Below, one piece after another: positions 1 through 64,000 of a DNA stretch of 64,000 bases. Positions within the stretch are counted from its first letter, which is position 1; the number at the start of each line of letters is the position of its first letter. The notes beneath the pieces are model-generated. The model was given only the letters and a program-made list of their open reading frames with translations, was not told where the DNA came from and ran no database searches. The DNA comes from Macrostomum lignano (taxonomy: Eukaryota). A program made the translations under genes and the position numbers. The stretch covers positions 62,001-126,000 of the forward strand of contig NIVC01000584.1 of NCBI GenBank assembly GCA_002269645.1. Reading direction: 5' to 3'.

Positions 1-1487
1 CAAAACTTTTTGTCTCCATAACTAGAGGGAGATACATGCTATAATGTTTTTATTATTGAATGACAATCGCCAAGAAGAAATTGTGAAAAATTGTGCTAAG
101 TGAGGTTGTTAAGGCATGTCAAACATTCAACAGAATTAAATAGTTATGCTGCTGTTTTTCTTGGAAGATCCGAACCTATTCTCTGATTCTGGAATTGGTA
201 ATATGAAAAGTCTCAAGGTCCTTGTGAATCTGTAGATTAAAACAAGTACAACGTAGATTCTTATTTAAAAAAGCCACTGAGTTTTCTGTCGACAGAAGCT
301 ATAGGTAGTAAATTAAACTAAGGCTGATTCAGCGCTCACCTAATTTAATAGTTACTTCTTTAATAGACCAACTTTATGACTCAGTGATCAGATTTAAAAA
401 CCATCCACTCTCCTGGAAATCACGATCGACCGTGCTCGTGAGTTCCACGACCACATTGATAATGAACAATCGACGACTATGCTATCGCGGACCTATTTAA
501 TATTTATTTCTTAGCCAGCCAGTTTGGCCTTAATGCAATGTGCGCAAATGCGCAATGCTATGGCACATGAGCCAAGCGTTAAAGAATATCAGTTTATTTT
601 GCTGTTTTGGTAATCGACAGTTTAAATAGAACTGATTAAAATTACAGATACACCTTAAAATAGAAACAAAGAATGACCATCTATGGGTTTTTTAAGTGAT
701 ATTAAAATTCTAAAAACTGCATAAATAGACTTCATCAACAAGTTGAAGTCAATGATAAAAATAGTTAAGATGTCATAAAACTTGACTTTGAATTTTTGCT
801 ATAGGCCTACCAAGTACGCAAGTAGGCCTAAAATTAATCATTCAATTTCTAGTCTATTTTTCCTAGTCGTCTTTTCTAGTCTATTTTTCAAAGAGACAAG
901 GATCGTTATCCTTTGCCTGCCTGCCTACTTTTCTTTCCTTTTTGATGTAGGCAGGCCAGAGGGAGAGGGTATAAATGGGTTTTAAAATTGATTAGGCCTA
1001 GGCCTAAGATTTGGTCATTATAAGTTTATTTCATCATGAAACCAAATTCCCATTTTCATGGGAAGTGATTGACACAATTATTTATGGTGCATGACCAAGA
1101 TAGCCACATAACTAGATAGGCCTAGCCACAGCTCTAAATGTCTAAATAGAAAATAATAAGCCCAGGTCTATATATTTCATTCATTTCCTATTGGTAGTAA
1201 TTAGTAAGATAGATGCTATAAATAAATAAATTGTATTAGGCCTACATTATAATCATTCCCTTTGGCTGTAGCTTTTATTGTAGGCCTAGCCTGCCTGACC
1301 TAGGGGCCTATAGATAGGCCCATTTTATCCAATAGGCCTATATAAAGCAAGTAACCTAAGGTACAAAATAAATATTTTGTTGTATATTTATCACATTTTT
1401 TGTATAGCTAGCATAGGTGCAGCCCATTTCAATGAAAGAAATTTTGGTGAAAGATACTTTGGCAAAAGTGAATTTTTAGTTTAAATA

Positions 1488-2315
1488 CGAGGGGTGTCCC
1501 AAAAGTTCCCGGAATGTCTAATGTAGCTCTTCCACAAAGCCATGAAATTTCACGCCCATGGTGTCAAATGAAAGGAAATTTTGTCACAAAGAATACAAAG
1601 TTAAAATCATGTTGATATCTTTTTTTATTCAAGAGCTACAGCAAGAAACGTACGCAAAGGTCAGGGGTAGTGTTACACAACCTCAACAATCTATGGCAAT
1701 AATTTTTTCATCTCCATTTTTGGAGTTTTTCATTTTGAATTCATTCACAGCAGACTGGCCATCTCTAAAGCATTCGATCCATCCATAAATTGCAGTTTTT
1801 TCAGGCTGTTCTCACTGTGGATGGAGAATAAGTGGTTAGAAATCTTGGCTCCATTCTATCCTACTGACCAAAGGGCAAAAACTTGACTTCGCTGACTTTC
1901 AAGGCTCTGAAAAAAACTCATTTTTGCAAAGAAATTTCAAGTTGAAAGCAAGCGCTTGGTACGAATTATCTACACTCGCGCAAAAGCTCAGATTAGCTTT
2001 ATGAGCATTTCTGCTTTTTTCCATAGACACTACCACGTCTTTCTGACACGTCAGTAGCACAAATTCAAAATGAAAAACTCCAAAAATGGAGATGAAAAAA
2101 TTATTGCCATAGATTGTTGAGGTTGTATAACACTACCCCTGACCTTTGCGCAAGTTTCTTGCTATAGCTCTTGAATAAAAAAAGATATCAACATGATTTT
2201 AACTTTGTATTCTTTGTGACAAAATTTCCTTTCATTTGACACTATGGGCGTGAAATTTCATGGCTCTGTTGAAGAGCTACATTAGACATTCCGGGAACTT
2301 TTGGGACACCCCTCA
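1488..2315. mobile_element. Non-autonomous Tc1/mariner-type MITE with ~254-bp terminal inverted repeats
   Basis: 1488-1741 is a near-perfect reverse complement of 2062-2315 (CGAGGGGTGTCCCAAAAG...CTTTTGGGACACCCCTCA). TA flanks at 1486-87 and 2316-17. No transposase ORF inside. Confidence 0.85.
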
Positions 2316-3015
2316 TAGATATAGGCCTATAATAACATAGGCTATATTTCGGTAAAAGAAAGTGACCAGTTTGGTAAAAAGATCAGCTATGTATATAATT
2401 GCAAATATAGGCTTATCACTTTGGTGATTGAAGCTTTTAATAAATTATTCATTTTTGCAAATTGTTCTTCAAATTATTTGCAATTAGAAAATTAAATAAT
2501 TCATGAACTTTGCTAGTAGCTATGTTATGTATATGCAATCTATCAATATGCAATTGATAGATTAGTGATGACTGATGATGACAATGTGTTTTTTTTAGTT
2601 CTGGACTTCTAGTTCCTAAAATTGTGCTTTGAAATCCTTCTGTAATAGAATGGCGCTAGGCACCTACTAATAAAACAATTGAAATAAACTGCAACAGAAC
2701 AAAAACATATCACAATAAAAATTGTCTTTATAAAGTTTGTCATTTTTCTTTTTAACTTTCTTTTAAAACAACAAAACCCTTCACTAAAGCTTAGAACAAA
2801 TCTTTTGCCAAATGGTCAGCTTTAGACAAAATTGTGAAAATATAATTTGTCATTATTGACTGTTGCCAAAAATTATTTTGCTGAAATGGGTTGAAACTGC
2901 TAGCATTATTGCTATATTAGCAATAGCAAAAACAGAAAAAAATAAAGTTTTTATATTATAGGTAATTAGTTTCAAATATTGTTTCAAATTAATTTCTAAT
3001 TATTGCATCAGTATA

Positions 3016-3381
3016 GGGGGGCCATAGCCCAGCGGTAGCGCAGCTGCTCTGGTGTGCCAGCAACCCAGGCTCGATTCCAAGTGCAGTCACATTAATTTGG
3101 GGCTGAATTGGAATCTTGGCTTGGCTCTGCTCATGCAATTAATGGCCTTGAAAGCCAACCCCCCCCCCCCAAGGCACAGTGAAGTGTACATGCCTAACAA
3201 TTGATAAAGTTAGGGCTGCTGTACACTCCTGTGTGAGTGTGTGCCTGCATACATATCTGCGCGCTTGTATGCCTGCTCAGGGGAGTTGGCGGAATGGGCA
3301 GTAATGCCTCGCTGGTTGTGTGCCTATGTTGCCTAAAGTGCACTAGGGTGCACACAACCCCCCTGCCTTTAATAAATAAAA
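3016..3381 (+). mobile_element. tRNA-derived SINE-like element
   Basis: Pol III A-box-like TAGCCCAGCGG (3025-35) and B-box-like GGCTCGATTCC (3068-78) at tRNA-like spacing, a GC-richer body in AT-rich surroundings, and an AATAAATAAAA tail. Confidence 0.55.
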
Positions 3382-4542
3382 TTGCATTAGTATTTATGAA
3401 TATGATTGATTAAACAATTAATTAATATAACAATAGCTGTTATATTGCTAATTAATAGTAGAAAGAGAATAGATATAATAGAGATTAAATGTTGTGGCCA
3501 TCTTGGTGTATGGTCAACTTAGGCTTATACTTTATTTATTGACTTATTTTTGTTTGAATATAAAAGTCCTAATGTTATGATGCAATGGTAATCAATTATA
3601 GCATTTCATTTTAATCAAGTTGAATTCTTGAAATTGTGCAAAACAGACACTAGACTATAGTTTTTGTTTTTATATGCCAAATATATCAATGAATTATTTT
3701 TTGTTATAAATAAATTAGGGAAATGGCTATAAACAAGAGCATATTTTGATTAATTAACTTAACTTTGATAAAACCTTAAGTAGGCCCTTGGGTTTTAAAC
3801 TCTTCAGTCACTTGCTAGTTCAAATTGCAAACTTGCCTAGGGCCTAGTTAACCTTGGGGTTGAAACAAGTTATTTATAGTTAGGCCTATAGTATAGTTTA
3901 TTTTGAGTAAGAGAATTCTAGAATAATTTGAAGAGATTTACACACACACATAGAAAGAGAGAGAGAGTTCATACAAAGTCCATACAAAAAACATAATTAT
4001 TAAGAATAATGCCATGAGATAATAATTTCAATAATGCCCAAGCAAGATTATAAATTCTATATGTACTAATAAGATGGCTCATACTAGAATATATTAAAAC
4101 TACTACTAGAAATGTATTAAGATACATTTTATAGTTTATTTGTAGAAGTAAATGTATAAATTGAGAGAGACCCTATTTGTATTTTAGCTTGGTGATAATT
4201 GGAGGATTATTTTAGAAGGCAGAATGAACACATTTGTTACAGCTTTGGTGGCTTAATAGTAAGATAAAACTATTAGCACTGCAACAACTTGGTATTATCA
4301 ATTGAATAGTTCAGAGAGAAATAAACCACAATTATATTTATAACTCAATCAAGGTGGAAACTATAAGCATATTAAGTTTGTTTGCTTATTGTACTAAATA
4401 TATAAAATAGTATATAATTTTGTCTGTTCGCATAGCAACAGTACATGTACAGCGTTCCCACCTTGACTCCAGCCAGCCCTTGCATTGGCGAGTCCAGTAG
4501 CAAGGCTGCGAACCAGACTGTTCTCCAACCTGAGGGCTCGCC

Positions 4543-9533
<4,991 letters not shown>

Positions 9534-9635
9534 CCCGGAGGACGTCTGGGTGCTCGCCAAATAGCGGCTGATTGCCTGCTTCCTGTTTTGCTGTCTAATC
9601 AAACTGCCTTTTTAATTGTGAACTGTCTCTTTCAG

Positions 9636-11845
9636 TCACTCCCGATTCACTCCGGAACCTGATAGTGGCTCATAATTCACTCCGGAACCTGATAGTGACT
9701 CCTAATTCACTCCGGAACCTGATAGTCACTCCCAATTCACTCCGGAACCTGATAGTGACTCCCGATTCACTCCGGAACCTGATAGTGGCTCATAATTCAC
9801 TCCGGAACCTGATAGTGACTCCTAATTCACTCCGGAACCTGATAGTCACTCCCAATTCACTCCGTAACCTGATAGTCACTCCCGATTCACTCCGGAACCT
9901 GATAGTGACTCCCGATTCACTCCGGAACCTGATAGTGACTCCCGATTCACTCCGGAACCTGATAGTCACTCCCGATTCACTCCGGAACCTGATAGTGACT
10001 CCCGATTCACTCCGGAACCTGATAGTGGCTCATAATTCACTCCGGAACCTGATAGTGACTCCTAATTCACTCCGGAACCTGATAGTCACTCCCAATTCAC
10101 TCCGGAACCTGATAGTGACTCCCGATTCACTCCGGAACCTGATAGTGGCTCATAATTCACTCCGGAACCTGATAGTGACTCCTAATTCACTCCGGAACCT
10201 GATAGTCACTCCCAATTCACTCCGTAACCTGATAGTCACTCCCGATTCACTCCGGAACCTGATAGTGACTCCTAATTCACTCCGGAACCTGATAGGCACT
10301 CCTAATTCACTCCGGAACCTGATAGTGACTCCTAATTCACTCCGGAACCTGATAGTGACTCCTAATTCACTCCGGAACCTGATAGTGACTCCTAATTCAC
10401 TCCGGAACCTGATAGGCACTCCTAATTCACTCCGGAACCTGATAGTGACTCCTAATTCACTCCGGAACCTGATAGGCACTCCTAATTCACTCCCGAACCT
10501 GATAGTGACTCCTAATTCACTCCGGAACCTGATAGTGACTCCTAATTCACTCCGGAACCTGATAGTGACTCCTAATTCACTCCGGAACCTGATAGTGACT
10601 CCTAATTCACTCCGGAACCTGATAGTGACTCCTAATTCACTCCGGAACCTGATAGGCACTCCTAATTCACTCCGGAACCTGATAGTGACTCCTAATTCAC
10701 TCCGGAACCTGATAGGCACTCCTAATTCACTCCCGAACCTGATAGTGACTCCTAATTCACTCCGGAACCTGATAGTGACTCCTAATTCACTCCGGAACCT
10801 GATAGTGACTCCTAATTCACTCCGGAACCTGATAGTGACTCCTAATTCACTCCGGAACCTGATAGTGACTCCTAATTCACTCCGGAACCTGATAGTGACT
10901 CCTAATTCACTCCGGAACCTGATAGGCACTCCTAATTCACTCCGGAACCTGATAGGCACTCCTAATTCACTCCGGAACCTGATAGTGACTCCTAATTCAC
11001 TCCGGAACCTGATAGTGACTCCTAATTCACTCCGGAACCTGATAGTGACTCCTAATTCACTCCGGAACCTGATAGTGACTCCGATTCACTCCGGAACCTG
11101 ATAGTGACTCCTAATTCACTCCGGAACCTGATAGTGACTCCTAATTCACTCCGGAACCTGATAGTGACTCCTAATTCACTCCGGAACCTGATAGTGACTC
11201 CTAATTCACTCCGGAACCTGATAGTGACTCCTAATTCACTCCGGAACCTGATAGGCACTCCTAATTCACTCCCGAACCTGATAGTGACTCCTAATTCACT
11301 CCGGAACCTGATAGTGACTCCTAATTCACTCCGGAACCTGATAGTGACTCCTAATTCACTCCGGAACCTGATAGTGACTCCTAATTCACTCCGGAACCTG
11401 ATAGTGACTCCTAATTCACTCCGGAACCTGATAGTGACTCCTAATTCACTCCGGAACCTGATAGGCACTCCTAATTCACTCCGGAACCTGATAGGCACTC
11501 CTAATTCACTCCGGAACCTGATAGTGACTCCTAATTCACTCCGGAACCTGATAGTGACTCCTAATTCACTCCGGAACCTGATAGTGACTCCTAATTCACT
11601 CCGGAACCTGATAGTGACTCCGATTCACTCCGGAACCTGATAGTGACTCCTAATTCACTCCGGAACCTGATAGTGACTCCTAATTCACTCCGGAACCTGA
11701 TAGTGACTCCTAATTCACTCCGGAACCTGATAGGCACTCCTAATTCACTCCGGAACCTGATAGTGACTCCTAATTCTCTCCGGAACCTGATAGTGACTCC
11801 TAATTCACTCCGGAACCTGATAGTGACTCCTAATTCACTCCGGAA
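9636..11845. repeat. 30-bp minisatellite (CACTCCGGAACCTGATAGTGACTCCTAATT), ~74 copies, 100 bp after the PTEN stop
   Basis: Direct reading; phase is visible in the 60-nt rows. Confidence 0.97.
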
Positions 11846-12592
11846 GCCTTCAGTCAAATCTGACTCATTCCTGAATCTGTAAGTGACTTCCTGTTCACTC
11901 GGGAAGCTGTGAAGGGCAGTAAAACATTCAATTTTACCGCATAGGAACTGGCCAAAATTTTATCCGATGCCAATCCAGTTCAGCCCATCGTGTTTATTGA
12001 TTGCTATTTTATTTGATAATAATCCTGTTTTTCCGGTCTCGGAGATCTCAGTATAGCTAGCTATAAGGTGCTATAATCCTACACTAGTGTGCATGCGCCT
12101 GTGTGCCTGTGGCTGTACAATCAATTTTAACTCGCGTCTCACACACACACACAATGTGCTTCTCCGTGCATTTTCCAGCTTGTAAAATTTGTGCGTGTTT
12201 TTTATTTATTGACCCGACCTGATCAACGAGGCAAATTTTTTTAACTGGTTGCAGGCATTGATTAGCTACTGAGAGTAGTATTCGGCGATTGTACAATATG
12301 GATTAATGCGAACATTTTTATTGTACTTTATTGAGCAATAGAAGCTGCAGAGCGGCGGGCTTCGCTGCTGCATTACTAATCTACTTTTGTAATTGAAGCC
12401 TGTGTGTTTTTTTAATTGCCTGTATTCGCATCTGCAGCGCCTTTGCACTTTGACAGGTGCTCACGATTGTAAATAAAATCTCTGCATCAGACTGGAGTGT
12501 CCGCAGACTGCTTGCCGCTCACTGGCTTTTAATAAGAGTAATTAAACCTTTTTGATGGTGCCGACTTTCAACTCTTTATTGGCATGGAATTT

Positions 12593-13445
12593 AGGTGCGC
12601 CCTTTTGGCGCCCTAGCTGACACTAAATGTGGTGCCCTAGCTGACACTAAATGTGGTGCCCTAGCTGACACTAAATGTGGCGCCCTAGCTGACACTAAAT
12701 GTGGCGCCCTAGCTGACACTAAATGTGGTGCCCTAGCTGACACTAAATGTGGTGCCCTAGCTGACACTAAATGTGGCGCCCTAGCTGACACTAAATGTGG
12801 CGCCCTAGCTGACACTAAATGTGGTGCCCTAGCTGACACTAAATGTGGCGCCCTAGCTGACACTAAATGTGGTGCCCTAGCTGACACTAAATGTGGTGCC
12901 CTAGCCGACACTAAATGTGGCGCCCTAGCTGACACTAAATGTGGTGCCCTAGCTGACACTAAATGTGGCGCCCTAGCTGACACTAAATGTGGTGCCCTAG
13001 CTGACACTAAATGTGGCGCCCTAGCTGACACTAAATGTGGCGCCCTAGCTGACACTAAATGTGGCGCCCTAGCTGACACTAAATGTGGTGCCCTAGCTGA
13101 CACTAAATGTGGCGCCCTAGCCGACACTAAATGTGGCGCCCTAGCTGACACTAAATGTGGCGCCCTGGCTGACACTAAATGTGGTGCCCTAGCTGACACT
13201 AAATGTGGTGTCCTAGCTGACACTAAATTTAGCACCCTAGCTGACACAGAGTCATGGCGCCCTAGTTGACACTAAATGAGGTTTCTTAGCTGACTCTAAA
13301 CATGGTGCCCTAGCTGACACTAAAGTGGCGCCCTAGCTGACACTAAAGTGGCGCCCTAGCTGACACTGAAGTGGCGCCCTAGCTGACACTAACTCAAAAT
13401 GTGGCGCCCTAGCTGACACCAAATGTGGCGCCTCAGCTGACACCG
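12593..13445. repeat. 24-bp minisatellite (GTGGYGCCCTAGCTGACACTAAAT), ~35 copies
   Basis: Direct reading. Confidence 0.95.
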
Positions 13446-13668
13446 ACACCAACTTTATCATCAATAAAAATCTAGCTTAGGCTCAGCGTCTGCTCACGTG
13501 CTGGCGTACGCTGGGCTATTTTTAGCTGCGGCTCGCCAGTCTATGGTCCGTCTGTGAAGGCAGCTTCCTCATGCCACACAGCGCAGCATACCTTGCATGG
13601 CTTGACAACAGCGGCTGTTCCGGCAGCCCAGACTGGTTAGACACCACCCTGCCCCGCTTATAAACACA

Positions 13669-14693
<1,025 letters not shown>

Positions 14694-14934
14694 AAGTTTT
14701 TTACTTTTTGCAGCGGATTATTAAGCTAAAGCTTGCAGTGTAGATTTAGGCGTTTATTTTCTTTGTTTTCTACTGTAAGTAGACGAATTCGCGCTGACTC
14801 TGAAGAGAGATTTAACTATTCGATTACAGCTGTTTCTAATATACCGTTTCCTTTTATGCTTTCAGTAAAAACCTCATCTTGATCGTCTTGATGTGTGTGT
14901 TAATATCTTTATATCTGAATGTCTCAATGATCTA

Positions 14935-16032
14935 TTGTCCTAAATGTCCCAGTGTCTTCATGTCGTGTTAATTAGACACGGAGAAATTAAGACACAGAAA
15001 CATTAAGACACTGGGACATTAATTAGACACGCGGCCCAGTGTCTTAAATGTCCCATTGTCTTAAATGCCCCATTGTCTTAAATGCCCCATTGTCTTAAAT
15101 GCCCCATTGTCTTAAATGCCCCATTGTCTTAAATGCCCCATTGTCTTAAATGCCCCATTGTCTTAAATGCCCCATTGTCTTAAATGCCCCATTGTCTTAA
15201 ATGCCCCATTGTCTTAAATGCCCCATTGTCTTAAATGCCCCAGTGTCCTAAATCTCTCAGTGTCTTAATGTCCCAGTGTCTTAAATCTCCCAGTGTCTTA
15301 ATGTCCCAGTGTCCTTATGTCCCAGGGTCTTAATTCTCAGTGTCTAATTACTGTCCCATTGTCTTAAATGTCCCAGTTTTTAATTAATGTTCCATTGTCT
15401 TAAATGTCCCAGTGTCTTAGTTTTCCCGTGTCTAATTAATGTCCCATTGTCTTAAATGTCCCAGTGTCTTCATGTCGTGTTAATTAGACACGGAGGAATT
15501 AAGACACAGAAACATTAAGACACTTCAGACATTAATTAGACACGCGGCCCAGTGTCTTAAATGCCCCAGTGTCTTAAATGCCCCAGTGTCCTAAATCTCT
15601 CAGTGTCTTAATGTCCCAGTGTCTTAATGTCCCAGTGTCCTTATGTCCCAGGGTCTTAATTATCCGTGTCTAATTAATATCCCATTGTCTTAAATGTCCC
15701 AGTTTTTAATTAATGTTCCATTGTCCTAAATGTCCCAGTGTCTAATTAATGTCCCATTGTCTTAAATGTCCCAGTGTCTTAAATGTCCCAGTTTTTAATT
15801 AATGTTCCATTGTCTTAAATGTCCCAGTTTCTTTATGTCTTAGTGTCCTTATTTCCCAGTGTCTTAATGTCCCAGTGTCTTAAAAGTCCCATGCATTGTC
15901 TTAAATGTCTCATTGTCTTAAATTTCCTAGTGTCTAAATGTATCAGTGTCTTAAATGTCTCAGTGTCTTAATGTCTCTGTGTCTTGATGCTCCAGTCTCT
16001 TAATGCCCCCAGTCTTTTAATGTCCCAGTGTC
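14935..16032. repeat. ~17-bp satellite (TGTCTTAAATGTCCCAG/TTAAATGCCCCATTGTC) with two embedded inverted segments
   Basis: Direct reading; AAGACAC-oriented segments at ~14973-15030 and ~15485-15545. Confidence 0.9.
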
Positions 16033-16488
16033 TCTCTTTCTGACTGACTGTTTTTCTGTCTGTCTGTGTGCCTTTTTAACTATAAAATCTGAAAAGCTGC
16101 GTATTTATTTTATAAAAGATTAACATTTTTAGTAAATAATAGCTCTGGATAAGCTTTATTTTTGCAACGTTGATAGCCAAAGAACACTTAAAGTACACAG
16201 AGCACTGTAAATATCTGATATAGTTGGGCTTCATTTCAGATTTCAGAAAATGGACTGCACAGAAATAGCGGTAAAAAATTTAAGCATTTTTTGAAAAGAC
16301 AGGCTTAATATCTTTTTGATACATACCGGATTTTTGTTTTCTAGAAGAAAATTTTTTTAAGAGGAAGCTGGCTACTCTACTTAAGACAGTAGTGCGGTTT
16401 GAGCATCGATTAAATTCTGCGGCTCGCTGCAAGAAAAACTTCAGTTCCATGCTGCTGGCCCGTCGCCTCTACCAGCCAATTTTCAGCA

Positions 16489-17996
16489 TCAGCCTGTCAC
16501 GTGACCCCAGAATCCGGCTGGCAGGCTCGGCATCATCAGCAGCTGACAGACGATGGCCGCAGCGGCGGAGGCCGCAACAATGATCGGATCGGGTCCGGAC
16601 CTGCCACCTGCCAGTGTTACCTGCGTGTGGTGTGCCAAAATCTAATATTATCTGAATGGAAGCTTTGACTATATGAGGTAGGTACAATTAGCGATAACAG
16701 AAGCCTCACACTTTCCATTTACCAGATATTTGCAGGTGAGAATGAAACAGGGAAGGTTTGCTTTTAATTATCAGTTACTGCGCGTGAAGCCATAAACACC
16801 TGATGACAATTTTACCAGATAATTATAAGCCAACCACCCCACTCCATTCTCACCTGATAATTAAGGGCCAACCACCCCACTCCATTCTCACCTGATAATT
16901 AAAGCCAAACACCCCACTCCATTCTCACCTGATAATTCAAGCCAACCACCCCACTCCATTCTCACCTGATAATTAAAGCCAACAACCCCACTCCATTCTC
17001 ACCTGATAACTATAAGCCAACCACCCCACTCCATTTTCACCTGATAATTATATGCCTTTTATGTATCTTACCATATCCTATCCCTCCAATTTGAATTGCA
17101 CACCTGAAACACATCAATCTCACCTGCTGGTATCGGTAGGTGGTGCTGGCGCAGGAGATTAGAGTGGTGCCCGAGGTGGTGGCCGCAGCCGTGGTGGTAG
17201 GAGTCGTTGACTCGGTGGTCCCGCTGGTGGCCGCGGTGGTGGCGGTGGTGGTGGTGCTCGTGGTGGTGGTGGTGCTGGTGGTGGACGAGCTGGTGGTCAC
17301 GGGTTCGCACTCCTGCAGGGTGCCGTAGATGACCCACATGAGGTCGCCGGGCCGCCTGCCCGGGATGAGGTAGAAGGCGCCCCTGTCGGACCGGATGCCG
17401 CTGAGGCCGGTGCACAGGAAGTACAGGCCGGCGATGAGGCCGGCGGCGGTGGCCAGGGCCAGCAGGCCGATCAGGAAGATGCAGCAGCCGTGCCGGGTGA
17501 CGGCGCCGCCCGCGGTGGCCATTTTGCTCTTCGGCATGGCCGGCATCTTCATCTCCGGCCGCCCGCGGGCCGGGCAGGGGCAGCAGCGCCGGCCGGCCGG
17601 GGCGTCACGGGTCACCGAGGCCTGCGCGTTCTGGGGGACCCGGCCGCTGGAAATGTCCACAACCTGGGATTCGGGGTGTGAAGTTGGAGTGCCATGGAGT
17701 GACGAATAGAGTGCCGGTATGGCACGAGTGATCCGGGATCCCGCCACAGCGGAGCACATGCAGGCCTATTAGCCATAATCATACGGACCCACCTGAACTC
17801 CCCTGGGCGTAGCGGCCGCGCCTGTTGCCATAGCAACGGGCTCGCCGCCGTAGCTGCCGTAGTAATAGCCGGGACTGCCGCCACCGCCGTAGTTGCCGCT
17901 GTTGGCGGCGCTGCTGACCGAGGGCCGACGGGAGAGGGCGTTGCCGGGATTGAAGTAGGAGTTGGGCTTGCCACCCGCTCCGGAAGAGATCGGCAT
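16489..17996 (-). CDS. Uncharacterised membrane protein (N-terminal tail, TM helix, Thr-rich segment, C-terminal hydrophobic stretch), 291 aa; complement(join(17793-17996,17124-17663,16489-16620))
   Basis: GC-rich open exons joined by phase-0 GT-AG introns (CAG|GTGGGT, CCCAG|GTT, CAG|GTGAGA, ACGCAG|GTA). TM segment GCCIFLIGLLALATAAGLIAGLYFLC. Poly-Thr stretch. Last exon VTLAGGRSGPDPIIVAASAAAAIVCQLLMMPSLPAGFWGHVTG*. Confidence 0.72.
16820..17050. repeat. 37-38-bp tandem repeat x6 in intron 2 of the membrane-protein gene
   Basis: CTCACCTGATAATTAAAGCCAACCACCCCACTCCATT units. Confidence 0.9.
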
Positions 17997-18469
17997 CTTG
18001 CTGCTTCTGCTCTGCTTCTCTGCTCTGCCGTCGCTGCCGTGCAGTGCGCAGTATTTTTCAACTCAAACTCAAACTCCGAATTGTGTATTCCGAGGTTGCC
18101 ATGGGGCTCGGCAACACCGAAGACACTTGAATTTGCTCGGCTCAAATCTCGAGCTTGTACTCAATTCTCTGCTGCTATGAATTAAGAAATTATATTTGCC
18201 TTCTGCATCGCATGCAGAAGCTGAGCGCTGCTGAGCCGTGAGCAAGCAAAGCCAAAATTCATCTCAGCAGTTACCCAGCAGCGCAACTCAGCGCTCTGGG
18301 CTCGCAGTCCGCGCGAAGAAAGTTAAATAAACAGCATTGGACAAACAGGGCTCGCAAAAAGTCTTTGGGGCGTCTAACCTGTATGTGGGCCGCTTAAAAT
18401 TGTGTAACGTAGGACTGACTTCTCAATGTTCTCAGAAGTTCGAATGTCCAATGGCGATTGATGAGGCCG

Positions 18470-20118
18470 AAAGATCTCACTTTGGGATCCCCCATGATTG
18501 TAGATTTTACTCTGGGGATCCCCCGTGATTGCAGATCTCACTGTGAGGATCCGCCGTGATTGCAGATCTCACTGTGAGGATCCGCCGTGATTGCAGATCT
18601 CACTGTGAGGATCCGCCGTGATTGCAGATCTCACTATGAGGATCCCCCCGTGATTGCAGATCTCACTGTGAGGATCCGCCGTGATTGCAGATCTCACTAT
18701 GAGGATCCGCCGTGATTGCAGATCTCACTGTGAGGATCCCCCCGTGATTGCAGATCTCACTTCGAGGATCCACGATTGCAAATCTCACTTCGAGGATCCA
18801 CGATTGCAAATCTCACTTCGAGGATCCACGATTGCAAATCTCACTTCGAGGATCCACCACGATTGCAGATCTTACTTTGGGGATCCCCCCGTGATTGCAG
18901 ATCTTACTTAAAGAATCCCCCCATGATTGCAGATCTCACTGTGAGGATCCCCCCGTGATTGCAGATCTCACTATGAGGATCCCCCCGTGATTGCAGATCT
19001 CACTGTGAGGATCCCCCGTGATTGCAGATCTCACTGTGAGGATCCCCCGTGATTGCAGATCTCACTGTGAGGATCCCCCGTGATTGCAGATCTCACTGTG
19101 AGGATCCCCCGTGATTGCAGATCTCACTATGAGGATCCCCCCGTGATTGCAGATCTCACTTCGAGGATCCACGATTGCAAATCTCACTTCGAGGATCCAC
19201 GATTGCAAATCTCACTTCGAGGATCCACGATTGCAAATCTCACTTCGAGGATCCACCACGATTGCAGATCTTACTTTGGGGATCCCCCGTGATTGCAGAT
19301 CTCACTTCGAGGATCCACGATTGCAAATCTCACTTCGAGGATCCACCACGATTGCAGATCTTACTTTGGGGATCCCCCGTGATTGCAGATCTCACTTCGA
19401 GGATCCCCCCATGATTGCAGATCTCACTGTGAGGATCCCCCATGATTGCAGATCTCACTGTGAGGATCCCCCATGATTGCAGATCTCACTGTGAGGATCC
19501 CCCATGGTTGCAGATCTCACTGTGAGGACCCCCCATGATTGCAGATCTCACTGTGAGGATCCCCCATGATTGCAGATCTCACTGTGAGGATCCCCCCATG
19601 ATTGCAGGTGTCACTTCGAGGATCCACCACGATTGCAGATCTCACTGTGAGGATCCCCCATGATTGCAGATCTCACTGTGAGGATCCCCCATGGTTGCAG
19701 ATCTCACTGTGAGGACCCCCCATGATTGCAGATCTCACTGTGAGGACCCCCCATGGTTGCAGATCTCACTGTGAGGATCCCTCATGGTTGCAGATCTCAC
19801 TGTGAGGATCCCCCATGATTGCAGATCTCACTGTGAGGATCCCCCATGATTGCAGATCTCACTGTGAGGATCCCCCATGATTGCAGATCTCACTGTGAGG
19901 ATCCCCCATGATTGCAGATCTCACTGTGAGGATCCCCCCATGATTGCAGATCTCACTGTGAGGATCCCCCATGATTGCAGATCTCACTGTGAGGATCCCC
20001 CATGATTGCAGATCTCACTGTGAGGATCCCCCCATGATTGCAGATCTCACTGTGAGGATCCCCCCCATGATTGCAGGTGTCACTTCGAGGATCCACCACG
20101 ATTGCAGATCTCACTTTG
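18470..20118. repeat. ~26-33-bp quasi-palindromic minisatellite (GATTGCAGATCTCACTGTGAGGATCCCCC[C]AT)
   Basis: Direct reading; BglII and BamHI sites in most units. Confidence 0.95.
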
Positions 20119-20649
20119 ATGATTCCCAATGATATCTGAGTCCACAAACTAAACTGATATTTTTGATAATGCAATTGCAAAAATCTAATTTCAAAATAAA
20201 GCAGCCAGCTCATCAAGATATTTATCGATATTTATTCGATCATTTCGCAACAGCAATTGATAATTGAATAAGCAGTTGTTAATGCGTTGGCGGTTCTGTA
20301 TTTGCCTGGTTAAAGACATTCAATTGCAGTTCAACAGAGCCTGGACATTGTGATTAAACGCGGGTGCATATTAATGAAAAATAAAACAGTCCATGCTAAC
20401 TGATGGGTGATTGACAAAGCAAATATACGCTCGTATTGATACTCAAATAGTTTACAAAAATAAAAATGCAAAGTCTGCCACGAACAGAAAATATTCAATA
20501 AAACACAAGTCAATGTACATTGAACAGCGGCACAAGGGATTGCAGACGCGCAAACAGGAGGGCACAGAGCGGCTTTTAATAACAGTTCAACAACTCGTTG
20601 CCCCGGGTTCGAATACTGGTCCGCGCTTGCGAACTGCGACTGAGCGGAG

Positions 20650-21050
20650 GCGGGGCGGATAACAGAGACTGTGAGAGCAAGGGCAAGAAAGGGGGCGGAT
20701 AAAGAGAAAGGGCGGATGAGGGGGCGGATAACGGAAAATAAGGGCGGCTGGAGGGGCGGATAACGGAGGGTAAGGGCGGATGGGGGCGGATAACGTAGAG
20801 AAAGGGCGGATGAGGGGCGGATGACGGAAAATAAGGGCGAATGGGGGCGAATAACGGAGGGTAAGGGCGGATGAAGGGGCGGATAACGGAAAATAAGGGC
20901 GGATGGAGGGGCGGATAACGGAGGGTAAGGGTGGATGAAGGGGCGGATAACGGAAAATAAGGGCGAATGGGGGCGAATAACGAAGGGTAAGGGCGAATGG
21001 ACGGGCGAATAACGGAGGGTAAGGGCGTATGGGAGCGGATAACGGAGAAG
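20650..21050. repeat. G-rich GGGCGGATAACGGA-type tandem repeat
   Basis: Direct reading. Confidence 0.85.
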
Positions 21051-21093
21051 GGCAGATGAAGTCAGGTCAAGCAGGAGTAACTCGCGAAGGCGG

Positions 21094-24000
21094 TCAGGCG
21101 GTGCCGGAGGCGGGCGGCGGAGCGCCGTCTCCCGGCCGGTTCTTCTGCAGCGGCGCCTTCAAAGCCCAGCTTGGCGCAGCCTCGGGCGGCGGCCGCTGCG
21201 ACCGCGATCGGACGGGGTCGCGGATGCACCTGGCCAGCTGCTGCTTCTGCTTGGTGGTGGCGCAGTTGTCCGCGTAAACCTGGTCCAGCTGCCGCTTCAG
21301 CCGCTTCACCTCGTCGGACTCCCAGGACAGCTCGCGGACCCGCAGCTGGTCGGCGCCGCCGGAGCCGCACTCCTCATCCGAGCTGGTGTACTCCCTGGTG
21401 AGGATCACGCGGAACTTCTCCAGCTCGTCGGAGGTCAGGCTGGTGGCCACGAGTTCGAAACTTTTCTGACGGCGGTTCAGCTTCTGCAAGTTCGGGGGAA
21501 GCGAGGCAAGACTGCGAGAGCTGGCTGCTTTGAGATTCATTTCAGTCATAGCCTTCATACAGTGGCTTTTCAGTCATAGCTCAGGTCATAGAGTGGTGGC
21601 TTTTCAGTCATAGCTCAGATCTCATACAGCGGCTGTTCAGTCATAGCTCAGGTCATGCAGTGGCTTTTCAGTCATAGATCAGGTCATGCAGTGGCTTTTC
21701 AGTCATAGATCAGGTCATGCAGTGGCTTTTCAGTCATAGCTCAGGTCATGCAGTGGCTTTTCGACAGCTCAGTACAGTTTAAACAGAAGCAAATCAGAGA
21801 GGAATCATTTTTCATATCATGATGGCATTGACTACTGATCAGCAGTCAGTACAGTAGTTCCAATAGCATGTAACAAATATTTTCATATCGCAGCCTGAAA
21901 GCTCTGAAATCGAGTTTTGAACCCGGACCAACATCTGAACGAAATCTGTTGCGCATCTTCTTTCTAAAGTCGGCGAATATGCAGATCAATCGGCTGTTCA
22001 TGGGCAGCTCTGCAACGCGCGCGATGGGTAACTGTTTGCTGGCAATTCTGTGTGCTGTACAATTCACAGTCTGAGTTGTCAGGAAACGTCTGGCATTGTA
22101 ACAGGCTGAGCGATAAGTTACAGCGGGTAAAGGTTGCTGGCCCGGGGCCCACAGTGCCAGCAATGTACAGCCTCACACCCCCCCCACGGTGCACCGCGCA
22201 ATTACGTTGGTCTGCTAGCGTATCTGTGTCTGTCTGTTTGCCTATCTTAGTGTTTGTTTGCCTGCCGGCCTGTCTGTCAATCAATCAATTTGTCTGTCTA
22301 CCAATCTAGCTACCCTGCCTACCCCGCCAAGGCAGAGCAATCAAAAATGGGGAAAAGCAAACAACACAGATGAGGCGAAAAGCCACCCAGCTGCACTGAC
22401 ATCAGAGCGGGACTTGAATCGCCTTTTCTTTTTAAAGTCGCCAAAAATGGCGAGCAGGCGGGCCTTGGGCGGCAGATCTGCAAGCGGCAGTCGGTGGCGT
22501 GACGGACACGGGGGGTTCGCACAATTGCAGCACCCGGCCATTGTCGGGAAACGTCTCAGCACTGAAGCGGAATTCGCAGAGCCCCATAGAAACACCTAAA
22601 GCAATTATCACTAACATCCATCCGAAACCTGGTGCGCATTTTCTTTCTAAAATCGTTGAATATGGCGGTCGGCCGGCCGGTGTGCGGCAGCCCTGCAACA
22701 GCGGGGCAGTCAGGTCAAGTGTTAGCAAGCACAAGCCTCACACAGCAGTGAGCTTACAGGCAGCCGGGAAACGTCAAAAAATTAAATAAAAACCTAAACA
22801 GAGAAAATCGGGCACGCACGCCAAGCACCAGCCTAGCGCGCATCTTCTGCCTAAAATCGGTGAACATCTTCCTGATTTTGCCGCTGGAAGGCAGATCTAA
22901 AAATAGATGTAAAAAGTGAGCCGAGCACTCCTCAATACACTACTGACTGGCGTGAGTAGACGATAGCGACTTTGGTAGAAATTTGCTACGCAAAGCCAAA
23001 TCTGCTCAACTTTAGTCAGGAAACGCCGATATGCATCGTAGAAAATTTTTGACAGAAAAAATTCCCAACACAACAGAGAAAGTGCGGAACTGTGACAATT
23101 GCGTACAACGAGTCGCAGCTTGTTTCGGATTTGACTTCTGAAAACAAAGAAAATCTCGGACAGGCGGCCGACTTTCGGCAGTCCTGCGGGAAAATCGCCT
23201 CAGACTCTGGGTGCACTTATAGGTGTGAGTGTTTTAGCCAACTGTCCAGACGGGAAACGTCGAATTGATTGTAAAATTGTAGACTTATTTATCACTGACT
23301 TGCTTAACCCAGCGCAAAGACAGGCGGACATCAAAGGCTCAGGGGGAGGGAGGCGGCTTATCAAAGGCTCAGGGGGAGAGGCGGCTCATCAAAGGCTCAG
23401 GGGGAGGGAGGCGGCTTATCAAAGGCACAACACAAGGGGAGAGGCGGCTCATCAAAGGCACAGGAGAGGCGGCTCATCAAAGGCTCAGGGGGAGAGGCGG
23501 CTCATCAAAGGCTCAGGGGGAGGGAGGCGGCTGATCAAAGGCACAGGGGGAGAGGCGACTGATCAAAGGCACAGGGGGAGAGGCGGCTCATCAAAGGCTC
23601 AGGGGGAGAGGCGGCTCATCAAAGGCTCAGGGGGAGGGAGGCGGCTGATCAAAGGCACAGGGGGAGAGGCGGCTGATCAAAGGCACAGGGGGAGAGGCGG
23701 CTCATCAAAGGCTCAGGGGGAGGGAGGCGGCTCATCAAAGGCACAAGGGGAGAGGCGGCTTATCAAAGGCTCAGGGGGAGGGAGGCGGCTTATCAAAGGC
23801 ACAGAAGGAGAGGCGGCTTATCAAAGGCTCAGGGGAGAGGCGGCTCATCAAAGGCTCAGGGGAAGGGAGGCCGCTCATCAAAGGCACAGGGGCAGAGGCA
23901 GCTGATCAAGGTACAGGGGAGGGCACAGGGGGAGGGAACTCACAATCTGCCTGTGCTTGGCGCGCAGACGGGCTCCATAGGTGCAGTGAATCCGATTCAC

Positions 24001-26661
24001 TCTGGACTCTTTGGGCAGCCCTGGGCAAATTGGAGGCCAGAAACATATTGGCAAAACTGTTTTGAGCAAAGCCTGTTATAAAGACGCGAGTCTGGGCGAA
24101 CATCGCAAGCAGGACAGTGGAGGCTGGTGTGACACAAAAAACCGATAGAAACAGAGCTGACCAGCAAAGCTTACAACGCATCGATGCTTAAACCTCATCT
24201 TTTGCCGAAAATCCAGGTACAGGTAGACTAGCCTTGAGCCGTAGGGCAGTTCTAAGTGTGAGTTGAGCAGTTCAGCTTTATTCAAAACTCATTCTAAATG
24301 GCCAATAAGAAACGTCGAATAGGCAACAGTCTCAGTAGCATTACATCGCTTTACCACCTGCTAACTGTAGGCAGTTCGGCAATAGAAATAATGCAAATAA
24401 TTAATTAGATAATTAATGCATAATTAAGTCTCTGATTGTGTCTCAAATAGTCAGACATGAACCTATTAGAAGCAGCCCAAGTTGAAAGGAGATTAAAATT
24501 AGTTATTAAATATTTCTTGTACCCAAATTACTTGCGACGTTTCCAGACTTGAGGGCAGGTAAAATTAGCACATTAGCGCAGCCTATAGATACTACTTGGC
24601 TAGTCTGTGCGAGTAGTATTAATAGAATATAACTAAGATAAGATTTTACGATTAATCTATTCTATTAACTACTTCATACGCAGTGTAATCTTAATTAAGA
24701 GTTGTATTCTACACATCATTTATCAACTTATCAAACTTTATATCTAAATGCACAAAAAGCGGCACTGATTCTCACTCAGCCAAATGTCCTCGGGCCAGCC
24801 CTTGCCCTGGGCCATCTCCTTGGCTTTGGCGGTGACGCGGGTGGCAACTCGCTGGTTGTGCTCCGAAGAGAAGCTGTGGGGCCGGCGGTGGGGGAGGCGG
24901 CGCTCTTGAGTCCACAGAGATCAGGGCTGGCTCAGGGTTGAGTTCAAGGGGTGGCTCAGGGTTGAGTTCAGGGGCTGGCTCAGGGTTGAGATCAGGGGGT
25001 GGCTCAGAGTTGAGTTCAGGGGGTGGCTCAGGGTTGAGTTCAGGGGCTGGCTCAGGGTTGAGATCAGGGGGTGGCTCAGAGTTGAGTTCAGGGGGTGGCT
25101 CAGAGTTGAGTTCAGGGGTGGCTCAGAGTTGAGTTCAGGGGGTGGCTCAGGATTGAGCTCAGGGGGTGGCTCAGGGTTAAGTTCAGGGGGTGGCTCAGGG
25201 TTGAGTTCAGGGGCTGGCTCAGGGTTGAGATCAGGGGGTGGCTCAGAGTTGAGTTCAGGGGGTGGCTCAGAGTTGAGTTCAGGGGGTGGCTCAGAGTTGA
25301 GTTCAGGGGGTGGCTCAGGATTGAGCTCAGGGGGTGGCTCAGGGTTAAGTTCAGGGGGTGGCTCAGGGTTGAGTTCAAGGGGTGGCTCAGGGTTGAGTTC
25401 AGGGAATGGCTCAGACTTGAGTTCAGGGGTGGCTCAGGGTTTGTTCAGGGGTGGCTCAGGGTTTGTTCAGGGTAGCCTAACCAGGGTTTGCATTTTGGCT
25501 GATGTAAGGTCGAAGATTTCTAGAGGCGTTTCCAGACTGAGGCCGGGACTGGTAACCGGCGTGCCAGCTAAGGAGACTCACGGCAGGCTGAAGTCAAACA
25601 GATGCGGCCCGTTGCCCTTGAGAGCTTTGTAAGCCCGGCGCATGATGGTCTTGCACTCGGCCGGCATCGAGCTGTCGCCTGCGCCGCCGCCGACCCCGCC
25701 GAGTCGCGGCATTTTGGCGGGCGACGGGCCGACGCCACCGAAGGCGCCGATGCCGCTAGCGCCAAAGCTGCTGTCGTCGAAGTAGTCGGTGATGACGCAA
25801 TCGTCATCCTCGTCTTCATCATCGGCGTCCTCTTCCAAGATCTCCGGCGGCTCCAGCTGTTCGCCGAAGTTTGCGTTAGCGGCGGATGGCAGGGCGGAAG
25901 CGCCGGCCGCGTCAAAGTTCTCCATCTGTTGAGCACCAGAAGAGAAGAGAATGACGGCGACATCAAAGAGACGGGAAAGGCGGCGACATCAAAGGAGTGG
26001 GGAAAGGCGGCGACATCAAAGGAGTGGGGAAAGGCGGCGACATCAAAGGAGTGGGGAAAGTCGGCGACATCAGAGGAGATGGGAAAGGCGGCGACATCAG
26101 AGGAGATGGGAAAGTCGGCGACATCAGAGGAGATGGGAAAGGCGGCGACATCAGAGGAGATGGGAAAGGCGGCGACATCAGAGGAGATGGGAAAGTCCGC
26201 GACATCAAATATAATAGGAAAGGCGCCGACATCACAACGCGGTGAATAGGAAATACCTTGATGGTGCCAAGGGCGGAGCGCAGCACTGAGGTGCACTGCT
26301 GCTCCGTGTCGGTGTCGCCTAGCAGTTTCTCCTCCTTAGCGAAGCGTCTGCTAGAAGCGGCAGCAGCCGACGAGGATGAAGTGGCTTCGGCAGCCTCGGC
26401 AGCGGAGCCGTGGCTTTGATCCAGGCCGGCGGCCTCCAGCTCGGCGAGGTGGTCGCTGCGCTCACACAGGCGGCCGTAGCGCGGCTCCATGACCTGGACA
26501 ACGTGGCTGTGCAGGCCGCCGATGATGCGCAGGGCGGAGAACAGCTCCCGCTCGGCCATGGACTCCACCAGCATCTGCGCGTTGGTGATGGTGGACTCGA
26601 ACAGGGTCAGGGGTGAAAAAACGCCCCCGGTGATGGAGTGGCTAGGCAGAATGTCCGTCAT
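21094..26661 (-). CDS. C14orf93/DUF4616-like protein, paralogue A, ~437 aa; complement(join(26257-26661,25582-25925,24776-24873,23944-24020,21094-21483))
   Basis: Exons join in frame at GT-AG sites and align with paralogue B: FSPLTLFE.TITNAQML, AYK.LKGNGPHLFDF, F...NQRV, RRQKSFEL, YTSSDEE, RVREL.WES, P.WAL. The 77-nt exon 4 is least certain. The family name is recalled motif similarity. Confidence 0.75.
21540..21770. repeat. 31-bp minisatellite (CAGTCATAGCTCAGGTCATGCAGTGGCTTTT)
   Basis: Direct reading. Confidence 0.85.
23325..23935. repeat. 27-31-bp minisatellite (GGCGGCTCATCAAAGGCTCAGGGGGAGA), paralogue A intron 4
   Basis: Direct reading. Confidence 0.9.
24922..25468. repeat. 24-bp minisatellite (GGTGGCTCAGGGTTGAGTTCAGGG), paralogue A intron 2
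   Basis: Direct reading. Confidence 0.93.
25960..26235. repeat. 27-bp minisatellite (GGAAAGGCGGCGACATCAGAGGAGATG), paralogue A intron 1
   Basis: Direct reading; 9-aa periodicity in the ORF track. Confidence 0.85.
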
Positions 26662-26729
26662 TGTTTGGTGGTGAAAGGCTACATGCAAAAGCGTAATTGC
26701 AGACTTGACTCATTGCGCTAGAAGGGAAT

Positions 26730-27145
26730 CCCAGACATTTAATGTACGCAGTGGGTTAGGCAGTGAGGGGTGGGTGCTGGAGAGGAATTCCAGACATTCA
26801 ATGTACGCAGTGGGGTAGGCAGTGAGGGGTGGGTGCTGGAGAGGAATTCCAGACATTCAATGTACGCAGTGGGGTAGGCAGTGAGGGGTGGGTGCTGGAG
26901 AGGAATTCCAGACATTCAATGTACGCAGTGGGTAGGCAGTGAGGGGTGGGTGCTTGAGGGGGATCTCAGACACTCAATGTACGCAGTGGGGTAGGCAGTG
27001 AGGGGTGGGTGCTGGAGGGGAATCTCAGGCCCTCAATGTACGCAGTGGGGTAAGCAGTGAGGGGTGGGTGCTGGAGGGGAATCCCAGACATTCAATGTAC
27101 GCTGTGGGGTAGGCAGTCAGGGGGATGGGTGCTGGAGGGGAATCC
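26730..27145. repeat. 59-bp tandem repeat x7
   Basis: AGACATTCAATGTACGCAGTGGGGTAGGCAGTGAGGGGTGGGTGCTGGAGAGGAATTCC units. Confidence 0.9.
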
Positions 27146-27734
27146 CAGGAACTAAACATGCACTATGCACTACACTATGCTATAATAATAAAGCCTGGTC
27201 TATTTCACTACATGAGCAAAGCTTCAGAACAGTAATACAACTGCATTTTTCCGATAATGAATCGGCAACAACAGAAAAAGAATGAAAAATTCTTTAGCAA
27301 ATAAATTTATTATTATCATATTGTTATGTAATTATCGTATTTTATAGCATGTACAGAACGAGACAGTGTGTTAACGCAAAAGCAAAGCTGCGGAAATGAC
27401 TGGGGGCAGTTAAACAACAGCAAAAAATAATAAACACATGAAAACAGAATACAGGCAAACTTATTACAGATTAACAAGTGAACAGAGACATGTGACAATG
27501 TGGGGTTTATGAAAGTTCGCTAATTGCAATAATATTTACTGACTGGGATAGCAGCAACAAGTAAAATATTATAGATAAGAGACGAATTGCGCAACTACTC
27601 GCAGTGCAAATATTGAAGCTTAAATGCAGCAAATACTTTTCCCCAGGTATTGAAATCGCATGGAGCCTCTGTGCCAGCATTGGAGAGCTATTCAAATTTT
27701 GATTCGAAAAGTCAACATTGACAGCATGACGAAC

Positions 27735-28565
27735 TCGATGGGAGAGACCAGGTGTGCCGGGTTCCCCATGGATGGGAGAGACCAGGTGTGCCGGGTACCC
27801 CATGGATGGGAGAGACCATGGATGGGAGAGACCAGGTGTGCCGGGTACCCCATGGATGGGAGAGACCAGGTGTGCCGGGTTCCCCATGGATGGGAGAGAC
27901 CAGGTGTGCCGGGTACCCCATGGATGGGGGAGACCAGGTGTGGCGGTATCCCATGGATGGGGGAGACCAGGTGTGCCGGGTACCCCATGGATGGGAGAGA
28001 CCAGGTGTGCCGGGTTCCCCATGGATGGGAGAGACCAGGTGTGCCGGGTACCCCATGGATGGGGGAGACCAGGTGTGGCGGTATCCCATGGATGGGGGAG
28101 ACCAGGTGTGCCGGGTACCCCATGGATGGGGGAGACCAGGTGTGGCGGTATCCCATGGATGGGGGAGACCAGGTGTGGCGGTATCCCATGGATGGGGGAG
28201 ACCAGGTGTGGCGGTATCCCATGGATGGGGGAGACCAGGTGTGGCGGTATCCCATGGATGGGAGAGACCAGGTGTGCCGGGTACCCCATGGATGGGAGAG
28301 ACCAGGTGTGCCGGGTACCCCATGGATGGGAGAGACCAGGTGTGCCGGGTTCCCCATGGATGGGAGAGACCAGGTGTGCCGGGTATCCCATGGATGGGAG
28401 AGACCAGGTGTGGCGGTATCCCATGGATGGGGGAGACCAGGTGTGGCGGGTATCCCATGGATGGGGGAGACCAGGTGTGGCGGTATCCCATGGATGGGGG
28501 AGACCAGGTGTGGCGGTATCCCATGGATGGGAGAGACCAGGTGTGGCGGGTATCCCATGGATGGA
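27735..28565. repeat. 33-34-bp minisatellite (CCATGGATGGGAGAGACCAGGTGTGCCGGGTACC)
   Basis: Direct reading. Confidence 0.95.
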
Positions 28566-28712
28566 AGAGAACACGAACAAAACTGGGTGTCAGAAACAAT
28601 TGCAATAAAGAATGGTTGGCCCTAAATTCGTCACAGTTAGTTGGGTAAACGGCGCGAGTAACCCTATAGTTCGCGAATCAACCAGCTCGCCACCTAATCA
28701 GTCTGGCAAGCA

Positions 28713-31700
28713 TTAGCGGTACTCATTAGACAGCGCCCAGGACGGGCAGTTGGCAGGTGGAGTCCTGCCGCTGACGCAGCCGGAGTCGCGCACTGTGCTG
28801 CGCAACTGCTGCGCCTGCTTCTGAGTTGCGCAATTCTCCAGATAGATCGAGTCCAGCTGCTGCTTCATCTCGCGCAGCTCCGCAGATTCCCAGGGCAGCT
28901 CGCGGACTCGAAGGACGCCTCCGCCGCCTCCTCCGTCATCGCCGCTCGCGCTGGCGCCGCCGCTGCCAACATCGGCTTCCTCATCAGACGAAGTGTAGTC
29001 CCGGGACAAAATGATGCGGTACTTGTCGAACTTGTCGGTGGATAAACTGGTTGCTAGCAGTTCGAAGCTCTTCTGCCGTCTGGCCAGTTTCTGATGGGTC
29101 AGAAAACAGGAGCTGCATGTGGCGTGTGGGACACGGAGAGGGAGATGGAGAGGTAGGTCGGGAGAGGGAGATGGAGAGGGAGGTCGGGAGGGGGAGATGA
29201 AGGTAGATTGAAAAGAGGAGATGGAGAGGGAGGTTTGGAGGGGGAGATAGAGAGGGAGGTTTGGAGGGGGAGATAGAGAGGGAGGTTTGGAGGGGGAGAT
29301 AGAAAGGGAGGTTGGGAGGGGGAGATAGAGAGGGAGGCTGGGAGGGGGAGATGGAGGTTGGAAAGGGGAGATGGAGAGCGGGAGGCAGCGAGGTGTAATA
29401 TCACGCAGCCCATTCAATTTTAAAGATGAGGCATCATGTCAGTCGTATAAATGAGAGCAGAAAAGTCCCTGATTAGCACCTACTTCCTAAAAGCCTATAT
29501 GCGTCTTACCGACCCAATTGGTTAATTCACAACAAAGGATAAAACCCGGTGGAAAAAGTAAGCAAATGAGCATAGACTGCATGGTTTTACTTTATTTTTC
29601 AGGCGCCCCTTGCGCTGATAGAAGACGTCTCTTTCGCGCTTGTGCGCCACAGCTTTCTTCAATAGCAGCCACAATTCCTCAGCGCAGCCTGCAATGCAGC
29701 GCACGGCGCAGGTGTTACTGCCGGGCGGTCCTGAAACACTGGATTCAATCTCTAACGGAGCTGGCTAAACTGGGACGGCCGGGCCTTGCTTTTGATGCTG
29801 CGTGAAATTTGTTACCATCGTTACCGGGTTGCTATGCACCTCCAACAGGCATGCAACCTATCAATTTATCAGAATAAATTTAATAGGGATTAGTCAGTAG
29901 AGATTAATTTGAAATTAGTAGGGCTAGGACTTTTGACTGCGGGATTATGATTTCCGACTGTGTGATTGGGACTTCTGACTGCGGGATTGTGATTTCCGAC
30001 TGTGTGATTGTGACTTCTGACTGTGGGATTGTGACTTCTGACTATGGGATTGTGACTTCTGACTATGGGCTTGGGATTTGACTGTGGGATTGGGACTTCT
30101 AACTGCGGGATTAGGACTTCTGACTGTGAGATTGGGACTTCTGACTGTGGGATTGGGACTTCCCACTGTGAGATTGGGACTTCTGACTGTGGGATTGTGA
30201 CTTACGACTGTGAGATTGTGACTTCTGACTGTGGGATTGGGACTTCTGAGTGCGGGATTGGGATTTGTGACTGCGAGATTGAGACTTCTGACTGTGGGAT
30301 TGGGACTTCTGAGTGCGGGATTGGGATTTCTGACTGCGAGATTGAGACTTCTGACAGTGGGATTGTTACTTTTGACTGTGGGATTGTGACTTACGACTGT
30401 GAGATTGTGACTTCTGACTGTGGGATTGTGACTTCTGACTATGGGATTGTGACTTCTGACTATGGGATTGGGACTTCTGACTGCGGGATTGGGACTTCTG
30501 ACTATGGGATTGGGACTTGACAGTGGGATTCGAACGGATTCGACTGTCAGACCAGATCTTGGCTATTAAAGCTTGCTCTTTTAATAGCCCAGAACAAACA
30601 CGGGACTGAACACACCGGACTGCAGAAGCAAAAGCTAATATCAAAGACCCAATCCGGACCAGGGCAGTGTTTACCTTGAGTTTGCTGCGGAATTTCCGCA
30701 CAGAATGCTTAGTATAGTGCCGCTTCTCCAATATGCTGTGCTGCAGATCAGCAAACGCAGCACTGGACAGGCCTGAAACAGTTTAAAAAGAAATCCCCAA
30801 CCCCAAAGAGGATTAAGATTGCGCTAAGAAACCATGGGAAGTGTTAGCCGCGGACCTTGCGTTTGATGCGCGATTAGGCAGTGATTTATGAAACAAGCAG
30901 GCTTGCACTGCAAATAGTTATAGTTATTTATAATACGTACGCTGTTCATAAGCCTGCGAGCTCGCATTCTGTGCTTCATTCGCTCCCTATGCTTGTCATA
31001 TTTGGTTAACTCATCGTACACGCTGGGGAAGCAGTGCTCTGCAATAAGGTCAGTAAGCGGTCCAATCCAGTGTGCTATTATTGCATAGATACTGCCTAGC
31101 TGCACTCTAGTCGATATGGGCCAACTCTTTGCCACCGAATCGCTACGAATTTTTATAAAAGCGTATAACAACGATTAACAGGATGAACAATGGGCGAATG
31201 GGCCAGGGACCACTGGAGCTTATCTGGACTGGACACTGGGATCTTTGAGTGTCGTCATGAATACCTTTTGAATATATACCCAATTTGACTAACCCCCCCC
31301 CATGCTCGCCCCAGTCCAGTCCAGCGGGAACTCCAGACGCCCATGGCAACAGCTGATTAAGCAACTATTAGAAGCGACAAAACTGCAACTCAGAAAAACA
31401 AGATGGGAAGGGAAGGCAGATGCGACTCCTTACAGACTTCTGCCCGGCAACGCGGCGCATTCGGACTCGAGTGAGCACGCGATTTTTCTCCTCGGCATAA
31501 AATGCTCGAGCAGCTTTATTGTCTGCAAGGCGAGTGGCATGCCTTTCTATGTTTACGGGTTAACACTTGGTTACAGGTTAACAGCGCTGGCACAGCAAGT
31601 CAGTTTATTTGCCTGTCCCCCTAGTTATAACCATGACCTAACAGAGTTTGCAGACACACGCAGCTCAGTGAGCACACAGTCTCAAATAAACCTACGTTGC

Positions 31701-34700
31701 TTTTCCGTTTAATTTTAAGCATTCGAAATTTGGCTAAGTAATTGTGCCTCGCCTGACCGAACACGCCGCTGCTGTTGAGCGATTCTAAAAACACATTTGA
31801 TTGGCTCTGCGGCATGACTGTCGGAGCTGAGCAAGCAACTGCCCGAGACTTCACCGCTTCACCGCAGTTTGATCCGCTTCACTTCATAAGGGCATTGAGA
31901 ACTTTCCCCGATTGTTATCACTGCCACAATAAACTAAGCTAAGAAGACAAGACTCAATGGCTGCTCATTAGGGGATGTGGGAGGCTGGCTGCTCATTAGG
32001 GGGTGTGGGAGGCTGGCTCATTATGGAGTGTGGGAGGCTAGCTGCTCATTAGGGGGTGTGGGAGGCTGACTGCTCATTAGGGGGTGTGGGAGGCTGGCTG
32101 CTCATTAGGGGGTGTGGGAGGCTGGCTGCTCATTAGGGGGTGTGGGAGGCTGGCTCATTATGGAGTGTGGGAGGCTGGCTGCTCATTAGGGGGTGTGGGA
32201 GGCTGACTGCTCATTAAGGGATGTGGGAGGCTGGCTGCTCATTAGGGGGTGTGGGAGGCTGGCTGCTCATTAGGGGGTGTGGGAGGCTGGCTCATTATGG
32301 AGTGTGGGAGGCTGGCTGCTCATTAGGGGGTGTGGGAGGCTGGCTGCTCATTAGGGGGTGTGGGAGGCTGGCTCATTAGGGGGTGTGGGAGGCTGGCTGC
32401 TCATTAGGGAGTGTGGGAGGCTGGCTGGTCATTAGGGGGTGTGGGAGGCTGGCTGCTCATTAGGGGGTGTGGGAGGCTGGCTCATTAGGGGGTGTGGGAG
32501 GCTGGCTGCTCATTAGGGGGTGTGGGAGGCTGGATCATTAGGGGGTGTGGGAGGCTGGCTGCTCATTAGGGGGTGTGGGAGGCTGGATCATTAGGGAGTG
32601 TGGGAGGCTGGCTGCTCATTAAGGGATGTGAGAGGCTGGATCATTAGGGAGTGTGGGAGGCTGGCTGCTCATTATGGGGTGTTGGAGGCTGGCTGCTCAT
32701 TAAGGGATGTGGGAGGCTGGCTCATTAGGGGATATGGTAGGCTGGCTGCTTATTAGGGGGTGAGGGAGACTGGCTCATTAGGGGATGTGGGAGACTGGTT
32801 CATTAGGGATGTGGGAGGATGGCTGCTCATTAGGGGGTGAGGTAGACTGGCTCATTAAGGATGTGGGAGGCTGGCTCATTAGGGGATGTGGGAGGCTGGC
32901 TGCTCAGCATTGCAGCTGGTAGGGATTCGCTAGCTAGGTAGCCAATAGAATAATCAGTTGGAGAACAACCTTCTGCCTGCAGCGAAACTGCCGATTGCGC
33001 CGCTTGTTATTGTTCAGCTCGATTTTGATTCGCTTACACAGGTTGCCGGCTTGGCCTAAACAAAGTTTCAGTTGAACGGCAGCACGCAGCTGATCAGCAA
33101 TAAAAGTACAACTAATTGCACAGCTTGTATCAATAATCAGCACGCGACCCTGCAGTCGGTTTAAATTAACCAATAAAAGCTGCACCTCAGGGAGTGGAAA
33201 GCAAAATCAACAAACTGAAATGCATACTGTACTGCTAACAGTTAAGAAGAGCATAGATAATTAGTTAATTATGAATTCATAGAGGCGGAATCAATTAATG
33301 ACGGGACAGTTGCGCTGCCGTCCCATGGGAAACGAACGAGCTACTAGCCATACTCAGGTAAGATATGAAAACTCTTATTGTAGCTGGCAATCAAACTGGA
33401 TCACGGTGCGAAGTCACCAAATGCAAGGAGAGGGCCGACATCAATATTCACTTAATACATTTGCTAATGCTATTACTTTAAACTGGTTGCGAGTAGTCAC
33501 TTATGCATTTGTTTAAATTATTAAATAACCAACTCACTCCACCAGACATCGTTAGGCAGGCGCAGGTGGCTCAGCTGCTGGCGGGCCGTAGCGATAATCT
33601 GCTCGGATACTCTCTGATTGGACGGGTCGTGGAAGCTGCGGCGGCGTTGCGATTGGTTGGTGAAATTGTAATGAAATGTAATGCGATTGGTTGGGTTCTT
33701 GCACTGCCTCACCACCCCACTGAATCCCTCACTGTGCTGCTCATACCCCACTGAATCCCTCACTGTGCTGCTCATACCCCACTGAATCCCTCACTGTGCT
33801 GCTCATACCCCACTGAATCCCTCACTGTGCTGCTCATACCCCACTGAATTCCTCATTGTGCTGCTCATACCCCACTGAATCCCTCACTGTGCTGCTCAGA
33901 CCCCTGAATCCCTCACTGTGTTGCTCATACCCCACTGAATCCCTCATTGTGCTGCTCATACCCCACTGAATCCCTCACTGTGCTGCTCATATCCCACTGA
34001 ATCCTTCACTGTGCTGCTCATATCCCACTGAATCCCTCATTGTGCTGCTCAGACCCCAATGGATCCCTCACTGTGCCGCTCATACCCCACCGAATCCCTC
34101 ACCCGCTCATACCCACCGAATCCCTCACCCGCTCATACCCCACTGAATCCCTCACCCGCTTATACGCCACTGAATCCTTCACCCGCTCATACCCCACTGA
34201 ATCCCTCACCCGCTTATACGCCACTGAATCCTTCACCCGCTCATACCCCACTGAATCCCTCACCCGCTCATACCCCACTGAATCCCTCACACGCTCATAC
34301 CCCACTGAATCCCTCACCCGCGCATACCCCACCGAATCCCTCTACAAGGGATGCAAGAATTGCAGAGCAACTCACGACAGCGCAAAGTCAAACAGGTGCG
34401 GCCCGTTGCCTTTAATATTTTTATAGGCCATCCTGAGCGCATTTTTGCACTCGGCCAGTTGCTGGGCGCTGCCAGGAAAACCCGCGCTGGCTCCGCCCGG
34501 CATCTGCAGACTTGACGAGGGCGACAACGGGCGGTGGCGCTTTCGGCTGGCGGAGCTGGAGGCCGACGGCGACATTGCGGCAGCAGCGGCGGGGAAGGAG
34601 CAGTCCTCCTCCAGGATCAGACAGTCCTCTTCGTCTTCCTCGGGGAACGCGTCGGGGTCCAGCAGCTCGGACTTGACGCCGCCAGCTGCCACAGAGCCGG

Positions 34701-35097
34701 TAGACTCGGACTTCAGGCCGGCCGCGGCGGCGGCGGCAGCTACGGCAGATTTCAAATCGGCGCCGCTGCCATTGGCTCCGAAACTGGCCGAGTTGGCGGC
34801 GCCAGCTGACTTGGAAGGAGTCAGCGTTGCTGATGTTGCAGCCGCGGCAGCCGCCTGGCAGCAGGCTTCGTGCTCGTCGCTACGCTGACAGACGCGATCG
34901 TAGCGCGGCTCGATGACGCCGACAATGTGGGTGTGGAGGCCGCCGGCGATCTTCAGGGCCTGCATCAGGTCCCGGTCGGCCATGGAGTCGATGAGCATCT
35001 GTGCGTTGGTGATGGTGCACTCGAACAGGGTCAGCGGCGAGAAGGCCGGATTGTTGGCTCCGCCTTGCGATGATGGCATTAGCAGGTCGCAGGCCAT
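28713..35097 (-). CDS. C14orf93/DUF4616-like protein, paralogue B, ~427 aa; complement(join(34376-35097,33538-33635,32970-33055,28713-29090))
   Basis: Same conserved blocks as paralogue A, an identically sized 98-nt exon, and the same intron phases (2,1,0) at equivalent positions. Acceptors CCGCAG, TTTAG, CATCAG. Confidence 0.78.
29130..29385. repeat. Purine-rich tandem repeat (GGAGATAGAGAGGGAGGTTTGGAGG)
   Basis: Direct reading. Confidence 0.8.
29930..30530. repeat. 21-bp minisatellite (GGGATTGTGACTTCTGACTGT)
   Basis: Direct reading. Confidence 0.92.
31968..32905. repeat. 24/28-bp minisatellite (GGGAGGCTGGCTGCTCATTAGGGGGTGT)
   Basis: Direct reading. Confidence 0.93.
33715..34340. repeat. 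31-bp then 27-bp minisatellite (CCCCACTGAATCCCTCAC core), paralogue B intron 1
   Basis: Direct reading. Confidence 0.92.
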
Positions 35098-35794
35098 TGT
35101 GTAATAAAGTAAAATTGAAAATGCTAGCTGGACTTTTTGTTTTTTTCTGCTTCACAGACTGGTTAGACAGCTGCTCTTGCCAAGCGAGACCGAATGAAAT
35201 GAGAGCAGTAGTGCATGCAGTAGTAGTAGTAGTGCTTTTCTTATTTTTGGAGCTCAAATATTTTTTAAACAAAGAAATGAGTATTTATATATTATCCTTT
35301 ATGCATGCTTGGAGCAATAAAAAGTTAATTGTTCTTTTGTAATTGGTAAAATATTACGAGTAATATAGTACCTTTTGGAAATTCCAAAACAATTTTAAAG
35401 TATAACCATTATTAATTCTTTGTTAAATTGTATTTTTCAGGGAAACAAAATAGTTTTAGCATTATAATAGTGTAACCATCAGATTTTATAGCCATTGTCT
35501 AGGAAGAAATTAGGGATCAGTTTGCCTCAAAACATTTTAATTATATATAGTTTGCAGGCATCCTTTGGTTTCTTGAGTCTAGTAGTTGCATTCTAATTTT
35601 TATCAGTCTACTTACTACACTAACTTTTGGCTTCATAAGCATATTAGTTGGATAAGGGGTTTCTGAGCAATGTCTATGGTCAAAAGGTTTTTAGCAGACC
35701 ACTAGTTTGCAGTTTCATGACCTTAGCAGTTCAGCTAAAGCCTAAAAGGACAACAAGTTTAACTGATAAAGTTTAGTATCCTCAAGAGGTGGCT

Positions 35795-36025
35795 AAGAAT
35801 GGAGATTCCACTATTTGACAAGCTTCAATAAGCTGATATCCTGGTTGAAAATTGTTGACCAAGAGAGTTCAAAGACCACATAAATTATAATGCTAGTAAT
35901 GACTTTAAGCAATACTTCTAAATGAACCCAGAAACATTTAATTTTCTAGTAGATTGTATTGGCCTACAGTTGGAATACAATGCCCTGAGAAGTAGAAACC
36001 TGATTTCCCATGAGCAAACACTGAA
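35795..36025 (+). pseudogene. PIF/Harbinger-like transposase N-terminal relic
   Basis: 35898 onward reads NDFKQYF*MNPETFNFLVDCIGLQLEYNALRSRNLISHEQ, resembling the F..YFRM...TF..L N-terminal motif of Harbinger transposases; disrupted. Confidence 0.5.
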
Positions 36026-36623
36026 TTGCTCAGTCCATTCGACTCCATAGCAAATCTAATCTTCTCTCACACCTTTCTTTTCTTACTCTTTGCCTTAGAA
36101 ACATCAGAAAAACTTGCAAACATTGACTTGTGAGCTCCCATTAGGGACAGAAAAGTTTCTTGTGTTTAATGGAGGCCATTTTAATTCAAAGCCACAAAAA
36201 GCTGCTTAATATTCAGTATTTTCCTACTTGCCTTGAGAGAGCCTACATTCTTATCACATAGATGTTTTGGTGGCACAACCTTACTATTAACTAATAGTTA
36301 TTATTTAGCAGCTTAGACATGAAACCAAAACTTCCTACTTGTTGGTTAGCTGCTGCAAAGTTAGTAATTGCTAACTACTAACTTAGCATTGCCTCATAAA
36401 ATTTTTCCTAGAGGGAATACACATATGCACATATACTTGTGCATCTATAGTCAAGATCATATAATGTATACACTAGAAGTTACTGAAAAATATTTTCAAT
36501 TGTGCACCAAGTATACTAGACAAAATACACTAGTATATGAATGTACAAGCTATGCTAGCAGTGAGTTTGAAATCTCCTAGCTCTAACTTACTCTAGCATT
36601 GACACAAATGTTTATATAAATTA

Positions 36624-37986
36624 TAGTATTTCCCAGACAATTTGGTTCTAGAATCATTCAATTTAATCTGCCAGACAGAATTCTAATTCATTCTGCTGTC
36701 ACTAGAGATATGCTGTTTGATTCTATTCAATTTAATCCTAGGGGCACTAATTTTGTGTAATTATTTTAAAAGCCATTATTAAGCAAGAATGATGACTTGG
36801 AAAGTAGCACCAGCTTTGTCAATGCTGACAGAGAAGGAAATCAGGGGTGCAGACCATATGCAAAAGTCAACAATGAGAGGTACCGTCTCATTGTGAAAGC
36901 TCTTAAGTGTGGAGAGACTTTATTGTCAATTTCTCAGTGGCTAAACATGAAAATTTAAATGGTATACTCAATAAGAAGGTGATACGAAACCACTGGCCAC
37001 CAAGATTTTCTTCTCAGAGGTGGCTTGCAATATGAATAACTGGGAGAGATGCACACAAACAGGCTATTGCAAATGTTGGAAGAAAATCTACTTTTAATGC
37101 TGAGTCAAATGCAACATGATCTTTAACAATCTCATGGAATGGAAGTTAGCAAAAGTACCATTGCTCGGAAGCTTGACAAGCAATTGTTTACAATGAAGTG
37201 CTTGGTAAGGTACACAGATATGCCAGCAGCCAGGAACAGCCCCAAAAACATTGCAAGGAGACGTGAGCATGACAAATGGCTGCTAGGTCTACCAGCTGAT
37301 TGCCATTTGATTTAAGTCAATGAAACAGGTTTTAATCTGTGGACGCCACGTGGTCAAGGCCATAGGTGACGGGGTCAACAAGTGTGCCAAGTTGTTCATA
37401 CACAATGTGGTGTCCAAGTGAACATTTTTCAAGCTATATCCCATACCCTGACCTACTGCACCATGAGATTATTGCTGAGACAATGATTGCTCAAAAGTTT
37501 TAGGGCTGCATCAATTGATATCTTGCGAAGATGTGAATGTTAGTGCTCACCATGATGTACGTCACTAGTAGCAGTTCTACATTGTAATGGATGGGGCCAG
37601 ATTTTACAATGGGGTTAAAATTCCAGCAATGTTCCAGCACAATTGGTAGGTTGTAGTGCTTCCACCCTACTTGCCATTTTTTAACATAGTAGAATCTGCT
37701 CACAGCTGTTTAAAAGCCACAATCAAGCAGCAGCTGGCACTTCTGACAGTCAAAGTCAACCTAAATGTTCCATCTCCACCAATGACTCATGCCAATGGTA
37801 AGTAAGAGTAAAAGTAAGAGCTTTTAAAATATTATACGCAAAATTAGTGCCTCCAGGATTACATTGAGTGGAACAAAACAGCATATTTGGCCATAGACAT
37901 ATCTTCAGTGACGGCAGAATGAATTAGGTTTCTCTTTTATGGATTAAATTAAGTGATTCTAGAACCAAATTGACTGGGAAATGCTA
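36624..37986 (+). mobile_element. Degenerate IS630/Tc1-like DNA transposon with ~45-bp TIRs and TA flanks
   Basis: TAGTATTTCCCAGACAATTTGGTTCTAGAATCA.. is inverted at 37941-37986. Transposase relics VSKSTIARKLDKQLFTMK, NETGFNLWT and IVMDGARFY..LPPYLPFFNIVE, with stops and frameshifts. Confidence 0.85.
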
Positions 37987-38780
37987 TATTAAAATTATAA
38001 TATTTTTATACAGCTTTATATAGCTCTTTTTTATCCTTTATATATTTATAATATATTTGCAAAACAATTGGTAAAATACATATTTAAAACTTCATAATAT
38101 AAACTTTCCTATTTTATAAACATTAATTTTTTATAATTTTAAATATGATTTATTGATTTTTTCTTTTTGAGTTTATACAAATAGTGTTTAATCAATCTGG
38201 TAACAGTCAAAATAGCAACAGTCAATCTGGCAACAAGGTCTAGTAAGAGGCTATACATATATATATATCAATTGGCTATTGGCAGTTAAACATTAGAAAG
38301 CTTTGATTGTTATAATTACTAATAATTGTTATTATTGTTTTTTATTATTAATACTTAATACTATTTATTTTTATAATAGAGTATACAAAAATAGTTTTAA
38401 GGATTAAAAATTGGAATAGGATTAGATTAGAAAACTATGGGTTGGTTCAAAATGCATAGTTTATAACGTGTTTTCTTATAATGATATTGCTTTAAAAATG
38501 GCAAACTATATTAGATTGATGCATTCTTTATTATTTTTACTAGATGCCATATATAAGTTTTATAATCAAATACATTATTATATTAAAATGTTTGATAAAA
38601 CTTTAAATTATGTTAGAAATGTAGACTTTATATACCATTTTTATTAGAAAAGATATTAGCCATCTTAAAATGAATTATTTATATATAAAATTTAAAATTG
38701 TATTCATATAAAGTTTGGTTTGTATTTGAAATATATAAAATCTATAATGCAAAATCACATCATCATTCATCACATCATCA

Positions 38781-39318
38781 TCACAATATACTAAATCTCT
38801 AAGATCTGTCTGACCGGTATTCTAGTCTACAGCCTGAATGCCTGAACTGATTTTTTTCAAACTTGCTTTATTCAATTGCAAATTATTGTGAGATTGTGTG
38901 GATATAATTGCATTGAAGAATTTGAATGGGAAGATGGTTAAATATTCAAAAACGAGTTTTCCCAATGCTTTCAATGGGAGGCAAGAAAAGGTCAACATCT
39001 TGACTAACTGAATAGCAATTCCAATTAAGATTGTGCCACAACTTTTCTCTGTTCACTGTGTACGCCCCAATACTGGCTGCAATAAGGGAGAGGAAAATAA
39101 TGCTCAGTGGCAGCGTGTGTACATTTTGCTCTGGCTGACTGCATAGACAATTGCTATTTATAGATTTCACTTAATTGTGCATTGGCTCTGCCTGCACACA
39201 ACCTGTGCACACTGAGCAGCCTATCACTGCTATGTATTTGACTGCAGTGCCGAAGCATATATGGCTGATTTTTGCATCCTCCTATCAGTAGGCGGAATAG
39301 CCGCAGTGTAGGCACTAG
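38781..39318 (+). mobile_element. Possible non-autonomous Helitron-like element (related 5' end also at ~48222)
   Basis: 5' TC..ATATACTAAA..CTGTCTG..CTGATTTTTTTCAAACTT. 3' hairpin GCGG-AATAG-CCGC followed by CTAG (39315-18). The base after CTAG is G, not the canonical T. Confidence 0.3.
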
Positions 39319-39589
39319 GACTAGGTTTAGGCTAGGCATAAGGTCCAAGGTTCGAGTCTGCCTCCTCGGTGGATGATTAAAATTAAATTAATTTATTCAT
39401 TTATATATAGCTTCGGGCTCAACTAATAGGAATATTTTTGTTGAATTTGTAAGGCACACCTAATGAATAATTTTTGCTAATTTACTAAGCAAATCTGATT
39501 TATAAAAAACTGCTTCGAGTATTACTCATTGCATCAATGGGTATTGCCTAGCTCCATGAAAGTATCAAATTGCTAAGCTGCTAATTTTT

Positions 39590-41400
39590 TTGTTAAAATG
39601 AAGGCTGAATTGTGAAAAAACTGCCAATATGTATGGAAAATTTATTAGTGAACCGTAATAAATGCTGAGAAAAAATTTAGATTCTTGAAAGGATCCTTTA
39701 TTTCAGTTTGCTGAGGATACTGAGGAGCTGGCTGAGAGGAGAACTGCAAACTGCTGAGGGGAACTACAGATTGGCGAAAGGGTCATTAATGCAGACTGCA
39801 AAGGGACAAACTGAAAACTGCTGAAAGGGGACACACTGAAAACTGCTGAGGTAGTTTCTCTTGACTTACAAGCCTATAGCTGAAAACTGCTGAGGTAGTT
39901 CCTCCCGACTTACAAGCCTATAGCTGAAAACTGCTGAGGTAGTTCCTCCCGACTTACAAGCCTATAGCTGAAACTGCTGAAGGGGGCTGCTTGGAGGATT
40001 CGTAGACTTCTGAGCAAGACAACTCTTAGAGAAGATAGGATAGCAAGACATCAGTTTCAAAACTGTACAGTTTAAATAATTAAGTTCAGGTTGTTTAGTG
40101 GATTACTGTGGATTGCTGAGTGGATTATTGTGGTTTGCTGACGGGATAGTTTTGGGCTGCTGAGGGGATAAATGCTTATGTTAATGAAAGTTATAGACTG
40201 CAATGGGATAACTCCAGGCTGCTAAGATAATGACTGCAGTCTATTTTGTGGGATTAGAACGGATAACTTCAGGTTGTTGTGGGCATATCTCAGGAATTGC
40301 TGAGATGTCATGGCTTTTTGGGGCAATTTCTGAGATTTCAAGGCCCATGGGAAATTGCTGATATTCCATGGCTTACTGGAAGAATTGCTTGAATTGAGGT
40401 TTCAAAGGCTTTTAAGGGGGAAGTGCTAAGATTGCTTTCTTGTGGGAGATGCTTGCTATTTAGGAATGAAGGTATTGCTTAATGCTGATTTGTGCAAAAC
40501 ACTGCGGATATGTATCGAAAATTGATTAGTGAACCGTACTAAATTGTTAGGAAATTTTTATTGTTGAAAATATCATTGCAATTTGCTAAGCAGGAAACTG
40601 AGGAGCCGGCCGACAGAAGAACTGCAGATTGTCAAAAGGATCATTGCAGACTGCAAAGGGGACAAACTGCAAACTGCTAAGATAGTTCATCCAGACATAT
40701 AGATCATATCCTCTCGAGGATTATATCATAGATGTAAAGATGTGGGATGTGCAGACGGAGTTCCTCCAGACCATATTCAGAAACAATGATATGATCTTTG
40801 CTCCAGACTTATGAGCATATAGCTGCAAACTGCTGAGATGGTAACTGTGGGCTACTGTGGACTACTGCTGAGTAAATATTGTTTGCTGTGGGGACAATTC
40901 TAGGCCGCTAGAGTATGACTGAAGTCTTTTTTGGGATTGGAAGGGATAATTTCAGGTGGAGACATCTCAGGAATTGCTGAGATGGCAAGGCTTATTAGTT
41001 GAATTGCTGAGATGTCATGGGTTTTTTGGGGTAATTTCTGAGATTTCAAGGCTCATGGGAATTGCTGAGATGTCAAGACTTACTGGGGTAATTGCTGAGA
41101 TGTCAAGGCTTCTTAGAGGAATTGCTGAGATGTCAAGGCTTACTGGGGGAATTGCTGAGATGTCGAGGCTTACTGAGGGAATTACTGACATTTCAAGGCT
41201 TACTCGGGGAATTGCTGAGATGTTAAAGCTTATTGGCCTGGGAGAATTGCATAGATGTCAAGGCTTACTCGGGAATTGCTGCGATGTTGATGCTTACTGA
41301 GGGAATTTCTGGGACGTCAAGGCCTACTGGGGGAATTGCTGAGATGTCAAGGCTCATGGGGATGGCTGAATTGTTGAGATATCAAGGCTCATGCGGAATG
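39590..41400. repeat. Diverged direct duplication (~0.7-0.9 kb) ending in a ~30-bp tandem array
   Basis: TAGTGAACCGTA at 39647 and 40527; GGATAAYTTCAGGT..TCTCAGGAATTGCTGAGATG at ~40261 and ~40944; GAATTGCTGAGATGTCAAGGCTT units at 41040-41400. Confidence 0.7.
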
Positions 41401-42315
41401 GCTGAATAGTTGGGGGGAGGTGGTTAGGTTGTTGAGCGATTGTCAGATCGTCAAGTAGTATGGCTTAAGTAGCTCATTTAATTCAGATAATAAAATAGTA
41501 CACATAAGTGATGCTGAATTTTGCTGATAGGAAATACCAGGGTATTTATTAAAAGTTTGATTCTTTGAGTTAGGCTAATAAAGAGGGGTGTCAAAGGCCG
41601 TCAGGGATTGGCATATTGAGCTCCTACTGTGGACCAGAATATGCCCAGGCCAATGACGATATGCTTTAAGAGTTTGTGCTTGAAAGGATAAGCACTATTT
41701 GCTGATTGAAAAAGGGTTTTGGGCTGATGAAGGAAACAATTTTTCTGGTGAAAGTTTTGACTCATGGCAATTTATTTTTTTTCAAAATGAGAAAAGGTAA
41801 TTTTTAATTAATGGAAATGGAAATTAATGGTTACTGTTGGCTTAAAATAAAAACCATTTGGTGTCATTTTAAAACCCCCCAGCGGGGGGCTAAATGGCTA
41901 GTCAATTGCTAAATGTCTTTTGCCAATATGATTATCGCCAGTTTGACTAGTAGCCATATAAACAAAAGTAACAGTGCAGCCTATTCTAGATTGTGAATAA
42001 ACTATGTATATGTGCTATAAATATATTGCATACTATGTATCAAAATTCAAGCATATATATGCTTCAAGACTTCAAATAAAAATTGGATATTCTTTTTTGA
42101 CTTACTATATCTTTAGCTTAATTATTTCTTTATGTCAATTTTTTTATAAGATACCTAAATCCTAATAGAAAATAATAATAATTGAAACAAACTGAGTTTA
42201 TTTTTGTGCAGTGTGTGTATGTACCTTAAATTTTAAAATTGCACCCTGAAATTGAAATGTAGGTACAGTTTAGGTGCGGTCTTATAACCTATTTTTTCTA
42301 TTAAAGCCTCATTTG

Positions 42316-42788
42316 GGCATAGTTCTAGTTTACTTTGCAATATTATTTTTATGTGTTTTTTTGCATTTACATAGCATATTCTGCATCTGTATCAAAACCA
42401 CAACCCTTTCAACTTAATCTATACAATGGCCGGCTGCCCAGCTGCCCTGACATTGACCATCCAATAGAGCTAGGTGGACCTGGTCGCACCTTGGTCTTTG
42501 CCAAGAGGCACCTGCGTGCAATGCACGATACAAGCGATGCACTCTTCAAGAGTCATCTTGATGAATATATCTGGCGCCGCCTGTACTCTAACAATGCATT
42601 CGGTGCCATGCTTTACTAGAATTCCATGTATTATTCTATTTAAATGACTTGGCAACTTCAACTGACTGTTTTTCTGACTTGTGACACTTGAGCCAAACCT
42701 GGAAAGTGACAAAAACAGGGTGAAATAATTTAGCGAAAGGCAGAATAATATCACGAAGTAGGCCCCTAAACTAGAACTATGCTATGCC
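42316..42788 (+). mobile_element. Internally deleted Merlin (IS1016/ISXO2-like) DNA transposon
   Basis: TIR GCATAGTTCTAGTTTA (42317-32 vs 42767-82), GG..CC termini, 8-bp TSD CTCATTTG/TTCATTTG. Peptide IELGGPG is fused directly to AKRHLRAMHDTSDALFKSHLDEYIWRR. Confidence 0.8.
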
Positions 42789-44003
42789 TTCATTTGCATT
42801 TGGCGATTTGCACTGCCTTAAAATAAGAAAAAAGAGAAATTGCACTTTGAGCCTTAAAATTGCACCATGAAAATGAGCATAGGGTGCAATTTTGCACCTT
42901 GTCTCTGGCAAAAAAGAAAACCCTGGAAACACTTTTGGCTAAGACTTTTGGCTGAGACTAAGAGCAGTCACATGAATATTATTCAATCCAATTGCGACTT
43001 ACAATATGTGTATGCTCTCAATTGAAATGGCTAGGTGAATCCCAAGGTTACAACCAAGCCAGCATGATTCCAAACTAAGCCTATCAATTCACATCACAAT
43101 CACAATTACCTAACAGAGGTGACAGAATAAAATCATCAGTTTAAATAGATTTAAAAGTCTGTGACTTCTAAAAAACACACTAGGGCCTAGTACAAAAGTT
43201 TTAATTATTTATTTCGAACAAACAATGCACTTCCGACACTGTCTAAACTATGCTATCTTTTTGAAGAAAGAATAAATTGACTTAAATTGAAATTCCAATG
43301 CAAAATTGCTTTGACCTAACGCAGAAGCAATTCGCTGGGATTTTGAGAAACGTAGGCCTACTAGAATTCTGCTCAGACTTATGATTAAAATAGTGTTACA
43401 AAGTTCTTAAAGTTGAACATTTTTTATTTTGTAGTTCTGGCTTTGAAAAGACGGAAACGAGCTTAGTACTAGCAGGTCAGGCAGCACCTAAGGTAGGTGT
43501 TAAGGTAAGGTTAAAAAATGAGTACTTTCAACAAATAAAAAATGTAGTGTCTGAATAAAATAAAAAAGTAGGTTTAAACAAATTTTTTACTTTAAAAGTA
43601 TTTCTAACGATTGATAGAAAAGAAGTAGCACTTAAAGTTTCTTTTTACAAAAAAAACAAAACAATGGGTTCTACTTTTTGTAGGTTTGTTTTCTAGCTTT
43701 GTTACAATTTGACAACAGACAACAATTCTGTGCTGTCTGTGACTTTTAATATAATGAATGATGAAGGTATGGAGTGGAGGATCGTTTCTGTTTTATTTGT
43801 GTTGTACTGCTAAGTTTATTAATTAATAATAAGCGCTCATGCTAAAATACATTAAGTCTGTTAAATTCGTAAGCCTATATTCCAGGCTAGGACCTAGGGC
43901 GAAGTCTTGTTTTGAAAGGATTTGATTTGAGTTAGATCTTTGTTTTGTTGTTTTGTTAAGAACTGTAGTAGTAGACCTAGGCCTACCCTATTATTTTGAT
44001 AAC

Positions 44004-47000
44004 ATGAAGATGGACTTTCTTCAGCTTATTCCATCTAGTACCTTGGATGTTTTATTACGTGTTCCTTTTCTTTTTATTATTGATAATACATTGAACACAG
44101 AACTCCCTTCTATCATTCGAACGCAACATGTTGAAGCTGTTCAGTCTGTTGATCGTTTATCTGGAAATGGCTCTAAGTTAAACAGAGAGCAATATAAGCT
44201 TTGCTTGCTTAAAGACATTGGCAAAGATACCCTATCATTGTTTGATAGATTCTTTGAGAATACTATAAACATAGATGATTGTCCACCTCAGTCATTAGTG
44301 TTCTTTTTAGTTATTATCATCCCTTTGTTTAGCTTTATATTCAAATCAGCTGGTAAGTCTTATTGACTTATTTTTATGTAGCTTAAATATAATATATTTA
44401 TTATTTAGCTAATATAATTAATCTGGCATTCCTTTGGTTTACAATCATTTTTCCACGTATATTTCGGTTCACGATCCCCATGTAATTTTCCATATAAATG
44501 ATTGTAGCTTGCTTGAAATAAGCAAAATTGTTAAACTAACTGAGCTTATATGTTACATATTAGAAAAACTAAACAGAATAGCCAACAAATGGTTACTTTC
44601 ATGGCATTGCAATGGCAATAACGAGGATCCTATATATCCACTTTAGTTTACGATCATTTAAATGGAAATAATACATGTAAATGATCATGAACCAAAGCTA
44701 GCCATGTATTGAGATAGCTAGTTGAGAGGATTAGTGCATGAATTTAATTTCCAAAAATGAATCCGAGAAGATGATCCTATATATGGCGAAATCCAAAAAC
44801 GTGGGATAAAACGGTAAAACAAATCTGCAGACATTCGATGGAAAGTAATGAAGACTTGTAGGCCTTAGAGAAGGCTAATTTTTTTACTACTTACAAAACA
44901 GAAAGTAATCTGTGTTTTACTTTTTATTCAAGTCAAAAAGATGAAGTATTTCTAAGGATTTCAAAGTTTTTCTAAAACCATATAAACTCGCAAAAATTCA
45001 TACATATATAAAGTGCAAAGTTTGCCAGCAAACATCTTTCTCTAAAAGTAAATATATCGCTAATTCCTTGTTGCAAAATAATCTTTAAGTTGTTTTCTTT
45101 CATTTAAATATTAACTTGCATAGTATTAGTATTTGTAATATGCCTATATTTAGACTTAAAAATTTTGGGTAAAAAATGGTACCACAAAATGTGAACCCGG
45201 CATCCAAATCAGATGCTTACTGTATGCTCATTAAGCAACGAAGAACAATGAAATTACACTAAAACATGTATCATTGCGGTGTATATGCAGGAAAAAAAGA
45301 ATTTTCCAAATTGCTTTAGTAGAAGCTGAGTAAAATGCAATTTTCCAATCCTTATGGGAATTCCAATGTGTTACCCGGCTTCCAAATCAGACGCTTACTG
45401 TATGCTCATTAAGCGACGAGGAACAATGAAATTACACTAAAACATGTATCATCGTGGCGTGTATGCAGGAAAAAAAGAATTTTCCAAATCGCTTTAGTAG
45501 AAGCTGAGTAAAATGCAATTTTCCAATCCTTATGGGAATTCCAATGTGTTACCCAACTTCCAAATCAGATGCTTACTGTATGCTCATTAAGCGACGAGGA
45601 ACAATGAAATTACACTAAAACATGTATCATCGTGGCGTGAATGCAGGAAAAAAAGAATTTTCCAAATCGCTTTAGTAGAAGCTGAATAAAATGCAAGTTT
45701 CTGATCCTTACGGAAATTTGTATGTTTAAATAATAAACTTACATTGAACACAACTTATTGCAAACGAACTCTAAAAAATACACGTTGTCAAGAGTAACGA
45801 AAGTGATAAACAAATAAACCCTTGATAATAATGTTAAATATGTTGTAGAATTATAGAGTGTAACATTATAAGATAGTTAAAGTTATTAAAATACATTATT
45901 ATAGCTTTTCTATCATTTTCATTAGACTCATTTTGGGTCGTAATTAAACTTACCGTTTTAACAAATCATTTTATTAAAAATAAAGCTATACAAAAATAAT
46001 TTGTGCTTTAATAGACTTTTTTACCTTTTAAAAACTTGAATAAATTAATTTTATAGCTTTATTGCTTTCAAATTGCCAAAAAACGAATTTTCATAAAACT
46101 TGCCCCCGATTTTTGGATTTCACCATATATATCCACTTCGGTTTACAATCATTTAAATGGGAGTAATACATGTAGATGATCTTGAACCAAAGCTAGCCAT
46201 GTATCGAGACAGTTATGATTTCAGTGCATGATTTCAATTTCCAAAAATGAATCCAAGAAGACGCGGGATCCTATATATCCACTTCGGTTTACGATCATTT
46301 AAATAGAAGCAATGCATATAAATGATTGTGAACCGAAGCTAGCCATGTATTGAGATAGCTACAAGCTTTATCTGAAATCAAGCCCTATCTCGATACATGG
46401 CTAGTTTCAGTTCACGATTATTTATATGCATTGCTTCCATTTAAATGATTGTGTACCGAAGCTGAGGGGGGTGTTGAAGACATGTATAGTCATAGTTATT
46501 AGTTCAACTGGTGGGACTTGTTGGCAATTAAAATGTCTTGAGTTAATGTGCACTGCTAAGTAACTTGACGCTTTATTATTCTCTTCAACATTTATTACAT
46601 TTAGATTAATAGAACAATTAGAACATTTAGATTACATTTAGATTTAGATTAAATTTTAGATTAAACATTTATTCTATGTTTAATTATTTCCAAAATTATT
46701 TTGCCCTCTATTCAAGGGTGGTGGGGGGTGGGGGTTGGAATTAAATGAACAATTTGAGAAGATAGCCAAATGTTCTTTTATCTATATAGCTAATATTAAA
46801 GCAAATTTATTTTATAAGTTTTTTAAAGTTTCTTGAAATAAAAAATGCTAAGAAGATCTGGTAATTTTATATTAAAGCTTATAATTGTTGATATAAAACT
46901 GCATTCAATTTAAATAAATTTGATATATAAACATTTGACTTTAAGAATGAATAAACATTGAATAAACATTTCTTAGAAAGCATGTTTAGATTTAGCATAG

Positions 47001-47588
47001 TAAAAATAGGAGCGAATATAGTCCACTTTGGCGACAAACAATTTAGGCAAAAACCATTTTGACAATAGCCATTTCAGCAACAGCGTAAGCAATAAATGAA
47101 AGCAAGGGCAGGAGGGGGGGCTGGTGGTTATTCTTAGCATGTACAGCTATAGTGGAGGGTGGGGAAGTCCGGCTGGCAAGAAGAAAAACTCTAGAGAGCC
47201 TGCTGGCTATATGCGCTGTCCTCAATTTACCTGCATCAAAGTTAAGATGGTTATTAAGTATAGTTTGGTGGGTACATGCAGCCAATGCATTCTATACACA
47301 AATTGTAGGAGGCTATAGATGATAATGGACTTTTCTAGGAACAGAAAAGAATGGGCAATGAGCATAAGGAGGACTAGATTTGTTTTTTTATTTCTTACTG
47401 CTTTGTTTTAGCTTTGTGATGACTTTGACTTTGACTTTACTTTTAAAATTAAAATAAATGCATTATTGATGCTGTTGCCAAAATGGCTGTTGCTGATTTA
47501 ACTTGTCACCAAAATGGTTGTTGCTGAAGTGGTTTGTTGCCAAAGTGGACTGATACCATGCCAATGGATAGGACAACCCTAAAAGAAG

Positions 47589-47624
<36 letters not shown>

Positions 47625-50600
47625 CTTTTTTTAATGTATATATACAAGCTGTTGAAACTTGTAGAATTTGAACCTGGGGAATTCTAATCCCCAGAACTAT
47701 TTTGCATGTATTCTAAAATCTAAAGTCATATTCACACAAAAACTTATTGATCGTTAGGATAGAAGGAAACATAAAATAGAGCTAAATTTGTATAAAATTA
47801 GGATTTAAGGCAACCATTGATATGGCTAGGGTGCTATGCAGAATGTCAGAAAATGTCTATTTGACTCTAAAACATATATTAGCAAACTTTGGCCTCTGCC
47901 TATCTCCAAGTCCCTTGGATCTTTGAAACTTCCATCTTCTCTTCTGTCTCCTCTTTTCTCTTTCTCTCCTCTCATTTCTTCTGTTCTTTCCTCTCTACTC
48001 TCCTCTTTTTTCTTGTCTCTTCCCTCATCTCTCTTTTCTCTCATCTTTGCTCTATCAAATCTCCTTTCTCTTCTTTTTTCTCTGCTCTCTTATCTCTTCT
48101 CACTTCTCTTTTCTTGCTTCTCTCTCATCTCTTTTATCTCATGTCTTCTTTTCTCTCTAAGTCAAAAAGTCATTCTCAAAGGTCTATATATCACATTTAT
48201 TTAAATTGAATGCAGTTTATATCCTATATACTAAAAATGAGTTGTCTGTATGTATGTGGGTAGGTAAGTATGCAATAGATTTCAGAAAAAATGGCTCAAC
48301 CGATTTTCTTCAAACTTGCACCATTCAATCAGAAATTTTCCTGGGACGGTACATGCATCCTGGTTAAGAAATTGCTCAATTTTAAAGGGATTAAATATTT
48401 GAAAAACATGCTTTTTGCAAAGGTCAAGCAGCTCTTTCGACCTGGAATGCATTGTAAGAATGCTAGAGAAAAAACTGACTGGCTTAAACATTGCATCACA
48501 ACAAGTTGAAAACAGTGCCAAAGAAAAGCACACAAGACTTGATTGTAATTGCATAACCATATTGCTAACTTAAATTGAGACTGATACTGGCTGACTGAGA
48601 AATTGATTATGTCATAACTTTCTACTCCAATTGACTTGCTGTAAGAATTAAATTATAATGGCCACAATTCATGTTCTCCAAATGAAAAGAGATAGCCCAG
48701 ATGCGAACAGACTGGAATGCTATTATAGTGACCTGGGTTTGAATCTTAGTAGTGCAAAAAGATTTTTTTATTAAAACACCTTAAAAACACAAAACTGCTA
48801 AACATAAAAGAAGCACAATGTCAAACATAGAAAAGCCACCATGTCAAACATTAAAGAGCCACCATGCCAAACATAAAATAAGCACTATGTCAAACATATA
48901 CGTGACTCCATGTCAATGATTAAAAGCCACCATGTCGAACATAGAAGAGCCACTATGTCAAACCTAAACAAGACACCACATCTAACATTTAAGAGCCACC
49001 ATGTCAAACATAAAGAGCCACCATATCAAACATTTAAGAGCCACCATGTCAAACATTTAAGAGCCACCAAGTCAAACATTTAAGAGCCACCATGCCAAAT
49101 ATTTAAGAGCCACCATGTCAAACATATATGTGACTTTATGTCAAACTTTAAAGAGCCACCATTTCGAACATTAAATAGCCACTTTGTCAAACATTAGAGA
49201 ACCGCCGTGTCAAACATAAAAGAGCCACCAGGTTAAACATTAAAGAGACACCATGTAAAACATTAAAGAGCCACCGTGTCAAACATAGAAGAGCCACCAT
49301 GTCAAACATAAAAGAGCCACCATGTCAGACATTAAAAAGCCACCGTATCAAACATAAAAGAGTTACCATGTAGAACAAAAAACAGCCACCATGTCAAACA
49401 TAGAAGAGCCACCATGTAGAATAATAAATAGCCACCATGAAGAACATTAAAGAGCCACCATATCAAACATTTAAGAGCCACCATGCCAGACATTAAAAAG
49501 CCACCGTATCAAACATAAAAGAGTTACCATGTAGAACATTAAAGAGCCACCATTTCAAACAGTAAAGAGCCACCACGTCAAACATAAAAGAGCCACCATG
49601 TAGAATATTAAAGAGCCACCATGAAGAACATTAAAGAGCCACCATGTCAAACATTTAAGAGCCACCATGTCAAACATTTAAGAGCCACCATCTCAAACAT
49701 ATATGTGACTTTATGTCAAACTTTAAAGAGCCACTATTTTGAACATTAAATAGCCACTTTGTCAAACATTAGAGAGCCGCCGTGTCAAACATAAAAGAGC
49801 TACCAGGTTAAACATTAAAGAGCCACCATGTCAAACATAGAAGAGCCACCATGTCAAACATAAAAGAGCCATCATGTCAAACATTTAAGAGCCACCAAGT
49901 CAAACTTTTAAGAGCCACCATGTCAAACATATATGTGACTTTATGTCAAACTTTAAAGAGCCACTATTTCAAACATTAAATAGCCACTTTGTCAAACATT
50001 AGAGAGCCGCCATGTCAAACATAAAAGAGCCACCAGGTTAAACATTAAAGAGCCACCATGTCAAACAATAAAGAGCCACCATGTAAAACATATATGTGAC
50101 TTTATGTCAAACTTTAAAAAGCCACTATTTCGAACATTAAATAGCCACTTTGTCGAACATTAAAGAGCCACCGTGTCAAACATAAAGAACCACCATGTTA
50201 AACATAGAAGAGCCACCATGTTAGACATTAAAAAGCCACCGTATCAAACATAAAAGAGTTACCATGTAGAACAAAAAACAGCCACCATGTCGAACATTAA
50301 AGAGCCACAATGTAGAATATTAAAGAGCCACCATGAAGAACATTAAAGAGCCACAGTGTCAAACATAAAAGAGCCACCATGTCAAACATATAAGAGCCAC
50401 CATGTCAAACATTTAAGAGCCACCATGTCAGACATTAAAAAGCCACCGTATCAAACATAAAAGAGTTACCATGTAGAACATTAAAGAGCCACCATTTCAA
50501 ACAGTAAAAAGCCACCATGTCAAACATAAAAGAGCCACCATGTCAAACATTAAAGAGCCACCATGAAGAACATTAAAGAGCCACCATGTCAAACATTAAA

Positions 50601-53600
50601 AAGCCACCATGTCAAACATTTAAGAGCCACCATCTCAAACATATATGTGACTGTTTGTCAAACTTTAAAGAGCCACTATTTCGAACATTAAATAGCCACT
50701 TTGTCAAACATTAGAGAGCCGCTGTGTCAAACATAAAAGAGCCACCAGGTTAAACATTAAAGAGCCACCATGTCAAACATAGAAGAGCCACCATGTAAAA
50801 CATAAAAGAGCCACCATGTCAGACATTAAAAGCCACCGTGTCAAACATAAAAGGGCCACCAGGTTAAACATTAATGAGCCACCATGTCAAACAATAAAGA
50901 GCCACCATGTTGAACATAAAAGAGCTACCATGTCAAACATTTAAGAGCTACCATGTCAAACATTTAAGAGCTACCATGTCAAACATTTAAGAGCTACCAT
51001 GTCAAACATAAAAGAGCCACCATGTCAAACATAAAAGAGTGACCATGTCAAACAATTAAAAGCCACTTTGTCTAACATTAAAGAGCCACCATTTCAATCA
51101 TAAAAGAGCCACCATGTCAAACATAAAAGAGCCACCATGTCAAACAATAAAAAGCCACTTTGTCTAACATTAAAGAGCCACCATGTCAAACATTAAAAAG
51201 CCACCATGTCAAACATAAAAGAGCCATCATATCAAACATTAAAGAGCCACTTTGTCTAACATAAAAGAGCCACCATGTCAAACATAAAAAAGCCACCATT
51301 TCAAACATTAAAAAGCCACCATGTCAAACATAAAAGAGCCACCATGTCAAACATAAAAGAGCCACCATGTCAAACATAGAAGAGCCACCATGTCAGATAT
51401 TGAAAAGCCACTGTATCAAACATAAAAGAGCCACCATGTCAACATAAATGAGCCACCATGTCAACATAAAAGAGCCACCATGTCAAACAATAAAGAGCCA
51501 CCATGTCAAACATAAAAGATACACAATTTCAAACGTAAAAGTAAGCGAATTTTAAAGGAGCCACTATAATGCTAAGGAAATTGTCGCACTAGCTATTTAT
51601 TGTCTGGTGGATGCTTGCTATTTGGGGATGCTATCTATCTGGGGGATGCTTGCTATCTGGGGGATGCTTGCTATCTGGGGGAAGCTTGCTATCTTGGGGA
51701 TGCTTGCTATCTGGGGGATGCTTACTATCTGGGGTCTGGGGGAATGCTTGCTATCTGGGGGATGCTTGCTATCTGGGGGATGCTTGCGATCTGGGAGATG
51801 CTTGCTATCTAGGGGATGCTTGCTATCTGGGGGATGCTTGCTATCTGGGGGATGCTTGCTATCCGGGGGATGCTTGCAATCTGGGGGATGCTTGCTATCT
51901 GGGGGATGCTTGCTGTCTTGGGATGATTTCTTTTTGCATTGCACTTCATTTAAGTATTTTGTCTTTTTTCTTTGTGATTGTGAATGCTTTATTTGGCTAT
52001 CTTTTTGTTACTTGTAGAGAGCAGAGATTCTATACAAATATTCTATAATGGGGGGCGAAGATTGCTAGTATATTGACTAATACCATGACATTATTTTGGA
52101 ATAATTAATAATATATATAATTGTTTTTTTCAATATTGCCAATTTCGACTACATTGTACCCTAAAGAAGCTATACATAGATAGCCATTTAATAGCAACAA
52201 AGATAAATATGAGTTTAAAGACCTATATAAATACTTTGTAGATCCAAATAAATATTAAGATTTAAGAAAAAATTTATAAGATAACAAATGAAAAGTAGCA
52301 TTGTCCTACTAAGAAGGGTCATTAGCTATACTTATACAGGCTGACTTTGCCTTGTCTTTTTGTTGAATATTTTACTTTTTTATGTTTATAACAAACTGGA
52401 TTAGTGGCATAAAGTAGGGAAGGCAAGAGGCCAATATATGCAAGGCTAGGCAAGAGGCCAGGAATGCAAAGACCATATATAAATACTGCATATAAGTGGA
52501 GTGAGAGCAGAAGGGGAGAGGCTAGGTGGGGCTAAGCCATGCAAGACTGTAGGGGGCAAAACAGCCATAGAGAAAGAAAGGGGAAGGCTTGCCAATTAAA
52601 GGCATTTGCAGCAAGAGACCTGATTAGATTAGTCCAAAAAGAAAGAAACAAAAAAGATGCTAGTCAATGAAAATGAAAACAAAAAAAATATCTTTGTTAT
52701 TTGAGTCTATAACCCAAGATATTTAAAAAGATTCCCTTTTAAAGTGGCAATATTTATTTTTAGTGATCTATCTTTCTGCCCTTATCCATGAAATAAAGGG
52801 CTCCAATGGTCTTTAAGTCTTAGTTATTAAGTAGATGACAATGATTGAGTACATTGCACTATGGCAATTAAAATAAGTGTTTGAATATATGCCATTAGGG
52901 TCCACTCTTTAGAAACTTAGTTCTAGTTCTCTCAAAAAAACTGAGCTTATTCTTATCCAAGCTTTAAAAATAGGCACTCAGTTTGAGTGAGTTTATCATT
53001 TGCAAAAACTTATAGACTTAGTCAATCGTCCATCAGGCTGCTATTGTCACAAATGCCTAGGTGTATAGACTTTTCCATTTTGCTGATATTAGTTGCCCAC
53101 CTATCTACTTACTATTTTATCTTGCTGATATCATGGGCTTATGGTTGCCATGAGCAATGCAAAGTTGACTAGGTGGATATTTGCCACTTTGTTTCATAGA
53201 GCTTCAAAGTTTATAAAGTTACACCTCAGTCCTTCAGTGAACTGCACCCCTCCAGCCCTTCAGTGAACTGCACCCCTCCAGCCCTTCAGTGAACTGCACC
53301 CCTCCAGCTCTTCAGTGAACTGCACCCAACAGTCCTTCAGTAAACTGCACCCCTCCAGCCCCTCAGTGAACTGCACCCCTCCAGCCCTTCAGTGAACTGC
53401 ACCCCTCCAGCTCTTCAGTGAACTGCACCCAACAGTCCTTCAGTAAACTGCACCCCTCCAGCCCTTCAGTAAACTGCACCCCTCCAGCCCTTCAGTGAAC
53501 TGCACCCCTCCAGCCCTTCAGTGAACTGCACCCCTCCAGCCCTTCAGTGAACTGCACCCCTCCAGCTCTTCAGTGAACTGCACCCAACAGTCCTTCAGTA

Positions 53601-56600
53601 AACTGCACCCCTCCAGCCCTTCAGTGAACTGCACCCCTCCAATCCTTCAGTGAACTGCACCCAACAGTCCTTCAGTAAACTGCACCCCTCCAGCCCTTCA
53701 GTGAACTGCACCCCTCCAATCCTTCAGTGAACTGCACCCCTTTAGTCCTTCAGTGAACTGCACCCCTCCAGCTCTTCAGTGAACTGCACCCAACAGTCCT
53801 TCAGTAAACTGCACCCCTCCAGCCCTTCAGTGAACTGCACCCCTCCAATCCTTCAGTGAACTGCACCCCTTTAGTCCTTCAGTGAACTGCACCCCTTCAC
53901 TGTAGCAAGCTTATTTAACCTTTGTGACCCAAAATTCTACAGCTTGATGTTAATATTAAAAGGTCTTTAATCCTGAATCCTCACACAGTGATCGCTCTGG
54001 CCGGCTTAGCATCCGTCCTGGACTCGGATTATCTCCGGGCTGCGTGCGCCAATCTCGTGTCTGTGCTCATGGCTTATTATTCCTATCGTAGCAGCTGTGA
54101 GCTGGTTCGGGCGGCCGGTGCGGCGGCCTTGCTGAGCTCGCCCGATCCGCCTGGCGACAGGCACAGCGGTGGCGGAACCCTCGGCCTGGTGCTGTACTGC
54201 AACAGTCAGCTGCTCACCGCACTGCTGCTCTCCCGCTGCCTGCTTGCCGACTTGCCCAACCGACTGCAGCGGCTACTTCGAGTAGTCATGTTCGCCTTTC
54301 TGCAGCTGCCGCTCATATTCACCTGTGTGGGCGCTCCCGACCCCCTGCTGAGCCGCAGCCCCATGCTGTCTGTGTGCCCAGCTGCCTGCCTCATCAATGC
54401 CCAATTGTTGGGCAACGCTGACCGGCTGGTTGGCCAGAGTGTGCGAGCTGTGCGAAATCTGTGCAGGCAGGCTCGCGCTCTGGGCCTTGAGGTTTGTTGC
54501 TGAGCGGCTGCAGTGCCGCGTTTGTTGGGTTCGGGAAAGGTTCAGCAAGAGTCGATTTGTGTAGCTTTATTTGTCTGTCTGTCTGTCTTAATTTCTTAAT
54601 GTCTGTCCCTGTCTGTCGGTCGGTAAATCTGTGTCTGTTTGTTTGTCTGTCTTTCTGTTTGTCCATCTGTCTGACTGTCTGTTTGTCCGTCTGTTTGTTT
54701 GTCCATCTGTCTGTCTGTCAGTCTCTTTGTCCATCTGTCTGTTAGTCTGTTTGTCCATCTGTCTGTCTGTATGTCCGTGTCTGTTTACTTGATGTCTGTC
54801 TTCTGTCTGTCTATGTAGTCTTTCTGTCTCCTACGAGGAACTCGAAATCCCGAGACCCGAGTCGATATTTGAGATTGAGACCATTACTCGTATTTGCACC
54901 TGTCGAGTTGTTATTTGTTTGTTTGACTGTCCGTGTAGCGTAGGCCCGTGTTCGCATCCGGGTCAGTGGAATGGCCATGGTTGATTGTGAATTCGCTAAT
55001 TGCAGATAAAAATAATATTTGCATCGAATATTTTGCGTAGACCTACTTATTAGTAAGTAGTCTGTATCGTTTCTGACGCTTTTCATTTGATTTTGTCTGT
55101 CCAACAGGGCGTCATCGAGCAGCACTGGGCCCGGCTGCGAGTTCCTCTGCTGCTTCGCGTATTCTGGCTATTGAAAGCCGCCTATTACCTGGTTACTATG
55201 CTGTTGCTACCCGCTGAGGCTGGCGGCGGCGAGTCTCCGACTTTGATTGGCGCCCTGCAGGCGGCCACGCTGGGCCGCGGCTCGGAGAACCTGCTGTCCC
55301 TGCTGGGCATGACGGCCGTCATCAGCTGGCTGTCGCAGCTCATTGTGCTCTGCTTCGCCAAGTTTATCAGCCTTCACGACTACGAGGAGTGGCAGTACGG
55401 CACCGTGTCGGCCATGCTGTTCTTCCTGCTGGCTCTGCAGGCTGGCATCACCGGCTTGCCGGCCGACGACAGAGTGAGCCGGCTGTACCGCAATCTGTGC
55501 CTGATGGTGTCCGCTCTGTTGCACTTTGTGCACAATATGTGCCAGCAGGTCTGTGTCCGTGCCTTGTTCTGTGTGCTTTCCGAATGCTTTTAATCAGTAG
55601 GAGCCAAATTGGAAGGCTTGGGGATTATGTTGAAATAGTGGGGTGTTAACTTAGATTGCATTAGGTGCTAAAATAGAATGCATTAGTGCCAAATTAGAAT
55701 GTATTAGGTGCCAAATAAAAAAGCATTAGATGCCAATTAAGAATATATTAGGTGCCAAATTAGAATGCATTAGGTGCCAAATAAGAATATATTAGGTGCC
55801 AAATTAGAATGCATTAGGTGCTAAATTAGTATGCATTAAGTGCTAAATTAGAAAAACCCATTAGGTACCAAATAAGAATATATTAGGTGCTAAATTAGAA
55901 TGCATTAGGTGCTAAATTAGAATGCATTAGGTGCTAAATTAGAAAAACCCATTAGGTAACAAATTAGGTGCCAAATAAAAAGCATTAGATGCCAAATAAG
56001 AATATATTAGGCGCTAAATCAAAATGCATTACGGGCCAAATAAGAATTCATTAGGTGCCAACTTAGAATGCATTAGGGGCCAACTTAGAATGCATTACGT
56101 GCCAACTTAGAATGCATTAGGGGCCAAATAAGAATGCATTAGTTGCCAACTTAGAATGCATTAGGTGCCAACTTAGAATGCATTAGGGGCCAAATAAGAA
56201 TGCATTAGGTGCCAACTTAGAATGCATTAGGTGCCAACTTAGAATGCATTAGGGGCCAAATAAGAATTCATTAGGTGCCAACTTAGAATGCATTAGGGGC
56301 CAAATAAGAATGCATTAGGTGCCAACTTAGAATGCATTAGGTGCCAACTTAGAATGTATTAGGTGCCAAATAAAAAAGCATTAGATGCCAAATAAGAATA
56401 TACGAGTATTAGGCGCTAAATCAAAATGCATTAGGGGCCAAATAAGAATGCATTAGGTGCCAACTTATAATGCATTAGGGGCCAAATAAGAATGCATTAG
56501 CTGCCAACTTAGAATGCATTAGGTGCCAACTTAAAATGCATTAGGTGCCAACTTAGAATGCATTAGGTGCCAACTTAGAATGCATTAGGGGCCAACTTAG

Positions 56601-58698
56601 AATGCATTACGTGCCAACTTAGAATGCATTAGGGGCCAAATAAGAATGCATTAGTTGCCAACTTAGAATGCATTAGGTGCCAACTTAGAATGCATTAGGT
56701 GCCAACTTAGAATGCATTAGGGGCCAAATAAGAATGCATTAGGTGCCAACTTAGAATGCATTAGGTGCCAACTTAGAATGCATTAGGGGCCAAATAAGAA
56801 TTCATTAGGTGCCAACTTAGAATGCATTAGGGGCCAAATAAGAATGCATTAGGTGCCAACTTAGAATGCATTAGGTGCCAACTTAGAATGCATTAGGGGC
56901 CAAATAAGAATTCATTAGGTGCCAACTTAGAATGCATTAGGGGCCAAATACGAGCTAAGAATGCATTAGGTGCCAACTTGGAATGCATTAGGTGCCAACT
57001 TAGAATGCATTAGGTGCCAACTTAGAATGTATTAGGTGCCAAATAAAAAAGCATTAGATGCCAAATAAGAATATACGAGTATTAGGCGCTAAATCAAAAT
57101 GCATTAGGGGCCAAATAAGAATGCATTAGGTGCCAACTTATAATGCATTAGGGGCCAAATAAGAATACATTAGGGGCCAAATAAGAATGCATTAGTTGCC
57201 AACTTAGAATGCATTAGGTGCCAACTTAGAATGCATTAGGTGCCAACTTAGAATGCATTAGGGGCCAAATAAGAATGCATTAGGTGCCAACTTAGAATGC
57301 ATTAGGGGCCAAATAAGAATTCATTAGGTGCCAACTTAGAATGCATTAGGTGCCAACTTAGAATGCATTAGGTGCCAACTTAGAATGCATTAGGTGCCAA
57401 CTTATAATGCATTAGGGGCCAAATAAGAATGCATTAGGTGCCAACTTAGAATGCATTAGGTGCCAACTTATAATGCATTAGGGGCCAAATAAGAATGCAT
57501 TAGGTGCCAACTTAGAATGCATTAGGTGCCAACTTAGAATGCATTAGGTGCCAACTTAGAATGCATTAGGGGCCAAATAAGAATGCATTAGGTGCCAACT
57601 TAGAATGCATTAGGTGCCAACTTAGAATGCATTAGGTGCCAACTTAGAATGCATTAGGTGCCAACTTATAATGCATTAGGGGCCAAATAAGAATGCATTA
57701 GGTGCCAACTTAGAATGCATTAGGTGCCAACTTATAATGCATTAGGGGCCAAATAAGAATGCATTAGGTGCCAACTTAGATAAATGCATTGTTAGGTGCC
57801 AAATTAATATAAAGGCATTATGTGCTAAATTAGATGAATGCATTAGGTGCCAAATTGAAAAAATGCATTAAGAGCCAATCCTCGAGTGTAAAGTTATATA
57901 AGTAAATATACGAGAACCCCCGGTTTTACCACAATCGCCAACCCCAGGTGATGCAGCGAGTCGCCTCAGCCCCCGCCGGTGTCCCGCTCAGCGTGCACCT
58001 TCGCGTCCTCTCCCTGTGCCTGTTCCTCCTGCTGAGTCCCATGGCCTTCCTGTACGTGCTGTGGACCAGCTACGAGGCGGGGGCCTGGATCCTCGCCGTC
58101 ACCGCCTTCTCCGTGGAGGTGCTGTTCAAAGTGCTCTTCACCCTCCTGCTGTACGCCGCATCCATGCTGGAGGCCTGGCGGGAGGGCACCTTCGAGGATT
58201 TGGACGAGACTCTGTACTACATCCGCGGCGCCAGCAATGTCGTGGAGTTCGTGTTCGGCATCTTCCTGTTCTTCAACGGCGGCTACATCTTCATATTCGA
58301 GTCTGGAGGCATTATCCGCGGCGTGATGCTGCTCATTCACGCCTACTTCAATATTTGGCAGCAGGCCGCTAATGGCTTGCAGGTGAGGCTTGGCTGGTAG
58401 CTGAGGACACGGATGTTCTACTGACGGAAATTCCAGAATTGCTGGCAGTGTTTTAGCTGCTTTTAAATTCAACGTTAGAAGTATAGTGTTGAACAGCATT
58501 ATGTAAACAGACAAACAGACACCGACAGAGCCATATTCACACCAACATAGACGGACAACAGGCAATAAAACAGGCATTTTTAGATTTAGAGGCTGACAGA
58601 CAGAAAAACAGACTAACAGACCGACAGACAGATAGAAAGAAGGCACTAAGACAGACAGACAGACAGACAAACAAACAAAGAGACACAGTCAGACAGAC

Positions 58699-58757
<59 letters not shown>

Positions 58758-58790
58758 AAGAGACACAGACAGACAGACAAACAAAGAGAC

Positions 58791-58829
<39 letters not shown>

Positions 58830-58836
58830 AAGAGAC

Positions 58837-58897
<61 letters not shown>

Positions 58898-59272
58898 TAC
58901 AGATAGACAGATACAGTCAGACAGACAGACAGACACAGTCAGACAGACAAGCACAGACACACAGACAGATACAGATAGACAGACAGACAGACACAGTCAG
59001 ACAGACAGACAGACAGCTGTCCCTGCCCTCTCCGGTGTCCGCAGGCGCTCCGAAACCGGTGGCTGTCGCTGGCCCGGCTGCACAGCTTGTCCCCGGCCAG
59101 CGAGGAGCTGCTGCAGTCCATGGGCGACGTGTGCGCCATCTGCTACAGCGACCTGCAGCACCGTGACTGCCGGGTGACGCCCTGCCGCCATGTGTTCCAC
59201 TCCGCCTGCATTCGCCGCTGGATCGCCGTCAGCATGGACTGTCCGATGTGCCACCAGGCCATGTTCACCTGA
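44004..59272 (+). CDS. RNF139: RNF139/TRC8-like multi-pass ER membrane RING-H2 E3 ubiquitin ligase, ~651 aa; join(44004-44352,53989-54491,55108-55548,57948-58382,59045-59272)
   Basis: N-terminal [61 protein letters not shown], and RING-H2 [26 protein letters not shown]. Phases 1,0,0,0 are all consistent. Linkage of exon 1 is less certain than exons 2-5. Confidence 0.88.
44785..46124. mobile_element. GG..CC-ended non-autonomous DNA element nested in an older ~140-bp repeat
   Basis: GGCGAAATCCAAAAA vs TTTTTGGATTTCACC, inserted in the TATATAT run of the host unit GATCCTATATATCCACTT; the TSD is ambiguous in the TA run. Confidence 0.65.
45188..45715. repeat. 177-178-bp tandem repeat x3
   Basis: AATGTG..CCAAATCAGAYGC unit starts at 45188, 45365 and 45543. 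Confidence 0.9.
47019..47552. mobile_element. MITE with YAGTCCACTTTGGCRACAAAC TIRs and apparent 3-bp ATA TSD
   Basis: Inverted match between 47019-47040 and 47531-47552; ATA on both sides. Confidence 0.6.
47900..48160. repeat. CT-rich polypyrimidine low-complexity tract
   Basis: Direct reading. Confidence 0.8.
48790..51535. repeat. ~22-bp minisatellite (AAAGAGCCACCATGTCAAACAT), >100 copies, RNF139 intron 1
   Basis: Direct reading. Confidence 0.95.
51600..51920. repeat. 18-bp minisatellite (GGGGATGCTTGCTATCTG)
   Basis: Direct reading. Confidence 0.9.
53228..53898. repeat. 25-bp minisatellite (CCTTCAGTGAACTGCACCCCTCCAG) just before RNF139 exon 2
   Basis: Direct reading. Confidence 0.93.
55660..57870. 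repeat. 22-bp minisatellite (TTAGAATGCATTAGGTGCCAAC), RNF139 intron 3
   Basis: Direct reading. Confidence 0.95.
58505..59015. repeat. (CAGA)n microsatellite, RNF139 intron 4
   Basis: Direct reading. Confidence 0.93.
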
Positions 59273-59624
59273 CAATTGATGCTCTGCGAACTGCCGACCC
59301 AACCCGCGTGTCCTCATCTGGGCTTTCGTTGCTAGGAGAACATAATAACAGAGATGCTGCCTAAATATTTTTGTTTTAATGATGCCAATGTCTTGCAGTG
59401 CATCTGACTGTATAGTTCGTGTTTCGAGTGTTTAAGTATCTGGTTTTTATTTTTCGTGTGTTCAGTTTTGCGATGTTTTGCAGGTTTCATTTTTTCTGTC
59501 ACTTTTGCCTTTAGTTAAAATCTGCGATAGGATCTTGTCCCGCATTCTTGCTTTGCATCGCAAACTCTTATTTGTAAAAAACTGTTTACGATGCCCAACA
59601 GTAGTTAAAGAAGTCTGTCACTCT

Positions 59625-59960
59625 GCATATCGGTAGCTATAGAAATGTGTTACACTACATATCGGTGGCTAGAGAATTGTGCTTCACTACGTGTCGGTAG
59701 CTAGAGAAGTATGTTACACTACATATCGGTAGCTAGAGAAGTGTGTTACACTACATGTCAGTAGCTAGAGAAGTGTGTTACACTACATATCGGTTGCTAG
59801 AGAAGTGTGTTACACTACATATCGGTTGCTAGAGAAGTATGTTACACTACATATCGGTAGCTAGAGAAGTGTGTTACACTGCATGTCAGTAGCTAGAGAA
59901 GTGTGTTACACTACATATCGGTTGCTAGAGAAGTGTGTTACAATTCATATCGGTAGCTGA
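59625..59960. repeat. 32-bp minisatellite (CGGTAGCTAGAGAAGTGTGTTACACTACATAT)
   Basis: Direct reading. Confidence 0.9.
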
Positions 59961-60404
59961 AAATTGATAAAGTATTGGTAGCTACAGATGTGTACTATGT
60001 TCATATTAATTCTGACTCGTACTTCCGATTAGTTGTGATATTTAGCTTCCCAAATTCTGCGCTGAACCAAAAATGCCTAGTTCAGGATTTCATTATTGCC
60101 GAAATTTGGTTAATTCCATTTAATAATTTTATATATCGGATTATCTAACTCTAAGTGCGTTTTTTATTTGCTACTTGTGCCTGCGGACCCAGATTCGATT
60201 CTAGTTCTAGCAGTGCGCTGCACACGTATGCTGGAGGAACATTGCATATATTGCTGTGAACTTGCTGAATACAATGCGTCTTTTGATAAGTTCACTACAC
60301 CGCTCACTGAGTGTGAATTTTTGCAGCTGCTTCATTTCCTGTTGTTCTTTCTGCTGTCAATAGCTAGTCCTGCTTTTCTACTTGGATATTTCTTGCGGCT
60401 TTGA

Positions 60405-60689
60405 TGTCCGTCTGTCTGCCTGTGTGTCTGTCTGTCTGTCTGCCTGTGTGTCTGTCTGTCTGTCTGCCTGTCTGTCTGTCTGCCTGTCTGTCTGCCCGTC
60501 TGTCTGCCTGTCTGTGTGTCTGTCTGTCTGTCTGCCCATCTGTTTGTCTGTCTGTCTGCCTGTCTGTCTGCCCGTCTGTCTGTCTGTCTGTCTGCCTGTC
60601 TGTCTGCCCGTCTGTCTGTCTGTCTGTCTGTCTGCCTGTCTGTCTGCCTGTCTGTCTGCCCGTCTGTCTGTCCGTCTGTCCGTCTGTCT

Positions 60690-60742
<53 letters not shown>

Positions 60743-60745
60743 GGC
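60405..60745. repeat. (CTGT)n microsatellite upstream of HEATR1
   Basis: Direct reading. Confidence 0.93.
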
Positions 60746-60859
60746 TGTCTAATAACTTTATAAAATTCAGTTTAGTACGGTCTCGTACGTTTTTCTGTTC
60801 TAATAATTATTTTGTTTTCTTCTGACCCTGCTTCTAAAAGCAGCAGCAGCAGCAGCAGC

Positions 60860-61832
60860 ATGACTTCCCTGCTGGCAACGCAGCTCAACAAGCTGCGCCT
60901 GCCCGAAGGCCAGACAGCCAGCGCAGACTACAGGAGACGCAAATCACTGATTCATTCGGCAACAGAATTAAATAAAATCGATGCCGCTGCCCACCTGGAA
61001 AGAGGTAGGTGCGATTGAGTATAGAAATGCGACGGTGAAGAATTGCTCGCTCTAGAGCGTTATGGACATTCAAGCATACAAACCTTAGAGATTTAGTATA
61101 TTTAGATGGTATCCAAGTGAATCAGATAAAAATTCCGGCAGATATCTTAGTGGAAGAAGTATGGAAGGAATTATCTGGGTGGTAGAATTTATGGCGAATC
61201 GGCATCATGTCAGATCGAAATCATGCCAGATGGACATCATTCCAGGTAGACATAATTCCAAATGGAAATCATGCCAGATGGACATCATTCCAGGTAGACA
61301 TAATTCCAAATGGAAATCATGCCAGATAGACATCATTCCAGGTAGACATAATTCCAAATGGAAATCATGCCTGATGGACATCATTCCAGATGGACATCAT
61401 TCCAGATGGACATCATTCCAAATAGAAATCGTGCTAGATAGAAAAATCATTTTCGATAAAAATGATGCCAGATGGAAGTCATGCCAGATGGCTCATGCAG
61501 ATAAAACTTCAGCTTCTCATTCCTGATTGAATTCCAGCTCAGAAGGCATTTCAACACCTGCTGAATGTGGACCCGAGCTTGCAAGAGTTTCAAGACTGCT
61601 TCTTCTCCGAGGAGCGACTGAACTTCGAGCCGTCAATGCAGACCCCCAGCAGCAAGGCAGCTCTGGATCAAATTATCGAGCACTTTTATCTGCGCGTTTC
61701 CCAGCATCTTCTGCTCGGCATCACCCTGGATGCGCTGGAGTGGCTGGTTTATCGGTTCCAAACGCATCAGTACAACATGGAGGCCATGCTGCAGGCCGTG
61801 TTGCCTTATCACAGCACCAACCTGTTTCCCAA
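60860..61832 (+). CDS. HEATR1: HEAT repeat-containing protein 1 / U3 snoRNP protein UTP10, 5' partial; join(60860-61004,61538-61832,>64000)
   Basis: MTSLLATQLNKLRLP...; VDPSLQEFQDCFFS..LDQII..LEWLVYRFQTHQYN..MLQAVLPYHST matches the U3snoRNP10 N-terminus. Phase-1 intron G|GTAGGT..TTCCAG, then donor AA|GTAGGC. Confidence 0.92.
61205..61495. repeat. 16/48-bp tandem repeat (CCAGATGGACATCATT) in HEATR1 intron 1
   Basis: Direct reading. Confidence 0.85.
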
Positions 61833-61889
61833 GTAGGCTGCTGCTGTCTGGGCTTGGCTGAGGACACTGGGGCGGCCCTGTCTGCGACA

Positions 61890-64000
61890 CGCAGTGGGAG
61901 AAGCCGGACCCCAGCCCAAAAAAACAGGGGGGGGGGAGCCGGACCCCAGCCCAAAAAAACAGGGGGGGGGGAGCCGGACCCCAGCCCAAAGACACAGTGG
62001 GGGGGGGCTGGACCCCAGCCCAAAAAAACAGGGGGGGGGGGGAGCCGGACCCCAGCCCAAAGACACAGTGGTGGAAGCCGGACCCCAGCCCAAAGACACA
62101 GTGGGGGGGAAGCCGGACCCCAGCCCAAAGACACAGTGGGGGGGGGGCTGGACCCCAGCCCAAAGACACATTGTGGGAGGCCGGACCCCAGCCCAAAGAC
62201 ACATTGAGGGAGGCCGGACCCCAGCCCAAAGACACATTGAGGGAGGCCGGACCCCAGCCCAAAGACACATTGAGGGAGGCCGGACCCCAGCCCAAAGACA
62301 CAGTGGGCGGAGGCTGGACCCCAGCCCAAAGACACAGTGGTGGAAGCCGGACCCCAGCCCAAAGACACAGTGGGCGGAGGCTGGACCCCAGCCCAAAGAC
62401 ACATTGTGGGAGGCCGGACCCCAGCCCAAAGACACATTGAGGGAGGCCGGACCCCAGCCCAAAGACACAGTGGGGGGGGGAGGCTGGACCCCAGCCCAAA
62501 GACACATTGTGGGAGGCCGGACCCCAGCCCAAAGACACAGTGGGGGGGGGAGGCCGGACCCCAGCCCAAAGACACATTGAGGGAGGCCGGACCCCAGCCC
62601 AAAGACACAGTGGGCGGAGGCTGGACCCCAGCCCAAAGACACAGTGGTGGAAGCCGGACCCCAGCCCAAAGATACAGTGGGCGGAGGCTGGACCCCAGCC
62701 TAAAGACACAGTGGGCGGAGGCTGGACCCCAGCCCAAAGACACAGTGGTGGAAGCCGGACCCCAGCCCAAAGACACAGTGGTGGAAGCCGGACCCCAGCC
62801 CAAAGACACAGTGGTGGAAGCCGGACCCCAGCCCAAAGACACAGTGGTGGAAGCCGGACCCCAGCCCAAAGACACAGTGGGGGGGAAGCCGGACCCCAGC
62901 CCAAAGACACAGTGGGGGGGGGGGGCTGGACCCCAGCCCAAAGACACATTGTGGGAGGCCGGACCCCAGCCCAAAGACACATTGAGGGAGGCCGGACCCC
63001 AGCCCAAAGACACATTGAGGGAGGCCGGACCCCAGCCCAAAGACACATTGAGGGAGGCCGGACCCCAGCCCAAAGACACAGTGGGCGGAGGCTGGACCCC
63101 AGCCCAAAGACACAGTGGTGGAAGCCGGACCCCAGCCCAAAGACACAGTGGGCGGAGGCTGGACCCCAGCCCAAAGACACATTGTGGGAGGCCGGACCCC
63201 AGCCCAAAGACACAGTGGGCGGAGGCTGGACCCCAGCCCAAAGACACAGTGGTGGAAGCCGGACCCCAGCCCAAAGACACAGTGGTGGAAGCCGGACCCC
63301 AGCCCAAAGATACAGTGGGCGGAGGCTGGACCCCAGCCTAAAGACACAGTGGGCGGAGGCTGGACCCCAGCCCAAAGACACAGTGGTGGAAGCCGGACCC
63401 CAGCCCAAAGACACAGTGGTGGAAGCCGGACCCCAGCCCAAAGACACAGTGGTGGAAGCCGGACCCCAGCCCAAAGACACAGTGGTGGAAGCCGGACCCC
63501 AGCCCAAAGACACAGTGGGGGGGAGGCTGGACCCCAGCCCAAAAACACATTGAGGGAGGCCGGACCCCAGCCCAAAGACACAGTGGGCGGAGGCTGGACC
63601 CCAGCCCAAAGACACATTGAGGGAGGCCGGACCCCGGCCCAAGGCACAGTGGTGGAAGACGGACCCCAGCCCAAAGACACATTGAGGGAGGCCGGACCCC
63701 AGCCCAAATACACAGTGGGGGGAGGCTGGACCCCAGCCCAAAGACACATTGAGGGAGGCCGGACCCCAGCCCAAGGCACAGTGGGGGGGGGAGGGAGGCC
63801 GGACCCCAGCCCAAAGACACAGTGGTGGAAGCCGGACCCCAGCCCAAAGACACATTGAGGGAGGCCGGACCCCAGCCCAAGGCACAGTGGGGGGGGAGGG
63901 AGGCTGGACCCCAGCCCAAAGACACAGTGGTGGAAGCCGGACCCCAGCCCAAAGACACATTGAGGGAGGCCGGACCCCAGCCCAAGGCACAGTGGGGGGG
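61890..64000. repeat. 36-40-bp G-rich minisatellite (GGAGGCCGGACCCCAGCCCAAAGACACAGTGG), HEATR1 intron 2, running off the window
   Basis: Direct reading. Confidence 0.96.

What the first reader, a model, noticed from the sequence alone, without database searches (positions are those of the whole stretch)
21094..35097. Unannotated tandem gene pair of a C14orf93/DUF4616-like family
Two old paralogues are hidden by short exons and minisatellite introns. They share FDF..F....NQRV, a basic RR..RRQK segment, YTSSDEE, RVREL.WES..L...LD and S.R.PP...P.WAL. This layout recalls the C-terminal domain of human C14orf93 and many uncharacterised invertebrate proteins. Basic helices plus an acidic motif suggest a nuclear DNA or chromatin factor. 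Origin as a domesticated transposon accessory gene is a hypothesis only: no TIRs or transposase flank them here.
Basis: partly seen in the sequence, partly recalled or inferred. Interest (0 to 1): 0.7.

Follow-up and report, generated by a model that had tools for sequence, protein, structure and literature searches.

The report
Flatworm gene pair with exon-choice switch
Two neighbouring flatworm (Macrostomum lignano) genes encode distant relatives of the poorly understood human protein C14orf93, and each carries an array of interchangeable mini-exons whose choice appears to be set by RNA base-pairing of the kind known from the insect gene Dscam.

Summary
Window 21094-35097 (minus strand) holds two old paralogous genes of Macrostomum lignano: B at 35097-28713 and A at 26661-21094. 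Both have short exons and minisatellite-filled introns.

They are not truly unannotated. GenBank has hypothetical-protein models, mostly truncated. One full-length model of B exists on a near-identical contig.

The C14orf93/DUF4616 idea holds only as remote homology. Pfam PF15394 never hits. The C-terminal 220-residue domain does match uncharacterised proteins of hemichordates, an echinoderm, amphioxus, a mollusc and a nemertean (HMMER E down to 1e-19). That wider family matches true C14orf93 profile-to-profile (96%, P 2.5e-9; reversed and shuffled controls fail). dN/dS is 0.07-0.38.

No evidence supports a transposon origin.

The exon for the middle of a long basic helix exists as seven 77-nt variants in A and up to six 89/98-nt variants in B. 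In A, one docking site 223 nt after the constitutive exon is complementary to a selector 57-117 nt upstream of every variant. Paralogues at other loci keep this layout, some with different complementary sequences. This is a Dscam-exon-6-type mutually exclusive splicing switch, inferred without RNA-seq. The protein's function remains unknown; it is probably nuclear.

The parts
26257..26661 (-). Gene A exon 1 (coding part; ATG at 26661). Encodes the Macrostomum-specific N-terminal helical domain FSPLTLFESTITNAQML...
   Evidence: Donor is AAG|gtattt.
25582..25925 (-). Gene A exon 2. Encodes the acidic DDDCVITD motif and ECKTIMRRAYKALKGNGPHLFDFSL. Ends in phase 2.
   Evidence: Acceptor caacag|ATG, donor CC|gtgagt.
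24776..24873 (-). Gene A exon 3. Constitutive 98-nt 'NQRV' exon. Ends in phase 1.
24530..24552 (-). Gene A docking site, RNA sense UCAAGUCUGGAAACGUCGCAAGU, 223 nt downstream of the exon 3 donor.
   Evidence: Its core CTGGAAACGTCGCAAGT holds the only 11-mers shared by the variable regions of all three A-type paralogues.
24309..24317 (-). Selector for variant a1 (CGACGUUUC), 57 nt upstream of the acceptor. Weakest of the seven.
24175..24251 (-). Gene A variant exon a1, 77 nt: K LPYGSRLVYLYLDFRQKMRFKHRCV.
   Evidence: Orthologous to L001 variant 6 and L002 variant 4.
24089..24109 (-). Selector for a2 (CUUGCGAUGUUCGCCCAGACU), 68 nt upstream. Strongest duplex with the docking site (-30.5 kcal/mol, z -4.7).
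23944..24020 (-). Gene A variant exon a2, 77 nt: R LPKESRVNRIHCTYGARLRAKHRQI.
   Evidence: Used in models P0009 and P0251. Orthologous to L001 variant 7 and L002 variant 5.
23253..23264 (-). Selector for a3 (UUCGACGUUUCC), 69 nt upstream.
23107..23183 (-). Gene A variant exon a3, 77 nt: R LPKVGRLSEIFFVFRSQIRNKLRLV.
23014..23028 (-). Selector for a4 (CGGCGUUUCCUGACU), 117 nt upstream.
22820..22896 (-). Gene A variant exon a4, 77 nt: N LPSSGKIRKMFTDFRQKMRARLVLG.
   Evidence: Used in model P0010.
22762..22778 (-). Selector for a5 (UUUGACGUUUCCCGGCU), 69 nt upstream.
22616..22692 (-). Gene A variant exon a5, 77 nt: R LPHTGRPTAIFNDFRKKMRTRFRMD.
   Evidence: Present in models P0009, P0010 and P0251.
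22543..22557 (-). Selector for a6 (GAGACGUUUCCCGAC), 65 nt upstream.
22401..22477 (-). Gene A variant exon a6, 77 nt: N LPPKARLLAIFGDFKKKRRFKSRSD.
22078..22093 (-). Selector for a7 (CCAGACGUUUCCUGAC), 68 nt upstream.
21933..22009 (-). Gene A variant exon a7, 77 nt: K LPMNSRLICIFADFRKKMRNRFRSD.
21094..21483 (-). Gene A last exon (phase 0, stop codon at 21096-21094): KLNRRQKSFEL...YTSSDEE...RVRELSWES...SQRPPPEAAPSWAL.
34376..35097 (-). Gene B exon 1 (ATG at 35097). Encodes the N-terminal domain, a low-complexity linker, the EEDCLILEED motif and ECKNALRMAYKNIKGNGPHLFDFAL.
33538..33635 (-). Gene B exon 2. Constitutive 98-nt 'NQRV' exon, same length and phases as in A.
33413..33427 (-). Gene B candidate docking site CUUGCAUUUGGUGAC, 110 nt downstream of the exon 2 donor.
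   Evidence: Identical 15-mer at the same relative position (101 nt) in the B-type paralogue on L001. Complementary to the b5 and b6 selectors.
32967..33055 (-). Gene B variant b1, 89 nt: S QAGNLCKRIKIELNNNKRRNRQFRCRQKV.
   Evidence: Used, with read-through, in P0001. No clear selector.
31696..31784 (-). Gene B candidate variant b2, 89 nt: K SLNSSGVFGQARHNYLAKFRMLKIKRKSN.
   Evidence: Shares AKFRM with L002_B candidate 6325-6407. Candidate only.
31434..31522 (-). Gene B candidate variant b3, 89 nt: N NKAARAFYAEEKNRVLTRVRMRRVAGQKS.
   Evidence: Resembles L001_B candidate 11978-12063. Candidate only.
30941..31038 (-). Gene B candidate variant b4, 98 nt: K HCFPSVYDELTKYDKHRERMKHRMRARRLMNS.
   Evidence: Candidate only.
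30855..30868 (-). Selector for b5 (CAUCAAACGCAAGG), 82 nt upstream. 13 of 14 positions pair with the B docking site.
   Evidence: In the top 0.09% of positions in the 4.3-kb variable region.
30675..30772 (-). Gene B variant b5, 98 nt: S LSSAAFADLQHSILEKRHYTKHSVRKFRSKLK.
   Evidence: Used in model P0247.
29784..29797 (-). Selector for b6 (CAUCAAAAGCAAGG), 95 nt upstream. 13 of 14 positions pair.
29591..29688 (-). Gene B variant b6, 98 nt: S CAEELWLLLKKAVAHKRERDVFYQRKGRLKNK.
   Evidence: Used in the full-length GenBank model P0246, PAA55553.
28713..29090 (-). Gene B last exon (stop codon at 28715-28713): KLARRQKSFELL...YTSSDEE...RVRELPWES...SGRTPPANCPSWAL.
23322..23909 (.). A 28-bp minisatellite inside the A variant cluster, between a2 and the a3 selector. 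Other minisatellites: 25955-26234 (27 bp, A intron 1), 24917-25472 (24 bp, A intron 2), 21540-21762 (31 bp), 33714-34342 (31 bp, B intron 1), 31958-32906 (28 bp), 29927-30530 (21 bp), 29135-29356 (26 bp). Intergenic: 26717-27148 and 27816-28570.

Best explanation
**What it is.** Window 21094-35097 holds two tandem, same-strand, protein-coding paralogues. They belong to a gene family that has expanded in the flatworm Macrostomum lignano.

**Protein layout.** Each protein (about 430 aa) has four parts:
- a family-specific N-terminal helical hairpin
- a disordered low-complexity linker that ends in an acidic D-D-D-C-hydrophobic motif
- a confidently folding C-terminal domain of about 220 residues
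- within that domain, a long basic helix

The C-terminal domain is a divergent member of a bilaterian family. The vertebrate branch of that family is C14orf93/RTFC (Pfam DUF4616).

**Variable exon.** The middle 26-33 residues of the long basic helix (residues 281-333 in the model of paralogue P0002) come from one exon drawn from an array of tandemly duplicated variants. Gene A has seven variants of exactly 77 nt. Gene B has two to six variants of 89 or 98 nt. Each length is 2 mod 3 between a phase-1 donor and a phase-0 acceptor, so joining two or three variants breaks the frame.

**How the choice is made (inferred).** Choice follows the Dscam-exon-6 scheme. One docking sequence lies in the intron just after the constitutive exon. 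[quoted passage not shown] Pairing loops out the variants in between and presents the chosen variant to the upstream donor.

**Shown here:** the genes, the paralogy, purifying selection, the remote homology, the exon arrays, and the complementary elements with their conservation.

**Inferred:** that the pairing forms and drives exclusive choice; that the protein is nuclear; and that swapping the helix segment changes partner or nucleic-acid specificity.
For: **Genes and splicing**
- Searches give collinear blocks, canonical splice sites, identical phases and open isoforms.
- Organism and existing models.
- Selection: dN/dS is 0.07-0.38 in 13 comparisons among six genes.

**Homology**
- 426 hits at E<=1e-3. 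Named ones come from Glandiceps, Ptychodera, Patiria, Branchiostoma, Potamilus and Lineus.
- hhalign to true C14orf93 orthologues gives 96.2%, P 2.5e-9, 178 columns.
- Reversed profiles and 20 shuffled profiles score 17.1 or less.
- The link holds without the flatworm rows.

**Structure**
- The C-terminal domain has pLDDT 90-98, and the variable segment sits inside a long helix.

**Exon arrays**
- Seven 77-nt AG..GT units are homologous to one another. DNA similarity is confined to the exon.
- 10 or more and 5 such exons occur in the A-type paralogues on L001 and L002.
- Individual variants are orthologous and collinear across paralogues.
- Different variants are used by different database models: a2, a4, a5, b1, b5, b6, L001 variant 7 and L002 variant 3.

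**RNA elements**
- GGGAAACGTC with one mismatch or fewer occurs only 5 times in 64 kb. These are four selectors and, on the other strand, the docking site.
- All seven variants have a selector 57-117 nt upstream.
- The docking 17-mer is the only sequence shared by three variable regions at dS above 1.
- In L001, 11 of the 13 strongest duplex peaks lie upstream of variants.
- The B-type and P0006-type genes use different docking and selector sequences in the same layout. In L005, 6 of 7 peaks fall one per variant.
Against: **Splicing**
- No RNA-seq or cDNA was available, so neither exclusivity nor use of a1, a3, a6, a7 or b2-b4 is shown.
- Three UniProt models (P0009, P0010, P0251) join two A variants. 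One of them stays in frame through a donor 4 nt downstream. Multiple inclusion or sloppy splicing is therefore possible.
- Selectors for b1-b4 were not found, and the a1 selector is short (9 nt).
- Tandem duplication copies upstream intron sequence along with the exon, so similarity among selectors alone is not proof of function.

**Homology**
- The Pfam PF15394 model does not hit any member.
- A Macrostomum-only profile does not reach C14orf93.
- Foldseek found no solved structure like the model, so nothing constrains biochemical function.

**Selection**
- dS is near saturation and only conserved segments were used, so dN/dS is biased low.
Confidence: 0.75

Rival explanations
1. The repeated mini-exons are leftovers of tandem duplication, or ordinary cassette or cryptic exons. 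One variant is used constitutively and the rest are silent or feed nonsense-mediated decay. On this view the docking and selector complementarity does not control choice.
For: - No transcript data were examined.
- Models P0009, P0251 and P0010 join two variants.
- Selectors would be copied together with the exons in any duplication.
- b1-b4 lack selectors.
Against: - All 7 variants here, plus 10 and 5 at the other loci, keep exact length, frame, both splice sites and an open frame, although synonymous sites are saturated between loci.
- Individual variants are conserved as orthologues across paralogues.
- The docking site is the single most conserved element of the region.
- Three paralogue groups keep complementarity with three different sequences.
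- Different models use different variants.
Confidence: 0.13
2. The resemblance to C14orf93 is convergent, produced by basic and acidic low-complexity runs. On this view the family is an independent bilaterian family with no vertebrate member.
For: - PF15394 gives no hit at E<=10 for any of 40 or more members.
- The Macrostomum-only profile fails.
- Identity in the hhalign match is 15%.
Against: - The hhalign match spans 178 collinear columns at P 1e-9 to 2.5e-9.
- Composition-preserving column shuffles and reversed profiles give P of 0.15 or higher.
- The motif order is the same in both: N...YF..R, then the basic run, then SS/SD-EE, then R..L...LD, then S.R.P.
Confidence: 0.1
3. The genes are domesticated or still mobile accessory genes of a transposon.
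For: - The family is multi-copy in M. lignano.
- Many short homologous fragments occur in metagenomic and read-assembly sources.
Against: - The window has no transposase-like ORF; ORFs of 130 aa or more are repeats or ordinary exons.
- Neighbours at six loci are a TRC8-like ligase, an ion channel, a syntaxin, ribosomal L21e, a methyltransferase and a kinase.
- The genes have multiple exons, and intron positions are shared between flatworm and nemertean.
- Purifying selection acts on them.
Confidence: 0.04

Closest known systems
C14orf93 / RTFC / mouse 4931414P19Rik (Pfam PF15394, DUF4616)
   Same: - The C-terminal region of about 180 residues aligns profile-to-profile.
- Motif order is the same: N of NQRV matches SWNISV; YF.S.RD matches YFLTKRREYR; the basic run matches KKLRSRRYRLF; SSDEE matches MSDEEDS; RVR.L.WES..L..K..LD matches WVARPPRFRAQRLTELCYHLD; S.R.P matches SDRLPS.
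- The basic stretch that is variable here corresponds to one of the two predicted bipartite nuclear localisation signals of the mouse protein, which localises to the nucleus (PMC10163356).
- In both families the biochemical function is unknown.
   Different: - The Pfam model gives no hit.
- The N-terminal domains are unrelated.
- The vertebrate protein is reported to be secreted as well, through an N-terminal signal peptide. No such sequence is evident here, and this was not tested.
- Alternative exon arrays in C14orf93 were not looked for.
Dscam1 exon 6 cluster of insects (docking site and selector sequences; Graveley 2005, as summarised in PMC6071210)
   Same: - A single docking site lies in the intron downstream of the constitutive exon.
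- One selector, complementary to the docking site, lies upstream of every variant.
- The docking site is the most conserved element of the cluster.
- Variants have equal length and arose by tandem duplication.
   Different: - The gene is unrelated (nuclear-type protein versus Ig-superfamily receptor) and the phylum is different.
- There are 5 to 10 or more variants, not 48.
- The variant encodes part of a basic helix, not half an Ig domain.
- Paralogous genes in one genome use different docking and selector sequences.
- No experimental support exists, and no known repressor plays the role of hrp36.
Other arthropod clusters with competing RNA structures (14-3-3zeta, Mhc, MRP1, Dscam exons 4 and 9) and mammalian two-exon cases (ATE1)
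   Same: Tandem homologous exons are chosen through competing intronic base-pairings (PMC6071210, PMC7797038).
   Different: In those insect genes the docking site lies downstream of the cluster (PMC6071210). Here it lies upstream, as in Dscam exon 6. No downstream docking site was found.
Uncharacterised invertebrate homologues, for example LOC144453630 (Glandiceps talaboti), LOC119721312 (Patiria miniata), Hypp8856 (Branchiostoma lanceolatum) and LOC135489509 (Lineus longissimus)
   Same: - They share the same C-terminal domain (HMMER E 1e-10 to 1e-19; hhalign 100%, P 1.8e-38).
- They usually have an N-terminal coiled coil.
- The Lineus gene has introns at the same two positions that bound the variable exon.
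   Different: - They lack the Macrostomum N-terminal FSPLTLFE domain.
- tblastn found no duplicated variant exon in the one Lineus locus examined.

Membership tests
C14orf93 / DUF4616 (Pfam PF15394) | Match to the Pfam PF15394 model at or near its gathering score | tested here: not met
   No PF15394 hit in four tests: the exon pieces at E<=1, six full-length paralogues at E<=10, ten invertebrate homologues at E<=0.01, and 28 domain sequences at E<=10.
C14orf93 / DUF4616 (Pfam PF15394) | Profile-to-profile similarity to verified C14orf93 orthologues, all of which carry PF15394 | tested here: met
   - hhalign gives 96.2%, P 2.5e-9 over 178 columns.
- Reversed and shuffled controls give P of 0.15 or higher.
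- The link holds at 96.4% without the flatworm rows, and flatworm to invertebrate profile gives 100%, P 1.8e-38.
- Caveat: a flatworm-only profile versus C14orf93 is not significant. The link is therefore transitive.
C14orf93 / DUF4616 (Pfam PF15394) | The N-terminal region of C14orf93 (MSFSATILFSPP..., Cys-rich, predicted signal peptide) | tested here: not met
   hhalign of the two N-terminal profiles gives P 0.26.
C14orf93 / DUF4616 (Pfam PF15394) | Same three-dimensional fold | not testable with these tools
   No AlphaFold DB library was available. The PDB has no relative by sequence or by fold.
Mutually exclusive exon cluster (criteria of Pillmann et al. 2011, as cited in PMC6071210: equal length, conserved splice sites and frame, sequence homology) | Tandem exons of equal length with conserved splice sites and reading frame, homologous to one another | tested here: met
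   - Gene A has 7 units of exactly 77 nt. All are AG|..|GT in the same frame, with consensus .LP...R...IF..FR.K.R.K.R...
- Gene B lengths are 89, 89, 89, 98, 98 and 98 nt. Homology among them is weaker. Only b1, b5 and b6 are backed by gene models.
Mutually exclusive exon cluster | Exactly one variant per mature mRNA | not testable with these tools
   - No RNA-seq was available.
- Frame arithmetic (77 is 2 mod 3) forbids 2 or 3 variants.
- Complete models P0246, P0002, P0003, P0005, P0006 and P0007 carry one variant each.
- P0009, P0251 and P0010 carry two.
Docking-site and selector control (Dscam exon 6 type) | One docking site next to the constitutive exon that is the most conserved intronic element | tested here: met
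   CTGGAAACGTCGCAAGT holds the only 11-mers shared by the 3.3-5 kb variable regions of three A-type genes. It lies 223, 442 and 74 nt after the donor in the three genes.
Docking-site and selector control (Dscam exon 6 type) | A selector complementary to the docking site upstream of each variant | tested here: met
   - Gene A: 7 of 7 variants, 57-117 nt upstream.
- L001: 9 of 10. L002: 4 of 5.
- L005: 6 of 6.
- Gene B: only 2 of 6, so inconclusive for B.
Docking-site and selector control (Dscam exon 6 type) | Complementarity kept through sequence change (covariation) | tested here: met
   Three paralogue groups use different pairs in the same layout:
- A-type: GGAAACGUCGCAAG with CUUGCGACGUUUCC
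- B-type: CCUUGCAUUUGGUG with CAUCAAA(C/A)GCAAGG
- P0006-type: UUUGCAGAGGUU with AACCUCUGCRAA

This is system-level covariation, not a per-base-pair statistical test.
Docking-site and selector control (Dscam exon 6 type) | Disrupting and restoring the pairing changes variant choice | not testable with these tools
   This needs minigene or transgenic experiments.
Transposon-borne or domesticated accessory gene | Linked transposase, terminal repeats or mobile-element context | tested here: not met
   Searches (window; five other loci) show only ordinary neighbours. Intron positions are shared with Lineus.

The most novel reading that the evidence does not exclude
A whole flatworm gene family has independently evolved, and kept for a long time, Dscam-exon-6-style docking and selector RNA switches. 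Different paralogues use different 'codes'.

If so, these would be the first multi-variant docking/selector clusters that I could find described outside arthropods. They would offer a natural covariation series in an animal that can be made transgenic.

The diversified part is a basic helix of a probably nuclear C14orf93-like protein. That would suggest isoform-specific partner or nucleic-acid recognition, a kind of molecular diversity so far linked with cell-surface receptors.
Probability: 0.55. Interest if true: 0.75.

Novelty: new member of a known kind. Interest (0 to 1): 0.6.

Why it matters
**For the protein family**
- C14orf93/RTFC is a vertebrate protein with disease associations, and the one paper read here (PMC10163356) found no domain that indicates its molecular function.
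- This work ties it to a bilaterian-wide family of uncharacterised proteins that current Pfam models do not connect.
- It defines a confidently folding domain of about 220 residues and its invariant motifs.

**For splicing**
- Docking and selector control of large exon arrays is, in the literature I could search, described essentially only for arthropod genes.
- Here the same architecture appears in a flatworm, in several paralogues, with at least three different complementary sequence pairs.
- That is the pattern expected if the RNA pairing, rather than the sequence, is under selection.
- M. lignano is, to my knowledge, amenable to transgenesis and RNAi (not checked here).

**For annotation**
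- The arrays explain why almost all database models of these genes are truncated or mis-joined.

Tried and rejected
**Steps that led nowhere**
- Pfam on single exon translations and on full-length paralogues gave nothing meaningful.
- A sequence search of the PDB with the family profile gave nothing.
- Foldseek of the model against the PDB gave a best E of 1.4. The viral library was not searched because it is not relevant.
- The word-indexed search with the 28-sequence domain profile returned only 6 proteins and no named vertebrate relative.
- A short HMM of the variable segment, built from the wider family, could not recognise even the clear A variants. Support for the variants therefore rests on their mutual similarity, on orthology across paralogues and on gene models.
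- RNAduplex with a long docking window and 160-nt targets did not discriminate from shuffles. It was replaced by a sliding 30-nt scan with the whole variable region as background.
- Searches for the locus tags, and for flatworm or Macrostomum mutually exclusive exons, found no paper.
- Rfam and tRNA scans of the window found nothing.

**How C14orf93 sequences were obtained**
- I used a stretch of human C14orf93 recalled from memory, only as bait. It returned 54 database proteins named C14orf93, all carrying PF15394. Only those real sequences were used afterwards.

**Ideas tested and rejected**
- A Macrostomum-only profile against C14orf93 was not significant.
- The N-terminal domains of the two families are not related.
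- No docking site was found downstream of the clusters.
- No selectors were found for b1-b4.
- UniRef names attached to family members (Rab-GAP TBC, Exocyst, Ras-GEF, BEN and others) were rejected as evidence. They differ between near-identical sequences, and no such Pfam domain is present.

Full report
**Origin and observation**

The window is genomic DNA of the free-living flatworm Macrostomum lignano. The best protein hit, P0001, is 99% identical to BOX15_Mlig028241g1 on a 274-kb contig of assembly GCA_002269645.1.

The region 21094-35097 carries two genes on the minus strand. A tblastn comparison of the two halves finds four collinear conserved blocks:
- an N-terminal block (69% identity, E 1e-26)
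- the ECK..GPHLFDF block
- the 'NQRV' exon
- the last exon (52% identity, E 4e-34)

Splice sites are canonical and the phases are identical in both genes.

| Gene | Exon 1 | Exon 2 | Exon 3 | Variable exon | Last exon |
|---|---|---|---|---|---|
| A | 26661-26257 | 25925-25582 | 24873-24776 | one variant | 21483-21094 |
| B | 35097-34376 | 33635-33538 | (none) | one variant | 29090-28713 |

In B, exon 1 covers what A splits into exons 1 and 2, so B's 'NQRV' exon is its exon 2.

Minisatellites with periods of 21-59 bp fill most introns and the intergenic spacer.

The genes are not unannotated. GenBank and UniProt hold about ten models of them, but nearly all are truncated or mis-joined. Only P0246 (PAA55553, from a near-identical contig) is a complete model of B.

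**Family and selection**

The B-type then A-type tandem pair recurs at two other loci. On L001, P0002 is followed by the P0007 gene. On L002, P0003 is followed by P0005. A more distant pair, P0008 followed by a P0026-like gene, lies on L004.

About a dozen distinct 50%-identity clusters with the same architecture are named M. lignano. Every named protein that has the N-terminal FSPLTLFE(C/S)T.TNA.ML domain is from this species.

Nei-Gojobori estimates over about 220 conserved codons give the following:

| Comparison | dN | dS | dN/dS |
|---|---|---|---|
| A vs B in the window | 0.36 | 0.95 | 0.38 |
| Same-type genes at different loci | – | 1.0-1.9 | 0.07-0.16 |

The loci are therefore old paralogues under purifying selection. 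The ratios are biased low, because only conserved segments were used and dS is near saturation.

**Test of the C14orf93 / DUF4616 idea**

Direct tests fail. PF15394 is not hit by the exon pieces, by six full-length paralogues, by ten invertebrate relatives or by 28 domain sequences, in most of these tests even at E<=10.

An exhaustive HMMER search with the family profile found 426 proteins at E<=1e-3. Outside Macrostomum the match covers only the C-terminal half. Named hits are uncharacterised proteins of two hemichordates, a sea star, amphioxus, a mussel and a nemertean.

To test the vertebrate link I fetched real C14orf93 orthologues. The bait was a remembered stretch of the human protein. 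All 54 returned proteins are named C14orf93 or RTFC and carry PF15394. I then aligned twelve of them, from mammals to hagfish.

Profile-to-profile comparisons gave these results:

| Comparison | Result |
|---|---|
| 28-sequence invertebrate + flatworm domain vs C14orf93 | 96.2%, P 2.5e-9, 178 columns |
| Reversed profiles and 20 column shuffles | score <=17.1, P >=0.15 |
| Invertebrates without flatworm rows vs C14orf93 | 96.4%, P 1e-9 |
| Flatworm rows vs invertebrate profile | 100%, P 1.8e-38 |
| Flatworm-only profile vs C14orf93 | not significant, P 0.1 |
| N-terminal regions of the two families | P 0.26 |

AlphaFold2 with a 46-sequence alignment models that domain at pLDDT 90-98. The model has helices at 223-241, 257-273, 281-333, 336-345, 386-402 and 406-414, and two short strands. 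The N-terminal hairpin scores 77-89 and the linker is disordered. No solved structure resembles the model.

Between the NQRV exon (phase-1 donor) and the last exon (phase-0 acceptor), gene A has seven units of exactly 77 nt. Each is bounded by AG and GT. All are open in the same frame and homologous to one another, with consensus .LP...R...IF..FR.K.R.K.R... DNA similarity stops at the exon borders.

Because 77 is 2 mod 3, one variant keeps the frame and two or three break it.

The A-type paralogues have at least 10 (L001) and 5 (L002) such 77-nt exons. Variants are reciprocal best matches across loci and lie in collinear order. For example, a1 matches L001 variant 6 and L002 variant 4, and a2 matches L001 variant 7 and L002 variant 5. 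These cross-locus matches are often closer than matches to neighbouring variants in the same gene. Individual variants are therefore conserved.

Gene B has six candidates of 89 or 98 nt. Three are backed by database models: b6 in the full-length model P0246, b5 in P0247, and b1 in P0001.

For A, models use a2 (P0009, P0251) and a4 plus a5 (P0010). The double inclusions are out of frame, or are rescued by a donor 4 nt downstream. This probably reflects annotation or splicing noise.

The P0006 and P0008 genes also have arrays at the same position, and different models use different variants (P0006 vs P0260; P0008 vs P0012).

In the wider family this segment aligns with the conserved A.K.YF.S.RD...R...G....HR...RR..R stretch. 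In the model it is the middle of the long helix 281-333. In the nemertean Lineus the homologous segment is bounded by introns at the same two positions, but tblastn found no duplicated copy of it.

**Docking site and selectors**

A repeat search of the A variable region found one site, 24530-24552 (RNA UCAAGUCUGGAAACGUCGCAAGU). It lies 223 nt after the constitutive donor and is complementary to a motif repeated upstream of the variants.

- GGGAAACGTC with one mismatch or fewer occurs five times in the whole 64-kb window. Four are selectors on one strand and one is the docking site on the other strand.
- A sliding duplex scan places a selector upstream of all seven variants. The distances to the acceptor are 57, 68, 69, 117, 69, 65 and 68 nt.
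- Among the eight strongest duplex peaks of that scan (the seven at z -2.5 or below, plus one at z -2.4), six are selectors. The weak a1 selector (z -1.5) is not among them.
- The 17-mer CTGGAAACGTCGCAAGT holds the only 11-mers shared by the variable regions of the three A-type genes. It is more conserved than any exon there.
- In L001, 9 of 10 variants have selectors, and 11 of the 13 strongest peaks lie within 150 nt upstream of a variant. That upstream space is 34% of the region. In L002, 4 of 5 variants have selectors.

Gene B has a different candidate docking site, CUUGCAUUUGGUGAC at 33427-33413, 110 nt after the donor. The identical 15-mer sits at the same relative place in the B-type gene of L001. 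Selectors that pair at 13 of 14 positions lie 82 and 95 nt upstream of b5 and b6. None is convincing for b1-b4.

The P0006 gene uses a third pair: docking GCAUUUGCAGAGGUU, and selectors resembling CCUCUGCGAA that lie 56-91 nt upstream of each of its six variants. Six of the seven strongest peaks fall one per variant.

The layout is the same in all three groups while the complementary sequences differ. That is the pattern expected if the pairing itself is selected. The arrangement is that of the Dscam exon 6 cluster, and tandem duplication of an exon together with one arm of an intronic stem is a proposed origin (PMC6071210). I found no paper that describes such a system in flatworms.

**Function**

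The biochemical function is unknown. My reading is inferred rather than tested: a nuclear protein that dimerises or docks through its N-terminal helical hairpin. The arguments are:
- The basic helix, whose middle is swapped by exon choice, corresponds in the alignment to one of two predicted bipartite nuclear localisation signals of the mouse orthologue.
- The mouse protein is nuclear in transfected cells, and is also reported as secreted (PMC10163356).
- The invariant SSDEE cluster looks like a casein-kinase-2 site (my own knowledge, not tested).
- The invariant acidic D-D-D-C-(L/V/I)-I motif looks like a SUMO-interaction motif (my own knowledge, not tested).

Swapping 26-33 helix residues would then tune partner or nucleic-acid specificity.

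**Transposon hypothesis**

Nothing supports it. The window has no transposase-like ORF. The neighbouring gene encodes a TRC8-type ubiquitin ligase. Neighbours at five other loci are ordinary genes. The exon structure is shared with a nemertean.

**Verdict**

The most interesting content is new: arrays of mutually exclusive exons with docking and selector elements. They are well supported by sequence and comparative evidence but unverified at the transcript level.

Noticed in passing
window 43953-58400 (+ strand): A multi-exon gene for a TRC8/RNF139-like membrane ubiquitin ligase. ORFs at 55087-55593 and 57948-58400 hit Pfam TRC8_N at E 1e-33 and 1e-48. It is an ordinary neighbour gene.
   Followed up: partly
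whole window, for example 4770-5570, 7500-7990, 9665-11640, 12591-13270, 13669-14470, 19000-20133, 51600-52050, 60380-60830, 61527-63990: Minisatellite arrays are very dense all over the window. They create long spurious ORFs in several frames. The last 2.5 kb (61.5-64 kb) is one large array with 66% G+C and strong AT skew.
   Followed up: no
window 22816-22896 (variant a4 and the 4 nt after it): UniProt model P0010 joins a4 to a5 in frame by using a GT donor 4 nt downstream of the normal a4 donor (81 + 77 nt). It could be an annotation artefact or a real two-variant isoform.
   Followed up: partly
window 33413-33427 versus 24089-24109 and 24530-24552: The B-type docking site (CUUGCAUUUGG...) looks like an A-type selector (CUUGCGA(C/U)GUU...). 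The B selectors (..AAACGCAAGG) look like the A docking site (GGAAACGUCGCAAG). It is as if the two arms of one ancestral stem had swapped roles between the paralogues. The match is short and could be chance.
   Followed up: no
L005 11301-14402 (P0006 gene, NIVC01000420.1): A paralogue has six variant exons that share a C-terminal (R/K)(K/R)Y.R(V/I)(S/T)(A/S/T) motif. It has its own docking site at 11384-11397 and one selector per variant.
   Followed up: yes
L004 11402-25521 (P0008 gene, NIVC01000068.1): A 12.6-kb intron follows the used variant exon. At least three variants are seen, two of them used by different models (P0008, P0012). The rest of the intron was not searched thoroughly for further variants or a docking site.
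   Followed up: partly
database records of the family: UniRef names given to near-identical family members are mutually inconsistent (Rab-GAP TBC, Exocyst Sec8/Exo70, Ras-GEF, FATC, Copine, BEN, WASH, ARID and others). No Pfam hit supports any of them. They look like naming artefacts.
   Followed up: partly
contigs holding PAA80363/80364, PAA55553/55554 and PAA80385/80386: The same B-A pair is annotated on three contigs (274, 144 and 161 kb) with nearly identical proteins. P0246 differs from the window's B by one residue. These are uncollapsed haplotypes or very recent duplicates of the locus.
   Followed up: no
window 17037-17759 (- strand): A 240-aa ORF with a hydrophobic segment and a Thr/Ser-rich mucin-like tail. 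It gives only weak Pfam hits. It may be an exon of another gene downstream of gene A.
   Followed up: no
L003 10001-14425 (Lineus longissimus OU342997.1): The nemertean homologue has introns at the same positions as the boundaries of the flatworm variable exon, but tblastn found no duplicated variant. The cassette exon therefore predates the arrays.
   Followed up: partly

What the first reader, a model, noticed from the sequence alone, without database searches (positions are those of the whole stretch)
44004..54491. One gene, two genomes' worth of composition: AT-rich RNF139 exon 1 joined to GC-rich exons
Exon 1 encodes the TRC8 N-terminal hallmark and splices in the right phase (G|GTAAGT to CACAG|TG) over a 9.6-kb TE- and satellite-laden intron. 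It is ~30% GC with A/T-ending codons (44041-44100: 17/60 GC), while exons 2-5 are ~60-65% GC. An intact ORF under such different mutational pressure implies a sharp, long-lived mutational or chromatin domain boundary inside a gene. Alternatives are exon capture from another copy or an assembly chimera. Gene predictors would likely miss this exon.
Basis: partly seen in the sequence, partly recalled or inferred. Interest (0 to 1): 0.7.

Follow-up and report, generated by a model that had tools for sequence, protein, structure and literature searches.

The report
AT-rich first exon of flatworm TRC8
The AT-rich stretch is the genuine, already annotated first coding exon of the TRC8/RNF139-type ubiquitin ligase gene of the flatworm Macrostomum lignano; it sits in a repeat-rich, AT-decaying DNA domain while the gene's other exons are GC-rich, which is a real but modest curiosity about how base composition evolves.

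Summary
The window is Macrostomum lignano contig NIVC01000584.1 (window position + 62000). Exon coordinates, splice sites, phase and composition are all as described: GC3 is 0.30 in exon 1 and 0.72-0.91 in exons 2-5, z = -13.6 against the gene's own codon usage.

The exon is real and ancestral. It carries the only TRC8 N-terminal motif in the window. It is the longest perfectly conserved stretch among three paralogous copies. Its intron has the same phase, and lies within two codons, as in the Lingula and Ixodes orthologues. The RNA-derived GenBank proteins (PAA55552, PAA80387, PAA80362) already include it, so predictors did not miss it. Assembly chimera and exon capture are rejected.

Substitutions among the three copies show different regimes on the two sides. 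Noncoding DNA around exon 1 is AT-biased (equilibrium GC 0.23) with about 3.5-fold CpG hypermutability. Noncoding DNA around exons 2-5 is balanced (0.43), with none.

Background explains only about 0.1 of the 0.5 GC3 gap. The rest implies a position-dependent GC fixation bias, probably biased gene conversion, that barely acts on exon 1. This is one locus, with no methylation or recombination data.

Incidentally, the GenBank models omit a conserved 145-codon exon 4.

The parts
44004..44352 (+). Exon 1 of the M. lignano TRC8 homologue Mlig030976. It encodes aa 1-116 plus the first base of codon 117, including the N-terminal TRC8 motif [18 protein letters not shown] and the first half of TM1. GC 0.335, GC3 0.30, CpG o/e 0.41.
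   Evidence: It is identical to the start of GenBank PAA55552/PAA80387/PAA80362. Only 1 synonymous change occurs among the three copies, against 3-4% divergence in the 2 kb upstream.
44353..53988 (+). Intron 1 (9636 nt, phase 1, GTAAGT...CACAG). Unique sequence has GC 0.32 and CpG o/e 0.27. It holds four tandem arrays.
   Evidence: The intron is 4.2-4.6 kb in the other two copies.
44425..46776 (.). Insertion specific to this copy (absent from L001 and L003). It contains a 178-nt x 3 repeat and 77-nt inverted repeats.
48160..52068 (.). Insertion specific to this copy, mostly a 23-nt satellite (about 119 copies, 48800-51541) plus an 18-nt array.
53227..53896 (.). 26-nt satellite (26 copies, GC about 0.55) just upstream of exon 2. 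It marks the AT-to-GC transition. The switch in the relationship among the three copies lies at or just after its 3' end.
53989..54491 (+). Exon 2 (503 nt, GC 0.63, GC3 0.72).
55108..55548 (+). Exon 3 (441 nt, GC3 0.82).
57948..58382 (+). Exon 4 (435 nt = 145 codons, GC3 0.87). It encodes conserved TM helices of the TRC8_N domain. The GenBank and UniRef models omit it, and paralogue g3 has lost it by deletion.
59045..59272 (+). Exon 5 (RING-H2 finger and stop codon, GC3 0.91).
   Evidence: The annotated gene range L002 10001-25269 corresponds to window 44004-59272.
35098..53226 (.). AT-rich, CpG-depleted, repeat-rich domain (GC 0.23-0.41 per kb; unique sequence 0.32-0.35). It comprises the 8.9-kb intergenic spacer to a divergently oriented GC-rich gene (ATG at 35097, minus strand), exon 1 and most of intron 1.
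   Evidence: Substitution spectrum.

Best explanation
The interval 44004-44352 is the genuine, ancestral first coding exon of the M. lignano TRC8/RNF139-type gene. TRC8 is an ER-membrane RING-H2 ubiquitin ligase.

The exon is a 349-nt island inside an 18-kb repeat-rich domain. That domain is made of the intergenic spacer plus a long first intron, and its DNA evolves under a different regime from the rest of the gene:
- substitution is AT-biased, heading towards about 23% GC;
- CpG sites are hypermutable, the signature expected of germline cytosine methylation of repeat-rich DNA. M. lignano is reported to have DNMT1 and DNMT3.

In this domain the force that drives synonymous sites of M. lignano genes to about 80% GC hardly operates. 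Exon 1's synonymous sites, and in part its amino-acid choices, have therefore drifted to the local background. Purifying selection has kept the protein.

All exons are on one mRNA. The missing force is therefore position-dependent and acts at the DNA level. The most likely candidate is GC-biased gene conversion linked to recombination or exchange between copies, rather than translational codon selection.

Shown: the exon's reality, ancestry and conservation; the composition step; the difference in substitution spectra. Inferred: methylation, and biased gene conversion as the GC-driving force.
For: Reality and ancestry of the exon:
- Pfam TRC8_N aligns from aa 13 through the exon junction to aa 574. 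Exon 1 alone hits profile positions 3-29 at E = 0.003.
- It is the only such motif in six frames of the 64 kb.
- V16, R19, P21 and D27 are invariant against five homologues.
- The RNA-seq-derived GenBank proteins and a separate UniRef model use exactly this exon and junction.
- Three copies on different contigs share the arrangement.
- The longest perfect match in 4.5 kb of AT-rich alignment is 43981-44354, which is the exon.
- Across all exons, 10 of the 11 differences between copies are synonymous.
- Lingula and Ixodes TRC8 have a phase-1 intron within two codons of this one, in TM1.

Domain difference:
- Unique noncoding GC is 0.32-0.35 on the AT side and 0.39-0.45 on the GC side.
- CpG o/e is 0.27 in the AT block, 0.41 in exon 1 and 0.76-0.85 in exons 2-5.
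- AT side, polarised three-copy substitutions: S>W 65 of 894 sites and W>S 40 of 1827, giving equilibrium GC 0.23.
- AT side, CpG effect: CpG S>W 10 of 44 against non-CpG 55 of 850, P = 7e-4.
- GC side: S>W 15 of 747 and W>S 16 of 1066, giving equilibrium GC 0.43; CpG 3 of 139 against non-CpG 12 of 608.
- The GC side departs from the AT-side ratios at P = 0.0097 for AT bias and P = 0.046 for the CpG share.

Position-dependent fixation bias (my arithmetic):
- GC3 of 0.82 on the GC side needs a scaled bias of about 1.8.
- The same bias on the AT-side mutation spectrum would give GC3 of about 0.64.
- The observed 0.30 needs a bias of only about 0.4.

Exchange between copies is real here. The relationship among the three copies switches at about 53.9-54.0 kb.

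Literature:
- M. lignano CDS is 58.7% GC against 45.9% for the genome, with GC-ending codons preferred (PMC6739440).
- DNMT1 and DNMT3 are present, with low 5mC (PMC11292947).
Against: - This is one locus. No genome-wide distribution of per-exon GC3 was available, so I cannot say how unusual the case is in M. lignano.
- In the neighbouring HEATR1 gene, exon GC3 already ranges from 0.55 to 0.92.
- The GC-side substitution sample is small (31 polarised S/W changes), and the P values are 0.01-0.05.
- The three copies have different genealogies on the two sides. Absolute rates therefore cannot be compared, only ratios.
- No methylation or recombination data were examined. CpG depletion can have other causes.
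- Synonymous differences in the GC-rich exons run 8 S>W to 1 W>S. This does not show ongoing GC enrichment.
- The tick orthologue also has a lower GC3 in exon 1 (0.55 against 0.81). This could point to a gene-specific 5' effect rather than a local domain effect.
Confidence: 0.6

Rival explanations
1. Selection at the nucleotide level on the 5' coding region keeps exon 1 AT-rich independently of its surroundings. Candidates are weak mRNA structure or slow codons near the start and the first membrane-insertion segment, or regulatory elements embedded in the exon.
For: - Exon 1 is almost invariant among the copies, including at synonymous sites: 1 change in 349 nt.
- The Ixodes orthologue, in a different phylum, also shows exon-1 GC3 of 0.55 against 0.81 in exon 2.
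- The 230 nt upstream are also well conserved.
Against: - Exon-1 GC3 (0.30) equals the local noncoding GC (0.32-0.35). This is what neutrality predicts, not a special optimum.
- The low GC is uniform over all 116 codons, not only the first 30.
- First and second codon positions and the amino-acid composition are shifted too: FYMINK 33% against 18%.
- The synonymous conservation is not significant. About 4 changes are expected and 1 is seen (my arithmetic).
- Lingula shows no step.
- The first exons of the two neighbouring genes are GC-rich.
Confidence: 0.15
2. Exon 1 is used only by a minor isoform. Most transcripts would start at the exon-2 acceptor by spliced-leader trans-splicing and translate from Met144. 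Exon 1 would then be under relaxed constraint and decaying. This does not exclude the main explanation.
For: - 38.8% of M. lignano genes are trans-spliced (PMC5730564).
- Exon 2 has a strong acceptor and an in-frame Met 27 codons in.
Against: - Exon 1 is the most conserved element of the AT block, with no amino-acid change in three copies.
- The annotated transcripts contain it.
- A protein starting at Met144 would lack the conserved family N-terminus and TM1.
Confidence: 0.1
3. Exon capture or chimeric origin: the AT-rich exon was recruited recently from another gene copy, a transposon cargo or a foreign genome.
For: - The composition differs from the rest of the gene as much as between two genomes.
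- Residues 35-100 have no detectable homologue.
Against: - The phase-1 intron in TM1 is shared, within two codons, with Lingula and Ixodes. The alignment runs through the junction.
- The window holds no other exon encoding the N-terminal motif that this one could have replaced.
- An exhaustive search of 1.84 billion representatives finds no donor-like paralogue.
- The exon is present in all three copies, which are 2-4% diverged.
Confidence: 0.04
4. Assembly chimera: the AT block and the GC-rich exons are not contiguous in the animal.
For: - The boundary lies in a satellite array, a typical place for misjoins.
- The relationship among the three copies switches there.
Against: - Three contigs (NIVC01000584, 586 and 2737) independently place the exon 4.2-9.6 kb upstream of exon 2, with collinear flanks.
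- A separate UniRef gene model (A0A1I8HRH6), distinct from the GenBank models, and the RNA-derived GenBank models all join the two exons.
- At most, a switch between copies within the satellite is possible. That would not change the gene structure.
Confidence: 0.02

Closest known systems
RNF139/TRC8 and RNF145 (metazoan ER-membrane RING-H2 ubiquitin ligases; Pfam PF13705 TRC8_N plus RING-H2)
   Same: - Full-length TRC8_N domain (E = 5e-100) followed by a C-terminal RING-H2 finger.
- The N-terminal L-R-V-P-x-L-F-x-x-D motif.
- 42-43% identity to Lingula and Ixodes 'protein TRC8 homolog' over the conserved part.
- A short first coding exon ending in TM1 at a phase-1 intron, as in Lingula and Ixodes.
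   Different: - Three extra introns in the M. lignano gene.
- An insert of about 65 residues after the motif, with no homologue.
- Three paralogous copies, one of which lacks exon 4.
- Ligase activity and substrates were not tested.
Isochore-like compositional domains and their boundaries (vertebrate isochores; the isochore-like structure reported for Schistosoma mansoni, cited in PMC6739440)
   Same: - Neighbouring DNA domains of different GC content.
- Synonymous sites on the AT side follow the local noncoding composition.
   Different: - The scale is kilobases, not hundreds of kilobases.
- The boundary falls inside one transcription unit.
- The noncoding step is small (about 0.10), while the GC3 step is 0.52. 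The GC-rich exons stand far above their own introns.
GC-biased gene conversion as driver of GC3 heterogeneity (established in mammals, birds, honeybee and grasses)
   Same: - A position-dependent fixation bias towards GC that is independent of expression level is what the one-mRNA, two-compositions pattern calls for.
- Exchange between copies is evident at the boundary.
   Different: - Recombination and conversion bias were not measured here.
- Where 5'-3' gradients are known, for example in grasses, the 5' end is usually the GC-rich one.
Mosaic invertebrate DNA methylation with CpG decay of methylated sequence
   Same: - CpG o/e of 0.27 in the AT block.
- A 3.5- to 4-fold excess of CpG transitions there, and none on the GC side.
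- M. lignano is reported to keep DNMT1 and DNMT3.
   Different: - In most invertebrates the methylated, CpG-poor compartment is the body of housekeeping genes.
- Here the CpG-poor compartment is the repeat-rich spacer, the first intron and exon 1. Exons 2-5 are CpG-replete.
- Methylation itself was not observed.

Membership tests
TRC8/RNF139-RNF145 family | TRC8_N multi-pass membrane domain (Pfam PF13705) above the curated threshold | tested here: met
   336 bits against a cut-off of 27, E = 5e-100. Residues 13-574 align to profile positions 3-493 of 494.
TRC8/RNF139-RNF145 family | C-terminal RING-H2 finger (C-x2-C ... C-x-H-x2-H-x2-C ... C-x2-C) | tested here: met
   zf-RING_2 hit at E = 8e-10, residues 605-645. 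The pattern CAIC...CRHVFHSAC...CPMC can be read in the sequence.
TRC8/RNF139-RNF145 family | Conserved N-terminal motif (V/L-x-x-R-V/I-P-x-L/V-F-x-x-D) at the very start of the protein | tested here: met
   It is encoded by exon 1. V16, R19, P21 and D27 are invariant in the alignment with five homologues. Exon 1 alone hits profile positions 3-29 at E = 0.003, which is below the threshold on its own. tblastn with the Lingula N-terminus hits only 44043-44117 in the window.
TRC8/RNF139-RNF145 family | Orthologous gene structure: phase-1 intron within the first transmembrane segment | tested here: met
   M. lignano splits at ..FKSA|VIALAG, Lingula at ..AIVA|VFIGAA and Ixodes at ..LYLQ|AFLGAL. All three are phase 1. 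The Lingula and Ixodes introns fall in the same alignment column, and the M. lignano intron is two codons away.
TRC8/RNF139-RNF145 family | E3 ubiquitin-ligase activity at the ER membrane | not testable with these tools
   This needs biochemistry.
Compositional (isochore-like) domain boundary | Different noncoding GC on the two sides, outside repeats | tested here: met
   Unique noncoding GC is 0.32-0.35 on one side and 0.39-0.45 on the other.
Compositional (isochore-like) domain boundary | Different substitution spectrum (equilibrium GC) on the two sides | tested here: met
   Equilibrium GC is 0.23 on the AT side and 0.43 on the GC side. The depth-normalised test gives P = 0.0097, from only 31 polarised events on the GC side.
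Compositional (isochore-like) domain boundary | Exon GC3 explained by the regional background alone | tested here: not met
   GC3 of exons 2-5 is 0.72-0.91 while their unique introns are at 0.43-0.45. Only exon 1 sits at its background.
Germline-methylated DNA domain | CpG depletion and excess CpG transitions | tested here: met
   CpG o/e is 0.27. CpG S>W is 10 of 44 against non-CpG 55 of 850, P = 7e-4. The GC side shows 3 of 139 against 12 of 608.
Germline-methylated DNA domain | 5-methylcytosine actually present on this DNA | not testable with these tools
   No methylome data were accessible. The Wasik et al. 2015 paper is not held in the library.

The most novel reading that the evidence does not exclude
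The M. lignano genome may be partitioned at kilobase scale into two kinds of compartment.
- One is methylated, AT-decaying and repeat-rich.
- The other is unmethylated and exchange-active, and there biased gene conversion drives exons to about 80% GC3.

The boundaries would be sharp enough to cut through single genes. The strong GC-ending codon preference reported for this species would then be mainly a DNA-level by-product, not translational selection. Genes such as this TRC8 would be natural within-mRNA controls that prove it.

The milder step at the same intron in the tick orthologue would suggest that first exons isolated by long repeat-filled introns generally escape the GC drive.
Probability: 0.25. 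Interest if true: 0.55.

Novelty: new member of a known kind. Interest (0 to 1): 0.35.

Why it matters
The gene and its first exon are already in GenBank, so nothing is added to the gene catalogue except a corrected 651-aa model that includes exon 4.

The value lies in a natural control. One mRNA has one expression level, yet its first exon has synonymous sites at the noncoding background (GC3 0.30) and the rest are at 0.82. This argues that the marked GC-ending codon bias of M. lignano is largely a position-dependent DNA-level process rather than translational selection. A published analysis attributed that bias to mutation plus selection (PMC6739440).

The locus also links the AT compartment to a methylation-like CpG decay signature, in a flatworm reported to retain DNMT1 and DNMT3. 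If a genome-wide scan finds many such split genes, M. lignano would be a convenient model for fine-scale compositional domains. Practically, it warns that composition-trained gene finders and codon-optimisation tables for M. lignano transgenes do not describe all real exons.

Tried and rejected
- Orthologues from other Macrostomum species.
  - The full-length word-index search found only M. lignano and distant animals.
  - The same search with aa 1-284 returned nothing, not even the query's own protein, so I treat it as a tool limitation.
  - The exhaustive phmmer search with aa 1-284 found only P0001.
  - The age of the AT state across species therefore could not be tested.
- A larger background of M. 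lignano exons through the neighbouring HEATR1 gene. The search returned only two contig-less UniRef fragments. Only 5 HEATR1 exons could be mapped, from P0008.
- Literature. No paper mentions Mlig030976. The trans-splicing paper has no held supplements. Wasik et al. 2015 is not held. The M. cliftonense/M. hystrix genome paper says nothing on GC content.
- A splice or trans-splice acceptor at 43979-43980 (AG), suggested by the start of the perfect-match run. Rejected because copy L001 has AC there.
- Transposon protein domains in open frames of the AT block. No Pfam hit reached significance.
- RNA genes. There is no Rfam family or tRNA in the window.
- My first comparison of absolute S>W rates between the two sides (P about 1e-6). 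I withdrew it as evidence after finding that the three copies have different genealogies on the two sides. Only depth-normalised ratio tests are used.

Full report
**Identity of the window.**
The 651-aa protein assembled from the five exons finds Macrostomum lignano 'hypothetical protein BOX15_Mlig030976g3' at 99% identity. The next hits are 'protein TRC8 homolog' of Lingula anatina and Ixodes scapularis at 42-43%. The locus fetched for the g1/g2 protein, L002 (GCA_002269645.1, contig NIVC01000584.1), is base-for-base identical to the window over 29,997 nt. The window is therefore NIVC01000584.1:62,001-126,000 of the Mlig_3_7 assembly.

- The ATG is at 44004, the donor is CTG|GTAAGT after 44352 (349 nt, phase 1), and the acceptor is CACAG|TG before 53989. 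Further exons lie at 55108-55548, 57948-58382 and 59045-59272.
- Pfam gives TRC8_N over residues 13-574 (E = 5e-100) and a RING-H2 finger at 605-645.
- GC3 is 0.30 in exon 1 and 0.72, 0.82, 0.87 and 0.91 in exons 2-5.
- Recoding the exon-1 peptide with the codon usage of exons 2-5 gives GC3 0.78 +/- 0.035, so the observed value is 13.6 SD lower. Leu CTG is used 0 of 18 times against 58 of 98.
- First and second codon positions are shifted too. FYMINK residues make up 33% against 18%, and GARP residues 14% against 28%.
- M. lignano coding sequence averages 58.7% GC and the genome 45.9% (PMC6739440). Exon 1, at 33.5%, is therefore an outlier for this species.
- Ten other exons nearby have GC3 of 0.55-0.92. 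These are TRC8 exons 2-5, five HEATR1 exons and the first exon of the upstream gene.

**The exon is real.**
- It carries the only TRC8 N-terminal motif in six frames of the window. V16, R19, P21 and D27 are invariant against five homologues, and the alignment runs through the junction inside TM1.
- Its 146-codon open frame (43926-44363) is the only long open frame in DNA below 35% GC that is not low-complexity. At this composition about 7.5% of codons would be stops. By my arithmetic, such a frame is expected about 0.04 times in the AT-rich part.
- The three paralogous copies are L001 (g3), L002 (the window) and L003, on three contigs. All have the exon 4.2-9.6 kb upstream of exon 2, with collinear flanks.
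- Across the copies exon 1 shows one change, which is synonymous, while the 2 kb upstream differ by 3.2-4.4%.
- The longest perfect match in a 4.5-kb alignment of the AT-rich region is 43981-44354, which is the exon.
- Over all exons, 10 of 11 differences between copies are synonymous.
- GenBank proteins PAA55552, PAA80387 and PAA80362 begin with exactly this exon and use this junction. That annotation was built from RNA-seq and a de novo transcriptome, using StringTie, TACO and TBONE (PMC5730564).
- A separate UniRef model, A0A1I8HRH6, does the same. From memory, I believe it derives from the earlier ML2 assembly.
- The prediction that gene finders would miss the exon is therefore not borne out, and the transcript-based refutation criterion is not met.

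**The exon is ancestral, not captured.**
- Lingula TRC8 has two coding exons, split by a phase-1 intron in a Val codon (..AIVA|VFIGAAML).
- Ixodes TRC8 likewise has a phase-1 intron (..LLYLQ|AFLGALV), 9.6 kb long.
- In the protein alignment the Lingula and Ixodes introns share a column, and the M. lignano intron (..FKSA|VIALAGL, phase 1) lies two codons away in an ungapped hydrophobic stretch.
- No donor-like paralogue exists among 1.84 billion representative proteins.

**What surrounds the exon.**
- An AT-rich block runs from 35.1 kb to about 53.2 kb. At its 5' edge a divergently oriented gene with a GC-rich first exon starts at 35097 on the minus strand.
- Outside tandem arrays the block is 0.32-0.35 GC. 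The unique parts of introns 2-4 are 0.43-0.45, and the 3' UTR/intergenic DNA is 0.385.
- CpG o/e is 0.27-0.28 in the block, 0.41 in exon 1 and 0.76-0.85 in exons 2-5.
- Intron 1 holds four satellites.
- This copy also has two insertions that the other copies lack, at 44425-46776 and 48160-52068.
- No transposon protein domain was detectable.

**Substitution regimes.**
I aligned unique noncoding DNA of the three copies and took the singleton state as derived.
- *AT block* (2721 sites under stringent filters):
  - S>W is 65 of 894 and W>S is 40 of 1827. The equilibrium GC is 0.23, below the present 0.33.
  - CpG sites change S>W at 10 of 44 against 55 of 850 for other C/G (P = 7e-4).
  - The looser filter gave 20 of 62 against 98 of 1244, with all 20 CpG changes being transitions.
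- *GC side* (1813 sites). This covers TRC8 intron 2, the 3' region and the HEATR1 introns.
  - S>W is 15 of 747 and W>S is 16 of 1066. The equilibrium GC is 0.43, against 0.41 now.
  - CpG is 3 of 139 against 12 of 608.
- *Genealogy caveat*. On the AT side L002 is the outlier, and on the GC side L001 is. Absolute rates are therefore not comparable, and I discard my first Fisher tests.
- *Depth-normalised tests*. The GC side still departs from the AT-side ratios at P = 0.0097 for S>W against W>S, and at P = 0.046 for the CpG share.

This supports a real difference in mutational or chromatin regime across intron 1. M. lignano is reported to retain DNMT1 and DNMT3, with low 5mC (PMC11292947). Methylation of the repeat-rich block is thus a plausible cause of the CpG signature, but I did not observe it.

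**Why background alone is not enough.**
The noncoding step is about 0.10 GC and the GC3 step is 0.52. I applied the usual mutation-bias times fixation-bias relation to the ratios (my arithmetic).
- GC3 of 0.82 on the GC side requires a scaled GC-favouring bias of about 1.8.
- The same bias on the AT-side spectrum would give GC3 of about 0.64.
- The observed 0.30 needs a bias of about 0.4.

All exons share one mRNA, so translational selection should act equally on all of them. A position-dependent DNA-level force, most plausibly GC-biased gene conversion, fits better.

Exchange between copies does occur here. L003 resembles L001 upstream and L002 downstream. The switch lies at about 53.9-54.0 kb, at the end of the 26-nt satellite and the start of exon 2. 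An assembly switch within the satellite cannot be excluded.

Two caveats apply.
- The few synonymous differences in the GC-rich exons run 8 S>W to 1 W>S. This is what mutation would produce before any fixation bias, and it does not demonstrate ongoing GC enrichment.
- The numbers are small throughout.

**Comparative hint.**
The Ixodes orthologue, which also has a 9.6-kb first intron, shows exon-1 GC3 of 0.55 against 0.81 in exon 2. Lingula, with a 295-nt intron in an AT-rich gene, shows 0.40 against 0.37. This fits either 'first exons isolated by long introns escape the GC drive' or a gene-specific 5' constraint. I keep the latter as the main rival.

**Verdict.**
The finding is a correct reading of a real gene. 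The exon and its junction are already in the public annotation. The chimera and capture alternatives are rejected. The domain-boundary interpretation is supported in part, and is sharpened: an AT-biased, CpG-hypermutable block in which the GC fixation bias is nearly absent. It is a single-locus curiosity of moderate interest unless a genome-wide scan shows it to be general.

Noticed in passing
window 57948-58382 (exon 4); L001 16530-17801: The GenBank proteins (506 aa) and the UniRef fusion model all skip exon 4. This exon is 145 codons, stays in frame when skipped, and encodes conserved TM helices of TRC8_N. It is intact and 100% identical in L002 and L003, whereas paralogue g3 (L001) has a deletion of about 500 nt (window 57879-58377) that removes it. 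The canonical product of this copy is probably 651 aa, and the 506-aa models for g1/g2 may have been projected from g3 transcripts.
   Followed up: partly
window 53870-54110, against L001 and L003: The relationship among the three copies switches here. Upstream, L001 and L003 group together (L002 carries 90 of 146 singletons). Downstream, L002 and L003 group together (L001 carries 17 of 22). The cause is either recombination or gene conversion between copies, or an assembly switch, at the 26-nt satellite/exon-2 border. That border coincides with the AT/GC boundary.
   Followed up: partly
L005 (Ixodes scapularis JADPSH020000010.1) 501-11914: The tick TRC8 orthologue has the same two-part layout, with a 9.6-kb first intron and a milder composition step. 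Exon-1 GC3 is 0.55 and exon-2 GC3 is 0.81.
   Followed up: partly
window 59240-60870; protein P0008: UniRef model A0A1I8HRH6 fuses TRC8 to the downstream HEATR1 gene (ATG at 60860). It splices out of the RING finger to just upstream of that ATG. This is either a read-through or polycistronic precursor of the kind described for M. lignano, or a model artefact.
   Followed up: no
window 54572-54829, 58595-59016, 60405-60750, 4860-5490, 13800-14350: (GACA)n/(TGTC)n microsatellites recur in introns and spacers on both strands, flanking the GC-rich exons. Several other satellites fill most noncoding DNA, including a 22-nt array of about 100 copies at 55648-57856, a 32-nt array at 59601-59958 and a roughly 44-nt G-rich array from 61.9 to 64 kb.
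   Followed up: no
window 46896-48218: A 1.3-kb segment is bounded by 43-nt inverted repeats (93% complementary), like a non-autonomous DNA transposon. It is shared with the other two copies.
   Followed up: no
window 34372-35097 (minus strand): A divergently oriented neighbour gene has its GC-rich first exon (GC3 0.73, Ala/Ser-rich, no Pfam hit) ending exactly at the 5' edge of the AT block. Being next to the block does not make a first exon AT-rich; being inside it does.
   Followed up: partly
tool behaviour: The word-index protein search with aa 1-284 returned no hit at E <= 10, although an identical database protein (P0001) exists. The candidate list was probably swamped by low-complexity words. 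Negative results from that tool should be read with care.
   Followed up: no
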